Part shown: positions 1 through 64,000 of the stretch, one piece after another
How the letters are laid out: every line of letters begins with the position of its first letter
Numbering within the stretch: the stretch's first letter is position 1
Origin: a bacterium
Lineage (GTDB): Bacteria > Patescibacteriota > UBA1384 > VFKW01
NCBI GenBank assembly: GCA_030647355.1
Contig: JAUSIS010000006.1
Coordinates: 253,465-317,464, forward strand
Reading direction: 5' to 3'
DNA: 64,000 nt
Program-made: the position numbers and the translations under genes
The notes under the pieces: generated by a model
What the model was told of the DNA's origin: nothing
What the model saw: only the letters and a program-made list of their open reading frames with translations
Database searches by the model: none

Positions 1-194
1 GTCGGATTACCCTAACCGGAGCAATTTTTCTGGCTTTCATTGCAGTACTTCCGTTCATCGTCAGTGCGCTCTATCCAAATTTAAGTACAATTCAGCTGGG
101 TGGCACTAGTATCTTGATTGTTGTTTCGGTAATTATCGAGACTATGCGCCAACTTCAGTCTGAAATGCTCATGCGAACCTACGAAAAATATTAA
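1..194 (+). CDS. secY: Preprotein translocase SecY, C-terminal fragment; the 5' end lies outside the window
   Basis: In-frame translation ends ...GGTSILIVVSVIIETMRQLQSEMLMRTYEKY*. This matches the conserved SecY C-terminus and sits directly upstream of adk/map as in the usual spc-alpha cluster. Confidence 0.8.
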   Translation, partial: RITLTGAIFLAFIAVLPFIVSALYPNLSTIQLGGTSILIVVSVIIETMRQLQSEMLMRTYEKY

Positions 195-210
195 TTTGAG
201 CGAGGTACAA

Positions 211-927
211 ATGGGTTCTGCAAAAACTAAAATCCTAAATATTGCCACCCTAGGACTGGTTTTTGCCTTGGCCGGCAGCACCGTCTACTACTATCTCAAA
301 AGTCAGGAAGCATCCACTATCAAACAGGCCGATAAAATGACTGAACCGAAGCAGAAGACGATCACCGATAAAGAAAATAATACTTTATCTGATAGCCCTA
401 AAACCTCCGCTGCTCCTAATAGTGCCTACACACAGCCTGCTGCTAGTTCAGGGAGGCCATCTAATCCAGCACAAACATATATAGTTGGAGCCGGAGAAAC
501 TTTATCTGGCATCGCCAGCAAGTTAAATATGAACTGGACCAGATTATCCGAAATCAATAACCTAGAAAGTGGTGACCAAATTAAAGAAGGACAAATATTA
601 ATCATACCTTCCTACGATGAGAGTAGTAAAAAAATATTCGTCGAGTACAAAATTGACGGGCAAAAATCAACACAACTCCAAGACGAATCAACCAGACTTT
701 CGCCAGCCCCATACCTCGATCCTGCCACGGTAGCCAAAACAGATTCTGCTAATATTTATGGGTTAAGCGCAAGTGATACCTTCCAGTTCATTAGTAAAAA
801 CGAGGCTGACGGAACAGCGATTGTTAATGCTACCCACCTAGAAAAACATTACCAGATCGATCTATTCCAGCCAGTTCAAAAAGGAAAAGAGGGCATATGG
901 GCAATACAAAAAATAACACCGAGCTAA
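211..927 (+). CDS. LysM peptidoglycan-binding domain protein with an N-terminal transmembrane segment
   Basis: RBS GAGG 5 nt before ATG 211. N-terminal hydrophobic helix ILNIATLGLVFALAGSTVYYY. LysM-like block YIVGAGETLSGIASKLNMNWTRLSEINNLESGDQIKEGQILIIP. The track ORF 196-927 carries an alternative TTG start. Confidence 0.55.
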   Translation: MGSAKTKILNIATLGLVFALAGSTVYYYLKSQEASTIKQADKMTEPKQKTITDKENNTLSDSPKTSAAPNSAYTQPAASSGRPSNPAQTYIVGAGETLSGIASKLNMNWTRLSEINNLESGDQIKEGQILIIPSYDESSKKIFVEYKIDGQKSTQLQDESTRLSPAPYLDPATVAKTDSANIYGLSASDTFQFISKNEADGTAIVNATHLEKHYQIDLFQPVQKGKEGIWAIQKITPS

Positions 928-1577
928 CTCTTCAGAATTTTGTAATGATAGGTCCGCAGGGGAGTGGCAAAGGTACGCAAGCTATGTTTTTAACTAAAAC
1001 ATACAACCTCCAACACCTCAGTAGTGGAAATTTGCTGCGGCAAATATCCACCATTCCAAGCCCGCTTGGGCAAAAAATTAAAAATTTAATTGATAATGGA
1101 ATCCTTGTACCAGACGAGTTACTAATAGAAGTATTCCACAACGAACTGCAAGCATCAGATAGAACCCGGGGGCTTCTAATCGATGGGACACCTCGAACTT
1201 TAAAGCAAACTCAAATACTGGATCAGATTTTTGCCAAGGAAAATCTAGCCCTGCCTAAAGCCATAAATATCAACATTAGTCGGCAGTCCGCCATAGATCG
1301 TCTCACCAAGAGACATACATGCACAAAATGCCAAACCCCCTACCTTCCTTCCGACATTAGCTCTACTACAGGGATTTGCGAGCAATGCGGGGGTAATGTT
1401 GTCATCCGAAGTGACGATAATATTGAAGCCATTACTCAGCGCCTCGATTCATATTATAAGGAAACCGAACCAATTCTTGATTACTATGAGAAATCATCAC
1501 GCCTTATTAAGATCAACGGAGAACAATCAATTGAAGATGTATCAGCCGAGATAAAGAAAGCAATCGAAAATGATTAG
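897..1577 (+). CDS. adk: Adenylate kinase with a Zn-binding lid
   Basis: P-loop GPQGSGKGTQA. Lid cysteines CTKC...CEQCGG. RBS AAGGAAAAGAGGG before ATG 897; an alternative start is ATG 945 (MIGPQG...). Confidence 0.85.
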   Translation: MGNTKNNTELTLQNFVMIGPQGSGKGTQAMFLTKTYNLQHLSSGNLLRQISTIPSPLGQKIKNLIDNGILVPDELLIEVFHNELQASDRTRGLLIDGTPRTLKQTQILDQIFAKENLALPKAININISRQSAIDRLTKRHTCTKCQTPYLPSDISSTTGICEQCGGNVVIRSDDNIEAITQRLDSYYKETEPILDYYEKSSRLIKINGEQSIEDVSAEIKKAIEND

Positions 1578-2316
1578 CATTAAATCGCCTCAAGAAATCG
1601 AAATAATGGCGACCGGCGGCCGGATCCTTGCCAAAATTCGCGATCAGCTAGTCTCTATAGTTAAGCCAGGTATAACAACTTATGAGCTGGATCAATTTGC
1701 ATACAAAAAAATTACTGAATCAGGCGGTTATCCCTCATTCCTACACCATTCCGGTTTTCCCGCCTCCATCTGTACTTCCGTCAACGACGAAGTTGTTCAT
1801 GGAATTCCGGGCAAACGAATACTTAAAGATGGAGATACTGTTGGCATTGATATTGGTATGAAATACAAAGATTTCCATAATGATACAGCCATTACCGTAC
1901 CGGTAGGACAAATCACTCTCGAGCTCATAAATTTACTCGACACAGCTAAAGCCGCTCTTGCAGCCGGAATTCAAACTATAAAGCCAAACATACACCTAGG
2001 AGATGTACAAAACTCAATCCAAAAAGTTATTGAAAAAGCTGGTTACGGTATAGTCCGCGATCTTACAGGACATGGAGTCGGTAGAGAGCTTCAAGAAGAA
2101 CCCGCAATAGCCAACTTTGGTAATATCGGAACTGGTCCTATTCTTAAAACAGGAATGGTCATTGCTCTTGAGCCAATGATTACCCTCGGAAAACCAGAAG
2201 TCACCACTCTACTAGATGGCTGGACAGTTGTTACGGTAGATCGCTCACCAACGGCTCACTTCGAACATACCGTTGCAGTGACAGACCTCGGAGGACGTAT
2301 ACTAACACAGTGTTAA
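1570..2316 (+). CDS. map: Methionine aminopeptidase type I
   Basis: MAP-like sequence over its full length (…HGIPG…DIGMKY…HFEHTVAVT…). Follows adk with a 4-nt overlap, as in canonical synteny. Confidence 0.85.
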   Translation: MISIKSPQEIEIMATGGRILAKIRDQLVSIVKPGITTYELDQFAYKKITESGGYPSFLHHSGFPASICTSVNDEVVHGIPGKRILKDGDTVGIDIGMKYKDFHNDTAITVPVGQITLELINLLDTAKAALAAGIQTIKPNIHLGDVQNSIQKVIEKAGYGIVRDLTGHGVGRELQEEPAIANFGNIGTGPILKTGMVIALEPMITLGKPEVTTLLDGWTVVTVDRSPTAHFEHTVAVTDLGGRILTQC

Positions 2317-2340
2317 GTAATCAGGATAATAAGGAAAAAA

Positions 2341-3603
2341 TTGAACAAAATCATATATGCGTCCGAAAATCCGCCTACCGGTCTGCTTAATGGAGTTACA
2401 ACGGCAGTAACTAACATGCGGAAAGCCCTTGGATTAACTGATGCTGATTATATATATATCTGCCCAAATAAGCCCAAAAACAAACCACAGGAAAATGTCT
2501 ATGAATTGCCCTCCTTAGGACTCTCGGCAAGATGGATACCGTCATGGCTAGCCACTATTGATGAAGGATATCGTTTCGCACTGCCATATTCTTTCCCACT
2601 ACTGGGAAAAGCGATCAATCGTCGCCTAACAAGCTATCTGAAAAATATTCAGCCATGCTATCCTCATATACAAGGCACCCAACTGACTGGCGAGCAAGTT
2701 GCTATGGCCTGTCTAAAAGCAAACATTCCCTATATCCTAACATTACATACATACGATGAACATTACCTAGACGACCGAATCCACATCTCTCTACTTAGAA
2801 ACTTCATGAAAAAAAATCAAGCAAAAAGAAGCCGCTATGTTGCCGATCATGCCGCAACAGTAACATGCGCCAGTTTATGGTATGAAAAGCGCTATCGAGA
2901 CTTTACTGGCTATACTGGGAAAATAATTATCATACCAAGCATAGTTTGGCCGTTCGATCTCATGAACAGCCAAGAAAAAGAGCTGGAAGAACACAATTTC
3001 CGTACAAATGAACTGCCGTCCGAGTCGAGACACAGACCGCTCATAGGCGCATTTGGCAGGAAATCACCAGAAAAAAATCTTGACTTTGCTATTGAAATAA
3101 TGGCCCAAATTAACCTTTTATGTAATAACAAAAAAGTTATCAAAGAGAAAAGACCTTTATTGGTAGTAATTGGGCCGGGAGCTCAAGGATATGAAGATTT
3201 ATTAAAAAAATTAGCCACCAAAAAAGAAGTCATTAATGATATACTATTTCTTCCAGCTAAACCCAATGAACAACTTCTAAAAGTTTCCCAATTTATAACA
3301 GTACAAATTTTTACTTCCCTCACAGAAACACAAGGATTAATTCGAGTAGAAGCACAACTGGCGCAGTCGGTGCCTTTGGTTATGGAAAACACTGCTTTAG
3401 CCGAGAATCTTGATAACCCCAAACTAATACTGCCACCCCAACCGCAAATTTGGGCAAGCACAATACTCAAATTACTTGATGATCCCCATCATCTCAGGGA
3501 AACTGCCCGCAAGCAGAGAGATATCGCCCTAAAACAAAACGATCCCAACACCTATAAAAGGCGCCTAATGGAACTATACCAAAACATACAAAATAAATTA
3601 TGA
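2341..3603 (+). CDS. Glycosyltransferase, GT4-like (tentative)
   Basis: C-terminal block SLTETQGLIRVEAQLAQSVPLVMEN resembles the GT4 donor-binding E-x7-E region. TTG start. Confidence 0.4.
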   Translation: MNKIIYASENPPTGLLNGVTTAVTNMRKALGLTDADYIYICPNKPKNKPQENVYELPSLGLSARWIPSWLATIDEGYRFALPYSFPLLGKAINRRLTSYLKNIQPCYPHIQGTQLTGEQVAMACLKANIPYILTLHTYDEHYLDDRIHISLLRNFMKKNQAKRSRYVADHAATVTCASLWYEKRYRDFTGYTGKIIIIPSIVWPFDLMNSQEKELEEHNFRTNELPSESRHRPLIGAFGRKSPEKNLDFAIEIMAQINLLCNNKKVIKEKRPLLVVIGPGAQGYEDLLKKLATKKEVINDILFLPAKPNEQLLKVSQFITVQIFTSLTETQGLIRVEAQLAQSVPLVMENTALAENLDNPKLILPPQPQIWASTILKLLDDPHHLRETARKQRDIALKQNDPNTYKRRLMELYQNIQNKL

Positions 3604-3755
3604 GAAATTCAATTGCCGAGTATTGTGATTTCTGATATGATTAATTAAATCAACACACAAGGAGTCCTTATGGATAAACACAAAAAAATAGATATTGAAA
3701 TATCAAAAAGTGTTTCGGATATCGAAATTATCGCCAAGTAATAAAGGGGGAAATA

Positions 3756-5183
3756 ATGGAAACAGAAACAAAAACCTATCTCCCTAAAGCTGACGAGGAG
3801 CATCAACTTACCGAGCACAGAAATAATCGCTTTGATAGTGAAATCTCCGACAAAACAACAGATAAATCAGCGATCAATCATTTAACTACAAGCGAAGAAA
3901 CCACTGATAATACTTTAGACAGGGAAGATGAGAGTATTGATTCTGCTCACCACGAAGCATCAACACCTCTAACTACCACAACATTACCAGAGGAACGGAC
4001 TTTCGAAGGTACATCTCCATCCGTAGCCAGCCAAACCCCAGAGAGTCAACCTGACACCAAAGTCGAATCGCTGAATATAGAACCAGACGTAGTTATTGAT
4101 TTTGCCACAAATAATAGCCCGGAAAAAATACTCGATTACCTGCAGACACTTAGTAAATCCTCACTTCAATCATTAATTGTAGTTCTAGATCAAAACCCTG
4201 AGGATAGGGAAATATTTGAAAAAAAACTGCCAGGTGTAACCTACGAGATAGATCATTATGCTCATGCCGACGAAGATCCTACTAAACCCAGATTCGGAGA
4301 TTACCGGGAATCCGCTGAGTTGGATCAAGATAATCAACTTGCTCATACTAAATCTACTGATTCAGATGACCACGATGGCAACCCAGCTTCAGCCGCATCG
4401 GCATCAGAGAAAGATATTAACTCCTCCACCAAACCAGAACCTACCTTGCCAGAAGGGAATATCCTTGAATCAGATGGACCAGGATTCATATCCTCGATTA
4501 CAGGTAGAATGAAAGCGTTATCTCCTACGATGGGAGCATTTTTACTTTTTTCCGCCGGTTCGCGAGTAGAAGCCGGCTCAGCCCAAGAATCCCTGCAGAG
4601 ACAGCAGGGGATTAATATGGCCGCTAAAGCTGAAGCGATAAAATTCCTGCTGCCCAGCCAGATAAAAACTGAGATGCATAGTGGAAAGCAATATAGCTCG
4701 TTCGATGTAAAAGTCGGGCAAACAGAATTAATTAGGACCCTCTATTTCTCCGATCCTCAAAACAAAGAAAAAACAGGACGCTGGGATCATATTGCCAAAG
4801 CACAGCAACAATATCACGAATTCAAAGAGACGCTCGAAAAACTCTGTCCGGATAGTACCACGCGAAATACTATTGTTAGAGAAGTTGCAAAAGATTACCT
4901 TGAAAAGTTCGGTAGTCCATCAGACAAAGAAGCAAGCTCAAAAATTGGCAATGTCAGTATTGAAAACGCAACCTTTACCGACCTAACTACGGATACGACA
5001 AAACATTTAGAAGCAATACATTCAATCATAAGCGATTCCGATAAACAACAATACCTGGAAATAATGAACTTGGCAAATCATACTATTAACCAGTCAGCAG
5101 AAGAAGCTATATTATTGGATGCCGAACATTCTCAATCCAGTACCACAACAAATCCTCAAGAAACCACAATAAATAAGGAATAA
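3756..5183 (+). CDS. Hypothetical acidic low-complexity protein
   Basis: 475-aa ORF with RBS AAAGGGGG. Rich in D/E/S/T with no recognisable motif. A 23-aa micro-ORF with its own RBS lies upstream at 3671-3742. Confidence 0.4.
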   Translation: METETKTYLPKADEEHQLTEHRNNRFDSEISDKTTDKSAINHLTTSEETTDNTLDREDESIDSAHHEASTPLTTTTLPEERTFEGTSPSVASQTPESQPDTKVESLNIEPDVVIDFATNNSPEKILDYLQTLSKSSLQSLIVVLDQNPEDREIFEKKLPGVTYEIDHYAHADEDPTKPRFGDYRESAELDQDNQLAHTKSTDSDDHDGNPASAASASEKDINSSTKPEPTLPEGNILESDGPGFISSITGRMKALSPTMGAFLLFSAGSRVEAGSAQESLQRQQGINMAAKAEAIKFLLPSQIKTEMHSGKQYSSFDVKVGQTELIRTLYFSDPQNKEKTGRWDHIAKAQQQYHEFKETLEKLCPDSTTRNTIVREVAKDYLEKFGSPSDKEASSKIGNVSIENATFTDLTTDTTKHLEAIHSIISDSDKQQYLEIMNLANHTINQSAEEAILLDAEHSQSSTTTNPQETTINKE

Positions 5184-5184
5184 A

Positions 5185-6021
5185 ATGAGAATTGGTGCGC
5201 ACGTTAGTATAGCCGGCGGAATTATAAACGTCATTCCACGTGCACTTGCTATTGGTGCTAACACAATCCAAATATTTCTTTCAGCTCCCAAAAACTGGAA
5301 TCTAATTAAAATCACCGATGATGAGGCAGCTAACTTTAAAAAATTAGCCTCAAAAAATAACATCCATCCTATCTTTGCCCACTCTATTTACTTGGTAAAT
5401 GTGGCCTCGGAAAATTCCGAGCTAATTAACAAATCAGAGGCATCTTTAATAGATTACTTAAACACATCTGCTAAGTTAGGCTGTGTTGGTGTTATTTTTC
5501 ATATTGGCTCAAGCAAAAACAAAACATTCAACCAAATTAAAAACCGTATAATTACACATATAAACAATGTCTTAGAACATTCTAACCCAAAGAGTTTATT
5601 GATTATTGAGACCAACGCCGGACAAGGAAACTGTATCGGTTCCACATTTAGCCAAATAAATGAAATACTAAATGGAATCAACGAAAAATCGAGAATGGGC
5701 GTCTGTCTGGATACCGCCCATATATACGAGTCAGGATACGACCTAAGTTCAGATCCTAAATTAATTCTACAACAATTTGACTCGCAAATAGATCTTAAAT
5801 ACCTTAAAGTAATCCACTGCAATGACTCTAAATCAGGCCTGAACTCCAAAGTAGATCGTCACGAAAATATTGGCGAAGGGAAGATTGGCTCTCAGGCATT
5901 CAAACAACTACTCCACCTTCCAGCGTTGTCAGAAATTCCCTTCATCCTAGAAGTCCCCGGTTTTAACAATGATGGTCCTGACAAAAGAAACATAGAAATC
6001 CTGAAATCTCTTGCTTCCTGA
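5185..6021 (+). CDS. nfo: Endonuclease IV (AP endonuclease family 2)
   Basis: MRIGAHVSIAGG... N-terminus and Nfo-like histidine/aspartate-rich TIM-barrel sequence (HSIYLVN, FHIGS, CLDTAHIYESGYD). Confidence 0.8.
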   Translation: MRIGAHVSIAGGIINVIPRALAIGANTIQIFLSAPKNWNLIKITDDEAANFKKLASKNNIHPIFAHSIYLVNVASENSELINKSEASLIDYLNTSAKLGCVGVIFHIGSSKNKTFNQIKNRIITHINNVLEHSNPKSLLIIETNAGQGNCIGSTFSQINEILNGINEKSRMGVCLDTAHIYESGYDLSSDPKLILQQFDSQIDLKYLKVIHCNDSKSGLNSKVDRHENIGEGKIGSQAFKQLLHLPALSEIPFILEVPGFNNDGPDKRNIEILKSLAS

Positions 6022-6038
6022 AAATCTATTGCCATTAA

Positions 6039-6965
6039 CTATACTTTTTCAATTACCCTCAACTTAGCACTCGCTGCCCTAGCATTACCTTCGAGTTCAC
6101 TCTCTTTTGGCAATATCGGCTTTTTAGTAATCAAACGGACAACCGGATTTTCTATCAATGACATATTCTTAAATGTATGCTTTACGATCCTGTCTTCGAG
6201 CGAGTGGAAAGTGATAATAAACAACCTACCTCCTGGTTTTAACAAATCAACAGCTTGGGGGATAACCTCCTCAAGCGCCCCCAATTCATTATTCACTTCC
6301 ATTCGTATTGCACGAAATATTTTACTTGCGTAAGTCCCACCGCGTTTTGAAAAACGATACTTAGGCGGAGTAGCTTTTCGGACAATATCTAATAGATCTC
6401 CAATAGTTATTATAGGTCTCGGTTCTCTTTCTAACGCAATCCGATGGGCAATTCTTCGCGAAAATGGCTCCTCGCCATATTTAAAAAATATATCCGAAAG
6501 CTTACTCTCTGGATATTTATTTACTACATCATACGCAGATAGACTCTGCCGTTGATCCATCCTCATATCAAGCTTTTGCCGTAAATTCTCCTCAGTTTCT
6601 CGAAAACTAAATCCCCGCTCTACTTTATCGATCTGGTAACTAGAGACTCCAAGATCAATTAGTATACCATCCACCGCCGAAAAACCAAGATGATTAATAA
6701 TCAACTTTAAATCAACGAAATTATTGTTTTCGTATATAATTCTATCACCATAATTGCGTAAATTTGATTGAGCGGCAAAAATTGCCTCACTATCCCGATC
6801 AATTCCAATGACCCTTCCATTCTCAAATAATCTCTCTGCTATCAAAGCAGTATGGCCGCCGCCGCCTAAAGTACAATCAACATATACACCCTGCGGCAAT
6901 ACATTCAATAATTCGACAATTTCATCAGCTAAAACGGGCTTGTGAAATAAATTAGTCTCTTCCAT
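6039..6965 (-). CDS. rsmH: 16S rRNA (cytosine1402-N4)-methyltransferase RsmH/MraW
   Basis: HKPVLADEIVELL...YVDCTLGGGGH signature of RsmH. Confidence 0.85.
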   Translation of the reverse strand: MEETNLFHKPVLADEIVELLNVLPQGVYVDCTLGGGGHTALIAERLFENGRVIGIDRDSEAIFAAQSNLRNYGDRIIYENNNFVDLKLIINHLGFSAVDGILIDLGVSSYQIDKVERGFSFRETEENLRQKLDMRMDQRQSLSAYDVVNKYPESKLSDIFFKYGEEPFSRRIAHRIALEREPRPIITIGDLLDIVRKATPPKYRFSKRGGTYASKIFRAIRMEVNNELGALEEVIPQAVDLLKPGGRLFIITFHSLEDRIVKHTFKNMSLIENPVVRLITKKPILPKESELEGNARAASAKLRVIEKV

Positions 6966-7032
6966 TTATCTCTCCAAATTTAAGTATACAAGAAAATATT
7001 AAATCTGTAATGCTTAAAAATACAATTATAGC

Positions 7033-7983
7033 TCATTGACTGCCGAAAGTACCAACAATAGACAAAAATTCTTTCACATCATTGCATTGGCATATTTTTT
7101 CCCTAACCTTAGCGCAATTAGCTATTCCCTTATAATAATGAAGTAGATGTTTTTTTAATTCCACAAAATTCCCACAATTTTCCCGATGCAGACAAACATG
7201 TTGAAGACATATCTTTGTAATCTCATCATACGACAATGTTATAGACCTCGCTTCCCTTATTTCTTGAAATATCCACGGGCGACCAAGAGAAGCCTGGCCA
7301 ATTAGTACTCCATCGCCATCTGATGCACTTAAGCATTTGTCCACATCTTGCCATTTTTTTATACCTCCATTAACCAATATAGGTATCTTTATATTTTTTT
7401 TTATTTGCCTAACAGCATCCCAATCTGGATCCCCAGAAAAACCCTGCATCTTAGTTCTGCAGTGCAAAGCTATCAAATCAGCTCCTGCATCCTCTAGAGT
7501 CAAAATAAAATCACCAACTCCCTTAGAGTCCTTCCACCCAAGACGTGTCTTAACAGTAACCAAGCGATTACCGCTAGCTCTCTTTACGACCTTAACTATC
7601 TGACCTGCAAGCTCAGGCTCATTCATTAAAACAGAACCGTAACTATTCTTAACAATCTTTGGTGCCGGGCATCCCATATTGATGTCTATACCATCGGGAT
7701 CGAACTTATTACATATAATCTTAGCCGCCTCAGCCATTATCTTAGGCTCACGACCAAATATCTGCACTAAAATCGGTCTTTCAGCATCTTCAAACTCTGC
7801 CAATTTCAATGACTTACTAAATCCGTTCTCTTTATAGTCTTCAAACACACCTCTAGCCGATATCATCTCGGTATAAACGAGATCGCAACCAAAACTTTTC
7901 ACTAGTTGACGAAACGGTTTATCGGTAAATCCTGCCATCGGCGCCAACCCAATTATTTTTTTAGTAAAATCAATTCGATTCAT
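7033..7983 (-). CDS. dusB: tRNA-dihydrouridine synthase
   Basis: LAPMAGFTDKPFRQL...VYTEM...INMGCPAPK...HCR Dus family motifs. Confidence 0.8.
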   Translation of the reverse strand: MNRIDFTKKIIGLAPMAGFTDKPFRQLVKSFGCDLVYTEMISARGVFEDYKENGFSKSLKLAEFEDAERPILVQIFGREPKIMAEAAKIICNKFDPDGIDINMGCPAPKIVKNSYGSVLMNEPELAGQIVKVVKRASGNRLVTVKTRLGWKDSKGVGDFILTLEDAGADLIALHCRTKMQGFSGDPDWDAVRQIKKNIKIPILVNGGIKKWQDVDKCLSASDGDGVLIGQASLGRPWIFQEIREARSITLSYDEITKICLQHVCLHRENCGNFVELKKHLLHYYKGIANCAKVREKICQCNDVKEFLSIVGTFGSQ

Positions 7984-8297
7984 TGTCTGCCTCTCTAGAT
8001 TATTCTATCATAATAATCTAGAAAAGAAGGATGAATAAAATGCAAGAACCAAAACGATATAATGAGATCGGTAAACTATATCTACCTTTGATATAGCAAT
8101 TCAACGATACCATCGGTTTGAACCCATTAAAGCTTATCCATAAAAACCAGAAGCTGTTGACAAATAGAAAATAATCTTGTATTATTATACTAGTTGTTCG
8201 GAAGAGTTGTGGATTTAAATAATTATTTACCATAACTTCCGTCAACACAGTTGGCGGATTATTTGTATTAATAACCACGAGAACATCTATTCAAACT

Positions 8298-8537
8298 ATG
8301 TCAAAAGAAGTCGTTGAGCTAGAAGGATATATTGACGAAGCGTTACCAAACGCACAATTTCGAGTGCAAATCGGTAAGCCAGACAAACCTCATGTCATCC
8401 TAGCCCACATTTCAGGTAAAATCCGCATGCATTATATTAAAATACTCCCCGGAGACAGAGTACTTGTTGAACTTTCTCCATACGATCTGACTCGAGGTCG
8501 CATCGTACGACGACTACAAAAAGAGGAATCAATATGA
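8298..8537 (+). CDS. infA: Translation initiation factor IF-1
   Basis: S1-like IF-1 sequence [25 protein letters not shown]...[19 protein letters not shown]. Confidence 0.9.
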
Positions 8538-8650
8538 AAGTCAAACCTTCAGTTAAAAAAATATGCAAAGATTGCCAGATAGTCCGACGAGGCGGTACGG
8601 TTTATGTTATTTGTAAAAAAAATCCCAAACATAAACAACGACAGGGATAA
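8534..8650 (+). CDS. rpmJ: Ribosomal protein L36
   Basis: Translation is [38 protein letters not shown], 38 aa. It overlaps the infA stop. It is absent from the ORF track because it is below the length cut-off. Confidence 0.85.
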
Positions 8651-8658
8651 GGAGAACT

Positions 8659-9045
8659 ATGGCGCGTATTGCAGGAATTAATATCCCCGACAACAAAAGA
8701 GTTGAAATTGCCTTAACTTATATTTACGGTATTGGTCAAGTTACCGCCAAGAAAATCTTGAGCCAAGCCAATATTAAAAATAATCCCCACACCAACGAAT
8801 TAGCTACTTCGGAAATTGACCGTATTAGAGAAATAATCGACCGAAATTACAAAGTTGAGGGCGAAGCCAAAATGGCAGTTACCCAAAACATTAAACGCCT
8901 AAAAGAGATTAATGCATACCGTGGATTACGCCATACTAAAGGTCTGCCTGTCCGAGGTCAACGAACAAAAACTAACTCCCGCACCAAAAGAGGAAAAAGA
9001 ATCTCCGTTGGCAGCGGAAGACGTAAATCAGCCGAGAAAACATAA
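8659..9045 (+). CDS. rpsM: Ribosomal protein S13
   Basis: [26 protein letters not shown]. Confidence 0.9.
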
Positions 9046-9062
9046 AATTTAGGAGTAAACCA

Positions 9063-9458
9063 ATGGCCGCCACTCAACAAAAGACATTAAAGAAAAAGAA
9101 GATAATCAGAGTTGTTACCAATGCTCGAGTATATATCCAATCTTCTTTCAATAACACAATAGTAACCGTTACCGATATGGTAGGCAATGTATTGAGTTGG
9201 TCAAGTTCCGGTCACAATGCTTTCAAGGGAGCAAGGAAAGCTACCCCATATGCAGCTCAAGTCACACTTAAAACTGCTCTCGATAAGGCAGAGCCATACA
9301 ATATACAGACCGTAGATGTTCTGGTATCTGGCGTCGGATCAGGACGTGAAGCCGCTGTACGTGGATTCAAGGGCTCAAACATCACTGTCAATTCAATAAA
9401 AGACACCACCCCAATTCCCCATAATGGTTGCCGACCCAAAAAACCGAGGAGAGTCTAA
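9063..9458 (+). CDS. rpsK: Ribosomal protein S11
   Basis: Conserved S11 core, ...GNVLSWSSSGHNAFKGARKATPYAAQ... Confidence 0.9.
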   Translation: MAATQQKTLKKKKIIRVVTNARVYIQSSFNNTIVTVTDMVGNVLSWSSSGHNAFKGARKATPYAAQVTLKTALDKAEPYNIQTVDVLVSGVGSGREAAVRGFKGSNITVNSIKDTTPIPHNGCRPKKPRRV

Positions 9459-9970
9459 TGGTTACCAAGCGCCGAAAATTTAAAGAAATCGACTTCCAAA
9501 AATGGAGCACAATTAAATCTTCAGATTATGGGCGTCAACTTCGTGAAAAACAAAAAGCAAGATATACTTATGGCGTTATGGAAAAACAATTTCGCCGTTA
9601 CTATAACATCGCCGCAAGGGCAAAAGGATCAACAGGTGAGATTCTACTTCAATTACTAGAAAGACGTCTCGATAATATTGTTTACCGATTAGGACTTGCG
9701 GTTTCCCGACACCACGCAAGACAACTGATTAATCATCGCAAAATCAACATCAACGGAAAAATTTTAAATATTTCATCCTACATCGTTGAAAAAAATGATG
9801 TTATTCAGCCCAAAAAAATAGAAGACTATCAAATCTACGAAGCCGAAACACCAAAATGGCTCTCACTTGACAAGAAAACTAAGACAGGGAAAGTAATTAA
9901 TCTTCCTTCCAGAGAAGAAATGCCGCTAGATATTAATGAACAATTAATTGTAGAATACTACTCTCGTTAA
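9458..9970 (+). CDS. rpsD: Ribosomal protein S4
   Basis: S4 sequence with RBS GGAGAG before ATG 9458 (MVTKRRKFKE...). The track start at 9428 lies inside rpsK. Contains the LERRLDNIVYRLG S4 motif. Confidence 0.8.
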   Translation: MVTKRRKFKEIDFQKWSTIKSSDYGRQLREKQKARYTYGVMEKQFRRYYNIAARAKGSTGEILLQLLERRLDNIVYRLGLAVSRHHARQLINHRKININGKILNISSYIVEKNDVIQPKKIEDYQIYEAETPKWLSLDKKTKTGKVINLPSREEMPLDINEQLIVEYYSR

Positions 9971-9987
9971 GTAGTAGAGGAGAAATT

Positions 9988-10839
9988 ATGGAATTTACCC
10001 TACCGGAAATCAATTTACTACAGATCAAACAGGCGCAAACCGACGAGAATGCTGCTACCTTTGTGCTTGAACCTCTTTCGCCAGGCTATGGAGTCACGAT
10101 CGGCAACTCCTTGCGTCGTGTTTTACTATCCTCACTCGCCGGTGCCGCCATTTCTTATATCAAAATCGATGGCATTACCCACGAATTTTCGACAATTCCT
10201 GGAGTTAAAGAAGATGTAGTTGATCTAATATTAAATCTAAAAGGTATGCGGATTAAACTCCACGGAGACGAACCAACAACTATTACCCTCGAGGCAACTA
10301 AGTCGGGCGAGGTAAAAGCTAAAGACTTTAAGCCCAACCCACAAGTAGAGATTGTCGATCCGAACTATCACATTACCACTCTAGATAAAAATGGGAAGCT
10401 TTATTTAGAAGCTTATATTGAAAAAGGACGGGGATACCTCCCAACCGAATTAAAGAAAGACGATAAACTTCCCTTAGGAACAATCGCCATAGACAGCATA
10501 TTTACACCCGTGAAAAAAGTTCATTATGAAGTAGAAAATACCCGCGTAGGACGAATGACCAACTTCGACAAACTCACATTAGATTTAACAACGGACGGCA
10601 CAATCAAACCAATAGATGCACTAGAGCAAGCGGCGAAGATTCTTGTAGAACACTTTGGTATTATATCCGAGCTCAAAACTGAAAAGAAAGAGATAGAAAT
10701 AGTTGAAGAAGCTCCCGAGGTGAATAATTATGAACCGGAGCAAGAAGAGATGATTGAGGAAGAGAAACCTAGAAAACCCAGAAAAGCTAAAGAAGAAAAA
10801 ACAGCAAAGAAATCATCTAGGAAAAACCGGGAAGAATAA
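9988..10839 (+). CDS. rpoA: RNA polymerase alpha subunit. Only the N-terminal domain is present, followed by a charged low-complexity tail; no recognisable alpha-CTD.
   Basis: The alpha-NTD is conserved (VLEPLSPGYGVTIGNSLRRVLLSSLAGAA...). The C-terminal 55 aa are E/K-rich (KKEIEIVEEAPE...KPRKPRKAKEEKTAKKSSRKNREE). The protein is 283 aa against about 330 aa for a typical RpoA. Confidence 0.85.
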   Translation: MEFTLPEINLLQIKQAQTDENAATFVLEPLSPGYGVTIGNSLRRVLLSSLAGAAISYIKIDGITHEFSTIPGVKEDVVDLILNLKGMRIKLHGDEPTTITLEATKSGEVKAKDFKPNPQVEIVDPNYHITTLDKNGKLYLEAYIEKGRGYLPTELKKDDKLPLGTIAIDSIFTPVKKVHYEVENTRVGRMTNFDKLTLDLTTDGTIKPIDALEQAAKILVEHFGIISELKTEKKEIEIVEEAPEVNNYEPEQEEMIEEEKPRKPRKAKEEKTAKKSSRKNREE

Positions 10840-10851
10840 TCTAGGAGAAGC

Positions 10852-11259
10852 ATGGAACGTAAATTGGGCCGCAAAAAAGCAAATCGGGAGCACCTACTGA
10901 GAAATCTTGTGACTTCTCTAATTCTCTATGAACGAATAACCACCACCCGACCAAAAGCCAAAGAAGTTAAAAAAGAAATTGATCGCTTGATTACAACTGC
11001 CAAGAAAAACAATCTTGTATCGTACCGACAAGTAATGGCTTATGTTTTTGATGATAACGCCGCCAAAAAAATAAAAGAAATTCTGATTCCTCGCTTTACT
11101 ACAAGGACAAGCGGTTTTACTAAATCATACCATTATGGCAAGCGAACTGGTGATGCTGCTGAAATGACAATCGTTGAATTAATCCAAGACGAAAGTAAAA
11201 CAGAAGATTCTGTCCAGTCGAAAACAGACAAAGTGATTAAAACTAAAAAAACACCCTAG
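10852..11259 (+). CDS. rplQ: Ribosomal protein L17
   Basis: MERKLGRKKANREHLLRNLVTSLILYERITTT. Confidence 0.9.
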   Translation: MERKLGRKKANREHLLRNLVTSLILYERITTTRPKAKEVKKEIDRLITTAKKNNLVSYRQVMAYVFDDNAAKKIKEILIPRFTTRTSGFTKSYHYGKRTGDAAEMTIVELIQDESKTEDSVQSKTDKVIKTKKTP

Positions 11260-11269
11260 TAAAAAGGAA

Positions 11270-11659
11270 ATGGCAATGCCAAACCAAATACAAAGACAAC
11301 TTCATCAAATAGATGCAACCGACAAAATTCTCGGACGGCTTGCCAGTGAGATTGCCGATCTTCTACGCGGCAAAAAGAAGCCTGAATTCGTCCCAAATTT
11401 AGATGTTGGCGATACGGTAGTTGTAGAGAATGCGAGAAAAATACGGCTCACGGGAAATAAACTAAGCAAGAAAATTTATTACCGACACACTGGCTACCCT
11501 GGGGGAATTCGACAGAAAACCGCCAACGAAATAATGAATTCAGATCCCACCGAACTAATCCGCCATGCAGTCCATGGAATGTTGCCAAAAAATAAACTAA
11601 GAAGACTGTGGATGAACCGTCTCAAAATTCATGCAGATAGTGCAAGTAAGGAGCAGTAA
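11270..11659 (+). CDS. rplM: Ribosomal protein L13
   Basis: ...DATDKILGRLASEIADLLRGKKKPEFVPNLDVGD... Confidence 0.9.
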   Translation: MAMPNQIQRQLHQIDATDKILGRLASEIADLLRGKKKPEFVPNLDVGDTVVVENARKIRLTGNKLSKKIYYRHTGYPGGIRQKTANEIMNSDPTELIRHAVHGMLPKNKLRRLWMNRLKIHADSASKEQ

Positions 11660-12054
11660 TGGCAAATACCAAAAAGACTTCTGATAATAAATACGTCGTC
11701 GGAATAGGACGAAGAAAAACAGCCACTGCCCAGGCAAGACTTACACCCGGTAAAGGCAAATTGACTATCAATAATCAGGAAATAGATAAAATAGAAGATA
11801 AGATCACCAACCCATTAATACTTACGGGACAATTCGGAAAATTTGATATTAGTGTTATGGTCCGAGGCGGGGGAATGAGTAGTCAAACCGATGCAATAGC
11901 TCTTGCTATATCTCGGGCGATCATTGCCCATGACGAAAGTCTTAAGCCAACTCTCCGCAAAGCAGGCCTCACCACCCGTGATCCCAGAGAGAAAGAACGC
12001 AAAAAGCCCGGATTAAAAAGAGCGAGAAAAGCTCCTCAATGGCAAAAACGTTAG
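11659..12054 (+). CDS. rpsI: Ribosomal protein S9
   Basis: ...YVVGIGRRKTATAQARL...ends ...KAPQWQKR. Confidence 0.9.
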   Translation: MANTKKTSDNKYVVGIGRRKTATAQARLTPGKGKLTINNQEIDKIEDKITNPLILTGQFGKFDISVMVRGGGMSSQTDAIALAISRAIIAHDESLKPTLRKAGLTTRDPREKERKKPGLKRARKAPQWQKR

Positions 12055-12060
12055 CCAATT

Positions 12061-12095
12061 AAAAATACCACATTCATGTGGTATTTTTAATTTTA
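12061..12095 (+). terminator. Rho-independent terminator after rpsI
   Basis: Hairpin ATACCACAT-tc-ATGTGGTAT followed by TTTTTAATTTT. Confidence 0.5.
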
Positions 12096-12127
12096 TATTG
12101 ATCACCATCTTATGGTATAATCAATTT

Positions 12128-12442
12128 ATGACTACACGACTACAAAAAATCAACGAAACCCTCCGACACGAACTTAGTTTAATTTTACTAGACCTAAGTG
12201 AAAAAGAGTGGGGAATCGTCACCCTAACAGATGTTCAGATCAGCCCCGATCTGTCAACGGCTCGAGTATGGATCGATGGGGAAGAAGATATAATAAACCA
12301 AATTAAAAAACACACCCCTGAAATTCGAAAATTACTTCGTCCGCGAATAAAATTTAAATACATACCTCGTCTTTCTTTCCTCAAAGAGGATGATACTATC
12401 GCCCATATTGAAGAAATGCTGGAGAAAATTGATGAAAAATAA
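12128..12442 (+). CDS. rbfA: Ribosome-binding factor A
   Basis: TLTDVQISPDLSTARVWI and the overall KH-like RbfA pattern. Probable start is ATG 12128; the track ORF begins at 12098. Confidence 0.65.
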   Translation: MTTRLQKINETLRHELSLILLDLSEKEWGIVTLTDVQISPDLSTARVWIDGEEDIINQIKKHTPEIRKLLRPRIKFKYIPRLSFLKEDDTIAHIEEMLEKIDEK

Positions 12443-12824
12443 AACTACTCTTTTCACAATATTTAGTATCAGCCTATTCGCTTTTGGTATCTGGATAGTA
12501 ATATTATTCAATGTCGACCCAACAAGTGCAGATAAACTAAGCTATATATGCTTTGTCTCTAGCTTATTCCTGTGGTTAAGCGGTACTCTAGTGTTTATTG
12601 AATATTTTGCGAAAAAAAAATTATCAAATGGACAACTCGTCCATCTACCAATAATAGTGCGTCACAGCATAATGATCACCCTTGCCCTCACCCTCTTACT
12701 TTCATTAAAACTTTTGCGCATATTAAATTCAATCGATGCCATATTAATTATTGCCACCGTCTCTATATCAGAGTTGTATTTTAAAGCGAGGCCCAATGGA
12801 AAACCAAAACCAACCCAAAACTAA
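12432..12824 (+). CDS. Hypothetical polytopic membrane protein
   Basis: About 4 hydrophobic helices. Start is ATG 12432, overlapping the rbfA stop. Confidence 0.35.
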   Translation: MKNKTTLFTIFSISLFAFGIWIVILFNVDPTSADKLSYICFVSSLFLWLSGTLVFIEYFAKKKLSNGQLVHLPIIVRHSIMITLALTLLLSLKLLRILNSIDAILIIATVSISELYFKARPNGKPKPTQN

Positions 12825-13497
12825 AGGCCATCTACACCCAATGACTCAATTTATTCGTAATCTTGTCTCAATTTTTGAAAAAAACGGCTTTGAAGTCGCC
12901 ACAGGACCTGAAGTTGAAACAGAATGGAACAATTTTGATTTTCTCAACGTACCTGCCGATCACCCATCGCGTGACACACAAGATACTTTCTGGCTGACCA
13001 ACGGTACACTGCTTCGTACCCATACCACCACACTTCAAGCAAGAATAATGCAGAATCGCAAGCCGCCAGTGCGCTTTATAATGCCCGGAAAAATTTACCG
13101 CAACGAAGCAACTGACCAAACACATGAAGCAATTTTCTATCAATTGGACGGCTTTGCTATTGATAAGTATGCCAAGCTAACTGATTTACTCGGAACATTA
13201 GAAGATCTTTTCATACAATTATTGGGTGAAAAAACTGAAGTACGGTTCCGTCCTCATCTATTTCCATTTGTTGAGCCGGGTGTAGAAATGGATCTCAAAT
13301 GGAAAGGCAAATGGATGGAAATGGCAGGAGCAGGCATGATTCATCCCAAAGTTTTAACAAACATGGGACTTAATCCCGACGATTGGCAAGGCTTTGCATT
13401 TGGGATCGGTCTAGATAGATTCCTAATGAGTTATTACGGAATAGATGATATTCGACTTTTACATAAGAACGATCTTCGCTTTCTGGATCAATTTTAA
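12796..13497 (+). CDS. pheS: Phenylalanine--tRNA ligase alpha subunit (short form, catalytic core only)
   Basis: Class II motifs: FDFLNVPADHPSRDTQDTFWL, ...RPHLFPFVEPGVEMD..., GFAFGIGLDRFLM. The start is uncertain (12796 or 12841). It lacks the usual ~100-aa N-terminal extension. Confidence 0.75.
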   Translation: MENQNQPKTKGHLHPMTQFIRNLVSIFEKNGFEVATGPEVETEWNNFDFLNVPADHPSRDTQDTFWLTNGTLLRTHTTTLQARIMQNRKPPVRFIMPGKIYRNEATDQTHEAIFYQLDGFAIDKYAKLTDLLGTLEDLFIQLLGEKTEVRFRPHLFPFVEPGVEMDLKWKGKWMEMAGAGMIHPKVLTNMGLNPDDWQGFAFGIGLDRFLMSYYGIDDIRLLHKNDLRFLDQF

Positions 13498-13528
13498 AAA
13501 ACCCATTAATACTAAATCCGGAGGATTA

Positions 13529-15445
13529 ATGTTAATCCCAATTGATTGGTTAAATGAATATATATCGATAGATAAAAACGACTATCAAATTGCCCAGATA
13601 CTAACTCTGGCCGGACTTACAATTGAGAATACTAAAAATCAAATTATGAATGCAGAAGTAACCTCCAATCGCCCAGATTGGCTTTCGATCTATGGAATTG
13701 CGCGAGAATTCTCAGCCCTAACTAACACAAAATTAAATCCACTGCCAATCAAAAATATTACACCAAAACAAGAAACAGTACTTAAAATAACTGCCGACCC
13801 CTCGCTGATTTTTAGATTTACCGGTTACGTAGTAAAGAATATTAAAATCGGAGCATCACCAGATTGGCTAAAAAAAAGATTGAATTCGGTCGGCATTCGC
13901 TCAATCAATAATGTAGTTGACATCACAAATTATATAATGATCGAAACCGGACAACCACTTCACTCATTTGATCTTGATAAACTCGGCCCAAAATTTTCTC
14001 TTCGTTGCGGCAAGAAAGGCGAAACTATCGCAACGCTAGATGGAATTTCACGAGCACTCAACGAAAATATTATAATAGCCGAGTCCAACGACCAAATAGT
14101 TGATCTTGTTGGAATTATGGGTGGTTCATCGTGCGAAACAACCAAAACTACAAAGAATATTTTCCTGCAAGCAGCTGTCTTTCCGCCTAAACTAATTCGA
14201 AAATCTTCCAAAACCATCAAGCTTACAACAGAAGCATCTTACCGCTATGAACGAGGTGTAGATTATATAAAAAACAAAGACTGCCTAGATCGAGCCATTT
14301 CTATGATTTTGGATCTGTGCGGTGGAGAAGTAAGTCAGTTGATAGATATATACCCACCAAAAGACACATCAAAAACAATCCAATGGACAATCAAACAAGC
14401 AGAAACGCTCTTAGGTATCTCAATAAAAAAGGAGCAGGTACTCGATTGGCTAAACGCCTTGGGGATAGAAACCATCGAAAATGACAACATATTTACTTCT
14501 ACCGCGCCTTCCTGGCGCTTTGATATAAATATTAAAGAGGACGTTTTTGAAGAAATCGCCCGCTGTAAAATAATAAACGATTTCCCCAGAACCACTCTCA
14601 ATCCAACCCAACCCGAAGATCAGCACACAACATTTGATGGAATAGAACATACAAAAGATACACTCATTAATTTAGGCTTAACCGAAATTGATGGGTATTC
14701 ATTCCTTTCGCTTAGAAATCTTACAAATGCCGGCTTCTCATCCTCCGATTGCCTCGAAGCTAGCAACCCCCTCTCGGAAGAATTTCAATACCTAAGACCA
14801 TCGCTCTTACCCGATATGCTTCTTGCGGTAGCCCAAAATCCATCATTCAACGAAGTTGCTCTATTCGAAATCGGCAGTATTTTTCAAATTAATAAAGAAC
14901 AAATACAAGTCGGAATAATATTTGCGGGAAAAGATATAACTTCTCAGAGCGATACAATAAATAAGTGGCTAAACGCTACCTTAAGTAATCCCAAAACGCC
15001 TCAAGAAATCCCTAAAAACATACTGAAAAATTATAAAGTAAGAAAAAATAAAGTATACTTTATAGAATTTGCATTCGAAGAAATCTCAAAATCACTGCAA
15101 AACAAAAAACTTTCCTATATTATTCCCAAAATGGAGCAAAAATACGTTCCAATATCCAAATACCCTGCTATAAAAAGAGATTTAGCCATTATTATTGATC
15201 AGTCAATTAATCCAGATGATATCATAAAAACAATTACCAACCAATCACTAGATAATATAGAAATTTTTTGCCAGTTATTCGATGAATTTGTCAACGACAG
15301 ATTTGGAAAAAACAAAAAATCATTGGCTTTTCATATAACCTACCAATCGCAACAAAAAACACTCACTGATCAGGAAATCGAACAAATCCATTGCGCCATT
15401 ACCAAAACCCTAAAAAACAATTTTCAAGCTATCCCAAGAATATAA
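13529..15445 (+). CDS. pheT: Phenylalanine--tRNA ligase beta subunit
   Basis: RBS GGAGGA before ATG 13529 (MLIPIDWLNEYI...). B3/4 and B5 domain-like sequence. The track start at 13445 overlaps pheS. Confidence 0.8.
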   Translation: MLIPIDWLNEYISIDKNDYQIAQILTLAGLTIENTKNQIMNAEVTSNRPDWLSIYGIAREFSALTNTKLNPLPIKNITPKQETVLKITADPSLIFRFTGYVVKNIKIGASPDWLKKRLNSVGIRSINNVVDITNYIMIETGQPLHSFDLDKLGPKFSLRCGKKGETIATLDGISRALNENIIIAESNDQIVDLVGIMGGSSCETTKTTKNIFLQAAVFPPKLIRKSSKTIKLTTEASYRYERGVDYIKNKDCLDRAISMILDLCGGEVSQLIDIYPPKDTSKTIQWTIKQAETLLGISIKKEQVLDWLNALGIETIENDNIFTSTAPSWRFDINIKEDVFEEIARCKIINDFPRTTLNPTQPEDQHTTFDGIEHTKDTLINLGLTEIDGYSFLSLRNLTNAGFSSSDCLEASNPLSEEFQYLRPSLLPDMLLAVAQNPSFNEVALFEIGSIFQINKEQIQVGIIFAGKDITSQSDTINKWLNATLSNPKTPQEIPKNILKNYKVRKNKVYFIEFAFEEISKSLQNKKLSYIIPKMEQKYVPISKYPAIKRDLAIIIDQSINPDDIIKTITNQSLDNIEIFCQLFDEFVNDRFGKNKKSLAFHITYQSQQKTLTDQEIEQIHCAITKTLKNNFQAIPRI

Positions 15446-15453
15446 GAGGCAAA

Positions 15454-16524
15454 ATGCTTTACCAGAAACACCCTTACCAACCATACAAATCAAACTTCAA
15501 TTCCCAAAGACATTTATATTCCAAACCATTCAACAAATACAAAAAAACAATTTGGCAAATAACCAGCATTGCCCTGGTAGTTATTCTGATAATCTTCATA
15601 AACTCCAATAAAACCCACAAAAATCAATCAACAAATGAACCCCAAGCGCTTTCCGCTTCAATAAAATCTTTCCTGCCAATTTTGCCCACCATAACCCCAA
15701 AGAGCACCCTCGTAATTGCCCAAAGAAAAGCTGATATAAATGACCCGTATATACCAGCAAAAAATATTTTTTTACTAGACTCGGAAAATAGCTATCCTCT
15801 CTATGAAAAAAATTCCCACGATAGAGTACCTATCGCCTCAATAACTAAAATCATGACCGCCATAGTCGCACTAGATAATTATGATTTAAACCAAATAGTA
15901 ACAGTACCACAAAGTGCAGCCACTATAGCCGGCTCAAGAATGAAACTTTCCATAAACGAAAAAATTACAGTTCAAAATCTACTATATGGACTGCTGTTAG
16001 ATTCCGGTAATGATGCCGCTTATGCCCTAGCCAGCCTGGAGACTACAGCAAAAAAGGGAGATATTAAACCTTTTGTTGAAAAAATGAATCAGAAAGCCCA
16101 ACTCTTAGGTTTGAATAATACTTTTTTCTACTGCCCGGCTGGACTGGACGATAAGGGCTATTCAACCGCACACGACCTCGCATATTTAACGGCTTTCGGC
16201 TTGAGAAATAAAACTTTTTCCGAAATTATTTTAACAGCCCAAAAAACCGTTTTCTCTTCCGACGGAAAATATCGCCATGATCTCATCAATACAAACCGGC
16301 TAGTCGTCCCCACCGAAACATTATATCTTCCATCGGCAATCGGTGGCAAAACCGGATATACAGAATTAGCCGGGCACAGTTTAGTGGCAGCTGCAAAACA
16401 AGATGGACACACGCTGATTAGCGTTGTGCTTAATACATACAACCCTGCTAAACCGGAAAGTGCCCGCCTAAGTAAAGAGCTTCTCACTTGGGGTTTAGCA
16501 AGCTTTCAATGGACAGTTCAATAA
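15454..16524 (+). CDS. D-alanyl-D-alanine carboxypeptidase (serine-type, PBP5/6 family)
   Basis: SxxK (ASITKIMT), SxN (DSGND) and KTG (GGKTGYT) motifs. N-terminal signal-anchor. Confidence 0.75.
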   Translation: MLYQKHPYQPYKSNFNSQRHLYSKPFNKYKKTIWQITSIALVVILIIFINSNKTHKNQSTNEPQALSASIKSFLPILPTITPKSTLVIAQRKADINDPYIPAKNIFLLDSENSYPLYEKNSHDRVPIASITKIMTAIVALDNYDLNQIVTVPQSAATIAGSRMKLSINEKITVQNLLYGLLLDSGNDAAYALASLETTAKKGDIKPFVEKMNQKAQLLGLNNTFFYCPAGLDDKGYSTAHDLAYLTAFGLRNKTFSEIILTAQKTVFSSDGKYRHDLINTNRLVVPTETLYLPSAIGGKTGYTELAGHSLVAAAKQDGHTLISVVLNTYNPAKPESARLSKELLTWGLASFQWTVQ

Positions 16525-16603
16525 AAATGTTGACAACATTATTTTGCGTAGTATGATGAGCACAAAGGTCGATAACTTATTAATCTAACAAAAGGAGCTA
16601 TCA

Positions 16604-17281
16604 ATGCTTTCAGATTGGTACAACACAACCATAGATGACGTTAGTAAGTATTGGGACAGGATAGTTGATTTTACCCCCCGCCTAATCGGCGCTGTATTAA
16701 TTATTGTAGTTGGTTTAATTATCGCGCGATTACTAAAGTGGGCAGTTATCACTATTCTGGAAGCGCTCAAAGTGCAGACCTTCTTTGATAGGATCCACTT
16801 CACAGAGGTTATGAAAAAGGCAGGAATAACCTTCAAGGTAGAGTCCGTTTCGGCAGATTTCATAAAATGGCTCACCATCGTTATTTTTCTTATTCCCTCT
16901 GCCAAGATATTAGGATTGGATTCAATATCAGATCTATTGGAACGACTGCTGTTGTTCATACCAAATGTCATCATCACTGCACTTATCGTATTAATTGGCA
17001 CACTATTTGCTAATGTGCTATCGCAAGTCGTCAAAGCAGGATCCGCTGGAATCGGAATGACCACCTCCAGAATGCTGGCCGGCATAACCCGCTGGGTTAT
17101 TTATGTATTCATCGCTTTTGCTGCTTTCTTCCAGCTAGGTATTCCTACTTATCTGATCAGCGTAATGTTCACGGGATTAATTGCCGCCTTAGCAATTGCT
17201 ATAGGCCTTGCCTTTGGATTGGGCGGACAAAATGGAGCCTCCGATCTCGTCAAGAAAATCAGAGAAGACTTCAAAAAATAG
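16604..17281 (+). CDS. Membrane protein with repeated conserved TM-helix modules (MscS-like N-terminal repeats)
   Basis: Tandem repeats such as LIGAVLIIVVGLIIARLLKWAV and ITALIVLIGTLFANVLSQVVK. Confidence 0.45.
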   Translation: MLSDWYNTTIDDVSKYWDRIVDFTPRLIGAVLIIVVGLIIARLLKWAVITILEALKVQTFFDRIHFTEVMKKAGITFKVESVSADFIKWLTIVIFLIPSAKILGLDSISDLLERLLLFIPNVIITALIVLIGTLFANVLSQVVKAGSAGIGMTTSRMLAGITRWVIYVFIAFAAFFQLGIPTYLISVMFTGLIAALAIAIGLAFGLGGQNGASDLVKKIREDFKK

Positions 17282-17398
17282 TAACGACTATACAAGAAAG
17301 AGGGCAGCAAATCCTCTTTTTTGTATAACGGTCATTAAATATATTGCCAGAACACAATCTGTGTGATATAATTAACACCAAATATCAGAGAGGATATT

Positions 17399-18019
17399 GT
17401 GTACGAAGAAATTAGAGAAAGTATTCAAACCCAAAAAAGAACAAGCTTAATGATTTTTTTAGGTATCGCCCTAATACTACTTTTGGTTGCAATCGGTTTG
17501 AATATCAATAAATATTTAAACAAAAAAGAAACAGCCTCAAAAACCACCAAAACTACCCTTATAAAAAATGAAAATGAAAATAAATATAAAAAAGTAAAGA
17601 TGACAGTAAATGGCAAGATAATGAGCGTTTTTATACCAAATGATTTACCAATACAGTATGACAAAGATACCAGGATAAATATAATACTAAGTAATAAACA
17701 GCAGCTTGTTTTTATCCCTCAATCCTGGTCTTGCCCAGACAGTAAAGAAACTTCACCTCAAATAACACAACCAACCGCTCCGAGTCCAACTCCGGTTGCT
17801 TCAGCATCTCCCACGAACGCCAAAACAAATACAAAGCAAACAACGGTGAAAAAAATAATAACAATCTATCAATTATTGCCAACCGCCCCAGCATCATCTA
17901 GCGCGTCTGCCTGGAGCAATGCCAACGCCAATTCCACTACAAGTTCGAGCTCTTCATCCTCCTCTAGTTCATTTCAAAACGCTAACGCCACAGCCAGCGC
18001 CTCATCCCACACTAACTAA
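17399..18019 (+). CDS. Membrane-anchored Ser/Thr/Pro-rich surface protein
   Basis: N-terminal TM helix. C-terminal low-complexity PTAPSPTPVASASP...SSSSSSSSSS. GTG start, or ATG 17447. Confidence 0.4.
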   Translation: MYEEIRESIQTQKRTSLMIFLGIALILLLVAIGLNINKYLNKKETASKTTKTTLIKNENENKYKKVKMTVNGKIMSVFIPNDLPIQYDKDTRINIILSNKQQLVFIPQSWSCPDSKETSPQITQPTAPSPTPVASASPTNAKTNTKQTTVKKIITIYQLLPTAPASSSASAWSNANANSTTSSSSSSSSSSFQNANATASASSHTN

Positions 18020-18033
18020 TCTTAAAAAAAATA

Positions 18034-18723
18034 TCAATATCTCTCGAGGGCTTTGGAAGCGGCAACTTGCTCAGCCGCCTGTTTCGAAGCACCCGCACCC
18101 TCTCCAATCATTCTATCATTCACAAATACACCAACAATAAAACGTTTATCATGGTCTGGACCTGACTCGCCAATAACACGATAATTCGGCGTAAACCCCT
18201 CCCTCTCTTGAACTAATTCCTGCAATCTGCTCTTTGCATCAACATGTAATCCGAGTTCTAGTATCTCGGGCAAATGACCTAATATATAACGATTAACAAA
18301 ATCCTTAGCTTTTTCCATTTTTTGATCCAAATATATCGCGCCTATCAATGCTTCCAGCGCATTTGCCATAATAATCTGCCTGCCCTTACCACCACTCTTA
18401 GCTTCGCCACGACTCAGATAAAGGTAATCCGACATCGCTAAATCACCTGCAACTTTTGCCAGCATCTCACCTTTTACCAAAGCGCTCCGCCAGTTTGTCA
18501 GTTCTCCTTCCGGATTTGGAAAATTTTTATATAAATATTCTGTAGTTATTAGCTCTAAAACCGCGTCACCCAAGAATTCTAATCGTTCATTATGCTCTAA
18601 TTTAAATGAAGGATTCTCGTTTAAAAATGAGCGATGCACAAACACCTGGCAAAGCAGATCGGAGTTTTTAAACTTGATACCTATTTTTTTCTCAAAATTA
18701 GAAAAATTCTTATCCACAATCAC
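18034..18723 (-). CDS. rnc: Ribonuclease III
   Basis: ERLEFLGDAVLELITTEYLY catalytic signature plus a C-terminal dsRBD. Confidence 0.9.
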   Translation of the reverse strand: MIVDKNFSNFEKKIGIKFKNSDLLCQVFVHRSFLNENPSFKLEHNERLEFLGDAVLELITTEYLYKNFPNPEGELTNWRSALVKGEMLAKVAGDLAMSDYLYLSRGEAKSGGKGRQIIMANALEALIGAIYLDQKMEKAKDFVNRYILGHLPEILELGLHVDAKSRLQELVQEREGFTPNYRVIGESGPDHDKRFIVGVFVNDRMIGEGAGASKQAAEQVAASKALERY

Positions 18724-18734
18724 CTCATTACAAA

Positions 18735-19217
18735 TTAAGATTTCCCACTACTTTTTGATTTATCCTTTGATTTATCCAATTGCTCATCGGTAGATTCTTC
18801 CTCTTCTTCTACATATTTATCACTTTGACGATAGAGCGTCCCCAAAACCCCATTAATAAACTTACTAGAGTTTTCACCCCCGAACGCCTTACCAAGCTCA
18901 ACAGCTTCATTAATGGCAACCTTAGGCGGCACTTCTTCTTGATAAAGCAACTCAAAAATTGCCAACCGCAAGATTGTCTTATCAACCACCGATATTTGCT
19001 CTAGCGGCCATTCCGGTGCAGACTCAATAATCAACTTATCAATCTTATCAATATTACCAGCAACTCCAGAAACAATCCCCATAATGAAATCCTGATCAGC
19101 GCTATCGCCACTGTGCTCAATGTTTCGCTTGGTTATTGCAATCGAATCATCACCATGACGAAAATCCCACTCATACAAAGACTGCATTGCGATTATCCGT
19201 GAAAGATGACGATTCAT
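18735..19217 (-). CDS. nusB: Transcription antitermination factor NusB
   Basis: RIIAMQSLYEWDF... NusB fold with an acidic C-terminal tail. Confidence 0.75.
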   Translation of the reverse strand: MNRHLSRIIAMQSLYEWDFRHGDDSIAITKRNIEHSGDSADQDFIMGIVSGVAGNIDKIDKLIIESAPEWPLEQISVVDKTILRLAIFELLYQEEVPPKVAINEAVELGKAFGGENSSKFINGVLGTLYRQSDKYVEEEEESTDEQLDKSKDKSKSSGKS

Positions 19218-19226
19218 AAAACTCCT

Positions 19227-19451
19227 TTACTTCGATTTTTCTTCAGAGTCTGCAATAGTAGGCGTCTTCTCTTTCTTATCTAAGTCAAGGACTTTGCTGC
19301 CATTATAGAATCCACAAATTTTGCAAATTTCATGCGGCTTGATAGGTGATTTACATTTTTTGCAGACAATTAATGTCATCTCCAACAAATTGATTTGTCC
19401 ACGACGATTACCCGACCGGGTACTAGTCATTCTCTTCTTTGGTTGGGGCAT
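19227..19451 (-). CDS. rpmF: Ribosomal protein L32
   Basis: MPQPKKRMTSTRSGNRRGQ... with a C-x2-C...C-x2-C zinc ribbon. Confidence 0.85.
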   Translation of the reverse strand: MPQPKKRMTSTRSGNRRGQINLLEMTLIVCKKCKSPIKPHEICKICGFYNGSKVLDLDKKEKTPTIADSEEKSK

Positions 19452-19478
19452 TGGTTACTCCTTTGGTCTACCGTAGCT

Positions 19479-19880
19479 TTAGCGTAGGAGACCTCGACAA
19501 TTCTTCTTACATAATATTTGTATTGGCAAACTTAGAATAATCTCCTCGCGCACTATTGGTTCAAAATCCACGATCCCATCGCTTGACAAAACATCATCCG
19601 CATCCAAATCCTCTTCAAATATTCTTTCAAACTGTAAGTCAATATGTCTATTAAAGCCTCTGCCGCACCTAGAACATATCAGCTCAATCTCAGTTTCAAT
19701 ATTCCCCTTAGCATTAATCGTTTTGTCTATATTAACGATGTCAAGTTTTACAATAACCGGAGAAATGTACTTTATCTCGTCTTCACTGCTAAGATGACCA
19801 GAAAGCTTATACTTATATAACTTTCCGACCTCACCCGATAAAATCTCCCGCATGTCAATGGAAAACTTTTTCTCATCCAT
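19479..19880 (-). CDS. yceD: YceD/DUF177 family protein (large-subunit rRNA accumulation protein)
   Basis: CxRCG...C motif and the conserved position immediately upstream of rpmF. Confidence 0.6.
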   Translation of the reverse strand: MDEKKFSIDMREILSGEVGKLYKYKLSGHLSSEDEIKYISPVIVKLDIVNIDKTINAKGNIETEIELICSRCGRGFNRHIDLQFERIFEEDLDADDVLSSDGIVDFEPIVREEIILSLPIQILCKKNCRGLLR

Positions 19881-19933
19881 ATCAAGATAATACCATATTT
19901 ATCTCTTAAAATCAACGGTTGGCTAGTGTTAAC

Positions 19934-22900
19934 CTATTTAATAACTAAACTCATTACTTTTTCCGGACGGTATATCACTTTAACAATTTCCCTACCCTTA
20001 ATCCAATTGGCAATTACCGAATTCTTCCTAACAATATCCAGAACCTCTTCTTGGGTTGCCTTACTTCCAACCTCAACGACTCCTCTTAACTTCCCATTTA
20101 CCTGAACTGCAATTTTTACATAATCCAAAATCAAATATTTCGCATCAGCTTTGGGCCAAGTCTGATCTAATATACTCTCGGATCCACCTATCTTCTCCCA
20201 CAGCTCCTCAGCCAAATGAGGCGCAGCAGGGGACAGTAACTTCAAAAAAATACCAAACGAATCCTTAGATACTGTCTCTAAACTATCAATTTCATTATTA
20301 ATTTCCATAAGTTTTGCCACGTAAGTGTTTAAACGAAAATTTTCCAAATCATCTGTAACACTAACTATATATTTATTCAAATCAACTAAGAGATCCTTAG
20401 GGTCATCAATTCCTTCCTTAACCTTTCCAACATTCTTCCAAACGCGATTAAGAAAGCGAAAAACTCCCTGTAGACCGGCAACACTCCATGCAGATTCTTG
20501 ATCATATGGACCAATAAACATGATATAAGCTCTCATTGTATCAGCCCCATATGTCGATACTATATCATCCGGAATAATTACATTCCCCCGCGACTTACTC
20601 ATCTTCTGACCATCAGGTCCAAGAATTATTCCGTGAGCAATTCTTTTTTGATACGGCTCCGAAGTAGGAACTTCTTTCAAATCATATAAAAATTTATGCC
20701 AAAATCGTGAATAAAGTAGGTGAAGCGTTGTATGCTCCATGCCACCATTATATAAATCCACCGGTAACCAATATTCTAACTCTTTCTTGAATTCATCAAA
20801 TACGTTAACCGTTCCATTTTTTTGCTTTTTTATTTTTTCTTTTTCCTTTCCGAGCATAATATATGCGAGGTAGTACCAAGAAGAACCAGCCCAATTCGGC
20901 ATTGTATCTGTCTCACGCCGCGCCGGCCCAGAGCATCTTGGACATTTTATGTCTACCCATTCACTAACTGCAGCAAGCGGGGATTCACCCGTATTACTGG
21001 GTTCATATTTTTTAACATCTGGCAATTCTAGAGGCAAATCAGATTCGTTCAATGGAATTATTCCGCATTTCTCACAATAAATAATTGGTATTGGCTCTCC
21101 CCAATAATGCTGTCGGGAAAAAACCCAGTCTCTTAATTTATAATTAACCGCAAAATCACCGTTACCATCCTTCTTTATTTTTTTTGTAATTGCCTCGATT
21201 GCTTCTTTGGAATATATTCCGCTAAATTCACCTGAATTAACTAACTTTCCATACCCGATATAAGCATAATTTTTCTTTGTATACCTCTCGAATCCAATCT
21301 TATTATAAGGGTGCGTAATTTTTTGCAATGCTTCATTTGCCGTCATCCACACTGCCTCATGCAACTCAAGTTCTTCCTTACTAACCTCCCGTGGAGTTTT
21401 GTCTCGTAGCTCACACAAAACCGGCTGATCGATTCGTGCTCGCCAGACTTGTTTATTTTCGGCATAGAAGTGAGATTCTATTTGCCCACCTAGCTCCTCA
21501 ACCGCTTTAACTTTATAGCCAGTCTCTTCGAAAACTTCACGCTCCACCGCTTGCATCGGCGTTTCATCCTTTTCCATTCCGCCGATAGAGGGAGCAAACC
21601 AATCAAATTTTTTCCATTTTACGATCAAATATTTGTCATCGCTTCTTCGATGCACTACCGCCGATACTGTCTTTCGGAATTCAGCTCCTTTATGTTCTTC
21701 GCCTTCAAAAGGAATAACCACTTCCTTAATCAGTAGATTATACTTCTTTGCAAACTCAAAATCTCTCTCATCGTGAGCCGGAACCGCCATGACAGCACCC
21801 GTACCATAAGTCGAAAGAACATAATCAGCCACCCACACATCTACTTCTTCGTTATTTATTGGATTGATCGCTTTTACACCCTCAAGCCTTATTCCGGTCT
21901 TTTCTTTCTGCAATTCCGTTCTCTCTAGATCCGACTTCTTCCCAGCATTTTCTATATATTTTTCTACTTCCTCAAGATTTGAGATTTGAGATTTGAGATT
22001 TGAGGTGTAATCGCTCTCAGGAGCGATTACTATATATGCGCAACCAAACAATGTATCTGCTCGTGTGGTAAACACACGGACTTTATCAACGCAAGCATCG
22101 AAAACAACCGGCTCGTGTGTCCCGCAAATATGCTCCTCATTGGCAACAAAATCCACAATTTTTGCATTTAATAAATTAGAAATTTTATCACCCTGCTCAA
22201 ACGGCACCGCATAATCATTACTCGCCCGCAGATATATAGTACTACCAGTATTCTTTTTAATCTTTTCAAAATCAAACTTCCAATCAAATGTTTTTTCAAA
22301 TGGTCGCTTATGATCCTTAAAAGTTGGTTCAATAAAACCGGCTGCCAAAATCAGCTTAGCTATCGGATGTTTCAATCTCTCCACTACTTTCATCGCAACA
22401 ACTGCCCCCAAACTATGCCCCAGAATAACCGAATTTTCATCTATCTTTATTTTATCCACAACAAAGTCTACCTGCTCATCAATCTTAGGGTTATTAGTTT
22501 CTGGAAGCTCCGGCGCTTGTACTTTATACCCTCGCCTTTCCAGTTCAGCTCGTAGCCAAGGAAAGAAATTATCTTTCGGCGATCCGGTAAACCCATGTAA
22601 AATAATAAAATTAGCATTTTGCTTCAATTCAAAATCAATATTCGTTCCCTTGGATTTGCCAATCCAATTAATTTGTTGCGTTTTGATTTTTTCTAAATAA
22701 TCAGTTTTATCCAAATCGTTAATCAACCTATCAGCATAAGCCGTAATCCGAAGCATCCATTGTTTTTGCATCTTCTTCGCTGTCGGTGATTCACATCTCT
22801 CACACCTACCAGCAATCACTTCCTCATTTGCTAAACCAATCTTACACGATGGACACCAGTTGATCGGCATCTCTGCTTGATACGCCAATCTAGGCGTCGT

Positions 22901-23461
22901 CCGGTCATCATCGGCTATTTCAACTAATTTTCCAGCTTGTCCCGAGCCGGTCGAAGGATCCACATAGCCATGTTTATAAAATTGCAAAAATATCCACTGT
23001 GTCCACTTATAATATTCTGGGTCGCTAGTATTTATCTCTCGATCCCAATCGAAAGAGTAGGCGAGTGTCTTCATTTGTTTTCTAAAAAAATCTGTATTTT
23101 CTTTTGTTACTAAAGCCGGTTTTTTACCTGTTTTAATAGCATAATTTTCTGTCGGCAACCCAAAAGCATCCCAACCAATCGGGAAAAGCACATTATAGCC
23201 CTGCATACGCTTCATACGGGTGTGCGCATCCGATGCTGTATAACCCATGCAATGACCAACATGCAGACCAGACCCGGAAGGGTAGGGGAATTCAATCAAA
23301 CTGTAGAATTTTGGTTTTTTGGCAAAATCTTCAGCGCTAGAAAGATTATTTTTCTCCCAAACTACTTGCCATTTTTTTTCTATATTCTTTGGGTCATATT
23401 TATTCATATCAAAATCCCACTTAGATACTAATATTGTACCTTTAAAATAACAGTTCTTCAA
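19934..23461 (-). CDS. leuS: Leucine--tRNA ligase with two inserted accessory domains: an alpha/beta serine hydrolase and a Nudix hydrolase
   Basis: HVGH, KMSKS (QKMSKSRGN), editing-domain TTRADTLFG and the Zn-binding WCPSC...CERC are all present. An extra ~170-aa block (about 22112-22615) carries IILHGFTGSP...LGHSLGAVV (G-x-S-x-G). An extra ~140-aa block (about 21257-21694) carries the Nudix box GGMEKDETPMQAVEREVFEETGY. Total 1175 aa against the usual ~820-880 aa. Confidence 0.9.
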   Translation of the reverse strand: MKNCYFKGTILVSKWDFDMNKYDPKNIEKKWQVVWEKNNLSSAEDFAKKPKFYSLIEFPYPSGSGLHVGHCMGYTASDAHTRMKRMQGYNVLFPIGWDAFGLPTENYAIKTGKKPALVTKENTDFFRKQMKTLAYSFDWDREINTSDPEYYKWTQWIFLQFYKHGYVDPSTGSGQAGKLVEIADDDRTTPRLAYQAEMPINWCPSCKIGLANEEVIAGRCERCESPTAKKMQKQWMLRITAYADRLINDLDKTDYLEKIKTQQINWIGKSKGTNIDFELKQNANFIILHGFTGSPKDNFFPWLRAELERRGYKVQAPELPETNNPKIDEQVDFVVDKIKIDENSVILGHSLGAVVAMKVVERLKHPIAKLILAAGFIEPTFKDHKRPFEKTFDWKFDFEKIKKNTGSTIYLRASNDYAVPFEQGDKISNLLNAKIVDFVANEEHICGTHEPVVFDACVDKVRVFTTRADTLFGCAYIVIAPESDYTSNLKSQISNLEEVEKYIENAGKKSDLERTELQKEKTGIRLEGVKAINPINNEEVDVWVADYVLSTYGTGAVMAVPAHDERDFEFAKKYNLLIKEVVIPFEGEEHKGAEFRKTVSAVVHRRSDDKYLIVKWKKFDWFAPSIGGMEKDETPMQAVEREVFEETGYKVKAVEELGGQIESHFYAENKQVWRARIDQPVLCELRDKTPREVSKEELELHEAVWMTANEALQKITHPYNKIGFERYTKKNYAYIGYGKLVNSGEFSGIYSKEAIEAITKKIKKDGNGDFAVNYKLRDWVFSRQHYWGEPIPIIYCEKCGIIPLNESDLPLELPDVKKYEPSNTGESPLAAVSEWVDIKCPRCSGPARRETDTMPNWAGSSWYYLAYIMLGKEKEKIKKQKNGTVNVFDEFKKELEYWLPVDLYNGGMEHTTLHLLYSRFWHKFLYDLKEVPTSEPYQKRIAHGIILGPDGQKMSKSRGNVIIPDDIVSTYGADTMRAYIMFIGPYDQESAWSVAGLQGVFRFLNRVWKNVGKVKEGIDDPKDLLVDLNKYIVSVTDDLENFRLNTYVAKLMEINNEIDSLETVSKDSFGIFLKLLSPAAPHLAEELWEKIGGSESILDQTWPKADAKYLILDYVKIAVQVNGKLRGVVEVGSKATQEEVLDIVRKNSVIANWIKGREIVKVIYRPEKVMSLVIK
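21976..22003. repeat. Heptanucleotide tandem repeat (GATTTGA)x4 inside the leuS coding sequence
   Basis: Perfect 4-copy tandem seen directly. Encodes ...NLKSQISNLEE on the minus strand. Confidence 0.8.
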
Positions 23462-23477
23462 GATATTATTTCTTAGT

Positions 23478-24023
23478 TCAAATCTTCTTTTCCAAGATAA
23501 GGGCTGTCTTCAAAATTGCTGCCGTAGTCAATGCACAGACTATCTCTCCCGTTTTTATCATTTCTAACGCCTGCTCGATCGTGACTTTCTTAGCATTATC
23601 AATTGCTTCTTCTGCCATTTTATTATCTTCTGTCAATTGAAGTTCACGCGCCAGTATCACATGCATCACACAATCAGTTGTTCCATTCATTTCTTCATAT
23701 GTACCAATCTCCTGCCATTGCCTAGCTTTTAATCCTGCCTCTTCCCAAAGCTCCCGCTTAGCTGCCTCAATAATATCCTCACCATCCGTATTACCCCCGG
23801 GCAGTTCCCAGGAATACGAACCGGTAGGATAACGGTGTTGTCCTATTAGACAGAAACGCTCTTGGTCATCCATGGCCACAATATAAACATCATGACCCAT
23901 TTCAATGACTGAATATTTACCCTCTTTCCCATCTGGTCTAATAACCCTATCTTCCCTCACACTTATCCAGGGTGTCGTATATACCATTCTAGAATCCAAT
24001 TTCTTCCAAGGATTTTTTTTCAT
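23478..24023 (-). CDS. Nudix hydrolase (standalone)
   Basis: Nudix box ELPGGNTDGEDIIEAAKRELWEEAGL. Likely start at MKKNPWKK (24023). The longer track ORF, reaching 24149, reads through repeat R1. Confidence 0.7.
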   Translation of the reverse strand: MKKNPWKKLDSRMVYTTPWISVREDRVIRPDGKEGKYSVIEMGHDVYIVAMDDQERFCLIGQHRYPTGSYSWELPGGNTDGEDIIEAAKRELWEEAGLKARQWQEIGTYEEMNGTTDCVMHVILARELQLTEDNKMAEEAIDNAKKVTIEQALEMIKTGEIVCALTTAAILKTALILEKKI

Positions 24024-24040
24024 TTGACTCCTAGCGAAAT

Positions 24041-24140
24041 TCGGTATGGTGGACCAGAACCTGAAAACATGGAACTCCCTATTCGACATAATCCTTGACT
24101 GGGCCCAGGATTTAAAGGGTATATACGATAGTATTGATAG
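24041..24140 (-). repeat. Repeat R1: tRNA-3'-end-like element, first of three copies of a conserved ~100-150 nt repeat
   Basis: The core TGGTGGACC (rc GGTCCACCA) and a GGAGTTCC stretch resemble the T-arm/acceptor/CCA of tRNA-Ala(GGC) at 49227. Aligns with R2 and R3 over about 100 nt. Confidence 0.55.
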
Positions 24141-24267
24141 TGAAGCCAAGTTAGAACCTTGACAATTTTTGTTTTGTAAGAAAAAGCGGGGGTAGTATAG
24201 GTTTTTGCCCGTGCTACTCCCGCCAGTGATGTCTGCGCTTCTAGATCGTCTATACCAGCCTGATTCG

Positions 24268-24531
24268 CTACTCAGAGTCAGGGAATACCTTTTCTCCCAA
24301 AGAGCCGTCTGGCCTCACCTTATGAACATCAGCCAGTTTGCCCGGCCCCTTGGATATCCCAACCACGGTGTCAAGTTCCTCGCTGTGGCCCTTGACAGTG
24401 GGTCCCTGAAATCCATGCTCCCCAAGCACCGAGCCGATAAGACCCGTAGCCGCATTGAGAGCATTCTGATCCATAGGGTCGCCTTTTGGACACTTCCCTT
24501 TCCGAGATAAGAAATTCAGCTTAACCATCAA
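24268..24531 (-). CDS. Hypothetical small ORF in a GC-rich (about 55%) segment. Coding status is ambiguous; a 101-aa plus-strand ORF at 24205-24510 overlaps it.
   Basis: Atypical GC content and overlapping ORFs on both strands. Possibly a gene remnant. Confidence 0.2.
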   Translation of the reverse strand: MMVKLNFLSRKGKCPKGDPMDQNALNAATGLIGSVLGEHGFQGPTVKGHSEELDTVVGISKGPGKLADVHKVRPDGSLGEKVFPDSE

Positions 24532-24702
24532 TCCACCTCCTCTCAGTGCAGTAATTAAATCTGAAATTCCGGATTTTCAACAACACAATGTTTTTTTATG
24601 ACTGTGGATCTCAATCTCAACGAATATTTTACCATATAACTGGCTAAATCGCAATACTGTGTAATGAGGTCGTTTACAATGAAAAGTTACAAAAGACAAA
24701 TA

Positions 24703-24850
24703 GGTATATACGAAAAAAGCAGGCCTAAACCTGTTATTTTCATGGTGGACCCAGACGATTTTTTTTTTGGAACCCCTTCTATGATGTGATCCTAGAGTGG
24801 GCACCTATATTAAAGCAAATATACGAAACTCAAGATAATGATACTAATTC
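24703..24850 (-). repeat. Repeat R2: second copy of the tRNA-3'-like repeat
   Basis: Shares GGTATATACGAAAAA..CAGGCCTAAACCTGTTATTTT..TGGTGGACC...ATCCTAGAGTGGGC with R3, and its core with R1. Confidence 0.55.
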
Positions 24851-24968
24851 CAGACATTCACCAAAAGAGGTCTAGGATTTTATGTACCTTAAAATATAAA
24901 AAAACTCCCTGCGATAAGTCTTGCTCGCAAGGAGGGTGTAAATGAGCTATCGCTCAGCTCTGTCCATG

Positions 24969-25727
24969 TCAAGGCGTTATGAGTACTAGGTACTCGTCGG
25001 CCTTGGGCAACCAGTGCTTATACCATTCCTCAGATTGCCCTATGGGCTTATGTGCCTCAATTACCGTGCGGGCTCCGAACCTGTCCTTTCCTGGCTCAGG
25101 CAGGACACCCGGCCCAACCACGATGCCTCCTTGTTTCCACCTGCCAATGCAGTACGCCTCGCTACCGGCAAACGACTTTTTGCCAAATAGTTTTGCGCTT
25201 AGCACCAGCTCCTTGTCCGCGACGTATAGACCAAATTCTCCACCCCGGCTTATGCACTCGACCAGCTTTGACGGGTCGCTTTTGCAGAAAACATAGATAG
25301 CAACCGCGTGGCTAGTCGGAGTGGAAGTCGCGTAAGCAAAGTTGGACTTCTCCTCTGGGTGGGCGATCCAGAGGAACTGATTGGCTCGATTCTCCAGAGC
25401 TTCCGCTCTCGCATGGAGTTTTTCATATGCGAGGTAGGCGATTGCTTGCCTGCGGGTTTCACAGTGGCAACTCTCCATGGCATACTTGATTCCGATTTCC
25501 AACCAATGCTTTGTGATAGCCGACAGGATAGCTCTAAAGTCCTCTGGAAGCTCCCTTTCCGACTCGGGGAGATCTCGCCACAAAGGTGGCTTTGGCCCAC
25601 GGATAGGTTTCCTACCTACCCAAGGCGCTATTTGGTCATCTTCTCGACGAGTAACAGGACCGGATGCGTCAAAAGCCCTTTGGAGAGTGTCGAGGTCAAT
25701 TTTGTCCAATCTCGACAATACTCTCAC
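24969..25727 (-). CDS. Hypothetical protein in a GC-rich (about 57%) foreign segment
   Basis: 252-aa ORF with uniform codon usage unlike the host. Flanked by R2 and R3. No motif recognised. Confidence 0.45.
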   Translation of the reverse strand: MRVLSRLDKIDLDTLQRAFDASGPVTRREDDQIAPWVGRKPIRGPKPPLWRDLPESERELPEDFRAILSAITKHWLEIGIKYAMESCHCETRRQAIAYLAYEKLHARAEALENRANQFLWIAHPEEKSNFAYATSTPTSHAVAIYVFCKSDPSKLVECISRGGEFGLYVADKELVLSAKLFGKKSFAGSEAYCIGRWKQGGIVVGPGVLPEPGKDRFGARTVIEAHKPIGQSEEWYKHWLPKADEYLVLITP

Positions 25728-25850
25728 CTCCCTTCATAACAGATTTTCTCAGCCAAACTACCGGGTATATTATACATAAAATATTAAGTTTTAGCAATAC
25801 TATCAAACACCAAAGGAGAGTATGTTCCAAAAGAGTTCCAAATCCGCTCG

Positions 25851-25995
25851 GGTATATACAAAAATAGACAGGCCTAAACCTGTTATTTTTGTGGTGGACC
25901 GCAACCCTGAATCATGGAACTCTTTTTTCGATGTTATCCTAGACTGGGCCCCTAAGTTAAAACAAATATATAAACAAGATAACAAACTAGACAAT
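25851..25995 (-). repeat. Repeat R3: third copy of the tRNA-3'-like repeat
   Basis: See R1 and R2. TGTGGTGGACC is identical to the 11 nt at the tRNA-Ala(GGC) 3' end. Confidence 0.55.
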
Positions 25996-25997
25996 AG

Positions 25998-26213
25998 TTA
26001 GGAGATGTCTAGTGATTTTATATTTAATGCCTTTAAAACACGCTGCAGTTTCTCATACGAAATGCTCTTCTCGCCCCGCTCGACTATCGCATAATAGTTA
26101 GCATTGATGCCCGCTTTCTCGGCCAACTCTGATTGGGTAAGACTAGCATTCTCCCTTGCGTCCTTCAGCCGTTTGCCAAGTCTTATAGAAACATTTTCAT
26201 CTTTGCTATTCAT
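25998..26213 (-). CDS. XRE-family helix-turn-helix transcriptional regulator
   Basis: IRLGKRLKDARENASLTQSELAEKAGINANYYAIVERGEKSISYEKLQRVLKAL is a classic HTH_XRE. Confidence 0.7.
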   Translation of the reverse strand: MNSKDENVSIRLGKRLKDARENASLTQSELAEKAGINANYYAIVERGEKSISYEKLQRVLKALNIKSLDIS

Positions 26214-26287
26214 ATAAGCATAATATAACAAATTTAGTCACAAATTTCCAGATACCTTACCTATATTAAATAACAACAAGGAGGAAT

Positions 26288-27016
26288 ATGCCAACACAAA
26301 CGCCATCGTTCAAAAACTATCTAAAGCGCCGACAAGCAATAATTGACACCGAAACCAAGCAACAAGAAGAACCGAAAGCTCTGGCACTATTCAACGAGAA
26401 GACTTTTTACCGCTCTTTCTTGAAAGATATGATTGAAGCTGAAAAAGAAGTTATTATTTACAGCCCGTTTATAAGTAAATTCAGATCGGACTTCTTCAGA
26501 GATACATTCAAAAAACTCAGGCGGAGAAACATAGATGTCTTTATCTTTACCCGCCCGCTTGATGAACATGAATACTTTATGAGATCGGAAATTAAGAGCG
26601 CTTTAAGTGATTATGAGGAGATGGGAGCATGTATCTTCTATCTCCCCGGGTCGATTCATGAAAAAGTGGCAATAATAGATAGGGAAATACTCTGGGAAGG
26701 GAGCTTAAATATCCTTTCGCAGAGAACCAGTCGTGAACTGATGAGAAGGACATCAGACGAAGAATCGGCAAAACAAGTTATGGCCCACTTGGGGCTAAAC
26801 AAGAATCTGGTTGAAGGATATAAAGACAAATATGAGAGAATGTATAGGAGTCTGGTCGCCAACGCAAAAGACGATCGCATGAAAAAAGCCCGGCTATTTG
26901 TTACCGGCGTGCTCCTCCCAATTCTCACTTGGTGGCTATTTTTCAACTTTAAGGTTATGATAGTAGCGCTGAAAGGTGTTAAATTAATAATAAGCTTTAT
27001 AAGATCATATCATTAG
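26288..27016 (+). CDS. Phospholipase D-family (HKD) nuclease-like protein with a C-terminal TM helix
   Basis: HKD motif HEKVAIIDREILWEGSLN (H-x-K-x4-D). RBS AAGGAGG. Hydrophobic C-terminus. Confidence 0.55.
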   Translation: MPTQTPSFKNYLKRRQAIIDTETKQQEEPKALALFNEKTFYRSFLKDMIEAEKEVIIYSPFISKFRSDFFRDTFKKLRRRNIDVFIFTRPLDEHEYFMRSEIKSALSDYEEMGACIFYLPGSIHEKVAIIDREILWEGSLNILSQRTSRELMRRTSDEESAKQVMAHLGLNKNLVEGYKDKYERMYRSLVANAKDDRMKKARLFVTGVLLPILTWWLFFNFKVMIVALKGVKLIISFIRSYH

Positions 27017-27024
27017 GAGTAATT

Positions 27025-27387
27025 ATGAATAAAGATAAATTTATACCCCAAATTCCTGAACCGACAGAGGAGGAAATCAAGCAAGCCATTTCGAAACTTA
27101 AGAAAAAGTATGACATTGCAATTCCCCAATCTGACGCCAAAGAGTATGTTAAGCTAACCAACGAGTTAGGATGGTGGTTAACTACGGAAAAAGCATATCT
27201 CTCAGATGAATGCATAACTGAAGATATAGCTAAAGAAGTTCAAGTGTTTGTTAAAAAGACACAAGGGAAAGATATCTCGTTAAAAGAAGCTCATATAGAA
27301 GCTGAGAAATCGTTAATATATGCGGTACCCCATGAGAAAGATCGTATTGCCAACGAAATTAGAGCTTTGATTGCTAAATATAAATAG
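27025..27387 (+). CDS. Hypothetical protein
   Basis: 120-aa ORF with RBS AGGAG. No recognised domain. Confidence 0.35.
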   Translation: MNKDKFIPQIPEPTEEEIKQAISKLKKKYDIAIPQSDAKEYVKLTNELGWWLTTEKAYLSDECITEDIAKEVQVFVKKTQGKDISLKEAHIEAEKSLIYAVPHEKDRIANEIRALIAKYK

Positions 27388-27388
27388 C

Positions 27389-27802
27389 TCAACTTAAAGC
27401 AGATTTTATTTTGTCTACAAATTCTTGAATATTACGCCCTTTTTGTTTTTCGATATCTTTTTGCCAAAATCTCAAAACCTTCCATCCTTCTTCGCGTAAT
27501 ATGTTGTTTACTTTTTGATCTCTTTTGATATTTTGCATAATTTTTTCACACCAAAACATAGAATATTTTTCTTTTTCACTTTCGAAATTTCTGCCGTGCC
27601 ACCAATCGCCGTCTACGAAAACGGCAATCTTTTTCTTAAAAAATATGATGTCTGGCTTCCCGTGCACCCGCTTGTCATGAATTCTGTATCTTAGTCCCTT
27701 TGCAAAAGAAGCCCGTCTTAAAATAAGCTCGGCCCTGGTATTTTTTGAGCGAATCTTGGACATAATCTCGCTTCGCTTTTGTTTTGAAAATATATCTGTC
27801 AT
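27389..27802 (-). CDS. vsr: Very-short-patch-repair endonuclease (T:G mismatch endonuclease)
   Basis: Vsr signature SEIMSKIRSKNTRAE...GLRYRIH...GKPDIIFFKKKIAVFVDGDWWHG. The longer track ORF to 28264 runs antisense into the methyltransferase gene. Confidence 0.8.
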   Translation of the reverse strand: MTDIFSKQKRSEIMSKIRSKNTRAELILRRASFAKGLRYRIHDKRVHGKPDIIFFKKKIAVFVDGDWWHGRNFESEKEKYSMFWCEKIMQNIKRDQKVNNILREEGWKVLRFWQKDIEKQKGRNIQEFVDKIKSALS

Positions 27803-27865
27803 TCTCGATTTCCTATTACGCACAAATTGTAGTATATTATCCTTATAAATTAAAGCAAACAATTT

Positions 27866-28750
27866 ATGAAAAAAAGCAAAGAAAACAAGTACAAGTTTAT
27901 CGATCTCTTCGCTGGAATAGGCGGATTTCATTTGGCTTTTCACAATCTTGGGGCCGAATGCGTTTTTGTTTCGGAATGGGATAGCCCTGCCAGAAAAACA
28001 TATCAAACAAATTTTGAAAAGATCTCCCCGAAGGTATTTAAAAACGGAAATTTCGCAGGAGACATTATGGCTATCGATCCAAAAGATATGCCGGATTTTG
28101 ATATCCTCACAGGAGGATTTCCCTGCCAACCTTTCAGTCAGGCGGGAAAAAAGAAAGGTTTCGAAGAAGCGAGAGGGACCATGTTCTTCAAGATTGCCGA
28201 GATCATCAAGGCAAAACAGCCGAAAGCTTTTTTTATCGAAAACGTCAGACATTTTATGAAACATAATAACGGGGAAACTTTTAAGACGGTTAAAAGAATT
28301 ATTGAGAAAGATCTAGGATATTCCTTTTTCCCTCAAATTATTAAGGCATCGGATTACGGACTGCCTACTCACCGACCCAGACTTTACATGGTAGGTTTCA
28401 AAGATAAAAGTATAAAATTCGATTTTCCCGAGACTAAACCGCTTTCTTTAACGATGTCGGATATTTTCGGCGGTGAATGCAATAAAAAGATCGGTTATAC
28501 TCTAAGGGTGGGAGGGAGACATTCCGGGCTTGCCGACAGAAGAAATTGGGATACTTATCTGGTAGACGGGAAAGTCAGAAGAATTTCGATTGAAGAAGGA
28601 AGAAAGATTATGGGGTTCCCTCAAAATTTTCTTTTCCCTGTATCTGAAACCCAGGCGATGAAACAGCTCGGTAACAGCGTTGCCGTAACTGCAATTCAAG
28701 CAACTGCGGAGAAAATTCTTGATGCATTAAAAGAAAGTGAGAAAAAATGA
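27866..28750 (+). CDS. DNA (cytosine-5)-methyltransferase (small, short target-recognition domain)
   Basis: Motifs I FAGIGGF, IV GGFPCQPFS, VI FIENVRHF, VIII QIIKASDYGLPTHRPR, X GNSVAV. Confidence 0.85.
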   Translation: MKKSKENKYKFIDLFAGIGGFHLAFHNLGAECVFVSEWDSPARKTYQTNFEKISPKVFKNGNFAGDIMAIDPKDMPDFDILTGGFPCQPFSQAGKKKGFEEARGTMFFKIAEIIKAKQPKAFFIENVRHFMKHNNGETFKTVKRIIEKDLGYSFFPQIIKASDYGLPTHRPRLYMVGFKDKSIKFDFPETKPLSLTMSDIFGGECNKKIGYTLRVGGRHSGLADRRNWDTYLVDGKVRRISIEEGRKIMGFPQNFLFPVSETQAMKQLGNSVAVTAIQATAEKILDALKESEKK

Positions 28751-29835
28751 GTCAACCGAAGATACATAAAGTAAACAAGGGGGAATGGAGCGAGTTTTAT
28801 ACTCTGCTTAAACTTTTAGCCGAACAGAGACTCTATGCGGCCGATGAAAACCTGGAAAAGATGCAGGAGATATTCTATCCCGTCCTGAAGGTTATTGAGG
28901 CCAAAGGAACAGATAAGGAAACTCATTATGAACTAAACGAAAAAGATGACGATATAAAAGTATTTTTGGCGAGCAAAGATTCATTTTTTACAGTTTCCAA
29001 AGAATCGCTAAAAAGTAAAATTAAAGAGGTATTCCTTGCTATCAAGAATTCAAATGCGACCTTTGCGATTCCCGTAGCCAGCAAAATACTCGACGAACTA
29101 AAAAGAGATCATGTAAAGACCATTTCAAGCCGAAAATCGGATATAGTTTTGGTTATACATGACATGAAAACTGGAACCGATCCCGAAGTAGGTTTCAGCA
29201 TAAAGTCCAGACTGGGAGGCGCTTCGACAATACTTAATTCTTCGGGTGCAACCAACTTTACTTATAAAGTGGAAGGATTCACGGGAAACATAGATGAGAT
29301 TAATTCGATAGTCAGTAGCTCAAAAGTCAGAGAGAGAATCAAACTCATCGAAGAAAAAGGCGGAGAACTTAAATACCATAGAATGGACAGTCCTATTTTT
29401 GAGTCTAATGTAAGAAAGATAGATAGCAATCTGCCAGAGATACTCGCCGAAGTACTTAAAATTTACTTTGCGGGCGAAGCTTCAACTATGCCAGAGATAT
29501 GTGAACTAATAAAAGCCCCAGGATTAAGTTTTACAGCCGACAACAGCTTCTTTGAATATAAAAGTAAGGAGTTTCTATTAAATATTGCTCTAGGCATGAT
29601 GCCCAACACCCTTTGGGACGGCCATCTCGAAGCTCACGGAGGATATATAATAGTACGAGAGGACGGAGAGATTGTCTGCTACCATATTTATAACCTTGAT
29701 CGATTCAGGGGATATCTTTTCGACAATACTAAACTCGACACCCCCAGCACTACAAAGCATGGTTTCGGCAAACTCTACAAAGATAACGGCGAATTATTCT
29801 TCAAGTTAAATCTTCAAATAAGATTTATTAAATAG
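28747..29835 (+). CDS. Putative type II restriction endonuclease partner of the methyltransferase (HpaII-like; tentative)
   Basis: 362 aa, translationally coupled (ATGA overlap) to the C5-methyltransferase, with a divergently transcribed vsr. The vsr-methyltransferase-REase arrangement and the ~360-aa size resemble the HpaII system. No catalytic motif was confirmed by eye. Confidence 0.4.
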   Translation: MSQPKIHKVNKGEWSEFYTLLKLLAEQRLYAADENLEKMQEIFYPVLKVIEAKGTDKETHYELNEKDDDIKVFLASKDSFFTVSKESLKSKIKEVFLAIKNSNATFAIPVASKILDELKRDHVKTISSRKSDIVLVIHDMKTGTDPEVGFSIKSRLGGASTILNSSGATNFTYKVEGFTGNIDEINSIVSSSKVRERIKLIEEKGGELKYHRMDSPIFESNVRKIDSNLPEILAEVLKIYFAGEASTMPEICELIKAPGLSFTADNSFFEYKSKEFLLNIALGMMPNTLWDGHLEAHGGYIIVREDGEIVCYHIYNLDRFRGYLFDNTKLDTPSTTKHGFGKLYKDNGELFFKLNLQIRFIK

Positions 29836-29848
29836 ATCGGGCATAAAA

Positions 29849-30415
29849 GTGAGTGATTTAGAAACATTTTTTCAACAATTTGAGAACTGGGTTCTTAAAG
29901 ACATGCGTCTAATTCTTAAAATTGAAGATGAAAATGGTAATTTAATAGAACCAGACAGAACAGCTTTTACATCTCGCAGACCATTAGTTGCAGCAGTAAT
30001 TCTAATGTGCTGTGCGATAGATTGCCTCGCAAGATTTCGATACGGAGAGATTGATCGTAATGTAGGCAGTTCGTTTAAAAACTTTGTTTTTGGTTATTTC
30101 AGTGAAAACGTTTCTTTTTCGGGAAAATCATATGATAAGCAAAAAATCTACAAAGGATTAAGGAATGCTTTAGTTCATGGCTATAGCTTAGGGAGAGATC
30201 TGGGATTGGTTCACCAGAGCTCCGAGAACCATCTTGACCAAGTTAACAATCGAGTTATTATAGATGTGTTTAGTTTATATTATGATCTAGAGACCGCCTA
30301 CAATAAATATAAACAAGAACTTATTGATGGTTCGTACCAAGAACAATTCAAAAGAAGATGGAGAGAATATCCCCTTATACAATTTATAACTGAAGAAAAT
30401 GTAAAAGGAAGGTAA
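29849..30415 (+). CDS. Hypothetical protein, possibly HEPN-like
   Basis: 188-aa mostly helical ORF containing RNALVHGY (an Rx4H HEPN-like motif). The start is uncertain. Confidence 0.3.
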   Translation: MSDLETFFQQFENWVLKDMRLILKIEDENGNLIEPDRTAFTSRRPLVAAVILMCCAIDCLARFRYGEIDRNVGSSFKNFVFGYFSENVSFSGKSYDKQKIYKGLRNALVHGYSLGRDLGLVHQSSENHLDQVNNRVIIDVFSLYYDLETAYNKYKQELIDGSYQEQFKRRWREYPLIQFITEENVKGR

Positions 30416-30440
30416 ATGCTGATTAAATCTGGAGTTCGAA

Positions 30441-33257
30441 ATGATAGACAAAAATACAAACATGGACAAAGGCGCACACTTCTACAAATGCGATTTTCAA
30501 GTACATACACCACGGGACACCAATTGGAATGGTGATGCCGCTGTTTCTGATATAGAGAGAAAGGCATATGCCGAGGAGCTGATACAGGCTTGTCGAACAA
30601 AAGGACTAGATGCGATTGCGATTACCGATCATCATGATTTTGCGTTCTTTCCATTTATTAAAAAGTCTGCTCAAGATGAGTTGGACGATTCGGGTAATCT
30701 CGTTACTAAAGACAGGCAGATCGTTGTGTTTCCAGGTATTGAGCTTACATTGACTGCCCCAGCTTGTCAGGTAATACTACTTTTGGATGCGAATTTTCCA
30801 GAGAACTTGCTACAAAGTGTTCTTACGGCACTCTCTATCTCTCCAGCTTCGCCTACTGATGAAAAGCACGCAAAAATTGAAAGAGTTCCACAGAACGTTA
30901 TTAGCGACCTCTCCGATCTCTACCAGAAACTTAGTAGTCACGATCATTTAAAAGGCAGGTTTATAGTAATACCGAATGTCAGTGAAACTGGTCATGGGAC
31001 AATGTTGCGAACGGGCTTTGGCAATTTTTATAAGACAATGCCTTGTGTGGGCGGATACACCGACGGCCCAGTTTCTAAATTCGGCACTGGCAACCTTTCG
31101 ATTATACAGGGGAAAAATCGAGATTATGGTTTCAAGGCAATCGGTGTTTTCCAAACATCTGATAATCGAAAACGTAATCACGATGACCTCGGTAAATATA
31201 CCACATGGATAAAATGGTCTGAACCGACCGCGGAGGCGTTGAGGCAGGCCTGCCTAGCCAAAGAGTCGAGATTATCCCAGGACGAGCCTCTTCTACCGAA
31301 TATTTGGATCATGTCCATTAGCGTTTCCGCATCGAAGTTTCTGGGTAGAATCGAACTCGATCTCAGCCAACAATACAACGCAATAATTGGCGGCCGCGGG
31401 ACTGGTAAATCTACTATACTTGAGTACTTACGATGGGGACTTTGCGACCAACCATCGGAAGATATCGATTTTGATAATGTTCAAAAAAAACGCAAAACTT
31501 TAATTGATAATACACTACAAAAATTTGATGGAGAAGTACACGTTACCTTTCTGCTCAATGGTGTGAAGCATATTGTTAAACGGAACTCAAAAAAGCAGGA
31601 AATTCTCCTGAAAATCGGGGATTCGGATTTCGCGCAAACCACAGAACAGGAGATCAGGAATTTACTCCCGATCCAAGCTTATAGTCAAAAACAACTTAGC
31701 AGTGTAGGTGTACGAATTGAGGAATTAAGACGCTTTGTTGAGCTTCCTATAAAACAAGACCTTGACCAAACGCGATCAGAGATTAGGGATACTGAATCAA
31801 AATTGAGGATTGCTTACGGGAATCTCGTTCGCAAAAGAGAAATTGAAACCGAAGTAAGTAAATACAATATAGAAGCCTCTTCTCTAGTAGAGCAGCTTAA
31901 AGGTCTGCGCGATGGTCTCAAGGGTCTTTCGAAAGACGAACAGGCAATTATCAACCGAAAAATTAAATATGACAATGAAGAGTCTATTATCGGTAATTTC
32001 CAGAATACGTTTTCCAATGCCAAAACACTTATAGAAACCTTGAAGTCTGTAATTGATGTAGACCCCCCTAAACATGATAATGATAGCGTCGAACTGGAAA
32101 ACAAAACACTTATTGATACAATTCGCGATCAATTTTCCACACGCTTTGTTGATATCAATGTAAAAGTAACCGCACTCGATAATATCTTTGACGAGGCTTC
32201 GCTTGATAGTCTTACGACTGAAATTGAAAAATGGACGAAGTTAAAAACGGAATTTGACAAAAAATACGAAGCAGTCAAGGCAACGGCAAAAGCCAATCAA
32301 CAACAACTTGCTCAAATTCAGCAATTGGAAAAAAGAATAGCCGAATTAAAGAAGCTGCAAATTGATAAACGCAACTCACTTGAAACCCTAGCTGAATCAG
32401 AAAAAATCCACAAGGAATTAAGGCAAAAATGGGATATAGCGCATACCGATAAAATTACCGCTCTCGGAAAGCAATGCATGCAGTTTACCTCCTTGTCAAA
32501 TGGGCTTATAAAAGCAGAGATTACAAATAGTCTAGATATAGGGTCCCTCATGCAAAGATTTAAAATTGCTTTTAACGGTCTAAATATCAAGGAAGAAAAA
32601 ATTGAGAAAATTTGCCAATGCCTTGTCACGGCAACTGATCCCCTGGCGAAATGGAATGACATCTTAACTGAGCTCGAGAAGCTTGCCTGGCATTCTGCAG
32701 ATGGAACAACGACCATGCCAGACACTCCGACACTTGGACAGTGTGGATTTATTGACTCTGAGCGAGCACGGATTGTGGCTGGCTTTGATTCGGAGAAGTG
32801 GATTAATTTAGCTGTGACAGAATTGGAGTTCAACCCAAAATTCTCTTACTGTACAAACCAAGACAAGAATGAGTATATAGAATTTTCTGATGCTTCAGCT
32901 GGACAACAAGCTACTGCTCTTCTGACAGTGCTTCTTAACCAAAATGGAGCACCACTCATAATTGATCAGCCAGAAGATGATGTAGACAGCAAGATGATCA
33001 CGGATATTGTTAAGCAAATTTGGCTTGCGAAAAGTAACCGTCAGCTTATATTTGCAAGTCATAATGCTAACTTCGTTGTTAACGGGGATGCGGAGCTTGT
33101 TGTTTGTTGCGACTATGTAAAAGCTGCTGATCAAACAAACGGACATATTAAGGCAGAAGGGGCTATCGACAATAAAGCCATTAAAGAGGAAATAACATTA
33201 GTCACCGAGGGCGGTCCGCAGGCGTTTAAACTCAGAAAAGATAAGTACGGGTTCTAA
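30441..33257 (+). CDS. PHP-family phosphoesterase fused to an SMC/Rad50-like ABC ATPase with a long coiled-coil insert
   Basis: PHP motifs DFQVHTPRD, AIAITDHHD, FPGIELT. Walker A IIGGRGTGKST. About 400 aa of heptad-rich coiled coil. Signature SDASAGQQA, Walker B LIIDQPEDDVD, H-loop FASHNAN. Confidence 0.7.
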   Translation: MIDKNTNMDKGAHFYKCDFQVHTPRDTNWNGDAAVSDIERKAYAEELIQACRTKGLDAIAITDHHDFAFFPFIKKSAQDELDDSGNLVTKDRQIVVFPGIELTLTAPACQVILLLDANFPENLLQSVLTALSISPASPTDEKHAKIERVPQNVISDLSDLYQKLSSHDHLKGRFIVIPNVSETGHGTMLRTGFGNFYKTMPCVGGYTDGPVSKFGTGNLSIIQGKNRDYGFKAIGVFQTSDNRKRNHDDLGKYTTWIKWSEPTAEALRQACLAKESRLSQDEPLLPNIWIMSISVSASKFLGRIELDLSQQYNAIIGGRGTGKSTILEYLRWGLCDQPSEDIDFDNVQKKRKTLIDNTLQKFDGEVHVTFLLNGVKHIVKRNSKKQEILLKIGDSDFAQTTEQEIRNLLPIQAYSQKQLSSVGVRIEELRRFVELPIKQDLDQTRSEIRDTESKLRIAYGNLVRKREIETEVSKYNIEASSLVEQLKGLRDGLKGLSKDEQAIINRKIKYDNEESIIGNFQNTFSNAKTLIETLKSVIDVDPPKHDNDSVELENKTLIDTIRDQFSTRFVDINVKVTALDNIFDEASLDSLTTEIEKWTKLKTEFDKKYEAVKATAKANQQQLAQIQQLEKRIAELKKLQIDKRNSLETLAESEKIHKELRQKWDIAHTDKITALGKQCMQFTSLSNGLIKAEITNSLDIGSLMQRFKIAFNGLNIKEEKIEKICQCLVTATDPLAKWNDILTELEKLAWHSADGTTTMPDTPTLGQCGFIDSERARIVAGFDSEKWINLAVTELEFNPKFSYCTNQDKNEYIEFSDASAGQQATALLTVLLNQNGAPLIIDQPEDDVDSKMITDIVKQIWLAKSNRQLIFASHNANFVVNGDAELVVCCDYVKAADQTNGHIKAEGAIDNKAIKEEITLVTEGGPQAFKLRKDKYGF

Positions 33258-33276
33258 CCAATTTTTATATTTCTAA

Positions 33277-33594
33277 ATGAAAAATCTACCACAACTAAAC
33301 CGTGAACAACTGAATGAATGGCGAGAAGAAATATTGGGACACCGAAGCAAAAAGTTTCCAGAAAGTTTTCTATTTGATCAACTTTTTGATGAGAGATCTC
33401 CATTGGCTAAAGACAAATTACTATCTAAAAGAATTGAAATCCTGGTTAAAAAATACCCAAAGGCAGATACAAGAAAAAGCTTGAAAGAATTTGTCCCCAC
33501 AGCATTGGAGTTTTTAAAAGAGAATGGTTTTATTGATGACGAAACTTACTCCAAAGAAAGCTTGAATTGCCAAATTTTTATTGAAAATTCTTAG
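33277..33594 (+). CDS. Hypothetical small helical protein downstream of the PHP-ABC ATPase
   Basis: 105-aa ORF 20 nt after the ATPase stop. Confidence 0.3.
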   Translation: MKNLPQLNREQLNEWREEILGHRSKKFPESFLFDQLFDERSPLAKDKLLSKRIEILVKKYPKADTRKSLKEFVPTALEFLKENGFIDDETYSKESLNCQIFIENS

Positions 33595-33998
33595 TTCCTA
33601 TTGGAAAACCATTTTATTATTTTTGACCAATACCCCCCTTTGTTGTTGCCATAGTACCTATTTTTGTTTATTCGTTCTCTTTCTCGGCCTTCTCTAATTT
33701 CTTCATCTGTCCATTTTTCAGCCCAAATTACTTGGTTTCTCTTTATCCAGTAGTGGGATTGGCATTTATAGCTCCAGTTGCCAATCGAGGGTGAGAGCGA
33801 TATTGTTTTCCCATCATAAATTAACTTCCAATCCGTTGGAGTAAGCGGTGTTACTACTTCTTGTTGACAACCGCAGAAACATTTATGTATAGCCGTACCG
33901 TATTTTATTGAAATATAGATAACATTATCATCTAGGTCTCTTGGAATCTGCTCCACAAATTTATGCAATATAGTCATCATTGAATAATTTCCCGTCAT
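33591..33998 (-). CDS. Cys/His-rich small protein, last gene of the Ubl/E2-E1 operon (possible Zn-binding module)
   Basis: HKCFCGCQQ ... YKCQSHYW cysteine/histidine cluster. Overlaps the E2-E1 stop. Start taken at MTGNYS; the track ORF extends to 34049. Confidence 0.35.
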   Translation of the reverse strand: MTGNYSMMTILHKFVEQIPRDLDDNVIYISIKYGTAIHKCFCGCQQEVVTPLTPTDWKLIYDGKTISLSPSIGNWSYKCQSHYWIKRNQVIWAEKWTDEEIREGRERERINKNRYYGNNKGGYWSKIIKWFSNRN

Positions 33999-35142
33999 TA
34001 ATGGAATAAATTGTATTAAATTCTTTAGAAAGGTCTTGATAAAAACCAAAGAGCTTTTTCCATTTTATCACTGCTAACGTTGCGCTTAAAGCATTGAGGT
34101 CAGCTACCTGAATATTGGTTACATAGGCATCAGCGGCAGTTTTCTCTGCTACTGAGATTCTCTTTTCGATGTGATCTTTTTTCTCTTTTGTTATTGTGGT
34201 AACCCTTACATGGCCAAGAAGAGAATCGTCAGCTGTCAGCAACCCAATTCCGGCATCAATAAAGGGAATCTCTTTGGCAATTAAATGATCAATGATTTGC
34301 TTTTTAGCGACACCTTTGTCTATTGCTATAAACACGATATCCATTCCGGATAATTCTTCGAGTTTTTCGGCTGTCACATTATAAGGATGAGAATGAATAT
34401 TTTTGTGCATATTGGAGTAGATGCTCTGAAAATAATTCGTCTTCTTATTTGCTTCAGTCAATTTCTCTAATACTGGAGCACCGGGAGACCTATAGGCGTT
34501 ATGATTTAGGAGAACATCCTGGTCAAATAAATGAATTTCTTGCACGACAGTTTTGGCAATTAAATCTAGTATGTATGAGCCAGTTCCGCCCAACCCTACT
34601 ATTGCAATTTTCTGACCCTCCAATTTTTGCGTTATCGTGCTTATCTGTCCGCGGCTAATATTTGTATCCGGATAGTTAAAAACCGATTCGATACTCGGAG
34701 TGTTAATATCCTTGAATGGCTTTTCGGTAACTGTTCTGTCTAGCGCTTTAGCTTGTGCAGATATTATAGTTGCATAGTTAGACATCTTATGAAAGTAATC
34801 CTTGTATCCTTCCGTAGGCTTGTTTGAAAACGAGTGATTTACAATTATCCCACCCATTTGTATATCTTGGCTCCCGCTATGAATACCACTAATAAGGCTT
34901 CCGTCTTTATTACAAGGCAACTCTCCTTCCCAATAAGCAACATGTTGGGTTATCGGACTATTGGTAATATTACCGGCGATTGATGTTAAATCAGAGACCA
35001 AAGTACCATATCGAATCTGTTTGTCTGATGTAACATAAGGTATCTCATAAAGCAGAAGGCAATCATTGACGATTGCCACTGCATAACCTTCATCTTTTAA
35101 CCGCTTTAAATCCGGATTATGATTTATCAGTTCTTGTGGCAT
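33961..35142 (-). CDS. E2-like/E1-like (ThiF/MoeB adenylyltransferase) fusion protein, Cap2/BubCD-like
   Basis: C-terminal Rossmann motif QKIAIVGLGGTGSYILDLIAKTVVQEIHLFDQD is ThiF/E1-type. The N-terminal ~150 aa carry a candidate catalytic Cys (HVAYWEGELPCNKDG) in an E2/UBC-like position. Confidence 0.6.
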   Translation of the reverse strand: MPQELINHNPDLKRLKDEGYAVAIVNDCLLLYEIPYVTSDKQIRYGTLVSDLTSIAGNITNSPITQHVAYWEGELPCNKDGSLISGIHSGSQDIQMGGIIVNHSFSNKPTEGYKDYFHKMSNYATIISAQAKALDRTVTEKPFKDINTPSIESVFNYPDTNISRGQISTITQKLEGQKIAIVGLGGTGSYILDLIAKTVVQEIHLFDQDVLLNHNAYRSPGAPVLEKLTEANKKTNYFQSIYSNMHKNIHSHPYNVTAEKLEELSGMDIVFIAIDKGVAKKQIIDHLIAKEIPFIDAGIGLLTADDSLLGHVRVTTITKEKKDHIEKRISVAEKTAADAYVTNIQVADLNALSATLAVIKWKKLFGFYQDLSKEFNTIYSINDGKLFNDDYIA

Positions 35143-35392
35143 TGAAAATCATATCCTTTTTAACCTTAACCTCATCACCTTTTACCATTGTTCCCTCATC
35201 CGGATCGTTACCTTTGCTGTAAGAAACAGTGTAAACTATGTTCTCGTTTTCTTCATAGTTACCGAAAGCTATCTCGATTACCCGCTGAAATGTTATCATC
35301 TTGCCGGTAACTTGTTCCTCACGACCATTTACATAAATTGTGGTTGTTTTGTCGTGTCCTTGTCCTTCGTGTTTTTCTTCTTGGTTAGCCAT
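35117..35392 (-). CDS. Ubiquitin-like beta-grasp protein (multiubiquitin-family-like)
   Basis: 91 aa, TIYVNGREEQVTGKMITFQRVIEIAFG...VYTVSYSKG...GTMVKGDEVKVKKDMIFNATRTDKS pattern. Overlaps the E2-E1 start by 26 nt. Confidence 0.45.
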   Translation of the reverse strand: MANQEEKHEGQGHDKTTTIYVNGREEQVTGKMITFQRVIEIAFGNYEENENIVYTVSYSKGNDPDEGTMVKGDEVKVKKDMIFNATRTDKS

Positions 35393-35417
35393 AATAGCTC
35401 CTTTCTAATTATACTGA

Positions 35418-36035
35418 TTACAGAATTGGCGGAAGCACTTCGACCACTACTCCCTGAATTCTAAAATCTCTTGTTAAGACGATCGGTTTGTGTTCCTTGT
35501 TTGTTGATCGGGGCAAAAGAATATAAGCGTTCGGTGTTATAAATAACTCTTTTATAGTTGCTTCATCATCAATTAATGCTACAACCCTTTCGCCACTACG
35601 GGCCGTTTCCTGTTGTCGGATTAGAACAAAATCTCCGTCATTTATTCCACTCGCGTTCATCGAGTCGCCTTGTGCTTTCAGCATAAAGTATTTGTAGGGC
35701 GGATGGGCAATCTTGCTAGAAACAGGTATTAAAGCTTCAATATTCTCGACTGCCAAAACTGGGGCACCGCAAGCCACGCTTCCGACCAAAGGAACATTAA
35801 CTGTTACTGTCCGATCTTTCTCTTCGAAACTATCAGTTACTTGAAGCGATCCATTGGCTTTCTTCTTTAAAAATCCTTTTTTAATCAGTCCCTCAATAAT
35901 TAGTGCAGCGGATCTGGGGGAACCATATCCCAATGATTTCATTAGTTGACGCACCGAAGGAGAAGTGCCGTTTTGCAAGATAGCATTTCTAATTTCTTTT
36001 AGAGCTAAAATTTCTTTTGGGTTTAATATGTTCAT
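35418..36035 (-). CDS. lexA: LexA-like repressor (N-terminal wHTH plus S24 peptidase)
   Basis: N-terminal LexA-type DNA-binding domain. GDSM active-site Ser and a downstream Lys (ATIKELF). First gene of the four-gene minus-strand operon. Confidence 0.8.
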   Translation of the reverse strand: MNILNPKEILALKEIRNAILQNGTSPSVRQLMKSLGYGSPRSAALIIEGLIKKGFLKKKANGSLQVTDSFEEKDRTVTVNVPLVGSVACGAPVLAVENIEALIPVSSKIAHPPYKYFMLKAQGDSMNASGINDGDFVLIRQQETARSGERVVALIDDEATIKELFITPNAYILLPRSTNKEHKPIVLTRDFRIQGVVVEVLPPIL

Positions 36036-36266
36036 ACATACACTTTAATACAGCAAACATACAGTTGTCAAGAGCAAGGTAAAAATACTTTTTTCCTCCC
36101 GCCCAGTCTTCCCATCTTGTAGAATAAATAGTCTGTCTGCCTCAAGGTCGTTCATCTCGTAGGGTGCTCCACCTTGACCCAGCCAGCCAATTTATTCTTT
36201 GCCTCTCATCAGATGGGCGGGAAGGTCGATATCGCTCATTGTAAGTTAATTAGAGAGGAGGTATAT

Positions 36267-36593
36267 ATGGTAACTAAACAGATGGATGATACACGTACTC
36301 AACAAGCTATTCTAAACGATCAGTTTAGGAAGAGCGGATTCGGAGTAACGCTCACAGGCGGTGTCCAAAGTGTTGAGGATTTGCCCGGATTGCTTTTGGC
36401 AATTCAGGAGTTCGACAATTTCAATGAGGATAATGATCCCTGGCACGAGCACGACTTCGGTCGCTTGGACTGGCACGGTGATAAGGTCTTCTGGAAGATT
36501 GATTATTACGATCAGGAATTGCAGGAGTGGGAAGATCCGCTGACTGGGAGTTGCAGAAGAATAATAACGGTAATGCTGGCACAGGAGTATTAA
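36267..36593 (+). CDS. DUF3768-like conjugative-element protein (tentative)
   Basis: Strong RBS AGAGGAGG before ATG 36267. Motifs HEHDFG, KIDYYD and TVMLAQEY resemble the DUF3768 family found in plasmid/ICE leading regions. GC about 50%. Confidence 0.4.
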   Translation: MVTKQMDDTRTQQAILNDQFRKSGFGVTLTGGVQSVEDLPGLLLAIQEFDNFNEDNDPWHEHDFGRLDWHGDKVFWKIDYYDQELQEWEDPLTGSCRRIITVMLAQEY

Positions 36594-36963
36594 AGCTTAA
36601 AAGGCCTGGGAGTCGATGAGATTCTCAGGCTTTTTTTGTGGTTGTTCAGCTCTGAGCCATGGACAAAATCAACCGGTTGTGTTATTATTTATCCAATTCG
36701 GAGAAGAAAATGACTGTAAGTTTTATTGTTATCTTCTTCTCCAAATCATCCAGGAGAAGCATGCCCGCGGCATGAAGGCTCGCCTTACCGACTCATTGGT
36801 AAAAAACATTGTACGAACAATGGGCGATGAATTTATCCCCGACAAAAACGCACGAGCGTTGGGGCGCCAGCACTTTGCCATCAGGCCAAGGCAAAGAACT
36901 TTCACGAGAAAGGTGGCGATTCTGCTTAGGCCAAATCTCCACAGTGAGAAAGGATGACGTACC

Positions 36964-37758
36964 TTGGGAACAAAAACGAAATGCGCGCAAAAGTGGGAGA
37001 GCATGTTTGCTTTCCTTCGCCAAGACGACATGGAGAAAACATACTTGATGTTGCTAGGTCTGTCCAACAGCGTTAGTGACATTCAGACCCTTCATGCAAA
37101 GCTTCCGCCGAACGCTCAACTCTTGAGAGAAGATCGTAAGGAGCTAGAGAATCTGTGGAAAGAGCACCTTGCTCCGACTGGGACGTCGAAACCTGCCGGA
37201 ATAAGCGGTAGGGAGGGGGGCGACTGGCTGTTGCTCTCGCTCTTACCGAAAGGAAAGAAGATCAACGGGTTGCTAGACTACTATGAGAGGAAGCTTCGTG
37301 AGAGCAGGAACTGCTTAAACGCAAGCGACACCTATCTTCCCAGCATCGAGCAAGTATGCGACATTGCTATCGGGTGTGGTGAGCACCTCGCCAGCCACGG
37401 AAGGAATTTCCTTGCCCAGATGTTCGATGAGGAGTTTTCCTTCGGTGCTGCTTACTCTGGCTCTTTCGAAGGCAAACGAGACAAAGTGAGAATATGGTTC
37501 TATACCGAGTCTTCTCGCCTTACAGAGATCCTTGTTCACAAGCTAAGAAATCTGCCTGCTTACAAGCTGTATCAGTATGCCGGCGGGTTAGCATTCGCTT
37601 ACGAGATTCCCGCCCATGAAGAGAGTGGCTTGAGCTGGAGAAACATGGAGTGGGGAAACGGCGTTCATGTCTATAAGGCTCATGAAGATTTCACAGGTAG
37701 CGTCTGTGGGTATCTTCAGCAAATCGGAGTACCGATTGAGTCACTAACCGTGGCCTAA
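36964..37758 (+). CDS. Hypothetical protein in a GC-rich segment
   Basis: 264-aa ORF. Several overlapping ORFs at 36616-37082 make the 5' boundary uncertain. Confidence 0.3.
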   Translation: MGTKTKCAQKWESMFAFLRQDDMEKTYLMLLGLSNSVSDIQTLHAKLPPNAQLLREDRKELENLWKEHLAPTGTSKPAGISGREGGDWLLLSLLPKGKKINGLLDYYERKLRESRNCLNASDTYLPSIEQVCDIAIGCGEHLASHGRNFLAQMFDEEFSFGAAYSGSFEGKRDKVRIWFYTESSRLTEILVHKLRNLPAYKLYQYAGGLAFAYEIPAHEESGLSWRNMEWGNGVHVYKAHEDFTGSVCGYLQQIGVPIESLTVA

Positions 37759-37780
37759 ACGGGCCTGATAACTGCTATCT

Positions 37781-37818
37781 AGGGGTGTGTCCTAACGGGC
37801 CACCCCTTTTATTTTTTA
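37781..37818 (+). terminator. Rho-independent terminator
   Basis: AGGGGTG...CACCCCT stem followed by TTTTATTTTTT. Confidence 0.5.
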
Positions 37819-37835
37819 CAAGTGCTTTTTAATTT

Positions 37836-38624
37836 TTATTCCTCCTCTAAAACTTTCTGCAATGTCTCGCCATTCAGTCCCTTGCTGTCAACGAGTTCTT
37901 TGGTTGTAAGATAAAAAGACATTTCAGGCTCTCCCGAAAGTTTCTTGCGAATGTAATAGAACAAATGTCCTTTTGTCCTTGTGTTCGGGCAGATGAATAT
38001 AATTTCAGGGAATGGCTTGTCTGTGTTATCTTGCCAATCCCCGGAAGCATAATATTTAAAATATTGCGCTACCCGCCTGCGGTGCGCCGCCGGCGGAATA
38101 TCGTCTAAGATTTCTAGAAAGTAACGGATAATCTGTCCTTTCTTCTCCTCAATGGCGAAATGAGCATCGGGAGCAGGTGAAATAAAATGTTCCGTCCCGT
38201 GCAAATCGGTCTTGGTATAGAAATGGAGTGTTGATTTATTCTTTTCCGTTATGGCAAGTAAGGAAATATAGATATCGGCTAAAGATAAGCAATGTTCTCT
38301 AAACTTGGAAGAGTATTTCGCCTCTCTCCAGACCCGATCTAATAATGCCTGTTTAATATTGCCCTCCTTTAAACTCTTCAAATATTTTCTCCCCTTAGAA
38401 TCAAGCGAATAGACAGACGGAGACGATGCGATTGTTTTGTCGTAGTATTGTTTAGTGTAGTTTTGATTGGTTAGTTCGTTAAGCCAGGATAAGATGCGGG
38501 AGCGGTATTTGTGGTTGAGTAAGTTTTGTATGTGTAGGCGGTTTAGAAAGCGGAAGCGATAGAGAAGAATAAGAATGTCGGTTTGTCGTTTAGAAAGATT
38601 TTGTTGTGGTGATAATATTTTCAT
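37836..38624 (-). CDS. Replication-relaxation (Replic_Relax) family protein
   Basis: N-terminal wHTH LSKRQTDILILLYRFRFLNRLHIQNLL, typical of Replic_Relax proteins of conjugative elements. Confidence 0.55.
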   Translation of the reverse strand: MKILSPQQNLSKRQTDILILLYRFRFLNRLHIQNLLNHKYRSRILSWLNELTNQNYTKQYYDKTIASSPSVYSLDSKGRKYLKSLKEGNIKQALLDRVWREAKYSSKFREHCLSLADIYISLLAITEKNKSTLHFYTKTDLHGTEHFISPAPDAHFAIEEKKGQIIRYFLEILDDIPPAAHRRRVAQYFKYYASGDWQDNTDKPFPEIIFICPNTRTKGHLFYYIRKKLSGEPEMSFYLTTKELVDSKGLNGETLQKVLEEE

Positions 38625-38737
38625 AAGTTTAAAGCAATTAGTGCGTGTAGTATATATATAAAATATGTGGGTAGTGATTTTTTGTATTTTTAACCTTAAA
38701 TTCGGTCAAATTCCGTGTCCATAGGCGTACACAGAAT

Positions 38738-41368
38738 TTACCTGTAGGAATTCAAGCCGGCAGGGGCGGATTCGTTCGCTTTCTTTGGGCCGGTTTTGGC
38801 GGAGGGTTCGGATTGTACACCCGGCATTTCTTTTTTGACCGGCTTTACATATTCGACGGCGTAATTTTTTCTCGATGACTCAATTAAACTTTTCACTTTT
38901 GCCGGATTCTTTGGCGTTGTAATCGGTATTGTTTCTCCGGACAGGGGTTCCTGCGGTTCGACTGCTGCCATTTTCATATAGAATCGGTAGCGGGGCAGAT
39001 TGCCGATGTCGCCCTGTACCACCGCGGGGGCGAATTGGGACAGCATCAGATCTTCGTCAACCGGACTGGCCGTTCTAAAGCAAATGACCGTACCGGTATT
39101 GGCCAAAACAACATTGGTAACATTTTTGTTATCCTGCTGGGCTGTCGATTGTTCGGCAACGGTAATTCGGAGGCCGAACTTTCGTCCGCCGGATAAAAAC
39201 TTGGTGAACGATTTATTGGCAAAGTTTTGGAATTCATCGACGAATAGATAAAACGGCTGGCGCTTGGCGGTTTCCATTCTTGCTCTTCTGACGGCGGCTT
39301 GTTGGATTTTAGCCAGAACGGTCGCCCCCAGAAGCTGGGAAGTGTCTTCGCCCAGTTTGCCTTCCGCCAGATTGCAGATAAGGATTTTTCGGCTGTCCAA
39401 TATATCGTCAAAACTGATAGTGGATTTAGATTGCTCCAGTATCCGTCTGGCGGTAGCGGAGAAAAGAAATCGTCCTACCTTAGCGGTAATTCCGCCGATC
39501 ATTTTAACGTGCTGGTAATCGCCGGCTTTGCCGAACTCGTTTTTCCAGAAATTAATCAAATCCTCGTTTTTCAGATCCCTTATTGCCTGCCTTCGAACAT
39601 TTTGGTCGTTTAATAGATGATAGACGGTAAAGATCGTTCGATCGGGAACAACAAAAGCGGTGTGTATCGTGTTTCTAAGTATATACTCTATTCTATGAGC
39701 GTTCGCGTCTTCGTCCTTGAAAAAGACTCTTCTAAATATTGAGATGACGCTTTCACAGACCAGCTCTTTTTCCAACTCAAGATCGTCTTCTTCCAAGCTT
39801 TCGTCCAGTTCCAAAAGATTTATTCCGACAGGGAATTTAATATCGCGGGGGTTAAAATATATGAGATCATTTGTCCGCTCTTTCGGTACCGTATCAAGCA
39901 ATCCTTCCGCCAAGTCCCCATGCGGATCAATGACTGCCAGACCCCGCCCCTTTTTAATATCGTCGGATGCCATATGATAAATGATGGTTGATTTACCAGA
40001 ACCGGTTTGTCCGATTAGGTACAAATGGCGGGATCTGTCTTCATCAGTTAAGCCGATATCGGTTACAACATTTCCGTAAGTGCTTTTACCGAACACCACA
40101 TCAAGGTCTTGGTTATTCTTTAATACCAGCGGCGCAGGCAAATCTCGGCTCTTTACTCTTACAAGGTCTTCCGTATGGGTGTTGGCGGTATATGGGAAGT
40201 GATACAAAGCGCTGACTTCCGAAGTCGCCAGCACCAAAGGCGATCCGCTTAAACGCAGACGGAACATCAGCCACTTGAGCCGTTCAACTATTTTTACAGG
40301 ATTTCTCCATTTGGGAATAAGCGATTGCCCCGAAGAGTGCAGAAAGCTGGCAAATGATGAGCGCAAACCTCTTTCCCGCTCCAATATTTGATCCTCTGCC
40401 ATTACAAGGAGTGCCCGAACCGTTCCAGCAAATAGCGGTTGGTGTAGTTTGGATTTCATAAGATCGCCCATCTCTATATCCAATGTCGTAGCAGTTCTTT
40501 CAATACTTCCGCTATGAGGCAGAACATCGGCTTTCTGCCCGCTTGCAAATTCGGCCAGAAATAGAAGAGGCATCATAACAATTCGTACGGCCGATTCTAT
40601 CAGTCCGGCAATCAAGCGAAGCGTACTTTGCAGTTTAGTGTCGTTAATTCCTAAGGAGAATTTGTTTTGAGCGATAAGAGATTTAATTCTTGAGATTTCC
40701 TGCCTTTTGCCCATTTGGCGAAAGCCGTTTAGCGGCCTTAAAATTACCTGCAAAGCCATAAGCTCGCCTTTTTTTAACTGCGTCATGTTTCCGGTTAAGT
40801 AAGCCAGCGGGTCGTGCTTTTCCAGATGGGATTGCTCGTTTAGAGGCAGAGCAAAATGTTTGGCATGCTTGAATTCCAATATCCTCAAAACATTCGGCTT
40901 TGCGGGCAGGTAGTCGGCGATCTCTTTGACTTTAATACTCGGTATATATGAACGGAGATTCTTTTCGGCTACTTTGGCGATGTTTTCAGGGATACGCAGT
41001 ATATACCTAATCCCTGTTTCTTTAGCGGAAACTATTTCCAGAGAGCAAAACGGCTGTCTGAACAGCAACCTATCTAGCCAAGTGCGCTGGCTAATAAGAT
41101 TAGCGATTAAAGAGAACAATTGTGTTGTCGAAGCCGATGAGATTTCGGTCGTATGGGGAGGAGTGATTTCCAAAAAGACGAATTTGTCCTTTATGTCCCG
41201 ATAGGTTCGAACGATAGATAAAATAAGCGAAACAAAAAGCCAGAGGATTAAAAGAAAAAAGATATATACTGCTACGAGCTTAAGGTTGGAGTATGAAAAA
41301 GTGTGAACAAAAAAATTAGTAAGCGTATCTAAATCGATGGAGGATAATTTATTAGTTGCAGATTGCAT
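38738..41368 (-). CDS. Conjugative coupling-protein-like P-loop ATPase (TraD/VirD4/TraG superfamily) with N-terminal TM helices
   Basis: Two N-terminal TM segments. Walker A LIGQTGSGKST. Walker B FYLFVDEFQNF. Confidence 0.55.
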   Translation of the reverse strand: MQSATNKLSSIDLDTLTNFFVHTFSYSNLKLVAVYIFFLLILWLFVSLILSIVRTYRDIKDKFVFLEITPPHTTEISSASTTQLFSLIANLISQRTWLDRLLFRQPFCSLEIVSAKETGIRYILRIPENIAKVAEKNLRSYIPSIKVKEIADYLPAKPNVLRILEFKHAKHFALPLNEQSHLEKHDPLAYLTGNMTQLKKGELMALQVILRPLNGFRQMGKRQEISRIKSLIAQNKFSLGINDTKLQSTLRLIAGLIESAVRIVMMPLLFLAEFASGQKADVLPHSGSIERTATTLDIEMGDLMKSKLHQPLFAGTVRALLVMAEDQILERERGLRSSFASFLHSSGQSLIPKWRNPVKIVERLKWLMFRLRLSGSPLVLATSEVSALYHFPYTANTHTEDLVRVKSRDLPAPLVLKNNQDLDVVFGKSTYGNVVTDIGLTDEDRSRHLYLIGQTGSGKSTIIYHMASDDIKKGRGLAVIDPHGDLAEGLLDTVPKERTNDLIYFNPRDIKFPVGINLLELDESLEEDDLELEKELVCESVISIFRRVFFKDEDANAHRIEYILRNTIHTAFVVPDRTIFTVYHLLNDQNVRRQAIRDLKNEDLINFWKNEFGKAGDYQHVKMIGGITAKVGRFLFSATARRILEQSKSTISFDDILDSRKILICNLAEGKLGEDTSQLLGATVLAKIQQAAVRRARMETAKRQPFYLFVDEFQNFANKSFTKFLSGGRKFGLRITVAEQSTAQQDNKNVTNVVLANTGTVICFRTASPVDEDLMLSQFAPAVVQGDIGNLPRYRFYMKMAAVEPQEPLSGETIPITTPKNPAKVKSLIESSRKNYAVEYVKPVKKEMPGVQSEPSAKTGPKKANESAPAGLNSYR

Positions 41369-41792
41369 ATTATTCTCATAAATTCATTACCCTCCTTATA
41401 TGTTTGGTTTAACATAAGGTTGAGATTATGTAAAGAGAAAGGGCGATCGTGGCATATTGCCGTTGATCACCCTTCAGGATGAATCCATAGAACTGGAATG
41501 TTTTCCGACCCGCCATTAGCAGGCCGGATGAGTTGATGCTCTGGCTCTGTCGCCTGTTCTGAGCGTGATTCCCAAGCCAAACATGCTCAGAGTAGCCAAA
41601 CCGCTGACAACATAACCCAAAGTACCCGTCTGTGGCGCCTCTGGACCAGACAAGCTGGGACAGGTAGCTCCCACAATGATTATCACTGCCATAATGGTTC
41701 CGACCCAGACGCACATCGTATCCAGATCAAACGGCGTCCAAAAACTTAGAATGTACCGTATCACAGATACCACTCCTTTCTGGGCTGTCGCC

Positions 41793-42101
41793 CTATCTGG
41801 TTTCGCCAGGAAAAGTGCAGAGATAGCTGCTTTCAGTTGGGGATTCCATGATTACCTGGGTGCCCGGCTGAATTATGCATACCTCACCTGTGCTGTACAC
41901 AGTCCCATTGATCGTGATCCAGCCGTAGGTTACCTGGATATGTTCGAGACGCGAGATAATCCCAAAGTCATGTCTCGCCCCCAATTCCATGATGCCGGCC
42001 GACAGGGTTGCCATTGTCTTGCCCTTTGGAATATACCGGACGGCCTGTACTCCATCGCCGAATACCTTGTGTTCGATCAAACTCTTCAACACCTCCTTCA
42101 T
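41793..42101 (-). CDS. Hypothetical small protein (cupin-like?) in a GC-rich segment
   Basis: 102-aa ORF. A neighbouring 85-aa membrane ORF lies at 41516-41773. Confidence 0.25.
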   Translation of the reverse strand: MKEVLKSLIEHKVFGDGVQAVRYIPKGKTMATLSAGIMELGARHDFGIISRLEHIQVTYGWITINGTVYSTGEVCIIQPGTQVIMESPTESSYLCTFPGETR

Positions 42102-42336
42102 TGTCTTTGAATTCGAAAAACAGGCATCTAACCAGTAATTATATAATAAACGAGTGCAAAAGTCAACAGTTTGAAAACGTAATTAACTGGTTAAAGGCGA
42201 CCATCGAGTTACTTCCAAACCAAGTACCCTATTGACAAGCGATTTATGGCTGTGTTACGAATGGATTAACAGAATAATAAATAACCGAACACAAGAGATG
42301 TAAACTTTCTCTTTGTAAGGAGGGAGAAAGGCATGT

Positions 42337-42666
42337 ATGAATCGTCTTCGTTCCCTCCTTTGGTCTCTAATAATAGTCTTCTCATTGGTAAGTCCGGCCT
42401 TAGCCGCCGAATCGGCTGATGTAACCAGAGTCGAAAACTTTATAAAGAACATTATTCAGGTTCTCGTCACTCTGGCCGGCCTGATAGCAGCCGGCTTTTT
42501 CGTAATGGGCGGTATCGGCTACATCACCAGCTCCGGCAATCCGGAACATTTGGACAGATCGAAAAAGACGATTGTCTTCTCGGCGTTTGGGTTGGCAATC
42601 GCCATCGCCGCTTTAGTTCTATCAAATATAATTGCGGATATCGCGACTAAAGCATTCGGAAGTTAA
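42337..42666 (+). CDS. T4SS pilin-like protein (VirB2/TrbC-like)
   Basis: Signal peptide ...SPALA followed by two hydrophobic helices. Size and topology match conjugative pilins. Confidence 0.5.
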   Translation: MNRLRSLLWSLIIVFSLVSPALAAESADVTRVENFIKNIIQVLVTLAGLIAAGFFVMGGIGYITSSGNPEHLDRSKKTIVFSAFGLAIAIAALVLSNIIADIATKAFGS

Positions 42667-42671
42667 ATAAA

Positions 42672-43946
42672 ATGAAAAAACTCATTTCTGCAATTTTCAC
42701 TGCGGGAATAGTTTTCTTTGTGCCCATTCCCGCTTTCGCCGCAAGTAACAGCGAGGTTACCCATTTTGCCGATGAAACGCTGACCGGCTTTATTATTATC
42801 GCCTCAATCGCCACCGTATTCTTTCTTATTAGAGCCGGATACATATATATCACTTCGACTGGCAGTCCGGCGGCATTAGAGGAAGCCAAACATACGATCA
42901 AAAAAGCTTTGATCGGTCTTGTAATTGTTATAGCCGCAAGTGTCATTTCCTCAATTCTTTCCAATTCATTTTCTCAACCGGCTCCGGGAACGGATGCCAC
43001 CGCTATAAACTTAAGCCCGATACAACCGGCAGAAACGGACGGCTCACTGGCTCAACTGCTCTTAAATGCTATTTCCGGTTTCTTAAAGAATATCATCCAA
43101 TCGGCAACCAAACCGATTATAGATGGCATAATGAGTTTTCTGACCACTACGCCCACTTTAGCCACTAATTCGGTTGTCTTTAACTTCTGGCTGGTGATTC
43201 TGGGAATTGCCGATTCATTATTTGTCTTGGTGGTGGCTTTACTGGGTTTCCATGTTATGAGCGCTTCGTCGTTTGGTTTTGAGGAGCTATCCTTAAAAGA
43301 GCTTTTGCCACGCATCGGTTTGGCTTTTGTGGTTGCCAACTCTTCAATATTCATAATCGACTGGATGATAAAGCTTTGCCAAGTTCTGATTCATGCCGTT
43401 TTGGGAGCGACGGGAGGATTGGCGCAGGCCTGGATTATGAACGCCTTTGATCCGGCAGTACTTTTATCCGGCACGACAGCTCTTATCACCTTAATATTTA
43501 TGGTTGTCTTTATCGTCTTGGCGGTCGTTTTACTTCTTTTCTATATCAGCCGATTGGTAATTCTAGCTTTTGGCGCCGTTATGGCTCCGATTCTATGTCT
43601 TTTATGGCTCATTCCCAAAATGACCGGATTCGCCGAGTCCGCCGCTAAGGCCTACCTTGTCATGATATTTTCCCTATTCGTTCATGTCGTTATCATTCAA
43701 CTTGCTTCCGCTTTTCTGACCGTACCTGGACAAGTCGGCTCCAATCCGTTTATCTCAATACTGATCGGAATCGCTTTGTTTTCGATACTTCTAAAGAGCA
43801 GCTCGACCATGATTAATTTGGTCTTGTCATCGCAAACGAGCGGCGTATTTAGAAAATACGGAATGCAGATAATGAATGTGCTAAGTCCCGCTCCTGCCAG
43901 TAGCGGAGGAAAAGCGGCAGTAGCCAGAACTGCGAGGGCAAAATGA
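42672..43946 (+). CDS. Pilin-like N-terminus fused to a polytopic VirB6/TrbL-like membrane protein
   Basis: The N-terminal 100 aa repeat the pilin-like pattern of the previous gene. The remainder has 6 or more TM helices. Confidence 0.45.
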   Translation: MKKLISAIFTAGIVFFVPIPAFAASNSEVTHFADETLTGFIIIASIATVFFLIRAGYIYITSTGSPAALEEAKHTIKKALIGLVIVIAASVISSILSNSFSQPAPGTDATAINLSPIQPAETDGSLAQLLLNAISGFLKNIIQSATKPIIDGIMSFLTTTPTLATNSVVFNFWLVILGIADSLFVLVVALLGFHVMSASSFGFEELSLKELLPRIGLAFVVANSSIFIIDWMIKLCQVLIHAVLGATGGLAQAWIMNAFDPAVLLSGTTALITLIFMVVFIVLAVVLLLFYISRLVILAFGAVMAPILCLLWLIPKMTGFAESAAKAYLVMIFSLFVHVVIIQLASAFLTVPGQVGSNPFISILIGIALFSILLKSSSTMINLVLSSQTSGVFRKYGMQIMNVLSPAPASSGGKAAVARTARAK

Positions 43947-44452
43947 AAACAACAGTCGTACCGGCGCAAATTACAACCGTTGAAGACCGCATTGCCGGAA
44001 GCTTCACTTTCATTCAAATAGTTCTACTCATCATTCCCCTCATTTTAAGTACGGCTGTCTATGTGGCCGTACCGCCGCATTCGGGTTTGAGCTCGGTTAA
44101 AGTAATTGTAACCGTACTGCTCTTTTCCGCTTTCGGTGCTTTGGCAATCCGTATCAGGGGCAAGCTGGTGCTGGATTGGCTCGTAATTCTGCTAAGATTT
44201 TCATTCCGTCCGCATATTTATGTTTTTACCAAAAGCGATATTACCGGAAGAGAAGTTGAGAAAATCGAATCAATCAAAGCAACAAGAAAATCTCACTTGA
44301 AAATAAAAGTGGAACGCTCCGCTATAACGCCGCTATCGCTTGGCGAACAATCCAAAATAAACATTTTATTTGACAACCCGTCTTTAAGCTACCGATTTGA
44401 AATGGCAAAGAAAGGAGGCATTGATGTTTCGCTTACCTCGAAAAAAAACTAA
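43943..44452 (+). CDS. VirB3-like small membrane protein
   Basis: 169 aa with two TM helices, immediately preceding the VirB4 ATPase. Confidence 0.35.
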   Translation: MKTTVVPAQITTVEDRIAGSFTFIQIVLLIIPLILSTAVYVAVPPHSGLSSVKVIVTVLLFSAFGALAIRIRGKLVLDWLVILLRFSFRPHIYVFTKSDITGREVEKIESIKATRKSHLKIKVERSAITPLSLGEQSKINILFDNPSLSYRFEMAKKGGIDVSLTSKKN

Positions 44453-45044
44453 GGGTTCGGCCAGAAGCCAGATCGGCATTAAAGAAGTTAGAGATGATGT
44501 TTTAGTTCTATCCGACAATAGCTATCGTACGATTTTAACCACCTCTTCTTTGAATTTCGAACTGCAAAGCGAAGAAGAGCAGGACGCTTTAATAGATATT
44601 TTTCAATCGTTTCTTAACTCGCTCACTATTCCGATTCAAATTTTGATTCGCGTTCGAGAGCTGGACATCGAGCGCTACTTGGAAAATATCCAAACTTCGC
44701 GAGAAGACGAAGACCAGGAAGTATATAAAAAACAACTTGAGCATTACTGCACCTTTATCAGAAAGCTCATCTCGGGCAACAAGATATTATCCCGCCGCTT
44801 CTATTTGGTTATCCCTTATGACAGCAAAAGCTCGAAAAGCGATTTCTCGCTGGCCAAAGAACAGCTGATGCTCGAGCAGGAAATAATCATCAAGGGATTG
44901 GAAAAGATGGGCATGACGGCAAGACAATTAACCGGATTGGAGATACTCGACTTATTTTACAACTTCTATAATCTTGAACAGGCCAAAATTCAACCGCTTG
45001 TTCAAGCTATCGTGAGGCAAACGCATGAACAAAGTTTTATCTAA
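44424..45044 (+). CDS. VirB4/TrbE-family ATPase, N-terminal domain (separate ORF)
   Basis: RBS AAAGGAGG before ATG 44424. EVRDDVLVLSDNSYRTILTTSSLNFELQSEEEQDALIDIFQSFLNSLTIPIQILIR matches the CagE/TrbE/VirB4 N-terminal region. It is in a different frame from the downstream ATPase ORF. Confidence 0.55.
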   Translation: MFRLPRKKTKGSARSQIGIKEVRDDVLVLSDNSYRTILTTSSLNFELQSEEEQDALIDIFQSFLNSLTIPIQILIRVRELDIERYLENIQTSREDEDQEVYKKQLEHYCTFIRKLISGNKILSRRFYLVIPYDSKSSKSDFSLAKEQLMLEQEIIIKGLEKMGMTARQLTGLEILDLFYNFYNLEQAKIQPLVQAIVRQTHEQSFI

Positions 45045-46812
45045 AATTAAGCGAAATATCATCCGGCAAAAAGCAAAGCGCAAGGAGAAGCGGCAAGTTT
45101 TAAGTTTCCATGTCGGGCAGCAAGACCAGCTGGATTTTGTAACTTATTCGGGGCTGGAAGAAACCCCGAATTATCTTGTGATTGACGGACGTTACATTAG
45201 AACGCTTTTCATTTCCGGCTATCCCTACACCGCCTCCAGCGGCTGGCTTAACCACCTCATAAATTTTAATCACAATGTCGATATTTCATATCATATAGAG
45301 CCGGTTGAGGCGACTTATGCTTTGCCTAAATTGAATAGAAAAATCACCGAGCTTATGTCCACAAAAAGAGCGATGGAGCGGGACGGAAAGATTATCGGAG
45401 CGGAACTCTTAGATCCTCTGGAATCGGCGACCGAACTGCGGGATAAAATCCAGCGAGGACAGGAGAACCTATTCCAAGTTTCACTATATATTACCCTATC
45501 GGCAAAAAGCTTGGCCGAGCTCGATAGAGTAACCAAACTTTTGGAAACGGTATTGGCAACGAGGTTATTTTACACCAAATCGGCAATGTATCAGCAGTTG
45601 GAGGGTTTGCAGTCGGTACTACCCAGAGGAGATAACCAATTAGGGCAAAAGAGAAACCTTGACAGCTCATCGGCCGCTATGACTTTCCCTTTTATCTCCT
45701 CCGAATTCGTGCAGGAATCAGGCGTACTATACGGCATAAACCGCTCCAACAATTCCCTTGTTATTGTCGATAGGTTTTCACTGCCTAACGCCAATAGTAT
45801 CTTATTCGCTCAATCGGGAGCCGGAAAAAGCTATACAGCTAAAGTAGAAATTTTACGCCATTTAATGCAGGGGACGAAAGTCATCGTTATCGACCCCGAA
45901 CGGGAATACAGACGATTAGCCGATTCGGTCAAGGGGACATATATTAAACTATCGGTTCATTCCAAAGAGAAAATTAATCCCTTTGATTTATCCGTTAACG
46001 CTTTCAGTGAAACGGACGGGTTTGCCGACCATGTGCAATCGCTTACCGAAATCATCTCCCTTATGGCAGAAGGTTTATCGCCGGAAGAAAAATCGGTAGT
46101 CGACCAGGCAATTCTTAAAACCTACAAAAAATTCGGTTTATCGGTAAAAAAGCCGAGAAAAAGAGAACGCGATACTTATCCTTTGCTTTACGACTTTTAC
46201 ATAACGCTCAAAACTTTGAAGCAGACCAAGCTTTGCCAGCGCCTTGAGAAATATACCACCGGCTCTCTGGCCGAAGTATTTAATTCCCAAACAAACCTCT
46301 ACTTGGAAAATCGGCTGGTTGTTTTCGATACCAAAGACCTGCCTGAATCCTTGCGTCAGATTATGCATTTGGTTATCGCTCAATTCGTGCAAAACCAAGT
46401 CAAAAGCCATACCCAGAAACGATTGCTTGTAATAGACGAAGCATGGCTCTTGTTGGAGCATGAGGAAAGCGCAAGATTTGTGGCCGGATTAGTCAGACGT
46501 GCCAGAAAGTATTATCTTGGAGTAAGCATCATCTCTCAGCAGGCAAATGACTTTCTGCAAAACGCTTACGGTCGGGCTATCGCCTCTCAAAGCGCCTTAA
46601 GAATCCTTATGAGACAGGACACGACTACTATTAGGGGCGTAGCTCAAGAATTTAGGTTAAGCGAATATGAGCAGAAGTTTTTGCTAACTTGCGAACGAGG
46701 GGAAGCTCTGATTATCGCCGACCAGCACCATGTGGCCGTTAAAATAACCGCTTCCGAGAATGAACATCCTCTCATAACTACCGATCCGGCGGAAATCTTA
46801 AGAGGGAAATAA
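45025..46812 (+). CDS. VirB4/TrbE-family conjugative ATPase, C-terminal ATPase portion
   Basis: Walker A FAQSGAGKSYT. Walker B LLVIDEAWLLLE. Confidence 0.75.
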   Translation: MNKVLSKIKRNIIRQKAKRKEKRQVLSFHVGQQDQLDFVTYSGLEETPNYLVIDGRYIRTLFISGYPYTASSGWLNHLINFNHNVDISYHIEPVEATYALPKLNRKITELMSTKRAMERDGKIIGAELLDPLESATELRDKIQRGQENLFQVSLYITLSAKSLAELDRVTKLLETVLATRLFYTKSAMYQQLEGLQSVLPRGDNQLGQKRNLDSSSAAMTFPFISSEFVQESGVLYGINRSNNSLVIVDRFSLPNANSILFAQSGAGKSYTAKVEILRHLMQGTKVIVIDPEREYRRLADSVKGTYIKLSVHSKEKINPFDLSVNAFSETDGFADHVQSLTEIISLMAEGLSPEEKSVVDQAILKTYKKFGLSVKKPRKRERDTYPLLYDFYITLKTLKQTKLCQRLEKYTTGSLAEVFNSQTNLYLENRLVVFDTKDLPESLRQIMHLVIAQFVQNQVKSHTQKRLLVIDEAWLLLEHEESARFVAGLVRRARKYYLGVSIISQQANDFLQNAYGRAIASQSALRILMRQDTTTIRGVAQEFRLSEYEQKFLLTCERGEALIIADQHHVAVKITASENEHPLITTDPAEILRGK

Positions 46813-47426
46813 TGAATCCTGCTACTATCAGATATATTGCGCTTGCTTTCTCGATGAAGCAGGAGCTTAAGATTATATTCGGTACTCTAATCGTAATTAT
46901 TCTTCTGCCTATTTTTATGGTGGTTATGCTGACCCAAGCCGGAATAAATATCGTCTCCGGAGCACTCGTAAGCCGAGCAGAGCAAACGACCCAAGTGGAT
47001 ATTCACGATCCGTCTAACGGAGCAGTGATAGACCATGTAGAATCGACCGCTATTTGGCCGATAGGAGGAATCGTAACACTTGAATACGCTCAAACCTCTC
47101 CTTACCAGCTATTCCATACCGGAATTGATATAGCGGGGCCCGTAGGCGATCCTGTCGGTGCTTTTATGGCGGGCAAGGTTATTTATGCCGGAGAAACATC
47201 TTGGGGCTTCGGCAAGCATGTTGAGATAGATCATGGCCATCATTTTACTTCAATCTATGCTCATCTTGATTCAATAGCAGTCGAAAAAGGCCAAGAGGTA
47301 GAAGTCGGTTCTATTGTTGGCACCAGAGGCGATACCGGCTGGTCTACCGGCCCTCATTTACACTTTCAAATTAACGTCTTTGGCATACCGGTCGAACCTC
47401 GAATCTTTTTAACCGGCAACCCTTAA
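46812..47426 (+). CDS. M23-family metallopeptidase (cell-wall hydrolase of the transfer apparatus)
   Basis: HTGIDIAG...HVEIDHG...GWSTGPHLHFQI M23 motifs. N-terminal TM helix. Confidence 0.8.
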   Translation: MNPATIRYIALAFSMKQELKIIFGTLIVIILLPIFMVVMLTQAGINIVSGALVSRAEQTTQVDIHDPSNGAVIDHVESTAIWPIGGIVTLEYAQTSPYQLFHTGIDIAGPVGDPVGAFMAGKVIYAGETSWGFGKHVEIDHGHHFTSIYAHLDSIAVEKGQEVEVGSIVGTRGDTGWSTGPHLHFQINVFGIPVEPRIFLTGNP

Positions 47427-47518
47427 ATCTGAACCTTATATTTCTGTGGATAAACACCCTCTTGACACTATCACTAGAGAGATATACACTATTACTATAG
47501 TGATAATAAGGAGGGCAC

Positions 47519-47707
47519 ATGGAACTAATTCCCCAACCGAATAATCTGAACAAAGAGCAGGGTGGCAACGAGGTGATCTCTATTAATGAATGCAAACAAT
47601 ACCTAAGCGTATTTGATCTAAGCGATCAAAAGATTTTTGAAATTAGAAACACTTTGATAGGAATCGCTGGTAAATCAATCGACTCCTATCTGGATAATTT
47701 TATTTAA
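47519..47707 (+). CDS. Hypothetical small protein upstream of the recombinase
   Basis: 62-aa ORF with RBS AAGGAGG. An inverted repeat lies just upstream at 47462-47505. Confidence 0.25.
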   Translation: MELIPQPNNLNKEQGGNEVISINECKQYLSVFDLSDQKIFEIRNTLIGIAGKSIDSYLDNFI

Positions 47708-47716
47708 GTAGAAATT

Positions 47717-49291
47717 ATGGAAAGAGAATATACAAAAGCAGTAATCTATTGCCGAGTATCTTCCGAAAAACAAGTTAAGGAAGGGAACGGCTTAGACAGC
47801 CAAGAGCACAGATGCAGGAAGTATGCCGCTTCACTTAATTTAGAGGTGGAGAATGTTTTTAGAGACGAGGGCATATCCGGCGGGCTCTTTGATAGACCGG
47901 CGATGAAGTCCTTGATTGAGTACCTCGATAGCCATTGGCAAACGAAATACTTTGTAATCTTCGATGACCTCAAAAGGTTTGCTAGAGATGTGGAAGTTCA
48001 CATTAAACTTAAATCCGAATTAAAATGCAGGGAAGCTAAACTTAGTTGCTTAAACTATAATTTTGATGATAGCGCCGAAGGAGAATTTGTCGAAACAATC
48101 TTTGCCGCCCAAAATGAGCTTGAGCGCAAACAAAACAGACGGCAGGTCTGCCAAAAGATGAAAGCAAGGATAGAACGTGGCTACTGGTGCTTTTTTCCGC
48201 CTACCGGCTATGAATATGTCAAAGATAAAGAACACGGAAAAATACTTACCCCCGTCCAGCCAATTGCTAAAGTTCTGGCTGAAGGTCTAACAGCTTTTGG
48301 AGATAACCGGCTATTAGAGCAAGTCGACTTTCTTAATTATTTGAAAACAAAGAATTTCCATATCCTGATAGGTAAAGATATAAAACGTCTAACATTTGAA
48401 TATGTTAAGGGTCTTTTGACCCAACCACTTTATGCGGGGATAATTGAATACGATGAATGGAGCATTCCCAAAAGAAAGGGACACCATAAGGCAATTATTT
48501 CCGAAGATGTCTACTACAAAATACAAAATAAATTAAAACGGCCCGATAGGTTGCCAAGACCAACCGATAATCTTGAGTTTCCTTTGCGAAGAGTTATCAC
48601 TTGTTCTGTCTGCGGTATTAATATGACTGGCAGCGTAAACAAAGGAAAGTATAAATACTACGGTCATTATACTTGTAACAATAAAGATTGCACCGCCGAA
48701 CCAAAAAATGTCAGGATCGAAAAATTAGAAGGCGATTATATTCAGCTTTTGGAAAACATTGCGGTTGAAGAGCAGTTTTTGGCAATGAGCAAGGTTATAG
48801 TCAAGAGAATTTGGGAACAGAAAGTTGAAGACGCTTCCACCACCAGTGCGCTAAAAGAAACTGAGAAAAAAGAACTGGAGAAATTAGTTGATGATTATGT
48901 CGATCTTATCCCAAAAACAAGATCTGAGAGCATTAGGGCACGCTATGAAGAGAAAATAGAAACACTCGACAAACGTATAAAAGAGCTTGAAAGCGAAACC
49001 AAAAACAAAAAAGCACCCGATCTAGATGAGGCTCTTAATCTAACGTTAAAATTGCTCGGAACACCGGCGGAAACATGGAAAAACTCTGATAAGGACACGA
49101 AAATCCTACTACATAAGATGATTTTTACAGAAAACCCAACTTACTCTGCAAAAACAGGATTTGGAACACCGAAATTATCGCTCCCATTCCATATAAAACA
49201 GTATATTTGTGACTTTAACTCCGGTGTGGTGGACCTAAGGAGACTCGAACTCCTGACCTCCTCCATGCCATGGAGGCGCTCTACCAACTAA
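47717..49291 (+). CDS. Large serine recombinase (integrase)
   Basis: N-terminal resolvase domain AVIYCRVSSEKQ...SGG. Zn-ribbon CSVCG...C and coiled-coil recombinase domains. The 3' end overlaps tRNA-Ala. Confidence 0.85.
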   Translation: MEREYTKAVIYCRVSSEKQVKEGNGLDSQEHRCRKYAASLNLEVENVFRDEGISGGLFDRPAMKSLIEYLDSHWQTKYFVIFDDLKRFARDVEVHIKLKSELKCREAKLSCLNYNFDDSAEGEFVETIFAAQNELERKQNRRQVCQKMKARIERGYWCFFPPTGYEYVKDKEHGKILTPVQPIAKVLAEGLTAFGDNRLLEQVDFLNYLKTKNFHILIGKDIKRLTFEYVKGLLTQPLYAGIIEYDEWSIPKRKGHHKAIISEDVYYKIQNKLKRPDRLPRPTDNLEFPLRRVITCSVCGINMTGSVNKGKYKYYGHYTCNNKDCTAEPKNVRIEKLEGDYIQLLENIAVEEQFLAMSKVIVKRIWEQKVEDASTTSALKETEKKELEKLVDDYVDLIPKTRSESIRARYEEKIETLDKRIKELESETKNKKAPDLDEALNLTLKLLGTPAETWKNSDKDTKILLHKMIFTENPTYSAKTGFGTPKLSLPFHIKQYICDFNSGVVDLRRLELLTSSMPWRRSTN

Positions 49292-49302
49292 GCTATAGGC
49301 CC
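49227..49302 (-). tRNA. tRNA-Ala(GGC)
   Basis: Cloverleaf parsed by eye: acceptor GGGCCTA/TAGGTCC with G3:U70, D-arm GCTTAGTTGGTAGAGC, anticodon loop ATGGCAT, T-arm AGGAGTTCGAGTCTCCT, CCA encoded. Confidence 0.85.
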
Positions 49303-49353
49303 AACTTTTAGTAGAATAATTATACTACAAAACCAACCTCGAAGCAATTATCA

Positions 49354-50451
49354 CTACTTACTATTCAAAAAGTTCTCTACCATAACCCTCATTTGCGTCT
49401 CTTCATCCGGTTCGACAACCAGTACCTCAAAATCCTTTATAAAAGATAGATTATTTAAAATTAAATTTCTTATTTCAGCAGACTTAGACCCGATCGCCCC
49501 AGTGAAGATTAACGTATCAATACCGCCTAAGATTGCCGCATATGCGCCAATGTACTTAACAACTCGGTCTGTAAATAATTCAATAGACAAACGTGCATTA
49601 TCAATATAATTCTCCTTTTTCGGCATATTGCTTGCCGGTATATACTTTTCATCATCAACCTTAAATCCTCCAATATATAAAACATCACGCATATCTTCAC
49701 TTAAATTGCTCACACCCTTCACTCCCGATTCATTCTGAAGGATTTTCTCAACTTCTGAAATATCCGCTCCATTTTTTAACATATAAAAAATCAAACCTCC
49801 GTCAATATCTCCGGTATCAGTCATACCCATTAAACCCACCATCGGAGAAAAACCTCCGGAGTGATCAACGCAGCGCCCTTCCAATACCGCCGCAATCGAA
49901 CAAGTTGTACCCAAGTGAACACTTATAGTCCTCTGGGTTCTAATTAATCCAAGATCTAACTGGGCCTTTTCTATTGAATGCTCATGGCTAATTCCATGCC
50001 GACCAAGTTTTTTAAAATCATATTTACTAACGACCTCTTCAGATAATGGGTAAATTTTGGCAACTCTGTTCAAATCTCCAAAAAAACAATCATCAAACAC
50101 TGCAAAATGTGTCGCACGAGGGAAAATAGGTATAACCGTTTCCATCACATCAAAACTAGCAAAATCAAAAAATGGAATTTTCTTTCCATAATCTTTCAAT
50201 TCATCAATGATCTTTTTGTCCAGTTTGGTAACTTTCGAAAATTTACCGACACTAAAAGGTAACTTGTAAGCAATAGAATGTACTTCCGATGCATCAACCG
50301 ACAAACCTTGGTATAACTTTTCCCAAGCATGAATATGATTCAAAACACTACCATAGCCAATCCGATCTACTGCTCCTCCCTTGACCATCTTTTCGCCATT
50401 AAATAGTTTACATTTTACTGATGTTTTACCAACATTAATCGTTAGAATCAT
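49354..50451 (-). CDS. ackA: Acetate/propionate kinase family protein
   Basis: MILTINVGKTSVKCKLF N-terminal ATP site and ...HLGTTCSIAAVLEGRCVDHSGGFSPMVGLMGMTDTGDIDGG. Confidence 0.7.
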   Translation of the reverse strand: MILTINVGKTSVKCKLFNGEKMVKGGAVDRIGYGSVLNHIHAWEKLYQGLSVDASEVHSIAYKLPFSVGKFSKVTKLDKKIIDELKDYGKKIPFFDFASFDVMETVIPIFPRATHFAVFDDCFFGDLNRVAKIYPLSEEVVSKYDFKKLGRHGISHEHSIEKAQLDLGLIRTQRTISVHLGTTCSIAAVLEGRCVDHSGGFSPMVGLMGMTDTGDIDGGLIFYMLKNGADISEVEKILQNESGVKGVSNLSEDMRDVLYIGGFKVDDEKYIPASNMPKKENYIDNARLSIELFTDRVVKYIGAYAAILGGIDTLIFTGAIGSKSAEIRNLILNNLSFIKDFEVLVVEPDEETQMRVMVENFLNSK

Positions 50452-52016
50452 ATTTGTCCTTCAACATTTTGATTAATTAATAAACTCTTACCAGTCATCT
50501 CTGGCGGAATAGGAATTGACAAGTAATCAAGGATAGTTGGGGCTATATCGGATAATATACCGGAACTCCTTAAGGTAATTGGCTTATAGGTATTTACAAA
50601 GAAGAAAGGGACAGGATTAGTAGTATGCTCAGTATCCGGTCCTCCGGTAGCATTATTAATCATCTGCTCGGCATTTCCGTGATCAGCGGTAACTATCAAA
50701 CTGCCATGAATTCTAATAATTTCTTTCTTAATCCGTCCCAAACATCCATCAACTACTTCTACGGCTTGAGTAGTCGCTCGGATATTTCCTGAATGACCCA
50801 CCATATCCAAATTAGCAAAATTTACCACAATAAAATCGTATTTTTTCAATTTTTTTATTATCTCATCGGTTAATTTTGGAGCGGACATCTCTGGTTTTTG
50901 CTCATAAGTTGCTACCTTGGGCGATTCGATCATTATCCTATCCTCGCGCCCGAACGGAGCTTCAACGCCACCATTAAAGAAATAAGTGACATGCGGATAT
51001 TTAGCCGTTTCGGCAATATGTAGCTGTCTCCATCCTAAATCAGAAAACACCTTTGCTAAGGGCTGGGAAACCAATCTCGGAGAAAAAGCCACCTCAACCG
51101 GCAACCCTTCTTGATAGGACGTAAACGCTACAAAATATAAATCATTCCTCACTGTTCCGCGCCTAAAATTTCTAAAATCTGGCCTTACTAAAGCCTGCGT
51201 CAACTCTCTCGCTCTATCAGCCCGATAATTAAAAAATATAATAGCATCGTTATCTTTAATAAAATGCTTTACCTGATCCTTATCGCGAATCGCTGTCGCC
51301 ACAATAAATTCATCGCTTTGCCCCTTTCGGTAGGCATCGGAGATAGCCGCCGCAGGCGATAATGACTCTTGACCCGTACCTTCAGTTAGCACCCTATAAA
51401 CCGGCTCAACCCTCTCCCAGCGATTCTCACGATCCATTGCATAATATCTTCCCGAAACAGAAGCTATTACTCCTACACCAACTTCTTGAATCTTGCGCTC
51501 CAGTAGCCCCAAGTACCGGAGAGCTTCAGCTGGTGCAGTATCTCGCCCGTCAGTAAAGATATGAATAAAAACATCGCTTACCCCTTCCCGTTTAGCCATC
51601 TCAAGTAAAGCAAAAAGGTGAGAAATGTGACTGTGAACTCCACCATCGCTAAGTAGTCCCATTAAATGAATTTGGGATTTATTTTTTTTGACATAATCGA
51701 AAGCACTTTTGAGACGTTCATTATCGTAAAAGGACCCATCCTTTATTGTAGCCGAAATAGAAGGAAGATCTTGGTGAACAATCTGACCGCAACCAATATT
51801 CAAATGCCCAACTTCCGAATTACCTCTCTCGCCAACTGGCAACCCTACAGATCCCTCTGCCGCACCCAAGATAGATTTTGGTGCCGTCCGCCAGAGCTCA
51901 TTTATTATCGGTGACTTTGCTACCGAAGTTGCATTCCCACCCCATGGCGCCGCGATTCCCCAGCCGTCAACTATAATCAAAACCATCGGTCTACCAGGTC
52001 TCATACCCCTCCTCAC
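50448..52016 (-). CDS. gpmI: 2,3-bisphosphoglycerate-independent phosphoglycerate mutase
   Basis: PMVLIIVDGWG...SEVGHLN...and other iPGM motifs. Confidence 0.9.
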   Translation of the reverse strand: MRRGMRPGRPMVLIIVDGWGIAAPWGGNATSVAKSPIINELWRTAPKSILGAAEGSVGLPVGERGNSEVGHLNIGCGQIVHQDLPSISATIKDGSFYDNERLKSAFDYVKKNKSQIHLMGLLSDGGVHSHISHLFALLEMAKREGVSDVFIHIFTDGRDTAPAEALRYLGLLERKIQEVGVGVIASVSGRYYAMDRENRWERVEPVYRVLTEGTGQESLSPAAAISDAYRKGQSDEFIVATAIRDKDQVKHFIKDNDAIIFFNYRADRARELTQALVRPDFRNFRRGTVRNDLYFVAFTSYQEGLPVEVAFSPRLVSQPLAKVFSDLGWRQLHIAETAKYPHVTYFFNGGVEAPFGREDRIMIESPKVATYEQKPEMSAPKLTDEIIKKLKKYDFIVVNFANLDMVGHSGNIRATTQAVEVVDGCLGRIKKEIIRIHGSLIVTADHGNAEQMINNATGGPDTEHTTNPVPFFFVNTYKPITLRSSGILSDIAPTILDYLSIPIPPEMTGKSLLINQNVEGQI

Positions 52017-52019
52017 AAC

Positions 52020-53231
52020 CTATACCTTTTCTGCCTTCAATTCCTGCTCGATTTCCGCTAACCGCTCATATTTAACCATTCTCTCTCTATGCTCAGGGTT
52101 AGGCGCACCCGCCTTAATATACCCGGCGCCAGTTCCAACTGCCAAATCTGCAATAAATGAATCTTCAGTTTCACCAGCTCGGTGGGAAATTATATGTACA
52201 TAGTTATTTTCCTTGGCAACTCTGATAACATCCAATATCTCCGAAATAGTTCCTGCTTGATTAGGCTTTATCAGGATGGCGTTTCCAACATTTTCCTTAA
52301 CACCTTGCCTTAAACGATCTGCATTAGTGGAAAATATATCATCTCCAACCAGAAATACCGTTTTACCTTCTCTATCAATCTCATGCATCTGTATATCCAG
52401 TTGCGTCCACCAATGCCAATCATCAGCCGGCAGCGGATCCTCAAGATAAATGATCGGGTAAGTTTTCAATAGATCAACATAATGCTTATCGGTTAATTGA
52501 AAAGTAGGCGGTAGAAAAGAAGCCGCCACATCAATCGCCAAAAAAACATCCTTACCGGGAATATATCCTGCTTCTTTAATTGCCTCCAGCAACAGACCCA
52601 AAGCCATTTCATTGGTGTCAAGATCCGGAGCATAACCACCCTCGTCTCCAACACCGGTTTTTAGACCCTTGGCCTCAAGTACAGCTTTCAGCTTGTTAAA
52701 AATATTCATCCCCGCATCTAGTTTCTCTTTGAATGACGGAGGACCAACCGGAACTGTCATAAACTCCTGATAGTCAATATTGTTATCCGCATGCTGACCA
52801 CCATTGATCGCATTAAAGACTGGGGTTGGCATTTTGATACTTTTTCCCTCATCAAACGATCTTCCAATATGCTCAAATAAAGAAACACTATTAGATTTAG
52901 CCAGCGCCCTCGCCATCGCTATACTGACGGCTAAGGTTGTATTCGCTCCTAACCTGGATTTATCCGGTGTACCATCTAGATCGGTAATTATTTTATCAAT
53001 AGCCGCTTGATCGGTCAGCTCAAGACCTATTAGTTTGGGCTTAATATCCCCTTCGACATTGCGCACAGCCACCGAAACATCAACCACATGCACAACATTT
53101 GCTTGCCCGCCACCGCTAGGAACAGAGGCCTTCGCTTTATACCCATTATCCAGCTCAACCTCCACCTCTAAGGTTTTGTCCCCCCGCGAATCATTAATAG
53201 GATACGCTTTGATACCTACTAACTTGCTCAT
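52020..53231 (-). CDS. eno: Enolase
   Basis: INDSRGDKTLEVEV...SHRAGETEDSFIADLAV enolase signature. Confidence 0.9.
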   Translation of the reverse strand: MSKLVGIKAYPINDSRGDKTLEVEVELDNGYKAKASVPSGGGQANVVHVVDVSVAVRNVEGDIKPKLIGLELTDQAAIDKIITDLDGTPDKSRLGANTTLAVSIAMARALAKSNSVSLFEHIGRSFDEGKSIKMPTPVFNAINGGQHADNNIDYQEFMTVPVGPPSFKEKLDAGMNIFNKLKAVLEAKGLKTGVGDEGGYAPDLDTNEMALGLLLEAIKEAGYIPGKDVFLAIDVAASFLPPTFQLTDKHYVDLLKTYPIIYLEDPLPADDWHWWTQLDIQMHEIDREGKTVFLVGDDIFSTNADRLRQGVKENVGNAILIKPNQAGTISEILDVIRVAKENNYVHIISHRAGETEDSFIADLAVGTGAGYIKAGAPNPEHRERMVKYERLAEIEQELKAEKV

Positions 53232-53248
53232 ACAATCTCCTTTTTTAT

Positions 53249-54307
53249 TTATCCTAACTGCTTCTTCAAAAAGTCAACTTCTTCAATACTTGTCGGATTG
53301 ACCTCATCCAATATGGCCATATAATAAGACACATAATCTCCCAAGTAAAGCATCAATAACATTTCTGCGAGAATAGAGCTGCTGGGCTGTACAGTAATGG
53401 TGTCGAATTTAATTCCCTTTTTCTGAAGCAACTGTCCGATTATATTCTGTCTTTGTTTATTTCGTGGATGATCGTGTTTTGACTGCAAAAAAAGCACATA
53501 CATTTGCTTTAATATATCTGCCGGAAGCCGAAGCCCTGTTAACCAGTTATGACAAAGCTCGGGGAGCATCAAATCAAACCCCAGATGCTTTGAATTTTCA
53601 TTAATCTGCGTCCTCCAACGATAAGCTACGGGCGCCATCACCCCCGCACCAATAGTAACCGGAAAAACATTTTGGAGCGTCATTGCTATTTTCTTGGCTT
53701 CATTTTGATAAGTCGGAACCGTTGGCGCTAGTTTTGTTCGAATTCCTCTCATGAGTAAAATTGTTTCTTCTACATCATCTTTACCTAAATCAATTAATCC
53801 TAGCTTGCATAAAATCCCTAGAGTACTCACAAATGAATAACCAAGCGCTGCCCTAGGCTGTGATTTGTAACTGATCTTGTAGACAGGCGCTTTGAAATTA
53901 GACGCCACAGATGCCAGCTCTCCTCCAGTTGTAATAGCAACTAATTTTGCCTTCCTCTTGCCGGCTTCCCGGAAAGCAGCCAATGTTTCTTCTGTCCCAC
54001 CCGAATAGCTCACGGCGATTACCAAACTATCCGTACCGACATATTTTGGTAATTCATAAAAATTGGCCACCTCAACTGGTACTTTGGAGTCCAGCATTGC
54101 CAACGCTTTCGCCAGCATTCCTCCGATTCCGCTTCCTCCCATACCCAATATAACAACATTATTAATCCTAATATAATTTGCGGGTAGCACGAAGTTTTTT
54201 ATTTCACCCCAGCAATGTTCTATTTGATCAGGCAACTCCTCGATCGACTTTAGCATGTCCTGTTGATCAATTGCCTTAATATGATTTGGTTGATCTAAGT
54301 TAGCCAT
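53249..54307 (-). CDS. Bifunctional phosphoglucose/phosphomannose isomerase (SIS domain)
   Basis: VVILGMGGSGIGG SIS motif and a C-terminal PGI/PMI-type domain. Confidence 0.7.
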   Translation of the reverse strand: MANLDQPNHIKAIDQQDMLKSIEELPDQIEHCWGEIKNFVLPANYIRINNVVILGMGGSGIGGMLAKALAMLDSKVPVEVANFYELPKYVGTDSLVIAVSYSGGTEETLAAFREAGKRKAKLVAITTGGELASVASNFKAPVYKISYKSQPRAALGYSFVSTLGILCKLGLIDLGKDDVEETILLMRGIRTKLAPTVPTYQNEAKKIAMTLQNVFPVTIGAGVMAPVAYRWRTQINENSKHLGFDLMLPELCHNWLTGLRLPADILKQMYVLFLQSKHDHPRNKQRQNIIGQLLQKKGIKFDTITVQPSSSILAEMLLMLYLGDYVSYYMAILDEVNPTSIEEVDFLKKQLG

Positions 54308-54635
54308 ATATACTCCCTATCGCCAGCATAGCACGATACCCCTGACTATTCAAGTAAATATATAATAATATAAACCCTAAAAACATACCACAAATCCAGT
54401 TATCCACAACACTCGCTTGCAAATAAAAACCACTATTGCTAGTATCAAAACGATCGTTAATAACCAAATTTAGTAGTGTAAGGATAAACCGGTGAAAAAC
54501 CGGTGCGGTCCCGCCACTGTAAATTCTGAGTAAGGCGAAGAATTTATCCCGAGCTTAGTCGAGGGATAAGCCCTTCGACTCGCTTCGCTCGCTCAGGACA
54601 AGCCAGAAAACCTGCTGCTAAATCGTTAAGTCCTC

Positions 54636-54662
54636 CGGGCCTGAGGCAAATCTTTTTTTTAA
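54636..54662 (+). terminator. Rho-independent terminator closing a candidate plus-strand small RNA
   Basis: Stem CCTCCGGGCCTGAGG region followed by T9. No plus-strand CDS lies upstream. Confidence 0.35.
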
Positions 54663-54731
54663 TACCTTAGCCCGATGCAAGGTATTTTTGTTATAAAGTT
54701 ATTAGTTAATAAGTTACTTGAAAGGAGTAAT

Positions 54732-55163
54732 ATGTTCAAACGCATCATCGTCCCGCTGGTAATCGTGCTAGCTCTACTGGTAGGAGGCTACTATACCTAT
54801 AAAAACCCTGCGAGCAATTCTAAGCCAAAACCAACTTCCCAAACAACCAAAGATCAAGGTCAAATTTCAATTACATTAAAAACAACAAATGGCAGTACGC
54901 AGACATCCAATAACATAAAAGTCAAAAAAGACTCAACTGTCCTGGAAGCCATGCAAACAGCAAAGGAGCAAAAAAAGCTTGAGTTCACTTCTTCGTCATC
55001 TAGCATGGGTGTATTGATTGAATCAATCAATGGAGTCAAAAGCGACGCTACTACCAACCAATACTGGTCTTATTATCTAAACGGCACTATGGCTTCACAG
55101 GGCGTAGGCGCACAAAAAGTTTCCGCCAAAGATACTATCGAATGGAAATACGAAAAATTCTAA
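54732..55163 (+). CDS. DUF4430-like secreted/surface protein
   Basis: RBS AAAGGAG. Signal-anchor. The C-terminal ...YWSYYLNGTMASQGVGAQKVSAKDTIEWKY pattern matches DUF4430. Confidence 0.4.
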   Translation: MFKRIIVPLVIVLALLVGGYYTYKNPASNSKPKPTSQTTKDQGQISITLKTTNGSTQTSNNIKVKKDSTVLEAMQTAKEQKKLEFTSSSSSMGVLIESINGVKSDATTNQYWSYYLNGTMASQGVGAQKVSAKDTIEWKYEKF

Positions 55164-55228
55164 GTATATACTTTCCTAAAGTCTGGATTACATGTAAGCT
55201 AGATACATAAATACCTCAAGGAGGAATT

Positions 55229-55669
55229 GTGTCTAAAGAAAAGTTTAGAATCCGTTGTGCCGTCTATTTAGTTTTAATCAAAAACAGCAAGGTTCTGCTT
55301 ATGAGAAGACAGGGGACTACCTTTTACAAAGATTTCTATATGATGCCTGCCGGCCATATTGAAGGTCGCGAGACTCTCACTCAAGCGCTAATTCGTGAAA
55401 CCAAAGAGGAAATTGGTATAGATCTTGAAGAAAAATCCTTGAAAATGGTGCATCTCATGCACCGCGACAGCGCCGATTCAGAATATATTGATATATACTT
55501 TTCCGCCTCCAAATGGAAAGGCACCCCAAAAATTATGGAACCCCATAAATGCGATGATGTAGATTGGTTTGACATTGAAAATCTACCCAAAAATACCGTT
55601 CCATATATCCACGACGCTCTCAATAGTATAAAAAACAAATCAGTCTACAGCGAATCCGGCTGGAAATAA
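55229..55669 (+). CDS. Nudix hydrolase
   Basis: Nudix box PAGHIEGRETLTQALIRETKEEIGI. GTG start with RBS AGGAGG. Confidence 0.7.
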   Translation: MSKEKFRIRCAVYLVLIKNSKVLLMRRQGTTFYKDFYMMPAGHIEGRETLTQALIRETKEEIGIDLEEKSLKMVHLMHRDSADSEYIDIYFSASKWKGTPKIMEPHKCDDVDWFDIENLPKNTVPYIHDALNSIKNKSVYSESGWK

Positions 55670-55916
55670 CTAAAATAAAACAATATACGATACAGCGATG
55701 GTGGTCTATTCTTAAGTTGGCTCGAAGTTTTTATGGCCAAAAAGCCCGACCTGTCCCGAGCGACCTGTGGTGAGCGAAGTCGAACCGAGTCGAGGGAGAA
55801 GAAACCCGTCCGTCCGAATTCTTGAACCTTAACAATTTTTTAATTCGAGTTTATCGAGAATCCAGTTTTTCTTTTGTGGCATACTCCGAGAGTCCGCTCC
55901 CCCTCGATGGTCGTGA

Positions 55917-56588
55917 TCAGTCCACTGATGTCATAGTCGCATTGCTCTTATTCTCGAGTAGGTAGGTCAGCTCAATAAAAATCTTAAACACCACAATTCC
56001 CACCAATCTAACTATCGGGGGAACACTTGATGATTCTCCCCCCGAGATATATGCTCCGGTAAATATTGTCATAATCCCAACTATGATGTAGAGAATGCCA
56101 TTTTCCGCTTCTTTTTGAGGCATGGAGGTTTTATATTTACCCGAAACTATAAAATCTACATAAAAAACGATGCCATATGTGAAAAGCATTGAAAGCAAAG
56201 GATAGAGCGATCCGCTAGATGAAAAGGAACCAAGAAGAAGTTGTTCTACAGGCATGCTTTCATCAACAAGGTATAGTAAGGAGCCAAGGCCAAAAAGAAT
56301 AATTGGATAGTATACAACTGAAAAAAATACCGTCCTTGCTTTAGACCATTTACCAAATACTAGATTTTCGTCAAGAGACCCAACGATCGGCATACTTTGT
56401 GCGGCAATCGTCTTGCATAGTGAAACTATAGACAGTATAACTATCTCCAGCCACATAAGAAAAACGACATAATAAATATGCCATCCAAGGAAATAGACAC
56501 CTAAAATTGGAATAAGATTGTTTATGCCTATGGCCACTATTTTACTAAGAGTTAGCGTTTTGTGGCCAAAGTTTATTAGATCTTTCAT
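55917..56588 (-). CDS. Hypothetical polytopic membrane protein
   Basis: 223 aa, about 6 TM helices. Confidence 0.35.
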   Translation of the reverse strand: MKDLINFGHKTLTLSKIVAIGINNLIPILGVYFLGWHIYYVVFLMWLEIVILSIVSLCKTIAAQSMPIVGSLDENLVFGKWSKARTVFFSVVYYPIILFGLGSLLYLVDESMPVEQLLLGSFSSSGSLYPLLSMLFTYGIVFYVDFIVSGKYKTSMPQKEAENGILYIIVGIMTIFTGAYISGGESSSVPPIVRLVGIVVFKIFIELTYLLENKSNATMTSVD

Positions 56589-56626
56589 TTGTTTGTTATT
56601 TAGCTGCCCATGGAAGTTAGAGAATG

Positions 56627-57136
56627 CTAGATAGGGTTATTTAAGGATAGCCCGGCGCCATCCCTGATGTTATCAGTCATATTCTTGCGTGCTAAAAGAT
56701 GTAGTTTAATAGCGGAGACTATCCAAATAAAAAGGAGCAAGGACCATAATACCCAAATCCAGTTTATATATGGACTTTGTGGAGTTCGTATAATTGCTGT
56801 GTATGAAGTTGGTTCTGAGTTCCATGGAAGAAAAGCATATGGTTCGCCAACATAATATTCTCCGTAGTTAAGACGAAAAATTACAGCATATGGAATTGCT
56901 ATTATTAGCCATATTATTGGCCAATATCTGACCAAACCAATATGTAGATTCTTAATAACCAAGGTAGATATGATAGCAACGGTAATTAATATAACAGTCG
57001 CTAATCCAGATATAATAAAAATCCATTTGAAATTATCATACGAAGGTCCATACATTATTCTGTAGAAAATAGCATATATCGCAAATGTAAACAGAGCCCA
57101 ATATAATAATTTGTAAGCATAGACAATATTTTTCAT
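56627..57136 (-). CDS. Hypothetical polytopic membrane protein
   Basis: 169 aa, aromatic-rich TM helices. Confidence 0.35.
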   Translation of the reverse strand: MKNIVYAYKLLYWALFTFAIYAIFYRIMYGPSYDNFKWIFIISGLATVILITVAIISTLVIKNLHIGLVRYWPIIWLIIAIPYAVIFRLNYGEYYVGEPYAFLPWNSEPTSYTAIIRTPQSPYINWIWVLWSLLLFIWIVSAIKLHLLARKNMTDNIRDGAGLSLNNPI

Positions 57137-57368
57137 TTCCCCTCCTTTCCAATAGAACGATTTATTAAAAATTTTCTTTTACCATTCGACTGCACTCACG
57201 GCAGGCAAAATGTGGTTTCGAGCCGTCCGTCGGCTAGCGGATTCCATGTTCTTTGGCAGTTTATCAATTATCTATACTAAAACTACTCTCCAGACGAGAA
57301 CATGTCAACTTTCGCTAAACTGCAATTAATCCTTTGCGAACTCAAGCCAAACAACTTGGAACACCTGG

Positions 57369-58244
57369 TCACGAACCAATCTTTATCAAAACAACGCCAA
57401 GAATCATAACCATACTTCCAATAATTGTTTCGAGTTTTGGCTTGTCTTTGAAAAAGAAAAAGCTGAACAATAAAACGAAAAGCAATTGAGATCTGAAAAT
57501 TGTCGTAACTAAAGCAACATTCCCTCCACCGATAGCCGAAAAAGCAAGTATCGTTGAAATAGCGCTCAATACACCGAGTATAATAAATAACTTTTTATTA
57601 CTATATATTTCAGTCTTAAAATTTTTATTTCTAAGTTTTAAAACAGGTAAAAAGATTAAAACTGTTAAAACATTTTGAATTAAAAGAACAAAGTTCGTAT
57701 TCTGAGGTATTGTATTATTGATTGCTAGCTTATCAAAAATTACTACAACACTATCGGCTAATGCGGAAACGATCATTAAAGCCGATGCTTTATTTTCAAA
57801 CAAAAGTTTAATGGGTCTTAACAAACCCTCTTTGGCATTACTGACATTTAATATGTATGTCCCAAACAAGGTTACGAAAACTCCAACAATTGCTATAAAT
57901 CCAGATCTTTCGCTTAGAGGAGGTAAATAAGCGATTATTAGAGTAAAAATCGGACTAAGGGCGATAAGCGGATAAATTGCTGACAAATCGGCAATTTTCA
58001 TTGCTCTAAATTGCGCGACCTTATGTATAACATAAAAGAAAACAGAACCAAGTATTCCGATAGCAAACCAGCTGTTTAAATTTGGCATACCTTCTTTTAT
58101 GGCAAAGATTGCGATAATTGGAGTAGCTAAAACAAGCGTGCACCAAGTTAGAACCAGGGGACTCACACTCCGTAAAATTCGCTTATTTAAAATGATTGAA
58201 ATAGCACCTATAACCGATGAACCCAGTGCAACATAAAACCACAT
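57369..58244 (-). CDS. EamA/DMT-superfamily transporter
   Basis: 10-TM pattern with duplicated EamA-like halves. Confidence 0.6.
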   Translation of the reverse strand: MWFYVALGSSVIGAISIILNKRILRSVSPLVLTWCTLVLATPIIAIFAIKEGMPNLNSWFAIGILGSVFFYVIHKVAQFRAMKIADLSAIYPLIALSPIFTLIIAYLPPLSERSGFIAIVGVFVTLFGTYILNVSNAKEGLLRPIKLLFENKASALMIVSALADSVVVIFDKLAINNTIPQNTNFVLLIQNVLTVLIFLPVLKLRNKNFKTEIYSNKKLFIILGVLSAISTILAFSAIGGGNVALVTTIFRSQLLFVLLFSFFFFKDKPKLETIIGSMVMILGVVLIKIGS

Positions 58245-58399
58245 ACTTAACTTTCATGACTTAGCTAACACCTGAATTATCTCATAAAGTGCCTAGCTAA
58301 ACCACCGGTGAACCAGAGCCAAAAAACTTGGAACACTATTCCAAAAAAAGAAGGTCTGCCATATAGACAGACCCCAATAGAGACGAAAAAGCGCAGGGC

Positions 58400-58951
58400 T
58401 TAGGTGCGAGAAAACACTTCCTTCCAGATTTGCAACCTTTCGCCGCTTGCCTTCTCCGTAATCATACCCCAATTCATGCCCTTTACCTGTGGTCCGGTGG
58501 TTCGAGTTAGGATATTACCATGCTTGTCTTGCCAGACCTGGACACTCACGACATAGCAAGGCGTATACACAATATCCCGGTTCTTCCCTATGGTTGCGAT
58601 GACCGATGGGGTGGGGGGGATATTGTCATAGATAGGCTCTTTCCCGTATTCCGTTGATCCGAAGGGGAAATTCCTGACTCGGTTTGAAGGAGTCAGGATT
58701 TCATTCCCGAACCTATCTCTCCTGAGTCGCACAAGTGACCAACTTGTCGGATAGCTTACTTTCTTCGCGTCGCTGTCAACTGACACAATTCGCCCAGCTA
58801 CCGGTCGTTGATACATCGCAGAGGACGAGTTAGCAGTAATAGCAGCCCATACTATCAACATGGGGTACACTAGGCATAGCAGGTACAAAGACCAATGTCC
58901 CTGTTTCATCTGAATTCCTCCCAAAACAAGTAGTCGGTATTTCAAGCTCAA
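58400..58951 (-). CDS. Hypothetical membrane-anchored protein
   Basis: 183 aa, N-terminal TM. Confidence 0.3.
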   Translation of the reverse strand: MSLKYRLLVLGGIQMKQGHWSLYLLCLVYPMLIVWAAITANSSSAMYQRPVAGRIVSVDSDAKKVSYPTSWSLVRLRRDRFGNEILTPSNRVRNFPFGSTEYGKEPIYDNIPPTPSVIATIGKNRDIVYTPCYVVSVQVWQDKHGNILTRTTGPQVKGMNWGMITEKASGERLQIWKEVFSRT

Positions 58952-59087
58952 CCTGTATGCTAGCGCATTACAGGTTAAAAGTCAAGTGCTTGAGTGAGTA
59001 CGGAACTCGAAAATGACCCAATATTCTTTGAACAATTAAGCCTAAAAACTTGGAACACCTCATTACAAAAACAGGCCTCAATGAGTA

Positions 59088-60221
59088 CTAGCGGCGTTTT
59101 AAGAAATCAATATATTCAGGATCTAAAAGATAGCGTCTAATTATACATCTGATAAATTCCCTTATTCTATCGTTTAGATCAGATCCATTTAACCCTTCAG
59201 TATGAAATTTATCCATGATTTTCTCAATGTTGCTATATTCACCATGCGCGATACTAGATCTAAGATTATAAATTTGCCTAAGCAACTTTTCTGTCTCTCT
59301 CAAATCTGCCTTTTTATTTTCTTGATAATAAACATCAGCGGTTTTAAGAATAAACTGTTTGCTGATCGAATCTTCTGCATTATATCGTTGGTCGGGATTA
59401 TGGGTCAGCATCAGCTCAATAATACTGACTAGCATTATTAATTGAAGATTCCAATCCAAAGTGGAATGAAAAAACAAAATTTCACCGATATACTTGAACC
59501 TTTTTTCTTGATCAGGAAGTAGCTTTTCTAGCTGTCCCGCATAATATTTCAGCTTAGGTAGTTTTAGTATAAGCTTGTCGCCATCGGTTTCTTCTTTAAA
59601 CAACTTACTCAATTCTTGCACATTGATCGAAGGATAAACATCTGGTGGCATACCAGCATCATATGCCTCTCCTTCTATAGGCGTGCCACTGAAAAAAATA
59701 GGTAAAGCAAAAAAATCATTTAAGACTAAATTTAAAAATTCTAAGTAAAAGAGAACATGAGTTTTCTTGACCGACGCTACAGTATCTTCGTCATAGTCAA
59801 CATCTGGACCAAAAGCATCATAACCCAATGGATGCTTCGAAAAAACCTCCTCATATAATTCCTTAGAGACATCGAATCGCAATATGACCCATTTCTTAGC
59901 TAGGGCTTCCTGAAATGATTTGAGGCTTTTCAAAGAATTCTTAGGCAAATTTTTCCTAGCAAACTCTTGGATTGATTGGTCGTTAAAATCTTCGTCAGTA
60001 ATTTTATCTAGACAACGAACAATACAATCAATTTCATACCCCTTCGGATTATCTAATTCAATCCTGTGGTATTTGGATAAACTGATTTTTGCAATATTCC
60101 CAAAGCCACTCAATAACAGAGATCGAGACATTTTATTAATCTCCATATCCTTGAAGGCAAAAACTAAAGCAATAACTGATACTTTCAACCACAGCATAGT
60201 TCTTTTTTTCTTGGCTGACAA
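59088..60221 (-). CDS. Hypothetical protein
   Basis: 377-aa ORF, N-terminal signal/TM. No motif recognised. Confidence 0.3.
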   Translation of the reverse strand: MSAKKKRTMLWLKVSVIALVFAFKDMEINKMSRSLLLSGFGNIAKISLSKYHRIELDNPKGYEIDCIVRCLDKITDEDFNDQSIQEFARKNLPKNSLKSLKSFQEALAKKWVILRFDVSKELYEEVFSKHPLGYDAFGPDVDYDEDTVASVKKTHVLFYLEFLNLVLNDFFALPIFFSGTPIEGEAYDAGMPPDVYPSINVQELSKLFKEETDGDKLILKLPKLKYYAGQLEKLLPDQEKRFKYIGEILFFHSTLDWNLQLIMLVSIIELMLTHNPDQRYNAEDSISKQFILKTADVYYQENKKADLRETEKLLRQIYNLRSSIAHGEYSNIEKIMDKFHTEGLNGSDLNDRIREFIRCIIRRYLLDPEYIDFLKRR

Positions 60222-60254
60222 CGGGTGAATAAGTTTTAATAATGAGTAAAAGTC

Positions 60255-60437
60255 TTCTGTGGACTCAGGGAGATTCGAACTCCCGACCTCAATCCCTCAC
60301 CCTTTAATTGGTGGACCGTGCCGAATTCGAATCGGCGACCTCCACAATGCGAATGTGGCGCTCTAGCCAACTGAGCTAACGGCCCATGAAAGGGTGAAGG
60401 GACAAATGTAGCGCTCTACCAACTGAGCTATGAGCCT
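60255..60437 (-). other. Split tRNA-like sequence whose 5' part (60386-60437) and 3' part (60255-60308) flank the tRNA-Ala(CGC) gene
   Basis: The 5' part has an acceptor-like AGGCTCA plus a canonical D-arm GCTCAGTTGGTAGAGC. The 3' part has T-arm GGGAGTTCGAATCTCCC plus acceptor 3' strand TGAGTCC (pairs 6 of 7, G3:U70). The two parts also carry complementary CCCTTCACCCTTT / AAAGGGTGAGGG arms bracketing tRNA-Ala. Confidence 0.3.
60309..60385 (-). tRNA. tRNA-Ala(CGC)
   Basis: Cloverleaf parsed by eye: acceptor GGGCCGT/ACGGTCC with G3:U70, D-arm GCTCAGTTGGCTAGAGC, anticodon loop TTCGCAT, T-arm GCCGATTCGAATTCGGC, CCA encoded. Confidence 0.85.
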
Positions 60438-60506
60438 GGCTTTTCATTTCTTACCTTATATGATAACATAAAAAAAACTAAGCCACAACCAGTTAACCTG
60501 CATATT

Positions 60507-61112
60507 ATGATTGAATATAAAATAGACAAAGACAACCCAAATCCAGTAATTATTCAAAAAGCCGCCGAAGCCATTATTAATGGTAAGGTGGTAATATTTC
60601 CTACCGATACCAGCTATGGCTTAGCCGCCAACCCCATCAGCGAGCAAGCCATCGAGCGCCTATACCTCATTAAAAATGATCTAAAGAAAAAACCAATTTC
60701 GGTAATAGTACGCGACAAGCAAATGGCAAAAAAATATGCCGTCATCGAAAATGAGTCAGAGAAATTCTTTGATAAATACCTCCCTGGATCCGTAACCCTT
60801 ATCTACCCCGCCAAACGCGAGGATTTCTTACCCAATCAAAATCCCAGCTTTAGAATTCCCGGCACCCCATTAACCAACATGCTTTCTGACCTTCTGGATT
60901 TTCCCTACACAGCCACAAGCGCCAACCTAACCCGCTACGAGCCGGCTTATACCCCAGAAAAAATCTATGAATATTTCAAATCCAATAAACCCCAGCCAGA
61001 TATTTTCTTAAACGCAGGGGAGCTAGAAATCAACCCACCCTCCACAGTTGTAGATTTAATAACCACTCCACCCAAAATCATCCGACAAGGACCCACTAAA
61101 ATCGACCTCTAA
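60507..61112 (+). CDS. tsaC: Threonylcarbamoyl-AMP synthase (YrdC/Sua5 family)
   Basis: KVVIFPTDTSYGLAANP...KKKPISVIV YrdC motifs. Confidence 0.8.
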   Translation: MIEYKIDKDNPNPVIIQKAAEAIINGKVVIFPTDTSYGLAANPISEQAIERLYLIKNDLKKKPISVIVRDKQMAKKYAVIENESEKFFDKYLPGSVTLIYPAKREDFLPNQNPSFRIPGTPLTNMLSDLLDFPYTATSANLTRYEPAYTPEKIYEYFKSNKPQPDIFLNAGELEINPPSTVVDLITTPPKIIRQGPTKIDL

Positions 61113-61305
61113 TCTTGTTAAAACCGGCAATTTGCTGTATAATTTAATATATTAAGTGAAACCATTCTTTCTGAAAGACATCTCGGAGCCAAGCGAGCAT
61201 GGTCCCAGCTCTTTCCCAGAAAGGGCTGGGGAGCGAGGCGAGAGTAAGCGCCCCGATTTCGCTGGAAGAGGGGACGCGGTCTTGAAGAAAGTAATAGTTG
61301 AGCAA

Positions 61306-61387
61306 GCCGATGTGGCGGAATTGGTATACGCGCACGACTCAAAATCGTGTCCCGTAAGGGTTGTGGGTTCGAGTCCCACCTTCGGCA
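61306..61387 (+). tRNA. tRNA-Leu(CAA), class II with a long variable arm
   Basis: Acceptor GCCGATG, D-arm GCGGAATTGGTATACGC, anticodon loop CTCAAAA, variable arm TCCCGTAAGGGTT, T-arm GTGGGTTCGAGTCCCAC. Confidence 0.75.
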
Positions 61388-61388
61388 C

Positions 61389-61424
61389 AAATGTAATTAG
61401 CTATCATGATAGCTAATTACATTT
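61389..61424. repeat. Perfect 36-bp palindrome (18-bp arms) immediately 3' of tRNA-Leu
   Basis: AAATGTAATTAGCTATCA|TGATAGCTAATTACATTT. It generates the mirror-image ORFs NVISYHDS on both strands. Confidence 0.8.
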
Positions 61425-61541
61425 GAACGATTATACTGGGACTCGAAGGGAAGTTGAGCGCATCCAGTGGATGAAAAGGCGAACAGCTCTTGTGAGCCGT
61501 CAGCGAAACTCCCAGGCTTCGGAGGAGCTCTGAAAGAGCGG

Positions 61542-61588
61542 GGGAGAAGGAGTCCCACCTTCAACGACGGGAGAAGGAGTCCCACCTT
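61542..61588 (+). repeat. Two direct copies of GGGAGAAGGAGTCCCACCTT (period 27 nt) sharing 12 nt with the tRNA-Leu T-arm/3' region
   Basis: GAGTCCCACCTT occurs at 61371 in the tRNA and at 61549 and 61576 in the repeats. Confidence 0.6.
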
Positions 61589-61654
61589 TCCCGACAACTA
61601 CTACAAAAAATATCTTTAGACTATCACAAAATATCTCAACCTTATTTATGGTAT

Positions 61655-61672
61655 TATATATATATATATATA
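61655..61672. repeat. (TA)9 dinucleotide microsatellite overlapping the sortase start codon region
   Basis: TATATATATATATATATA directly followed by the G that completes ATG 61672. Confidence 0.9.
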
Positions 61673-62433
61673 TGAACGACGATAAACCATTAATTACACG
61701 CAACCAAGCTATTTTCTTAGCCCACCAGTCAAAGAAAAGGAAACAAGAGACAAAAGCCAAGAAAAATTTTCTAATCAGAGAAATTATTATTGTCGTCCTC
61801 ACTTTTACGATATTCTATATTATTGCTAACTATCCGGCATTTTCTGCCATAACCAATTACTGGTTCAATAAACCTCAACCCGTAGTTAAAACGGTGACTC
61901 CCGAGCCAACTCCTATTCCAACTCCAACTCCCGAACCAACACCGGAACCGGTAGTAACCCCCTCTACTATAACTATTCCCAAGATCGGCATCGAGGCCCC
62001 GATAATCTGGGATATTAATTTTGACGCAATTCGGGAAAATTTGAACGAGGGTGTTGTGCAATATGTAGAATCAGCCTATCCCGGACAAATCGGTAATATG
62101 TTCATTGTCGGTCACTCATCCGATTATGTATGGTCTAAGGGAAAATATAAGAGCATTTTTGCCCTTCTACCAAAATTAACTAACGGAGATCAAATAATTA
62201 TTTCTTACAAGGGTAAAGAATATATTTATGAAACATTTAATTACAAAATAGTCGCTCCCACCGATATTAGCGTAATAGAACCAACAGACAACGCAATCGT
62301 CACCCTTATGACTTGCTGGCCGATTGGAACCAGCCAAAAAAGATACATAGTACAGGCAAAATTAATCTCACCAAAACCGAGCGGGGAACAAACGACATAT
62401 CCTTCTATTCTAGGTCTGCCAAAAACTCGATAA
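61672..62433 (+). CDS. Sortase-family transpeptidase
   Basis: N-terminal TM anchor, Pro/Thr-rich linker, catalytic His (FIVGHSS) and TLxTC-type Cys motif (TLMTCWP). The track start at 61648 lies inside the TA repeat. Confidence 0.7.
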   Translation: MNDDKPLITRNQAIFLAHQSKKRKQETKAKKNFLIREIIIVVLTFTIFYIIANYPAFSAITNYWFNKPQPVVKTVTPEPTPIPTPTPEPTPEPVVTPSTITIPKIGIEAPIIWDINFDAIRENLNEGVVQYVESAYPGQIGNMFIVGHSSDYVWSKGKYKSIFALLPKLTNGDQIIISYKGKEYIYETFNYKIVAPTDISVIEPTDNAIVTLMTCWPIGTSQKRYIVQAKLISPKPSGEQTTYPSILGLPKTR

Positions 62434-62447
62434 ACTATATAATATAT

Positions 62448-63122
62448 CTACCTAATTTCTACCTGCTTCACCCGATTACCGTCTGTATATAACAAAGACT
62501 TACCATTATTAATAACCTTAAAAACCGACGGCTCTGCACCAGTCAAACTAACTAACTCAATATCGTTTTGTCCCGACAAATCAATCACTCGTATTTTATT
62601 CTCAATTTGAAATAAAATATGTTTACCATCCCACCATTGATATGAAACAGGATCGGTAAAAAACCTGGTCACCAAACTGTCATTAGCAGTCATCTCTCCA
62701 TTAACAGCATTAATATTCATAGGCAGTACCACATCCTCTAGTGATTTTTTTAGACTCATATCCTTCACTACTTGCGGCGAAGTATCTTTTTTAAAAAAAA
62801 CAATATCCCGAAACTCATATGCCTCGCTTGCCTCTGCATAAAAAGACTTCTTCCAGTCGTGATATCCGTTCTTCTTAATCTTCAATTCCTTCCATCCAAC
62901 TTCTACAAAACCAATCCGATAAGGTAAGTCATCGCCCACCTTCTTATTATCTATATAAATCTCAACATTCTTCTCGTCGCCTCTAAGCAAGATGAGTGCA
63001 GTCGGACGGACTGAAAAGTTAAGCCAATTTACCTTATAACCGCAGGCAGAAATTAAAATAAAACCGGATAAGAAAACAAAAACAGCCACCATCACGATCC
63101 AGAACACGATACCCTTTAACAT
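62448..63122 (-). CDS. Hypothetical membrane-anchored protein
   Basis: 224-aa ORF with an N-terminal TM helix. Confidence 0.3.
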   Translation of the reverse strand: MLKGIVFWIVMVAVFVFLSGFILISACGYKVNWLNFSVRPTALILLRGDEKNVEIYIDNKKVGDDLPYRIGFVEVGWKELKIKKNGYHDWKKSFYAEASEAYEFRDIVFFKKDTSPQVVKDMSLKKSLEDVVLPMNINAVNGEMTANDSLVTRFFTDPVSYQWWDGKHILFQIENKIRVIDLSGQNDIELVSLTGAEPSVFKVINNGKSLLYTDGNRVKQVEIR

Positions 63123-63260
63123 TGTATATCCTTAATACTTAATTACTTAGTACCAATTATACTACTACTTGATTAAACTTTGAAGATCAGGTAATATATA
63201 CTCAGCCACAGAGCCTGTTCGACAGCTGTTCTTGAGACGGCTCTAAGAGGAAGGGAGAAT

Positions 63261-64000
63261 ATGTCTAAATACATTATAGAAGGTGGAAAACCACTCCGTG
63301 GAACAATTTCAATAGGGGGTTGTAAAAATGCTGCCTTGCCGATAATGGCAGCCGCTTTGATTTCTGACGAAAATTCAACTATAAAAAATATCCCCGATAC
63401 ATCAGATGTCAAAATAATGGCGCAAATAATTGCCTCTACTGGCGCTCACATACAGCAAATAGATACAAATACTTGGGAAATAGGTGGGAAAAACATAGAC
63501 ACCTGTACGATTAAACCTGAACTAGCCCGCCAAATGCGCTCTTCCATTCTACTGGTTCCTCCGATTCTCACACACTGCAAAAAGATTGAATTCCCTCATC
63601 CTGGTGGATGCGTAATTGGCACACGACCCCTCGATACTCATTTTGAAGCTCTCCGAGCACTCGGAGTATCCATCACAGCTAATAATAAAAACTATATAGC
63701 CGAGATCACAATACTAAAAGGTACCAAGATGTTTCTCGACGAAGTATCGGTTACAGCCACAGAAAATGCCCTAATGCTCGCCTCAATTTCGCCCGGAGAA
63801 ACAATCATCGAACCAGCCGCTTGCGAACCACATGTAGTCGATCTGGCAAATTTTCTAATAAAAGCCGGCGCCAAAATCGAGGGAGCTGGCACTCATATTA
63901 TTAAAGTCACCGGAGTGGAAAAATTACACGCCGTGCAAGACTATTCAATCATCCCCGACAATATCGAAGCCGGAACATACGCCATTGCCGCTGTTGCTAC
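63261..64000 (+). CDS. murA: UDP-N-acetylglucosamine 1-carboxyvinyltransferase, N-terminal part; continues past the window end
   Basis: MSKYIIEGGKPLRGTISIGGCKNAALPIMAAAL... MurA N-terminus. RBS AAGGGAG. Confidence 0.85.
   Translation, partial: MSKYIIEGGKPLRGTISIGGCKNAALPIMAAALISDENSTIKNIPDTSDVKIMAQIIASTGAHIQQIDTNTWEIGGKNIDTCTIKPELARQMRSSILLVPPILTHCKKIEFPHPGGCVIGTRPLDTHFEALRALGVSITANNKNYIAEITILKGTKMFLDEVSVTATENALMLASISPGETIIEPAACEPHVVDLANFLIKAGAKIEGAGTHIIKVTGVEKLHAVQDYSIIPDNIEAGTYAIAAVA

Follow-up and report, generated by a model that had tools for sequence, protein, structure and literature searches.

The 64,000-nt window analyzed here encodes, beside an RM module, a 938-aa protein from a MAG whose deposited name is "AAA family ATPase". 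The locus raises the question of whether this protein serves in defence and, if so, whether it is an undescribed type of effector, as proposed in an earlier note on the same DNA. The gene is an uninterrupted open reading frame of 938 codons with GGAG positioned 6 nt 5' of its ATG start (features are summarized in Table 1), and both domain and fold matches bear out the proposal that it joins a PHP part and a coiled-coil ABC ATPase in one chain. All of the motifs quoted in that note were located, those of the PHP part at residues 18-26 (DFQVHTPRD), 60-66 (AITDHHD) and 99-103 (GIELT), and those of the ABC part at residues 317-325 (GGRGTGKST), 819-824 (SAGQQA), 839-846 (LIIDQPED) and 872-875 (ASHN). 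The GC content of the gene had been put at ~35%, but measured 41.0%, compared to 40.5% for the window, 42.0% for the 24-49.3 kb island and 39-40% for the flanks. Since these values are all alike (39-42%), base composition is uninformative on the origin of the gene. A promoter/terminator scan around the gene returned scores equal to those of the shuffled background.

Table 1. Features of the locus, and RM genes found directly upstream of homologs at other loci.
Feature	Position in window (nt) or homolog locus	Strand	Evidence or details
Vsr	27389-27802	-	Pfam Vsr 3e-27
Dcm C5-methyltransferase	27866-28750	+	Pfam DNA_methylase 8e-78
HpaII-family restriction endonuclease	28747-29835	+	Pfam RE_HpaII 6e-113
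orf188, 188 aa, RNxxxH HEPN-like motif	29849-30415	+	25 homologs
TrlF-family (Ppl-related) PHP-ABC ATPase gene, 938 aa	30441-33257	+	ORF; NCBIfam NF045780; PADLOC Ppl model; BLASTP vs Ppl
PHP-fold domain, aa ~10-285	30468-31295	+	D18-x-Q20-x-H22-x-x-R25-D26, D63-H64-H65-D66, E101, N179, D241-x-R243
ABC ATPase head, N-terminal lobe, aa ~288-425	31302-31715	+	Pfam, PDB profile; Q-loop Q416
Walker A GGRGTGKST	31389-31415	+	
Insert in ABC head, aa ~426-795 (antiparallel coiled coil, then helical region)	31716-32825	+	AlphaFold, Foldseek
ABC ATPase head, C-terminal lobe, aa ~796-938	32826-33254	+	Pfam AAA_21 39 bits; 39% identity to Ppl C-lobe
C-lobe signature motif SAGQQ	32895-32909	+	
C-lobe Walker B motif LIIDQPED	32955-32978	+	
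C-lobe H-loop H874	33060-33062	+	
orf105, 105 aa, near-orphan	33277-33594	+	2 homologs in 5.8 billion proteins
HsdS directly upstream	L021, L089, L093, L043		4-8 nt overlaps
Fused M+S directly upstream	L036		
Eco57I/TaqI_C directly upstream	L003		
Type III Res directly upstream	L010, L017, L063		
Restriction endonuclease directly upstream	L016		

The earlier note recognised no PHP effector in a named system. However, a PHP domain and an ABC ATPase in a single polypeptide is the architecture of Ppl, and the protein matched the NCBIfam model NF045780 ("TrlF family AAA-like ATPase") with 514.7 bits (cutoff 350, E 8e-154) from end to end, residues 10-937 aligning with profile positions 1-944 of 944. 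Bona fide Ppl and PGAP-annotated TrlF proteins score 495-594 bits on this model. The PADLOC Ppl model (PDLC02208) matched as well (E 6.7e-43), and relatives 64-72% identical to the protein are already named TrlF. The protein thus belongs to an already named family and does not represent a new type of defence. Like Ppl, it is one chain of ~890-940 aa in the order PHP, ABC N-lobe, coiled-coil insert, ABC C-lobe, with ABC motifs identical in kind, encoded by a stand-alone gene of mobile elements or defence islands. In contrast to the 39% identity over residues 809-932 in a collinear BLASTP alignment with PGAP-annotated Ppl, the N-terminal 600 aa (residues 11-599 of the alignment) are only 24% identical, and the Ppl equivalog model NF042955, on which genuine Ppl scores 1078 bits, gave 187.5 bits in 3 stretches compared to a cutoff of 1000. 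The discovery of Ppl as a single-gene defence is credited to Gao et al. 2020 in bioRxiv 10.1101/2024.01.29.577857, and its mechanism to Xu et al., Mol Cell 2026 (cited in PMC12904381, PMC13434339). As recounted in these later papers, E. coli Ppl senses 3'-OH overhangs and degrades ssDNA as a 3'-5' exonuclease, an activity inhibited by NTPs (PMC12904381, PMC13434339); it is described as requiring endonuclease-made 3'-OH DNA ends (PMC12904381), and as protecting alone when cloned (PMC12904381, PMC11482910). Because the 938-aa protein fails the Ppl-specific model, applying this mechanism to it means a transfer across ~24% identity.

The name TrlF derives from the temperature-restriction locus of Photorhabdus, a trlR-trlF-trlG operon (PMC7554251). 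Temperature restriction, the one phenotype that experiments have linked to this name, maps to trlG: all suppressor mutations fell in that gene, while no role was demonstrated for trlF (PMC7554251). Apart from unrelated acronyms, this was the sole paper on TrlF found in the searchable literature. Since the TrlF proteins of Photorhabdus and Vibrio have the architecture, the family name and the NF045780 model in common with the 938-aa protein, the latter could likewise belong to a growth-arrest locus that acts together with TrlG (AlbA_2 + HATPase_c_4) and TrlR under stress. We regard this as extremely unlikely, given that neither an AlbA_2/HATPase_c_4 gene nor a TrlR-like regulator lies within ~5 kb on either side, and that AlbA_2/HATPase_c_4 is absent from the top 25 neighbour families of ~85 homolog loci. 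Moreover, the Vibrio anguillarum TrlF (594 bits on NF045780, 640 on the Ppl model) is closer to Ppl and bears the canonical PHP histidine ligands, unlike the protein studied here.

The NTPase motif set of the ABC head is intact (K323, Q416, S819/G821, D842/E845 and H874), and each of these residues, together with R319, was invariant in 94 of 94 diverse relatives. The N-terminal lobe gave partial Pfam matches to SMC_N, AAA_23 and ABC_tran and a PDB profile match to the SMC head; PDB sequence and profile searches retrieved weak SMC-head matches only, and no Ppl/TrlF structure. In Foldseek, the head with its coiled coil resembled SMC, Rad50, MukB, JetC, LmuB and AriA (E 8e-10 to 1e-5). The insert that splits the head is of about the size previously noted, but the ~400-aa coiled coil claimed for it is shorter: only ~260 aa (residues 426-685; AlphaFold helices 426-492, 498-538, 555-581, 585-649 and 653-685) form the coiled coil itself, and the rest (~700-790) is helical. 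Inspection of the sequence at the coiled-coil apex revealed no CxxC hook.

The head and its coiled coil resemble Rad50, SMC and RecN in structure, which would also suit a housekeeping protein of DNA repair, in which an end-processing complex of the SbcCD/Mre11-Rad50 type has collapsed into one chain, and PGAP assigns one homolog, by electronic inference, a GO term for the repair of double-strand breaks. Such complexes likewise combine a coiled-coil ABC ATPase with a metal-dependent nuclease acting at DNA ends. In SbcCD/Mre11-Rad50, however, the nuclease is calcineurin-like and a separate subunit and the coil is long with a Zn hook, whereas here the nuclease is a fused PHP domain and the coil is short and hookless; the Rad50 NCBIfam score was only 15.9 bits, and the genomic context is mobile. 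The distribution of the family also argues against housekeeping. Grouped at 50% identity, its members found with E<=1e-30 form 769 clusters, and the family is spread patchily over plasmids, ICEs and defence islands, and relatives 60-79% identical occur across Patescibacteria, Acidobacteria and Alphaproteobacteria, an identity that indicates horizontal transfer since it spans phyla. At least part of the protein was matched by 790 plasmid records, 575 of which are conjugative plasmids, while 17 of the 790 covered >=80% of it; a near-identity DNA search of plasmids gave no match to the gene. Phage records matched C-lobe-like fragments only, and thus provide no evidence of a phage-borne copy. With no conserved repair neighbourhood, and with an anti-phage protein as the nearest characterised relative, a housekeeping role is in our judgment very unlikely. 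An ordinary SbcC/RecN/RecF-like repair protein in a housekeeping neighbourhood, which the earlier note had named as the finding that would count against a defence role, is not what the locus encodes.

The same note had likened the fusion to ABC-3C and Lamassu-like systems. PADLOC returned no match to LmuB, LmuA or LmuC, no LmuA/LmuC-type partner neighbours the gene here or at homolog loci, and the sole SMC-type PADLOC match, to JetC, was marginal (E 0.006). Assignment of the protein to Lamassu or ABC-3C is therefore unsupported. An ABC/SMC-like NTPase also serves a nuclease as its sensor or regulator in Gabija (GajA/OLD, TOPRIM), PARIS (AriA-AriB), Septu (PtuA-PtuB, HNH), Lamassu (LmuB) and Wadjet (JetC), with NTP depletion, DNA ends or DNA structures as triggers (PMC12904381, bioRxiv 10.1101/2024.01.29.577857). 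In contrast to these systems, the 938-aa protein carries its PHP effector fused in cis, resembles them in the ATPase head only, and weakly, and is accompanied by none of their partners (LmuA/LmuC, JetABD, AriB, PtuB).

The PHP domain had been described as complete. Its fold stands, structure prediction and fold searches having identified a (beta/alpha)7-barrel PHP fold, but its completeness does not: the Pfam PF02811 gathering score of 26.4 bits was not reached by the full protein (22.4 bits) or the isolated domain (24.2 bits, E 5e-5), and the ligand set is non-canonical. Relative to DxHxH...H...E...H...DxH, metal-ligand histidines are replaced by Q20, N179 and R243, while the other ligands are kept. 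Ppl has the canonical histidines (DFHCH, PAH, SDAH), whereas the 938-aa protein has Q20, N179, R243, R25-D26 and DHHD. Among 94 relatives, Q20 was found in 88, R243 in 89 and R25 in 88, and position 179 was Asn in 59 and His in 34; the Ppl residues at positions 20, 243, 25 and 179 are H, H, A and H, respectively. Judged by these residues, the Q/N/R type is the dominant branch of the TrlF family, the 938-aa protein included. The replacement of three histidines, along with the extra Arg25, suggests that the metal site is probably not a classical three-metal centre. Loss of these ligands could alter or abolish exonuclease activity, and the substrate or regulation of the branch may differ from that of Ppl. 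A search of the searchable literature found no experimentally tested member of the Q/N/R branch.

In structural comparisons the best match of the domain was EndoQ, a PHP-fold DNA endonuclease, and the PHP domain of E. coli Pol III alpha was also among the matches. The AlphaFold full-length model was mediocre across this region (pLDDT 72.8), and modelling the domain by itself from a more diverse alignment gave a better result. Identity of the domain to EndoQ, RNase AM and the PolX/PolC/DnaE1 PHP exonucleases is only 12-19%, and EndoQ and the other PHP-fold nucleases are without the ABC ATPase, as they are without the altered ligand set. The Pol III alpha domain is metal-free. Its presence among the matches, the Pfam score under threshold and the frequency of Q20, R243, R25 and N179, where Ppl carries histidines or, at position 25, alanine, would each be consistent with a PHP domain that is not a nuclease but a nucleotide/phosphate-binding sensor or scaffold, with the protein signalling or acting otherwise. 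Residues D18, H22, D26, D63, H64, E101 and D241 are nonetheless invariant or almost so among relatives, a pattern of a working, albeit remodelled, metal site; the top structural match is a DNA endonuclease, and no conserved separate effector gene was found among the neighbours. Taken together, these points render a non-nuclease domain quite unlikely.

Which other genes of the locus, if any, belong with the TrlF-family gene? As previously proposed, an RM module adjoins it, Pfam identifying Vsr, Dcm and HpaII genes upstream within a cluster of defence genes. Elsewhere the window encodes a PLD nuclease, VirD4/VirB4, an E1-like/multi-ubiquitin operon of the Bub type and, at tRNA-Ala, a serine recombinase; a search for att-type direct repeats of the tRNA-Ala end gave none. 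The two small ORFs suggested as partner components exist, and the suspected Rx4H motif of orf188 (R105-N106-x3-H110) is invariant within its own small family; orf188 has no Pfam, PADLOC or NCBIfam match. This conserved motif and the tight spacing (25 nt for orf188, 19 nt for orf105) would fit a three-gene system in which both are subunits acting with the PHP-ABC ATPase. Neither ORF, however, was found by tblastn beside TrlF homologs at any of the other homolog loci searched. Homologs of orf188 adjoin unrelated genes and never TrlF, and orf105, with its 2 homologs, has no obvious Shine-Dalgarno sequence upstream of its start. The partner role proposed for these ORFs is thus highly improbable, and by its genomic associations orf188 is an independent small defence-island gene.

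Homolog loci were gathered by an alignment-based metagenome scan (a single-sequence peptide-pattern scan was over-specific and gave 2 loci). No conserved partner emerged in ~85 loci: no neighbour family made up more than 8 of the 110 upstream ORFs or 4 of the 109 downstream ORFs, and the 219 neighbour ORFs held no conserved family. On genomic evidence the TrlF-family gene thus works alone, without need of a partner. Its neighbourhoods included BREX, CBASS, Type I/IIG/III RM, Fic-RadC, HNH and PD-(D/E)XK genes, as well as KAP NTPase, AIPR, integrases and recombinases.

RM genes were nonetheless recurrent on one side. Among 77 non-redundant loci with upstream sequence, ~19 had a tightly linked, co-oriented upstream gene, and in at least 10 of these it was an RM subunit, with spacing of -8 to +32 nt (Table 1); RM families were ~3-4x commoner upstream than downstream. 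In the window, Dcm, HpaII, orf188 and the TrlF-family gene share one orientation, 13 nt separating HpaII from orf188 and 25 nt separating orf188 from the TrlF-family gene, and functional coupling of Dcm-HpaII with the TrlF-family gene is possible. PrrC, masked by EcoprrI, offers a model for an RM-held nuclease. The 938-aa protein might by analogy be a non-autonomous accessory of RM, processing restriction ends or kept inactive by the RM complex, and the endonuclease-made 3'-OH ends that Ppl needs, as reported in PMC12904381, would agree with the former. On the other hand, ~85% of loci have no RM gene directly upstream, and since the RM types differ between loci (I, IIP, IIG, III), a specific protein-protein partnership is disfavoured. 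Autonomous defence genes embedded in RM/BREX loci are a general phenomenon (bioRxiv 10.1101/2024.01.29.577857), and cloned Ppl is described as working alone (PMC12904381, PMC11482910). We consider a non-autonomous, RM-dependent role unlikely.

Of the proposals made for this gene, a role in defence remains the best reading; it lies amid other defence genes, next to an RM module. The gene is probably cargo of an integrative conjugative element in an uncultured bacterium, and its product an immunity nuclease of the TrlF family that works alone and consists of one polypeptide. By homology with Ppl, the protein is most likely an NTP-gated, DNA-end-directed nuclease: NTPs bound by the ABC head and the PHP domain would keep the enzyme off in the healthy cell, infection would drain the nucleotide pool while free DNA 3'-OH ends arise, and the PHP domain would then degrade DNA from these ends, halting phage or plasmid replication. 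Ends left by restriction could be attacked by the TrlF-family protein as a second-stage nuclease, which is possible because the gene is often the last one of an RM operon. The host appears to be a Patescibacteria-like MAG, and no phage-host system is known for it.

A bolder hypothesis, which has a small chance of being correct, is that the Q20/N179/R243 branch is a functionally distinct relative of Ppl that combines a remodelled PHP centre with two-stage defence. Such a centre would hold fewer metals, with two arginines taking over phosphate or transition-state binding, and could lead to a different substrate or trigger. The recurrent placement of the gene last in RM operons of Type I, IIG, III and (in this locus) IIP, sometimes with translational coupling, could likewise reflect two stages, in which restriction makes DNA ends and the TrlF-family nuclease destroys them.

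The result is an accurate annotation rather than a discovery, placing a MAG protein in the TrlF/Ppl family. The conjugative element of a probably Patescibacteria-like bacterium carries a compact islet of defence genes consisting of a PLD nuclease, an HpaII RM module, a HEPN-like ORF, TrlF and a Bub-type operon. Beyond this locus, most of a very large family differs from its sole characterised member, Ppl, at three metal-ligand positions, and a sizeable minority of TrlF loci are joined onto RM operons. If the distinct chemistry or the hand-off from RM proved true, the mechanism of Ppl would be extended to hundreds of sequence clusters, and the family would offer a further example of first-line restriction cooperating with a second-line nuclease.

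The earlier note had described a gene joining a PHP domain to an ABC ATPase and had regarded its product as a candidate undescribed defence effector. ORF listing and translation confirmed a single open frame of 938 codons, with GGAG 6 nt before the ATG, and every motif quoted from it was found where expected (see table). However, the product matched NCBIfam NF045780, "TrlF family AAA-like ATPase", over its full length (514.7 bits, curated cutoff 350; residues 10-937 aligned to profile positions 1-944 of 944), and 64-72% identical homologs from Patescibacteria and Minisyncoccota MAGs are already deposited under that name, indicating that the PHP-ABC ATPase fusion is a known architecture. On a 326-kb MAG contig, the same protein sequence has been deposited under the name "AAA family ATPase". 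Weaker NCBIfam matches were to the Spaf_1101 family and to Ppl, a named anti-phage PHP-NTPase protein (187 bits, cutoff 1000); the PADLOC Ppl model gave an E value of 6.7e-43, while Pfam recovered pieces only (AAA_21, SMC_N, AAA_23 and a sub-threshold PHP).

Ppl is a single-gene defence that couples an ATPase to a PHP domain (PMC11482910), and is counted among ABC-ATPase defences, with credit to Gao et al. 2020, in bioRxiv 10.1101/2024.01.29.577857. To calibrate the scores, reference proteins were run against the same TrlF (cutoff 350) and Ppl (cutoff 1000) models. The window protein scored 515 and 187, respectively, compared to 501 and 1078 for a PGAP-annotated Ppl from an Acinetobacter pittii plasmid, 594 and 640 for TrlF of Vibrio anguillarum, 495 and 156 for TrlF of an Agrobacterium plasmid, and 502 and 164 for TrlF of a Sphingobium plasmid. 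These scores make the TrlF model an umbrella for PHP-ABC ATPase fusions, with Ppl as one sub-branch; the window protein belongs within the umbrella family and outside Ppl proper. The name TrlF comes from the Photorhabdus temperature-restriction locus trlR-trlF-trlG, where every suppressor mutation mapped to trlG and trlF was not shown to have a role (PMC7554251). In contrast to that locus, the window holds TrlF with neither TrlG nor TrlR, and TrlG-like AlbA_2/HATPase_c_4 was absent from the top-25 neighbour-family lists of the homologs.

AlphaFold predicted, for the full-length protein (pLDDT 72.8), a two-part ABC head holding a long helical insert, with a coiled coil at residues 426-685 and more helices up to ~790. 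Foldseek against the PDB returned the heads of SMC, Rad50, MukB, JetC, Lamassu LmuB and AriA (E 8e-10 to 1e-5). The ABC-3C/Lamassu-like reading of the earlier note was rejected. The PHP domain, previously called complete, proved not to be so in the canonical sense. BLASTP against an authentic Ppl paired its DFHCH, IPAHVD and SDAH with DFQVH, IPNVSE and SDNR in the window protein, and three His ligands are replaced, at positions 20, 179 and 243. Across 94 aligned, diverse full-length relatives, position 20 was Gln in 88 (His in 3), position 179 Asn in 59 (His in 34), position 243 Arg in 89 (His in 2) and position 25 Arg in 88, whereas Ppl and the Vibrio TrlF carry His at the first three and Ala at position 25. 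The remaining expected ligands (D18, H22, D26, D63, H64, E101 and D241) were invariant or almost so, and the NTPase motif residues R319, K323, Q416, S819, G821, D842, E845 and H874 were unchanged in 94/94. By analogy with YcdX and similar PHP enzymes, the His replaced at these three positions would presumably contribute to all three metal sites; the PHP centre is therefore likely remodelled, probably binding fewer metals. The analysis shows a PHP fold with a non-canonical ligand set and intact NTPase motifs.

Two small ORFs do flank the gene, orf188 upstream and orf105 downstream, and the earlier note had raised them as possible partners. We examined the surroundings of 6 homologs with precomputed Pfam, 4 annotated plasmid loci and 80 metagenome loci. 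Among the homolog loci searched by tblastn, orf188 and orf105 were confined to the contig that matches the window exactly. When neighbouring ORFs (110 upstream, 109 downstream) were scanned in bulk with Pfam, no conserved family emerged (the commonest reached 8/110 upstream and at most 4/109 downstream). The orf188 family is small (25 homologs), with an invariant HEPN-like RNxxxH (R105-N106-x3-H110), and its members occupy other defence-island-like settings (Type III RM and kinase, Type I RM, PIN), never adjoining TrlF; orf105 had 2 homologs among 5.8 billion proteins. A three-gene system was thus rejected, since neither small ORF recurs beside homologs in the loci searched. A faint precomputed match of orf188 to Pfam PF27329 'Rv1289' was also seen.

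Neighbours of the homologs were instead defence and mobility genes of many kinds: BREX (BrxA/B/C/E/L), CBASS (CD-NTase and Cap15), Type I, IIG, IIL and III RM, Fic-RadC, HNH, PD-(D/E)XK, SF1 helicase-RNase H, KAP NTPase, HD-CE, caspase-helicase, AIPR, TIR, STAND NTPases, integrases, serine recombinases and ArdC. Surroundings of this kind mark an autonomous defence gene. A housekeeping repair protein was rejected. Two local arrangements were observed. A Fic-RadC-TrlF order, with 355-aa and 167-aa genes immediately 5' of TrlF (spacing <=7 nt), was repeated on two different metagenomic/MAG contigs (loci L013:4397-8790 and L026:2640-7027). In a ~46%-identity branch (L054:6382-9828 and L057:7846-11340), TrlF is followed, by overlap or after 23 nt, by a ~1150-aa protein with an RNase_H_2-like domain and an SF1 helicase (AAA_11/AAA_12/AAA_30), which could represent a two-gene variant.

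The RM module reported beside the gene was confirmed by Pfam, with Vsr (E 3e-27), a Dcm-type C5 methyltransferase (8e-78) and an HpaII-family endonuclease (6e-113) directly upstream. RM families were the commonest upstream neighbours of homologs and ~3-4 times rarer downstream. A co-oriented upstream gene (>=100 aa, within 40 nt) was present at 17/77 non-redundant loci with upstream sequence, and precomputed gene calls added two tightly linked loci (L010 and L013). At least 10 of these ~19 genes encode RM subunits: HsdS genes that share 4-8 nt with the start of TrlF (L021, L089, L093 and, by clustering, L043), a fused M+S enzyme 6 nt upstream (L036), an Eco57I/TaqI_C Type IIG enzyme at 3 nt (L003), Type III Res at 8 nt (L010, L017) or 10 nt (L063), and an annotated restriction endonuclease at 32 nt (L016). 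The window run of Dcm, HpaII, orf188 and TrlF, with gaps of 13 and 25 nt between the last three, fits this arrangement. Adjacency alone does not prove functional coupling, and autonomous defence genes embedded in RM and BREX loci are a known general phenomenon (bioRxiv 10.1101/2024.01.29.577857). Papers citing Xu et al. (Mol Cell 2026;86:180), PMC12904381 among them, describe Ppl as an exonuclease that degrades ssDNA in the 3'-5' direction, is held inactive by NTPs bound to both its PHP and NTPase domains, and is switched on when phage infection depletes NTPs and phage homing endonucleases leave 3'-OH overhangs. The RM-terminal placement is notable because Ppl is reported in PMC12904381 to require endonuclease-made 3'-OH ends.

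Exhaustive phmmer against 1.84 billion cluster representatives gave 6243 matches with E<=1e-3, of which 3980 reached E<=1e-10 and 769 reached E<=1e-30. Identities of 60-79% join proteins of Patescibacteria, Acidobacteria, Rhizomicrobium and others, indicating horizontal transfer. By tblastn, 790 plasmid records held at least a partial match (17 covering >=80% of the protein; 575 conjugative), many already annotated TrlF, while phage genomes yielded C-lobe-like fragments only. One close homolog (75% identity; L068:5004-7803) lies in two ORFs, 5004-6605 and 6580-7803, as a frameshifted pseudogene or assembly error.

The window gene itself is carried as cargo within an integrative conjugative element; no att direct repeat was found to mark its left boundary. 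Around it are a PLD-like nuclease, the HpaII module and, convergent downstream, a Bub-type operon with a LexA-like repressor (33591-36035, minus strand). Genes at 25998-27387 may form another small defence module on the left side of this islet. Rather than the ~35% GC claimed earlier, the gene measured 41.0%, indistinguishable from the window (40.5%), island (42.0%) and flanks (39-40%). Two patches of 48% GC stand out in the ~40% window, the first (24969-25779) with overlapping opposite-strand ORFs lacking any NCBIfam match. Four discontinuous segments of LeuS matched the bacterial LeuS model, and weak matches to foreign domains (Nudix-like, lipoyl-like) lay between them; LeuS therefore carries large insertions. 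These insertions, the short PheT and the closest TrlF relatives fit a Patescibacteria/CPR-like host.

Features of the TrlF protein (aa) and of its surroundings in the window (nt)
Feature	Position	Strand	Remark
PheT, LeuS, Nudix hydrolase	to ~24.1 kb		housekeeping, left of TrlF gene
PheT	13445-15445		666 aa
LeuS	19934-23461	-	1175 aa
ORF in first GC patch	24969-25727	-
ORF in first GC patch	25308-25739	+
HTH regulator	25998-26231	-
PLD-like (PLDc_2) nuclease	26288-27016	+	weak PADLOC MkoC/DrmC matches
Unannotated ORF	27025-27387		120 aa
orf188	29849-30415	+	188 aa
TrlF gene	30441-33257	+	938 aa
DFQVHTPRD	aa 18-26
AITDHHD	aa 60-66
GIELT	aa 99-103
GGRGTGKST	aa 317-325
SAGQQA	aa 819-824
LIIDQPED	aa 839-846
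ASHN	aa 872-875
orf105	33277-33594	+	105 aa
BubE/DUF6527	33591-33980	-	Bub-type ubiquitination-like operon
DUF6791 + ThiF E1-like protein	33961-35142	-	NCBIfam PRK06153-type, 507 bits
Multi_ubiq PF14452	35117-35392	-	Bub-type operon
LexA-like repressor	35418-36035	-	next after Bub-type genes
Second GC patch	37001-38000
VirD4-like coupling protein	38738-41368	-	right side
VirB4-like ATPase, CD1110 family	45025-46812		right side
Large serine recombinase	47717-49291		3' end overlaps tRNA-Ala(ggc)
tRNA-Ala(ggc)	49227-49302		strand opposite serine recombinase

Taken together, these findings show that the window gene is a stand-alone, mobile, Ppl-related TrlF-family PHP-ABC ATPase fusion in a defence islet. 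Its product would act in the manner of Ppl, a nuclease gated by NTPs and directed to DNA ends, possibly with altered PHP metal chemistry and possibly using DNA ends cut by the adjacent restriction enzyme. The sole features perhaps worth experiment are the branch carrying Gln20/Asn179/Arg243, whose function is predicted, and the RM-terminal placement.

What the first reader, a model, noticed from the sequence alone, without database searches (positions are those of the whole stretch)
33591..36035. LexA-like / Ubl / E2-E1 fusion / Cys-rich protein operon: a ubiquitin-like conjugation module under a putative SOS-type repressor
Four co-directional, overlapping minus-strand genes. First, a LexA-type wHTH plus S24 peptidase (GDSM). 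Second, a 91-aa beta-grasp Ubl of the multiubiquitin type with no C-terminal Gly-Gly. Third, a 393-aa protein whose C-terminal half is a ThiF/E1 Rossmann fold (GLGGTGS) and whose N-terminal half has an E2-like candidate Cys; this is a Cap2/BubCD-like E2-E1 fusion. Fourth, a small Cys/His-cluster protein (HKCFCGC...YKCQSH). No JAB/MPN deubiquitinase is evident. The S24 protease or the Cys-rich protein could take the processing or E3-like role; alternatively LexA may put the module under DNA-damage control. Bacterial Ubl/E1/E2 operons are only recently tied to antiphage defence. This composition, inside a conjugative island, deserves inspection.
Basis: partly seen in the sequence, partly recalled or inferred. 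Interest (0 to 1): 0.8.

Follow-up and report, generated by a model that had tools for sequence, protein, structure and literature searches.

The report
LexA-headed Type II Bub ubiquitin-like operon
This is a standard member of a bacterial ubiquitin-like protein-tagging system described in 2024 (Type II "Bub"), and its one unusual feature is that it follows directly after a LexA DNA-damage repressor gene whose relatives carry other immune genes in the same position.

Summary
The four minus-strand genes exist exactly as described. Three of them form a standard Type II Bub operon (earlier names "6E.2" or "DUF6527" operon; Ye et al. 2024). They are BubA (91-aa Multi_ubiq Ubl), BubBD (E2-E1 fusion, 41% identical to the characterised E. 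coli ZDHYS365 enzyme) and BubE (DUF6527 zinc-finger Ser/His peptidase). Every published catalytic residue is present. The E2 nucleophile is Ser106, not a Cys. The E1 half has no Cys at all, which fits the published oxyester mechanism. The missing Gly-Gly is normal: 153 of 153 Type II BubA ORFs end in Ser. The missing JAB peptidase is also normal for this type.

The first gene passes NCBI's lexA equivalog cut-off and keeps the Ser125/Lys162 dyad. It is not a Bub component. Homologs 58-88% identical are followed by other cargo instead: a SMODS cassette, restriction-modification systems or DNA methyltransferases. Homology with the 88% relative ends 4 nt before the lexA stop. LexA-type neighbours occur at 8 of 140 Type II Bub loci, from several unrelated clades. 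The papers I found list CapW, CapH+CapP and CapK+CapS as Bub regulators, but not LexA.

Verdict: a known system with a modestly new regulatory arrangement. LexA control of the operon is inferred, not shown.

The parts
36042..36071 (-). Putative lexA promoter: -35 TTGACA, 18-nt spacer, -10 TAAAGT. The -10 ends 6 nt before the ATG and there is no Shine-Dalgarno sequence, so the mRNA is probably leaderless.
   Evidence: 10 of 12 consensus matches. Conserved almost base for base in L083 and L164, while L083's sequence further upstream diverges. The leaderless reading is inference.
36038..36064 (-). Candidate LexA operator: three direct TGTAT repeats (CTGTATgtttgCTGTATtaaagTGTAT), spaced 11 and 10 nt, covering the spacer, the -10 and the start region.
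   Evidence: TGTAT is enriched in the 40 nt upstream of lexA in 8 independent loci: 14 observed against 0.31 expected. CTGTAT is the E. coli SOS-box half-site (my own knowledge). Binding was not tested.
35418..36035 (-). lexA: wHTH DNA-binding domain plus S24 autopeptidase. Ser125/Lys162 dyad; predicted self-cleavage site Cys89-Gly90.
   Evidence: Pfam. NCBIfam TIGR00498 lexA equivalog, 139.8 bits against a cut-off of 110.95. Alignment with E. coli LexA and 16 homologs.
35393..35417 (-). 25-nt lexA-bubA spacer with AAGGAG ribosome-binding site (35398-35403). No terminator was predicted here.
35117..35392 (-). bubA: ubiquitin-like protein with one beta-grasp domain, ending ...TRTDKS. Ser91 is the C-terminus that is adenylated and conjugated.
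   Evidence: Multi_ubiq 2.1e-13. [quoted passage not shown] 153 of 153 homologous ORFs end in Ser.
34663..35142 (-). bubBD, E2 (BubB-type, DUF6791) domain, residues 1-160. Active site His103, Ser106, Lys108 (Ser106 codon 34825-34827).
33961..34662 (-). bubBD, E1 adenylation domain, residues 161-393. GLGGTGS nucleotide loop, Arg218, crossover-loop Tyr340. No cysteine in this half.
   Evidence: ThiF 2e-13. Best PDB sequence hit is Citrobacter BubCD, 2.2e-5. 41% identity over the full length to E. coli BubBD, E 5e-92. R218 and Y340 are invariant.
33591..34049 (-). bubE: DUF6527 peptidase. C4 zinc finger (Cys57, Cys59, Cys61, Cys96) and Ser88/His99 dyad, in 152-aa numbering. The start is either the ATG at 33980 (129 aa) or the TTG at 34049.
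   Evidence: DUF6527 6.8e-25. Pfam names this family BubE in the gene call. All six residues are conserved in at least 152 of 154 homologs and align with Citrobacter BubE S92/H102.

Best explanation
[quoted passage not shown] The four genes are most likely transcribed as one unit from the LexA-autoregulated lexA promoter.

Inferred regulatory steps: in unstressed cells LexA binds the CTGTAT-type repeats over its own -10 and start region and keeps transcription low. DNA damage or phage replication produces RecA-ssDNA filaments. These trigger LexA self-cleavage at Cys89-Gly90 by Ser125/Lys162, and the whole operon is derepressed.

Conjugation steps, by homology with enzymes that have been tested: the BubBD dimer adenylates the C-terminal Ser91 carboxylate of BubA (Arg218, GLGGTGS loop). 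Tyr340 on the cysteine-free crossover loop takes BubA as an oxyester. BubA then passes to Ser106 of the E2 domain (helped by His103 and Lys108) and on to lysines of target proteins. BubE (zinc finger, Ser88/His99) cleaves the conjugates and so limits the reaction.

The targets and the benefit to the cell (antiphage defence or a wider damage response) are unknown, for this locus and for the family as a whole.

For: LexA: it passes the lexA equivalog cut-off and has an intact dyad and cleavage-site Gly. Its promoter carries conserved CTGTAT-type repeats. The gap to bubA is 25 nt, with a ribosome-binding site and no predicted terminator. The same lexA-bubA-bubBD-bubE order occurs in L083 with different downstream genes. 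LexA-type genes sit next to 8 of 140 Type II Bub loci, in several unrelated clades and in both orientations, with operator-like palindromes in the shared promoter regions. Other Bub operons carry DNA-damage-responsive regulators (CapW, CapH+CapP, CapK+CapS) in the same position.
Against: No expression, binding or cleavage data exist for this locus. The repeats in the promoter are direct, not the usual LexA palindrome, and occur only once in the 64-kb window. A perfect TATAAT in the lexA-bubA spacer could give LexA-independent transcription, although it lacks a good -35 and is not conserved in L083. Because the cargo behind lexA varies among relatives, the lexA 3' end might simply be an insertion hot spot with no regulatory meaning. 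The published work states that Bub operons have not been shown to protect against phage.
Confidence: 0.72

Rival explanations
1. The adjacency has no regulatory meaning. lexA is simply the conserved gene next to a defence-gene insertion hot spot, and the Bub genes have their own promoter and do not respond to LexA.
For: Cargo behind lexA differs in every relative examined. Homology between the window and L164 stops 4 nt before the lexA stop codon. In L169, L170 and L172 the genes upstream of lexA are housekeeping genes. A TATAAT lies in the lexA-bubA spacer.
Against: The cargo is always co-directional. It follows lexA, or a small intervening ORF, after only 2-31 nt in all but one context (158 nt in L168). 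No terminator was predicted at the junction. Unrelated LexA-like genes were recruited independently next to Bub, some divergently with palindromes over the shared promoter. That pattern is hard to explain by a hot spot at one gene's 3' end.
Confidence: 0.2
2. LexA is mainly the repressor of the neighbouring conjugative element, in the manner of SetR in SXT elements. Bub would then be passenger cargo of that element.
For: DUF3768, a Replic_Relax protein, a coupling-protein-like ATPase, T4SS pilin/TrbL, PrgI, a VirB4/TraG-type ATPase and a large serine recombinase next to tRNA-Ala lie just upstream of lexA. The first of these is transcribed divergently from the lexA promoter region.
Against: In relatives LexA homologs sit beside housekeeping genes with no conjugation genes in view. 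No further copy of the operator-like motif was found near the T4SS genes. This reading does not exclude control of Bub as well.
Confidence: 0.1
3. The S24 peptidase is a working part of the conjugation system, acting as a Ubl-processing protease or in an E3-like role.
For: Type II Bub lacks a JAB peptidase, and LexA carries an active-looking Ser/Lys dyad.
Against: BubA ends at the conserved Ser in 153 of 153 loci, so no processing is needed. About 94% of Type II Bub loci have no S24 neighbour. The closest LexA relatives head non-Bub cassettes. BubE already supplies the peptidase activity. S24 LexA-type proteases cleave themselves, not other substrates (established family knowledge).
Confidence: 0.02
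4. The genes are a ThiF/MoeB-type sulfur-carrier activation system with a ThiS/MoaD-like partner.
For: Weak ThiF/MoeB matches over the Rossmann fold.
Against: The scores are far below the family cut-offs (36 against 159, and 32.7 against 275) while PRK06153-type models score 507 bits. The protein has an E2 domain. The Ubl has no Gly-Gly. There are no thiamine or molybdopterin genes nearby.
Confidence: 0.01

Closest known systems
Type II Bub operon of E. coli ZDHYS365 (BubA/BubBD/BubE; Ye, Gong, Chambers & Corbett, bioRxiv 10.1101/2024.11.21.623953)
   Same: Same three genes in the same order. BubBD is 41% identical over its full length. The Ser106, Arg and crossover-loop Tyr residues match. 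BubA ends TDKS in both. BubE has the same C4 and Ser/His motif. Neither has a JAB peptidase.
   Different: BubA here has one beta-grasp domain (91 aa) rather than three. The operon is headed by lexA. The host is a Patescibacteria-like MAG.
Type I Bub operon of Citrobacter sp. RHBSTW-00271 (BubAB, BubCD, BubE; PDB 9eav and related entries)
   Different: Type I fuses the Ubl to the E2 and a JAB peptidase to the E1. Its Ubl ends in Gly after cleavage. Its E2 site uses Ser/His/Asp rather than Ser/His/Lys.
Regulators of immune operons that respond to DNA damage: CapW/BrxR, CapH+CapP, CapK+CapS
   Same: They are encoded immediately upstream of Bub, CBASS and other immune operons and are thought to derepress them on DNA damage. 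In my census CapH/CapP-like genes (HTH_3, Peptidase_M78) are the commonest neighbours of Type II Bub.
   Different: LexA is a single protein that would sense damage through host RecA filaments and self-cleave. CapW binds ssDNA directly, CapP is a metallopeptidase that cleaves CapH, and CapK is a kinase. None of the papers I read lists LexA among Bub regulators.
CBASS Cap2 (E2-E1 fusion) with Cap3
   Same: An E2-E1 fusion in one polypeptide within a defence context; the E1 regions are homologous (PADLOC E1-E2 hits down to 3.4e-11).
   Different: Cap2 uses catalytic cysteines, conjugates a CD-NTase rather than a Ubl, and is paired with the JAB peptidase Cap3. Only the E1 region aligns.
Canonical SOS repressor LexA (E. 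coli) and UmuD
   Same: Same domain architecture, Ser/Lys dyad, length and equivalog-level score. The CTGTAT half-site resembles the E. coli SOS box.
   Different: The cleavage site is Cys-Gly, as in UmuD, rather than Ala-Gly. The candidate operator consists of direct repeats. The gene heads swappable defence cargo.

Membership tests
Type II Bub operon (6E.2 / DUF6527 operon) | Stand-alone ubiquitin-like protein BubA with a beta-grasp (Multi_ubiq) domain | tested here: met
   PF14452 2.1e-13. PDB 9cd2 (E. coli BubA) 6e-9, with the same TDKS C-terminus.
Type II Bub operon (6E.2 / DUF6527 operon) | E2-E1 fusion protein BubBD | tested here: met
Type II Bub operon (6E.2 / DUF6527 operon) | E2 active site with an invariant Ser accompanied by His and Lys, and no catalytic Cys | tested here: met
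   H103 and S106 invariant and K108 at least 90% conserved in 23 sequences; the HxFSNKP motif aligns with E. coli S106. Cys77 is nearly invariant but is replaced in P0039.
Type II Bub operon (6E.2 / DUF6527 operon) | E1 with an adenylation Arg and an invariant crossover-loop Tyr, with no Cys | tested here: met
   R218 and Y340 invariant. Residues 161-393 contain no cysteine (sequence).
Type II Bub operon (6E.2 / DUF6527 operon) | DUF6527 protein BubE with a C4 zinc finger and a Ser/His dyad | tested here: met
   PF20137 6.8e-25. C57, C59, C61, C96, S88 and H99 are conserved in at least 152 of 154 sequences and align with the Citrobacter residues.
Type II Bub operon (6E.2 / DUF6527 operon) | No JAB/JAMM peptidase in the operon | tested here: met
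   No JAB domain in the four genes or in the neighbours scanned.
Type II Bub operon (6E.2 / DUF6527 operon) | ATP-dependent BubA conjugation through oxyester intermediates | not testable with these tools
   Needs biochemistry. Inferred from residue conservation only.
LexA (TIGR00498, SOS repressor) | N-terminal LexA-type wHTH plus C-terminal S24 domain, scoring above the curated equivalog cut-off | tested here: met
   139.8 bits against a cut-off of 110.95. Pfam domains.
LexA (TIGR00498, SOS repressor) | Ser/Lys catalytic dyad and an Ala-Gly self-cleavage site | tested here: inconclusive
   S125, K162 and G90 are invariant, but the residue before the Gly is Cys, as in UmuD, in this clade. Cleavage itself was not tested.
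LexA (TIGR00498, SOS repressor) | Autoregulation through an operator in its own promoter | tested here: inconclusive
   Conserved CTGTAT-type repeats overlap the -10 and the start. In the window they are direct repeats, not a palindrome. L172 and L086 have inverted versions. No binding data.
LexA (TIGR00498, SOS repressor) | RecA-stimulated cleavage and control of an SOS regulon | not testable with these tools
   No recA gene or other SOS genes lie in the window. Only one copy of the operator-like site is present.
CBASS type II Cap2/Cap3 | E2-E1 fusion with catalytic Cys residues, a CD-NTase substrate and a Cap3 JAB peptidase | tested here: not met
   PADLOC E1-E2 models align only to residues 140-295. 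There is no CD-NTase and no JAB. The E1 half has no Cys.
Bil (bacterial ISG15-like) operon | Separate E1 (IAD-AAD-CYS), separate E2, a JAB deubiquitinase and a Ubl | tested here: not met
   E1 and E2 are fused, there is no JAB, and a DUF6527 protein is present instead (definition).
ThiF/MoeB sulfur-carrier activation | Equivalog-level match to ThiF or MoeB, and a carrier protein ending in Gly-Gly | tested here: not met
   ThiF models score 36.0, 32.7 and 30.2 bits against cut-offs of 159, 275 and 152; MoeB scores 20.7 against 266. The Ubl ends in Ser.

The most novel reading that the evidence does not exclude
A clade of true LexA repressors provides a portable, SOS-controlled expression slot. 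Diverse immune cassettes are exchanged directly after the lexA stop codon and are co-transcribed from the LexA-autoregulated, probably leaderless, promoter. The cassettes seen so far are Type II Bub, a SMODS/CBASS-like set, type II and IIG restriction-modification systems, and Dam-like methyltransferases. LexA would then be a fourth DNA-damage-responsive regulator class for Bub and other immune operons, after CapW, CapH+CapP and CapK+CapS. Among these regulator classes it would be the one that senses damage through host RecA filaments. Unrelated LexA-like genes have also been recruited to Bub operons independently.
Probability: 0.4. Interest if true: 0.6.

Novelty: new variant of a known kind. 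Interest (0 to 1): 0.4.

Why it matters
The conjugation module adds nothing new. It is one more Type II Bub operon among thousands: 5,991 BubBD homologs in the protein search, and at least 591 genome stretches. It does extend the family to a Patescibacteria-like genome.

The context is the part with some value. Bub operons have no demonstrated biological role yet, and the main clue so far is their link to DNA-damage-responsive regulators. A true LexA heading the operon would connect Bub directly to the classical RecA/LexA SOS pathway. That makes a simple prediction that can be tested: induction by mitomycin C, abolished by a non-cleavable LexA.

The wider pattern may interest people who study how immune operons are regulated and exchanged. 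lexA was followed by swappable defence cargo in every relative sampled. This needs a proper census before any weight is put on it.

Tried and rejected
- PADLOC gave no hits for LexA, BubA or BubE and only E1-region hits for BubBD. That library dates from 2023 and predates Bub, so its silence means little.
- Sequence search of the PDB with BubE found nothing meaningful. This agrees with the paper's statement that no BubE structure exists.
- A search for attachment-site direct repeats bounding the mobile element found only short, unconvincing repeats, so the element's limits stay open.
- The 17-nt operator-like sequence has no second copy in the window, even allowing three mismatches, so no regulon could be defined.
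- The look-up of the 94%-identical LexA (P0121, on the 60.9-kb contig that also carries the 81% BubBD) found no record. The look-up of that BubBD returned only a 2.2-kb contig.
- One literature search was swamped by unrelated words beginning with 'Bub'. A whole-word search fixed this.
- I first took the host to be an Omnitrophota relative because the named LexA homologs are from Omnitrophica MAGs. LeuRS neighbours point to Patescibacteria instead, so whether this lexA is native or acquired is unresolved.
- The supplement's machine-read E. coli BubBD sequence shows V, not Y, one residue from the published Tyr342 position. It aligns with window Tyr340. I treated this as a text-extraction error and relied on the invariance of Tyr340.
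Full report
**1.

Four co-directional minus-strand ORFs lie at 35418-36035, 35117-35392, 33961-35142 and 33591-34049. Their Pfam matches are far above chance:
- LexA_DNA_bind (3.8e-7) plus Peptidase_S24 (5.5e-28)
- Multi_ubiq (2.1e-13)
- DUF6791 (2.1e-50) plus ThiF (2e-13)
- DUF6527 (6.8e-25)

bubA overlaps bubBD by 26 nt. The last gene starts either at a TTG (34049, 152 aa) or at the ATG that an independent gene call uses (33980, 129 aa). lexA and bubA do not overlap. They are separated by 25 nt that carry an AAGGAG ribosome-binding site.

**2. What the three downstream genes are**

Full-text search for the Pfam names led to two 2024 preprints from the Corbett laboratory. They rename the "6E/DUF6527" operons as Bub (bacterial ubiquitination-like). 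[quoted passage not shown] That is exactly this gene set.

The match extends to residue level:
- **BubBD overall.** It is 41% identical over its full length to E. coli ZDHYS365 BubBD (E 5e-92). In that enzyme R219A, Y342F and S106A each abolish conjugate formation.
- **BubBD catalytic residues.** In an alignment of 23 homologs, His103, Ser106, Arg218 and Tyr340 are invariant and Lys108 is nearly so. The E1 half (residues 161-393) contains no cysteine. This fits the published oxyester relay (Tyr, then Ser) and rules out a thioester on the E1.
Cys77 is nearly invariant but is replaced in one homolog. The literature assigns catalysis to the Ser.
- **BubE.** It carries the four zinc-finger cysteines and the Ser/His dyad described for Citrobacter BubE. 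Each is conserved in at least 152 of 154 homologs.

**3. The family is large and very uniform**

The protein search returned 5,991 BubBD homologs with E at most 1e-5. The genome scan found at least 591 matching stretches. Across 81 genome loci, BubA was found in 78 and BubE in 80. Two regularities stand out:
- All 153 BubA ORFs end in Ser, with consensus T-[D/N]-[K/R]-S. The missing Gly-Gly is therefore the rule for Type II, and the Ubl needs no processing.
- The bubA stop lies exactly 26 nt inside bubBD in 149 of 150 loci. This points to translational coupling and to a dual-coding constraint on both protein termini.

**4. The LexA gene**

It scores 139.8 bits on NCBI's lexA equivalog model, against a cut-off of 110.95. 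It keeps Ser125, Lys162 and the cleavage-site Gly90. The residue before the Gly is Cys, as in UmuD.

Is it tied to Bub? Three results bear on this:
- Within its own small clade, yes. L083 (BubBD 76%, LexA 84% identical) has the same four genes in the same order but different downstream neighbours. L082 has the LexA C-terminus in the same place.
- Among 140 Type II Bub loci, the nearest upstream ORF is LexA_DNA_bind plus S24 in 8. HTH_3 occurs in 30, Peptidase_M78 (CapP-like) in 19 and DUF2188 in 14.
- Those eight LexA-like proteins are only 27-39% identical to this one, apart from L083's. Some are divergently oriented, with their own palindromes over the shared promoter. LexA-type regulators therefore joined Bub operons several times independently.

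**5. The closest LexA relatives do not head Bub operons**

| Locus | LexA identity | What follows lexA |
|---|---|---|
| L164 | 88% | 189-aa protein, SMODS nucleotidyltransferase, SEC-C-motif protein |
| L165 | 62% | 167-aa ORF, then an MmeI/Eco57I-type enzyme |
| L166, L167 | 62% | Two Dam-like methyltransferases, then a DUF7226 ATPase |
| L168 | 62% | XhoI endonuclease plus methyltransferase |
| L169 | 62% | 67-aa ORF, then two Dam-like methyltransferases |
| L170, L171 | 63% | Methyltransferases |
| L172 | 60% | 58-aa and 491-aa ORFs, then two type IIG enzymes |

- DNA homology between the window and L164 covers the promoter and lexA only, and stops 4 nt before the lexA stop codon.
- The cargo is always co-directional. 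The gap after lexA is 2-31 nt in every case except L168, where it is 158 nt. In some loci a small ORF comes first.
- In L169, L170 and L172 the genes upstream of lexA are housekeeping genes.

LexA is therefore not a Bub component. It is the fixed head of a position where defence cargo is exchanged. The sample is small: eight contexts beyond the window's own clade. They were chosen by similarity and contig length, not at random.

**6. Promoter and operator**

A sigma-70-like promoter (TTGACA, 18 nt, TAAAGT; 36071-36042) ends 6 nt before the lexA ATG. There is no Shine-Dalgarno sequence, so the mRNA is probably leaderless.
- Three TGTAT repeats, spaced 11 and 10 nt, cover the spacer, the -10 and the start.
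- This block is almost identical in L083 and L164, while L083's sequence further upstream diverges.
- Across eight independent lexA loci, TGTAT occurs 14 times in the 40 nt before the start codon, against 0.31 expected.
- L172 and L086 have inverted versions, ATACAG-T-CTGTAT and ATACATA-CGA-TATGTAT.
- CTGTAT is the half-site of the E. coli SOS box (my own knowledge).
- No terminator is predicted between lexA and bubA.

These features fit autoregulation and co-transcription, but neither has been shown.

**7. Genomic setting**

LeuRS neighbours place the host among Patescibacteria. The named LexA relatives come from Omnitrophica MAGs, so the origin of this lexA is unclear.
- **Upstream of lexA (36.1-49.3 kb):** DUF3768, a Replic_Relax protein, a coupling-protein-like ATPase, T4SS pilin/TrbL, PrgI, a VirB4/TraG-type ATPase, an M23 peptidase and a large serine recombinase abutting tRNA-Ala.
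- **Downstream of bubE (24-33 kb):** a TrlF-family, Ppl-like ATPase, an HpaII-type restriction-modification system with Vsr, and a PLD-domain protein.
- I could not find attachment sites.

**8. Comparison with the literature**

Published Bub regulators are CapW and CapH+CapP (219 of 544 operons) and CapK+CapS (59 of 544). [quoted passage not shown] Neither that paper nor the two Bub preprints, nor the supplement text that was searchable here, mentions LexA or S24. Two broader searches found no report of lexA encoded ahead of Bub or CBASS operons. The library covers open-access papers only, so this absence is not proof.

**9. Verdict**

- The E2 nucleophile is Ser, not Cys.
- The Cys-rich protein is the deconjugating peptidase BubE.
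- The S24 protease is not part of the conjugation chemistry.

What remains modestly new is the regulatory arrangement. A true LexA heads the operon, a recurring minority of Bub loci have LexA-type neighbours, and one LexA clade has swappable immune cargo. I rate the identification as Type II Bub at about 0.95, LexA control of the operon at about 0.6, and overall interest at 0.4.

Noticed in passing
L164:88-3050; L165:73-3135; L166:4474-8353; L168:5001-7248; L169:6001-8658; L170:6001-8918; L172:4315-10941: Every LexA homolog context I sampled (58-88% identical to the window's LexA) has co-directional defence-type cargo right after lexA: a SMODS cassette, XhoI or MmeI/Eco57I-type restriction-modification systems, or Dam-like methyltransferases. 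A small 58-189 aa ORF often comes first.
   Followed up: partly
window 35117-35142, and 149 of 150 related loci: The bubA stop codon lies exactly 26 nt inside bubBD in 149 of 150 Type II Bub loci. This out-of-frame overlap is strictly conserved. It encodes both the BubA C-terminus (T-D/N-K/R-S) and the BubBD N-terminus (MSQxLINH).
   Followed up: yes
window 35117-35122 (BubA C-terminus), and 153 related loci: All 153 Type II BubA ORFs end in Ser at the natural stop codon. In this type the residue that is adenylated and conjugated is therefore Ser, not Gly. I did not find this spelled out in the text of the preprint.
   Followed up: yes
window 30441-33594: A 938-aa PHP-plus-ABC-type ATPase (NCBIfam TrlF family, 8e-154; PADLOC Ppl, 6.7e-43) is followed by a 105-aa ORF with no family match. 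The two converge on bubE, and the small ORF's end overlaps the bubE stop by 4 nt.
   Followed up: partly
window 26288-30415: The defence island continues with a PLD-domain protein, a Vsr endonuclease, a cytosine methyltransferase, an HpaII-type endonuclease and an unassigned 188-aa ORF.
   Followed up: partly
window 36174-49302: A conjugative-element-like block: DUF3768, a Replic_Relax protein, an 876-aa coupling-protein-like ATPase, T4SS pilin/TrbL, PrgI, a VirB4/TraG-type ATPase, an M23 peptidase and a large serine recombinase. The recombinase's 3' end overlaps tRNA-Ala(GGC) on the opposite strand. No attachment repeats were found.
   Followed up: partly
window 19934-23461: The leucyl-tRNA synthetase (1175 aa) carries inserted NUDIX and serine-hydrolase domains. 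The NUDIX insert is shared by most of the nearest homologs, several of them labelled Patescibacteria. The hydrolase insert is shared by a subset.
   Followed up: partly
window 54457-54633: A cobalamin riboswitch (Rfam RF00174, 41.5 bits against a gathering score of 31.5) lies upstream of the ORF at 54675-55163.
   Followed up: no
window 24713-24751 and 25862-25900: A direct repeat (39 nt at 87% identity, with similarity continuing beyond it) flanks a 1.1-kb segment. That segment holds a 252-aa ORF with no Pfam match (24969-25727, minus strand) and has a higher G+C content (0.48) than its surroundings.
   Followed up: no
L088:3793-3921; L093:3684-3811; L098:3315-3447: Divergently oriented LexA-like genes next to Bub operons share a palindrome, GATAACC-N9-11-GGTTATC, just downstream of a TTGAC...TATAAT-type promoter that faces bubA. 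This is a different candidate operator from the one in the window.
   Followed up: partly
Nearest upstream ORFs of 140 Type II Bub loci (alignment A3): Besides CapH/CapP-like and LexA-like genes, DUF2188 (14 loci) and DUF3892 (6 loci) proteins recur immediately upstream of bubA. Their role is unknown.
   Followed up: no

What the first reader, a model, noticed from the sequence alone, without database searches (positions are those of the whole stretch)
60255..60437. tRNA-Ala(CGC) nested inside a split tRNA-like sequence with long complementary arms
A well-formed tRNA-Ala(CGC) (60309-60385, minus strand, G3:U70, CCA encoded) is flanked by the two parts of a second tRNA-like sequence. The upstream part has an acceptor-like AGGCTCA, then TA, then a canonical D-arm GCTCAGTTGGTAGAGC, then CTACATTTGTCCC. 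The downstream part has T-arm GGGAGTTCGAATCTCCC followed by TGAGTCC, which pairs with the upstream acceptor and also gives a G3:U70-like pair. The segments bracketing tRNA-Ala, CCCTTCACCCTTT and AAAGGGTGAGGG, are complementary, so the inner tRNA sits in the loop of a 12-bp stem. This could be a tRNA gene with a tRNA-sized intervening sequence, a permuted or nested tRNA arrangement, or a tRNA gene disrupted by insertion.
Basis: seen in the sequence. Interest (0 to 1): 0.6.

Follow-up and report, generated by a model that had tools for sequence, protein, structure and literature searches.

The report
tRNA gene nested inside broken tRNA
A working alanine tRNA gene, bracketed by two complementary arms, sits in the anticodon loop of an older alanine tRNA gene that it has disabled, and the same nesting, up to four genes deep, recurs in many ultra-small (CPR/Patescibacteria) bacteria with no description found in the literature searched.

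Summary
On the minus strand, 60437-60260 holds the two halves of a tRNA-Ala gene. They are split by a 109-nt insert: a 13-nt C-rich arm, CAT, a complete tRNA-Ala(CGC) (60385-60309; Rfam 65 bits), ATT, and a 12-nt G-rich arm. An uninterrupted copy of the outer gene exists elsewhere (L136, 71.5 bits; partial in L124). Against it the window's outer gene has G1>A, C34>T, C36>T or lost, and a 3-nt deletion in the anticodon stem. No splice junction rebuilds a tRNA-Ala, so the outer gene is dead and the inner one is the working copy.

Six to seven related genomes carry a plain tRNA-Ala(CGC) at this yrdC-linked site. One of them (L121) is 93% identical to the inner tRNA.

The architecture recurs in at least 19 Patescibacteria-type loci, for Thr, Val, Ala, Ile, Gly and Phe. 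Inner and outer share one anticodon in the about 20 nests where both can be read. Arms covary and share a CCCGCACC/GGTGCGGG-type motif. L117 is nested four deep.

Best reading: a tRNA-carrying cassette interrupts and replaces resident tRNA genes. How it moves is unknown, and whether intact-exon relatives are spliced is untested. No group I core or bulge-helix-bulge motif is present. I found no published description.

The parts
60449..60470 (-). Upstream block (..TTATCATATAAGGTAAGA..) shared with relatives just 5' of their tRNA-Ala(CGC). It marks the outer 5' half as the start of the resident gene and is the probable promoter region, although no sigma-70 consensus was called.
   Evidence: Searches show the same block upstream of the plain tRNAs in L121-L124, L260 and L261. 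One search finds no consensus promoter on this strand.
60431..60437 (-). Outer acceptor stem, 5' strand: AGGCTCA (G1>A relative to the intact GGGCTCA).
60413..60428 (-). Outer D-arm GCTCAGTTGGTAGAGC, intact.
60402..60412 (-). Outer G26, the 5' strand of the anticodon stem (CTACA) and the loop remnant TTTGT. The intact gene has TTCGC here, so the anticodon CGC is mutated.
   Evidence: alignment with L136 and L124.
60389..60401 (-). 5' arm of the insert, CCCTTCACCCTTT. It is C-rich and a diverged form of the (T)CCCGCACC motif.
60386..60388 (-). 3-nt leader CAT before the inner tRNA. The same CAT occurs in L135 and L127.
60309..60385 (-). Inner, complete tRNA-Ala(CGC) with G3:U70 and an encoded CCA. 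This is the functional gene.
   Evidence: ARAGORN; Rfam 65 bits; 93% identical to the plain tRNA of L121.
60306..60308 (-). 3-nt trailer ATT.
60294..60305 (-). 3' arm AAAGGGTGAGGG. It is G-rich and pairs with the 5' arm (12 bp, one bulged T).
60285..60293 (-). Remnant of outer loop positions 37-38 and the 3' anticodon-stem strand (ATTG, 3 nt deleted), plus the variable loop AGGTC.
   Evidence: The same 3-nt deletion is in the orphan fragment of L123.
60268..60284 (-). Outer T-arm GGGAGTTCGAATCTCCC, intact.
60260..60267 (-). Outer acceptor 3' strand TGAGTCC plus discriminator A. No CCA follows.

Best explanation
The locus originally held one tRNA-Ala(CGC) gene, divergent from yrdC. I call this 'type O': GGGCTCA...TGAGTCC.

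In this lineage a 109-nt cassette was inserted into its anticodon loop, at 35/36 or 36/37. The cassette is a C-rich arm, CAT, a different complete tRNA-Ala(CGC) ('type I': GGGCCGT...ACGGTCC-CCA), ATT, and a G-rich arm.

Shown:
- The outer gene is interrupted and can no longer form an anticodon arm.
- The inner gene is intact.
- Relatives have either gene type alone at this site.
- The same nesting with related arms recurs across Patescibacteria, with the inner anticodon equal to the outer in every nest where both can be read.

Inferred:
- Transcription starts at the resident promoter and reads through the outer 5' half.
- The arms zip into a 12-bp helix. The outer acceptor, D and T arms fold on themselves, which keeps the pseudo-halves from mispairing with the very similar inner tRNA.
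- RNase P cuts after CAT. An endonucleolytic cut in or near the helix (RNase III-like or RNase Z-like), followed by trimming, frees the CCA end.
- Only the inner tRNA goes on to decode GCG. The outer halves are by-products.

At the evolutionary level the cassette behaves as a tRNA-replacement element. It can disrupt an essential tRNA gene because it brings a working copy with the same anticodon. Repeated invasions of the currently working copy would give the Russian-doll arrays. The enzyme and route of insertion are unknown.
For: Inner tRNA:
- Called by ARAGORN and by Rfam at 65 bits.

Outer gene is dead:
- No Rfam tRNA signal at E <= 10.
- ARAGORN intron modes fail on it.
- 462 splice constructs never give Ala; they give only ad hoc calls with shifting anticodons.

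Outer gene derives from an intact gene:
- L136 carries the intact type O gene (Rfam 71.5 bits).
- The window's outer differs from it only by G1>A, C34>T, C36>T or lost, and a 3-nt deletion at 41-43.
- L124, the relative with the highest YrdC identity (70%), has type O uninterrupted through the anticodon arm.

State of the locus in relatives:
- L121 (64% YrdC identity, with yrdC, tRNA-Leu and sortase synteny) has a plain tRNA 93% identical to the inner one.
- L122, L257/L258, L260 and L261 also have plain tRNA-Ala(CGC) genes there.
- A second case of the same logic: the L127 tRNA-Ile outer is the ortholog of the plain tRNA-Ile in syntenic L135 and has a broken T-stem, while its inner is intact.

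Recurrence:
- Nests occur in L005 (x2), L013 (x2), L030, L042, L063, L085 (x2), L104 (x2), L106, L117 (4 levels), L127, L135, L004, L075, L094 and L055.
- Inner and outer have the same anticodon in every one of the about 20 nests where both can be read.
- Only the innermost copy scores as a full tRNA, at 63-78 bits.

Arms:
- Cognate arms pair better than non-cognate ones: -23.2 versus -15.2 kcal/mol, 0 of 20000 permutations.
- 96.8% of cells are paired against 62.8% when shuffled, and 9 of 12 pairs change on both sides.

Alternatives excluded:
- No group I intron model hit in any nest locus.
Against: - No transposase, homing endonuclease or recombinase recurs next to nests. There is no target-site duplication. 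Only one such cassette lies in this 64-kb window. Mobility is therefore inferred, not shown.
- The outer acceptor, D and T arms are still nearly perfect.
- The 3' arm plus outer 3' half is about 95% identical between the window and L123, although their YrdC proteins are only 61% identical. Simple neutral decay does not predict this. It needs either constraint on the scaffold or recent horizontal spread.
- In other nests (L013, L042, L106, L135, L005a, and L117 levels 3 and 4) the outer exons rejoin into a perfect tRNA. Splicing in the wider family is therefore not excluded.
- All processing steps are inferred from general bacterial tRNA maturation. There are no RNA data.
Confidence: 0.7

Rival explanations
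1. Functional tRNA-in-intron. The outer gene is a real intron-containing tRNA. Processing of the inner tRNA releases the intron, the arms hold the exon halves together, and a ligase joins them, so one transcript gives two tRNAs.
For: - In L013, L042, L106, L135, L005a and L117 levels 3 and 4, removing the insert rebuilds a tRNA with the same anticodon as the inner one.
- L013 and L042 carry the nest in the same Gly(CCC)-Thr(CGT) cluster. Their intron ends are nearly identical (CCCGCCTKCC...GGRCAGG), while all outer stems differ by compensatory changes.
- The GC-rich complementary arms resemble those of Nanoarchaeum split tRNAs (my knowledge).
Against: - In this window the exons cannot rebuild a tRNA-Ala.
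- The outer gene is dispensable. L127 has eroded the outer tRNA-Ala that L135 still keeps, and many outers lack part of the anticodon stem (L117 level 2, L085, L030, L063, L127).
- There is no bulge-helix-bulge geometry, because both junctions lie at the same end of the helix.
- There is no group I core.
- RNase P and RNase Z leave ends that RtcB does not join (my knowledge).
- The spliced product would duplicate the inner anticodon, which has no obvious benefit.
Confidence: 0.12
2. Selected scaffold. The outer halves and arms are kept as a structured leader and trailer that helps fold, protect or process the inner tRNA. This is not exclusive of the best explanation.
For: - The L117 level 1/2 nest and the L085 nest share the derived 3-nt deletion. 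Their inners are 92% identical and their outers 90%. Their arms differ by at least four compensatory double changes, and outer acceptor pair 5:68 is also compensated.
- The window and L123 share a near-identical 3' arm plus 3' half.
- Acceptor and T stems stay paired even where the anticodon stem is gone.
Against: - Plain tRNAs at the same locus in six to seven relatives work without any scaffold.
- L127 and L120 show heavily eroded outers.
- Horizontal spread of the nest allele would also explain the high identity.
Confidence: 0.3
3. By-product of integrative elements or partial tandem duplication. The fragments would be att-site style tRNA pieces left by islands that integrate into this tRNA.
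For: - L122 has a large serine recombinase next to the orthologous tRNA.
- The genes beyond the tRNA differ between the window and L121.
- L123 and L127 have orphan 3' halves after a full tRNA.
- Many non-CPR loci show a 5' fragment followed by a full tRNA with the same acceptor.
Against: - Integration gives direct 3' repeats on one side of a large element. It does not give a 5' half and a 3' half symmetrically bracketing a 109-nt insert.
- The outer and inner are different genes (74% identical).
- This model does not predict complementary arms with a conserved motif.
Confidence: 0.08
4. Assembly or amplification artefact, or a chance resemblance.
For: All of the data come from metagenome assemblies.
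Against: - The sequence is identical in two assemblies.
- Analogous nests occur in at least 19 loci from unrelated projects and assemblers.
- The inner gene is in direct orientation and is flanked by covarying arms.
- The fold z-score is -3.5.
Confidence: 0.01

Closest known systems
Group I introns in the anticodon loop of Patescibacteria tRNA genes, including the unusual 35/36 site (Nakagawa et al. 2026, PMC13011429; Williams 2020, bioRxiv 10.1101/2020.01.27.920355)
   Same: - Same phylum and same host genes (tRNAs).
- Same loop, and often the same 35/36 position.
- Clean insertion with no target duplication.
- Missed by standard tRNA finders.
   Different: - The insert is only 109 nt, with no P3-P9 catalytic core and no RF00028 hit.
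- The nucleotide before the 5' junction is G, A or C rather than U.
- The insert carries a whole tRNA.
- In this window the host gene is not restorable.
Archaeal split and multi-intron tRNAs (Nanoarchaeum equitans halves with GC-rich complementary leaders; Thermoproteales non-canonical introns; reviewed in PMC4090602 and PMC3978253)
   Same: - Two tRNA halves are brought together by a 12-14-bp GC-rich helix.
- Introns occur in both D and anticodon loops.
- Related intron sequences occur in different tRNAs.
   Different: - This is a bacterial genome and the halves are collinear on one transcript.
- There is no bulge-helix-bulge motif.
- No splicing endonuclease is known in these bacteria.
- The intervening piece is itself a tRNA with the same anticodon.
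Functional RNA inside a tRNA intron (the C/D box sRNA in the archaeal pre-tRNA-Trp intron; my knowledge)
   Same: A second functional RNA is nested in a tRNA gene's intervening sequence and is released by processing.
   Different: - There the host tRNA is spliced and functional, and the cargo is a guide RNA.
- Here the cargo is a replacement tRNA, and in this window the host is dead.
Intervening sequences in bacterial 23S/16S rRNA removed by RNase III without religation, and CPR rRNA insertions (Tsurumaki et al. 2024, cited in PMC13011429)
   Same: Helix-forming inserts in stable-RNA genes are tolerated because processing removes them. They are frequent in CPR.
   Different: - An rRNA works in pieces, but a tRNA cut in its anticodon loop does not.
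- Here function is rescued by the cargo copy.
Genomic islands that integrate into tRNA genes and carry a replacement 3' end (Williams 2002 and Mageeney et al. 2020, cited in PMC13011429)
   Same: The logic is the same: an element may target an essential tRNA gene if it restores the function it disrupts.
   Different: - Islands replace only the 3' part, are kilobases long, encode an integrase and leave direct repeats.
- This cassette is about 110 nt, carries the whole tRNA and has inverted arms.

Membership tests
Group I intron in a tRNA | Conserved catalytic core (P3-P9) detectable with Rfam RF00028, with a length of about 200 nt or more. | tested here: not met
   cmscan at E <= 10 on 60150-60550 gives no Intron_gpI hit. 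There is none in 18 nest loci at gathering threshold. The insert is 109 nt, of which 77 are a tRNA.
Group I intron in a tRNA | U at position -1 forming a U.G pair in P1, and G as the last intron nucleotide. | tested here: not met
   The -1 nucleotide is G (or T if the junction is 36/37) in the window, and G, A or C in other nests. The last insert nucleotide is usually G, but A in L135.
Archaeal/eukaryal protein-spliced tRNA intron | Bulge-helix-bulge (3-4-3) motif with the two splice sites in bulges four base pairs apart. | tested here: not met
   By inspection of the window, L013, L117, L135 and L004, both junctions lie opposite each other at the proximal end of the arm helix.
Archaeal/eukaryal protein-spliced tRNA intron | Exons rejoin to give a functional tRNA. 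| tested here: not met
   In the window, 462 junction combinations never give tRNA-Ala. The feature is met for some other nests.
Archaeal/eukaryal protein-spliced tRNA intron | A splicing endonuclease and a ligase are encoded by the organism. | not testable with these tools
   Only 64 kb of the genome is available.
Split or permuted tRNA gene | Halves are encoded at separate loci or in 3'-5' permuted order. | tested here: not met
   The halves are collinear, 5' then 3', on one strand within 178 nt.
tRNA pseudogene created by insertion | An uninterrupted ortholog or homolog exists, and the interrupted copy carries disabling changes. | tested here: met
   L136 and L124 are uninterrupted. The window copy has G1>A, a mutated anticodon and a 3-nt stem deletion.
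MITE / terminal-inverted-repeat transposon | Terminal inverted repeats. | tested here: met
   Arms of 12-13 nt, with a motif shared across loci.
MITE / terminal-inverted-repeat transposon | Target-site duplication, and many copies per genome at non-tRNA sites. | tested here: not met
   Exon junctions are clean. Only one tRNA-bearing copy lies in the 64-kb window. Whole-genome copy number is not testable here.
Integrative-element att duplication at a tRNA | A direct repeat of the tRNA 3' part, flanking a large element that carries an integrase. | tested here: not met
   The flanking pieces are a 5' half and a 3' half of a different tRNA (74% identical to the inner). There is no integrase in or next to the 109-nt insert.
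Nested tRNA cassette class of Patescibacteria (defined here) | A complete tRNA flanked by complementary arms, inside the loop of a tRNA or tRNA remnant with the same anticodon. | tested here: met
   The window meets all of these points. There are at least 19 further loci.

The most novel reading that the evidence does not exclude
Patescibacteria may harbour a previously unrecognised kind of mobile tRNA intron: a helix-plus-tRNA cassette that homes into the exposed loops (anticodon 35/36, D-loop) of tRNA genes with the same anticodon.

In its intact-exon members (L013, L042, L106, L135) it would be removed at the RNA level. The cell's own tRNA-processing enzymes would excise the inner tRNA, and an unknown bacterial activity would trim the arms and ligate the exons. 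That would amount to protein-dependent tRNA splicing in Bacteria.

On this reading, the window's copy and the four-deep L117 array would be fossils of successive invasions.
Probability: 0.15. Interest if true: 0.95.

Novelty: new variant of a known kind. Interest (0 to 1): 0.8.

Why it matters
- **Annotation.** Standard tRNA finders report only the innermost gene and miss the architecture. tRNA counts, pseudogene calls and completeness estimates for CPR genomes are affected.
- **Gene turnover.** The nests suggest a way for an essential, single-copy tRNA gene to be replaced by a foreign allele without any loss of function. That could explain why close relatives carry such different tRNA-Ala(CGC) sequences at one conserved locus.
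- **Record of past events.** The nested arrays preserve the order of replacements.
- **Origin of tRNA introns.** The class gives a bacterial counterpart to archaeal split and multi-intron tRNAs. This makes the debate on how tRNA introns and split genes arise testable in a new lineage. If any intact-exon nests are spliced, it would reveal a tRNA splicing route not known in Bacteria.

Tried and rejected
- **ARAGORN intron and overlay modes on the locus.** Only the inner tRNA is found, plus spurious low-threshold calls.
- **Exhaustive splice-junction enumeration.** ARAGORN accepts many constructs because three arms are intact. The anticodons are arbitrary and never Ala, so I discounted the result.
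- **Low-threshold Rfam scans** of the nest, of an Ile(TAT) nest and of 18 nest loci. No ribozyme, no group I intron, nothing but tRNAs and tmRNA.
- **Bulge-helix-bulge search by eye** in five nests. The geometry is wrong.
- **Viral-contig scan for CCCGCACC...GGTGCGGG.** It gave 120 chance hits in GC-rich phage contigs, none enclosing a tRNA.
- **All-against-all BLAST of ORFs around 14 nest loci.** No recurrent nuclease or transposase, only housekeeping synteny.
- **Promoter and terminator consensus scan.** Nothing on the tRNA strand.
- **Literature searches.** Only the group I intron papers turned up. I therefore cannot exclude that it shows such a structure.
- **The two GC-rich regions flanking tRNA-Leu(CAA).** I considered whether they are another nest. 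The fold does not enclose the tRNA, so I did not claim it.
Full report
**1. Observation**

Read on the minus strand, 60437-60260 runs as follows:
- AGGCTCA-TA-GCTCAGTTGGTAGAGC-G-CTACA-TTTGT (outer 5' part)
- CCCTTCACCCTTT (5' arm), then CAT
- a 77-nt tRNA-Ala(CGC)
- ATT, then AAAGGGTGAGGG (3' arm)
- ATTG-AGGTC-GGGAGTTCGAATCTCCC-TGAGTCC-A (outer 3' part)

ARAGORN calls the inner tRNA at 60309-60385. Rfam scores it at 65 bits. It has G3:U70 and an encoded CCA.

The arms pair over 12 bp with one bulged T. The outer acceptor pairs 6 of 7 (A1.C72). The 196-nt transcript folds as a cloverleaf inside a cloverleaf: -74.2 kcal/mol, z = -3.5. The flanks bind each other at -22.0 kcal/mol against -14.3 +/- 3.0 for shuffles.

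An independent Logan assembly of run SRR13727527 has the identical sequence.

**2. Organism and neighbourhood**

The flanking genes are:
- a Sua5/YrdC-family gene (60507-61112, plus strand)
- tRNA-Leu(CAA)
- a sortase gene
- an EamA transporter gene
- two ORFs of unknown function

YrdC homologs carry Patescibacteria, Parcubacteria or Portnoybacteria names. The exact protein comes from a 326-kb 'MAG: bacterium' contig. This is a CPR bacterium.

**3. What the outer halves are**

A metagenome scan for the outer T-arm plus acceptor found L136, an uninterrupted tRNA-Ala(CGC): GGGCTCATAGCTCAGTTGGTAGAGCGCTACATTCGCATTGTAGAGGTCGGGAGTTCGAATCTCCCTGAGTCCACCA. It scores 71.5 bits in Rfam.

With the insert removed, the window's outer sequence matches L136 everywhere except for four events:
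- G1>A
- C34>T
- C36>T, or C36 lost
- a 3-nt deletion in the 3' strand of the anticodon stem

The outer halves give no Rfam tRNA signal even at E <= 10. ARAGORN intron modes fail on them. None of 462 junction combinations yields a tRNA-Ala. The outer gene is a disabled tRNA-Ala(CGC).

**4. Orthologous loci**

I followed YrdC homologs to their contigs. Every relative has a tRNA-Ala(CGC) divergent from yrdC, behind a shared upstream block.

| Locus | YrdC identity to window | State of the tRNA-Ala(CGC) site |
|---|---|---|
| L124 | 70% | Outer type, uninterrupted through the anticodon arm; the contig ends there |
| L121 | 64% | Plain tRNA, 93% identical to the window's inner tRNA; yrdC, tRNA-Leu and sortase synteny |
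| L123 | 61% | Full tRNA, then 9 nt later an orphan 3' arm plus outer 3' half |
| L260 | 60% | Plain |
| L122 | 58% | Plain |
| L261 | 58% | Plain as far as the contig reaches; it ends in the anticodon loop |
| L257/L258 | 53% | Plain |

The orphan piece in L123 is about 95% identical to the window's and carries the same 3-nt deletion.

The nested state is therefore derived and lineage-restricted. The outer 5' half occupies the position where the resident gene starts. The inner gene resembles the allele that another lineage carries at this site.

**5. A recurrent class**

I scanned one genome per GTDB species for two D-arms only 20-50 nt apart. The scan returned more than 119 loci.

Most non-CPR hits are something else: a 5' tRNA fragment ahead of a full tRNA with the same acceptor, or overlapping tRNA-Lys neighbours.

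A subset has the window's architecture. All of it comes from MAGs labelled Patescibacteria-group or simply 'bacterium', plus one low-GC contig labelled Pseudomonadales.

| Locus | Source label | Nest(s) |
|---|---|---|
| L005 | Kerfeldbacteria | Thr GGT and Thr TGT |
| L013 | Saccharibacteria | Thr CGT and Gly CCC |
| L042 | Parcubacteria | Thr CGT |
| L106 | labelled Pseudomonadales, GC 0.37 | Thr CGT |
| L030 | UBA6816 | Thr TGT |
| L085 | Falkowbacteria | Thr TGT and Thr GGT |
| L104 | Azambacteria | Val TAC and Phe GAA |
| L063 | Saccharibacteria | Thr GGT |
| L117 | Patescibacteria group | Thr TGT, four levels |
| L055 | 'bacterium' | Val TAC, at least three levels |
| L127 | metagenome contig | Ile GAT |
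| L135 | metagenome contig | Ala TGC |
| L004, L075, L094 | CPR or 'bacterium' | Ile TAT, with a second intron family |

Further points:
- L120 and L101 (Thr TGT) also have arm-flanked tRNAs behind an interrupted 5' half. No matching outer 3' half is evident in L101, and L120's is heavily eroded.
- Inner and outer have the same anticodon in every one of the about 20 nests where both can be read.
- Rfam recognises only the innermost copies, at 63-78 bits. It finds no group I intron in any nest locus.
- L135 reverses the roles seen in the window. There a GGGCCGT-type tRNA-Ala(TGC) with perfectly rejoinable exons encloses a GGGCTCA-type tRNA-Ala(TGC).

**6. The arms**

Cognate arms pair much better than arms swapped between loci: mean -23.2 against -15.2 kcal/mol, 0 of 20000 permutations.

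I aligned the proximal 12 nt of 13 arm pairs:
- 96.8% of cells pair, against 62.8% when shuffled (0 of 500 shuffles reach the observed value).
- 9 of 12 pairs change on both sides.
- The covariation score is 0.83 against 0.195.
- Slid registers reach at most 57% paired.

One caveat applies. The arms were picked because they pair. The result shows that each nest has its own complementary arms, not more than that.

The proximal ends also share sequence:
- (T)CCCGCACC.../...GGTGCGGG(A) in L127, L135 and L085
- variants CCCGCCCC, CCCCGCC, CCCGCCTGCC and CCCTCCCACC
- TCCCTTCACC/GGTGAGGGA in the window

The window, L135 and L127 also share the CAT leader. A shared motif across isotypes and classes points to one element family.

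L085 and L127 also hold 'empty' hairpins made of arms alone.

**7. Insertion sites and decay**

Most inserts lie between anticodon positions 35 and 36. Others lie in the D-loop (L117 levels 3 and 4, L085), at 26/27 (L063), at 31/32 (L127) and near 37/38 (the Ile-TAT family). All of these are exposed loops or junctions of the folded tRNA. Junctions are clean, with no target duplication.

Outers range from fully restorable to broken:
- **Restorable:** L013, L042, L106, L135, L005a, and L117 levels 3 and 4.
- **Broken:** the window, L117 level 2, L085, L030, L063 and L127.
- **Nearly erased:** the tRNA-Ala outer in L127, compared with syntenic L135.

The outer gene is therefore dispensable.

**8. 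Signs of constraint or horizontal spread**

The nest formed by L117 levels 1 and 2 and the L085 nest share the derived 3-nt deletion, so they are one event. Their inners are 92% identical and their outers 90%. Their arms differ by at least four compensatory double changes, and outer acceptor pair 5:68 is also compensated.

The window and L123 share a near-identical 3' arm plus outer 3' half, although their proteins have diverged deeply.

Either the helix and outer stems are under selection, or nest alleles move between lineages. A plausible reason for selection is that the helix keeps the look-alike pseudo-halves from misfolding with the essential inner tRNA and gives processing enzymes an entry site. 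I cannot separate the two possibilities with the data available.

**9. Mechanism, as far as supported**

Shown:
- insertion into the resident gene
- loss of outer function in this window
- an intact inner tRNA
- recurrence with matching anticodons
- covarying arms with a shared motif
- serial nesting

Inferred:
- read-through transcription from the resident promoter
- folding into the nested structure
- RNase P cleavage after CAT
- an endonucleolytic cut near the helix, followed by 3' trimming to the encoded CCA
- cassette spread by homing-like gene conversion or site-specific insertion that is tolerated only in the cognate gene, because the cargo replaces the disrupted function
- Russian dolls as successive invasions of the currently working copy

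Unknown:
- the enzyme of insertion
- the origin of the arms
- whether intact-exon nests are spliced

No recurrent neighbouring protein was found.

**10. Comparison with known systems**

- It is not a group I intron. There is no catalytic core, the insert is too short, and the -1 nucleotide is wrong.
- It is not a bulge-helix-bulge intron. The geometry is wrong and the host is bacterial.
- It is not a split or permuted gene, because the halves are collinear.
- It is not an att-site duplication.
- It is not a classical MITE, because there is no target duplication.

The closest relatives in logic are tRNA-targeting islands that restore the gene they hit, rRNA intervening sequences, and archaeal split tRNAs with GC-rich complementary arms.

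The 35/36 site matches the unusual site reported for Patescibacteria group I introns (PMC13011429), but that paper and Williams 2020 do not mention tRNAs inside tRNAs. Seven full-text searches found no description. One cited review could not be read.

**11. Verdict**

The finding is real. It is explained as a resident tRNA-Ala(CGC) gene interrupted and functionally replaced by a tRNA-bearing cassette. The outer gene here is a pseudogene, and the intron and permutation readings fail for this copy.

The wider class is, as far as I could find, undescribed and mechanistically open.

Scores:
- Interest: 0.8.
- Novelty: new variant of a known kind (intervening or mobile sequences in tRNA genes).
- Chance that a new bacterial tRNA-splicing and mobile-intron system lies behind the intact-exon members: 0.15.

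Noticed in passing
L117 (JAHKAK010000071.1), about 6500-7000, minus strand: Four tRNA-Thr(TGT) genes are nested like Russian dolls. Levels 3 and 4 are interrupted in the D-loop (GCTCAG|CTTGCCCC...GGGG|TGAAGTAGAGC). Level 2 is interrupted in the anticodon loop. Each level has its own complementary arms, and only the innermost is called as a full tRNA.
   Followed up: partly
L055 (JAUYFS010000027.1), 7850-8000: At least three nested levels of tRNA-Val(TAC), each interrupted after TTTA by TTCACCC-type arms. They run off the end of the fetched stretch.
   Followed up: no
L085 7800-7880 (minus strand) and L127 2110-2160: 'Empty' arm hairpins with no tRNA inside. L085 has CCCGCACTAAG-ATTTG-CTTTAGTGCGGG in the anticodon loop of a Thr(GGT) remnant. 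L127 has TCCCGACGCAAGGTCGGGA and TCCCGATCGAAGCATCGGGA beside a GGACCGTTAG remnant upstream of tRNA-Ala.
   Followed up: partly
L004 1180-1410; L075 3720-3960; L094 7240-7480: A second nest family. tRNA-Ile(TAT) sits inside tRNA-Ile(TAT), with a longer, AT-rich intron near 37/38 and a conserved TATATCGNAGATATA hairpin just before the 3' exon. In L004 the inner and outer differ almost only in the acceptor stem, where every change is compensated.
   Followed up: partly
L048 (592-nt contig labelled Micrarchaeota archaeon): tRNA-Val(TAC) nested in a tRNA-Val(TAC) whose exons rejoin (ATTAC|...|AT), in a contig binned as a DPANN archaeon. I did not check whether it has a bulge-helix-bulge motif or whether the binning is correct.
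   Followed up: no
L123 1-210 and L127 1620-1700: A full tRNA is followed closely by an orphan copy of a tRNA 3' half (Ala in L123, Lys in L127). L121 has a 24-nt 5' fragment of tRNA-Leu plus a CCTGCC...GGCAGG hairpin upstream of its tRNA-Leu. These may be eroded nests.
   Followed up: partly
window 36036-36173 (hairpin 36098-36221): An intergenic long hairpin whose ends, TCCCGCCC...GGGCGGGA, resemble the nest arms. It encloses a roughly 100-nt rod (z = -3.8) and is followed by an A/T run. There is no Rfam match.
   Followed up: partly
window 61156-61300 and 61440-61600: GC-rich, strongly folding regions flank tRNA-Leu(CAA) (z = -5.5 for the whole region). The downstream one is 77% conserved in L121 and contains two copies of the tRNA's own GAGTCCCACCTT 3' segment. 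There is no Rfam family.
   Followed up: partly
window 59088-60221, minus strand: A 377-aa ORF lies directly beyond the nest. It has a weak HEPN match (PF18737, E = 0.005; PADLOC CARF_HEPN, E = 0.0025) and an R-x4-H motif (LRSSIAH). It is absent from the syntenic L121. It may be a defence or RNase gene on a small island next to the tRNA.
   Followed up: partly
L122 379-1896: A large serine recombinase (Resolvase, Recombinase and Zn_ribbon_recom domains) abuts the orthologous tRNA-Ala(CGC). This suggests that the tRNA is also an integration site for larger elements.
   Followed up: no
L059 (Ferruginibacter chromosome) 1100-1720, and other non-CPR loci: Arrays of repeated 5' tRNA fragments sit ahead of a full tRNA with the same acceptor (about nine copies at 67-nt spacing in L059). 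This is a different phenomenon from the nests.
   Followed up: no
window 54457-54633, plus strand: A cobalamin riboswitch (Rfam RF00174, 41.5 bits).
   Followed up: no
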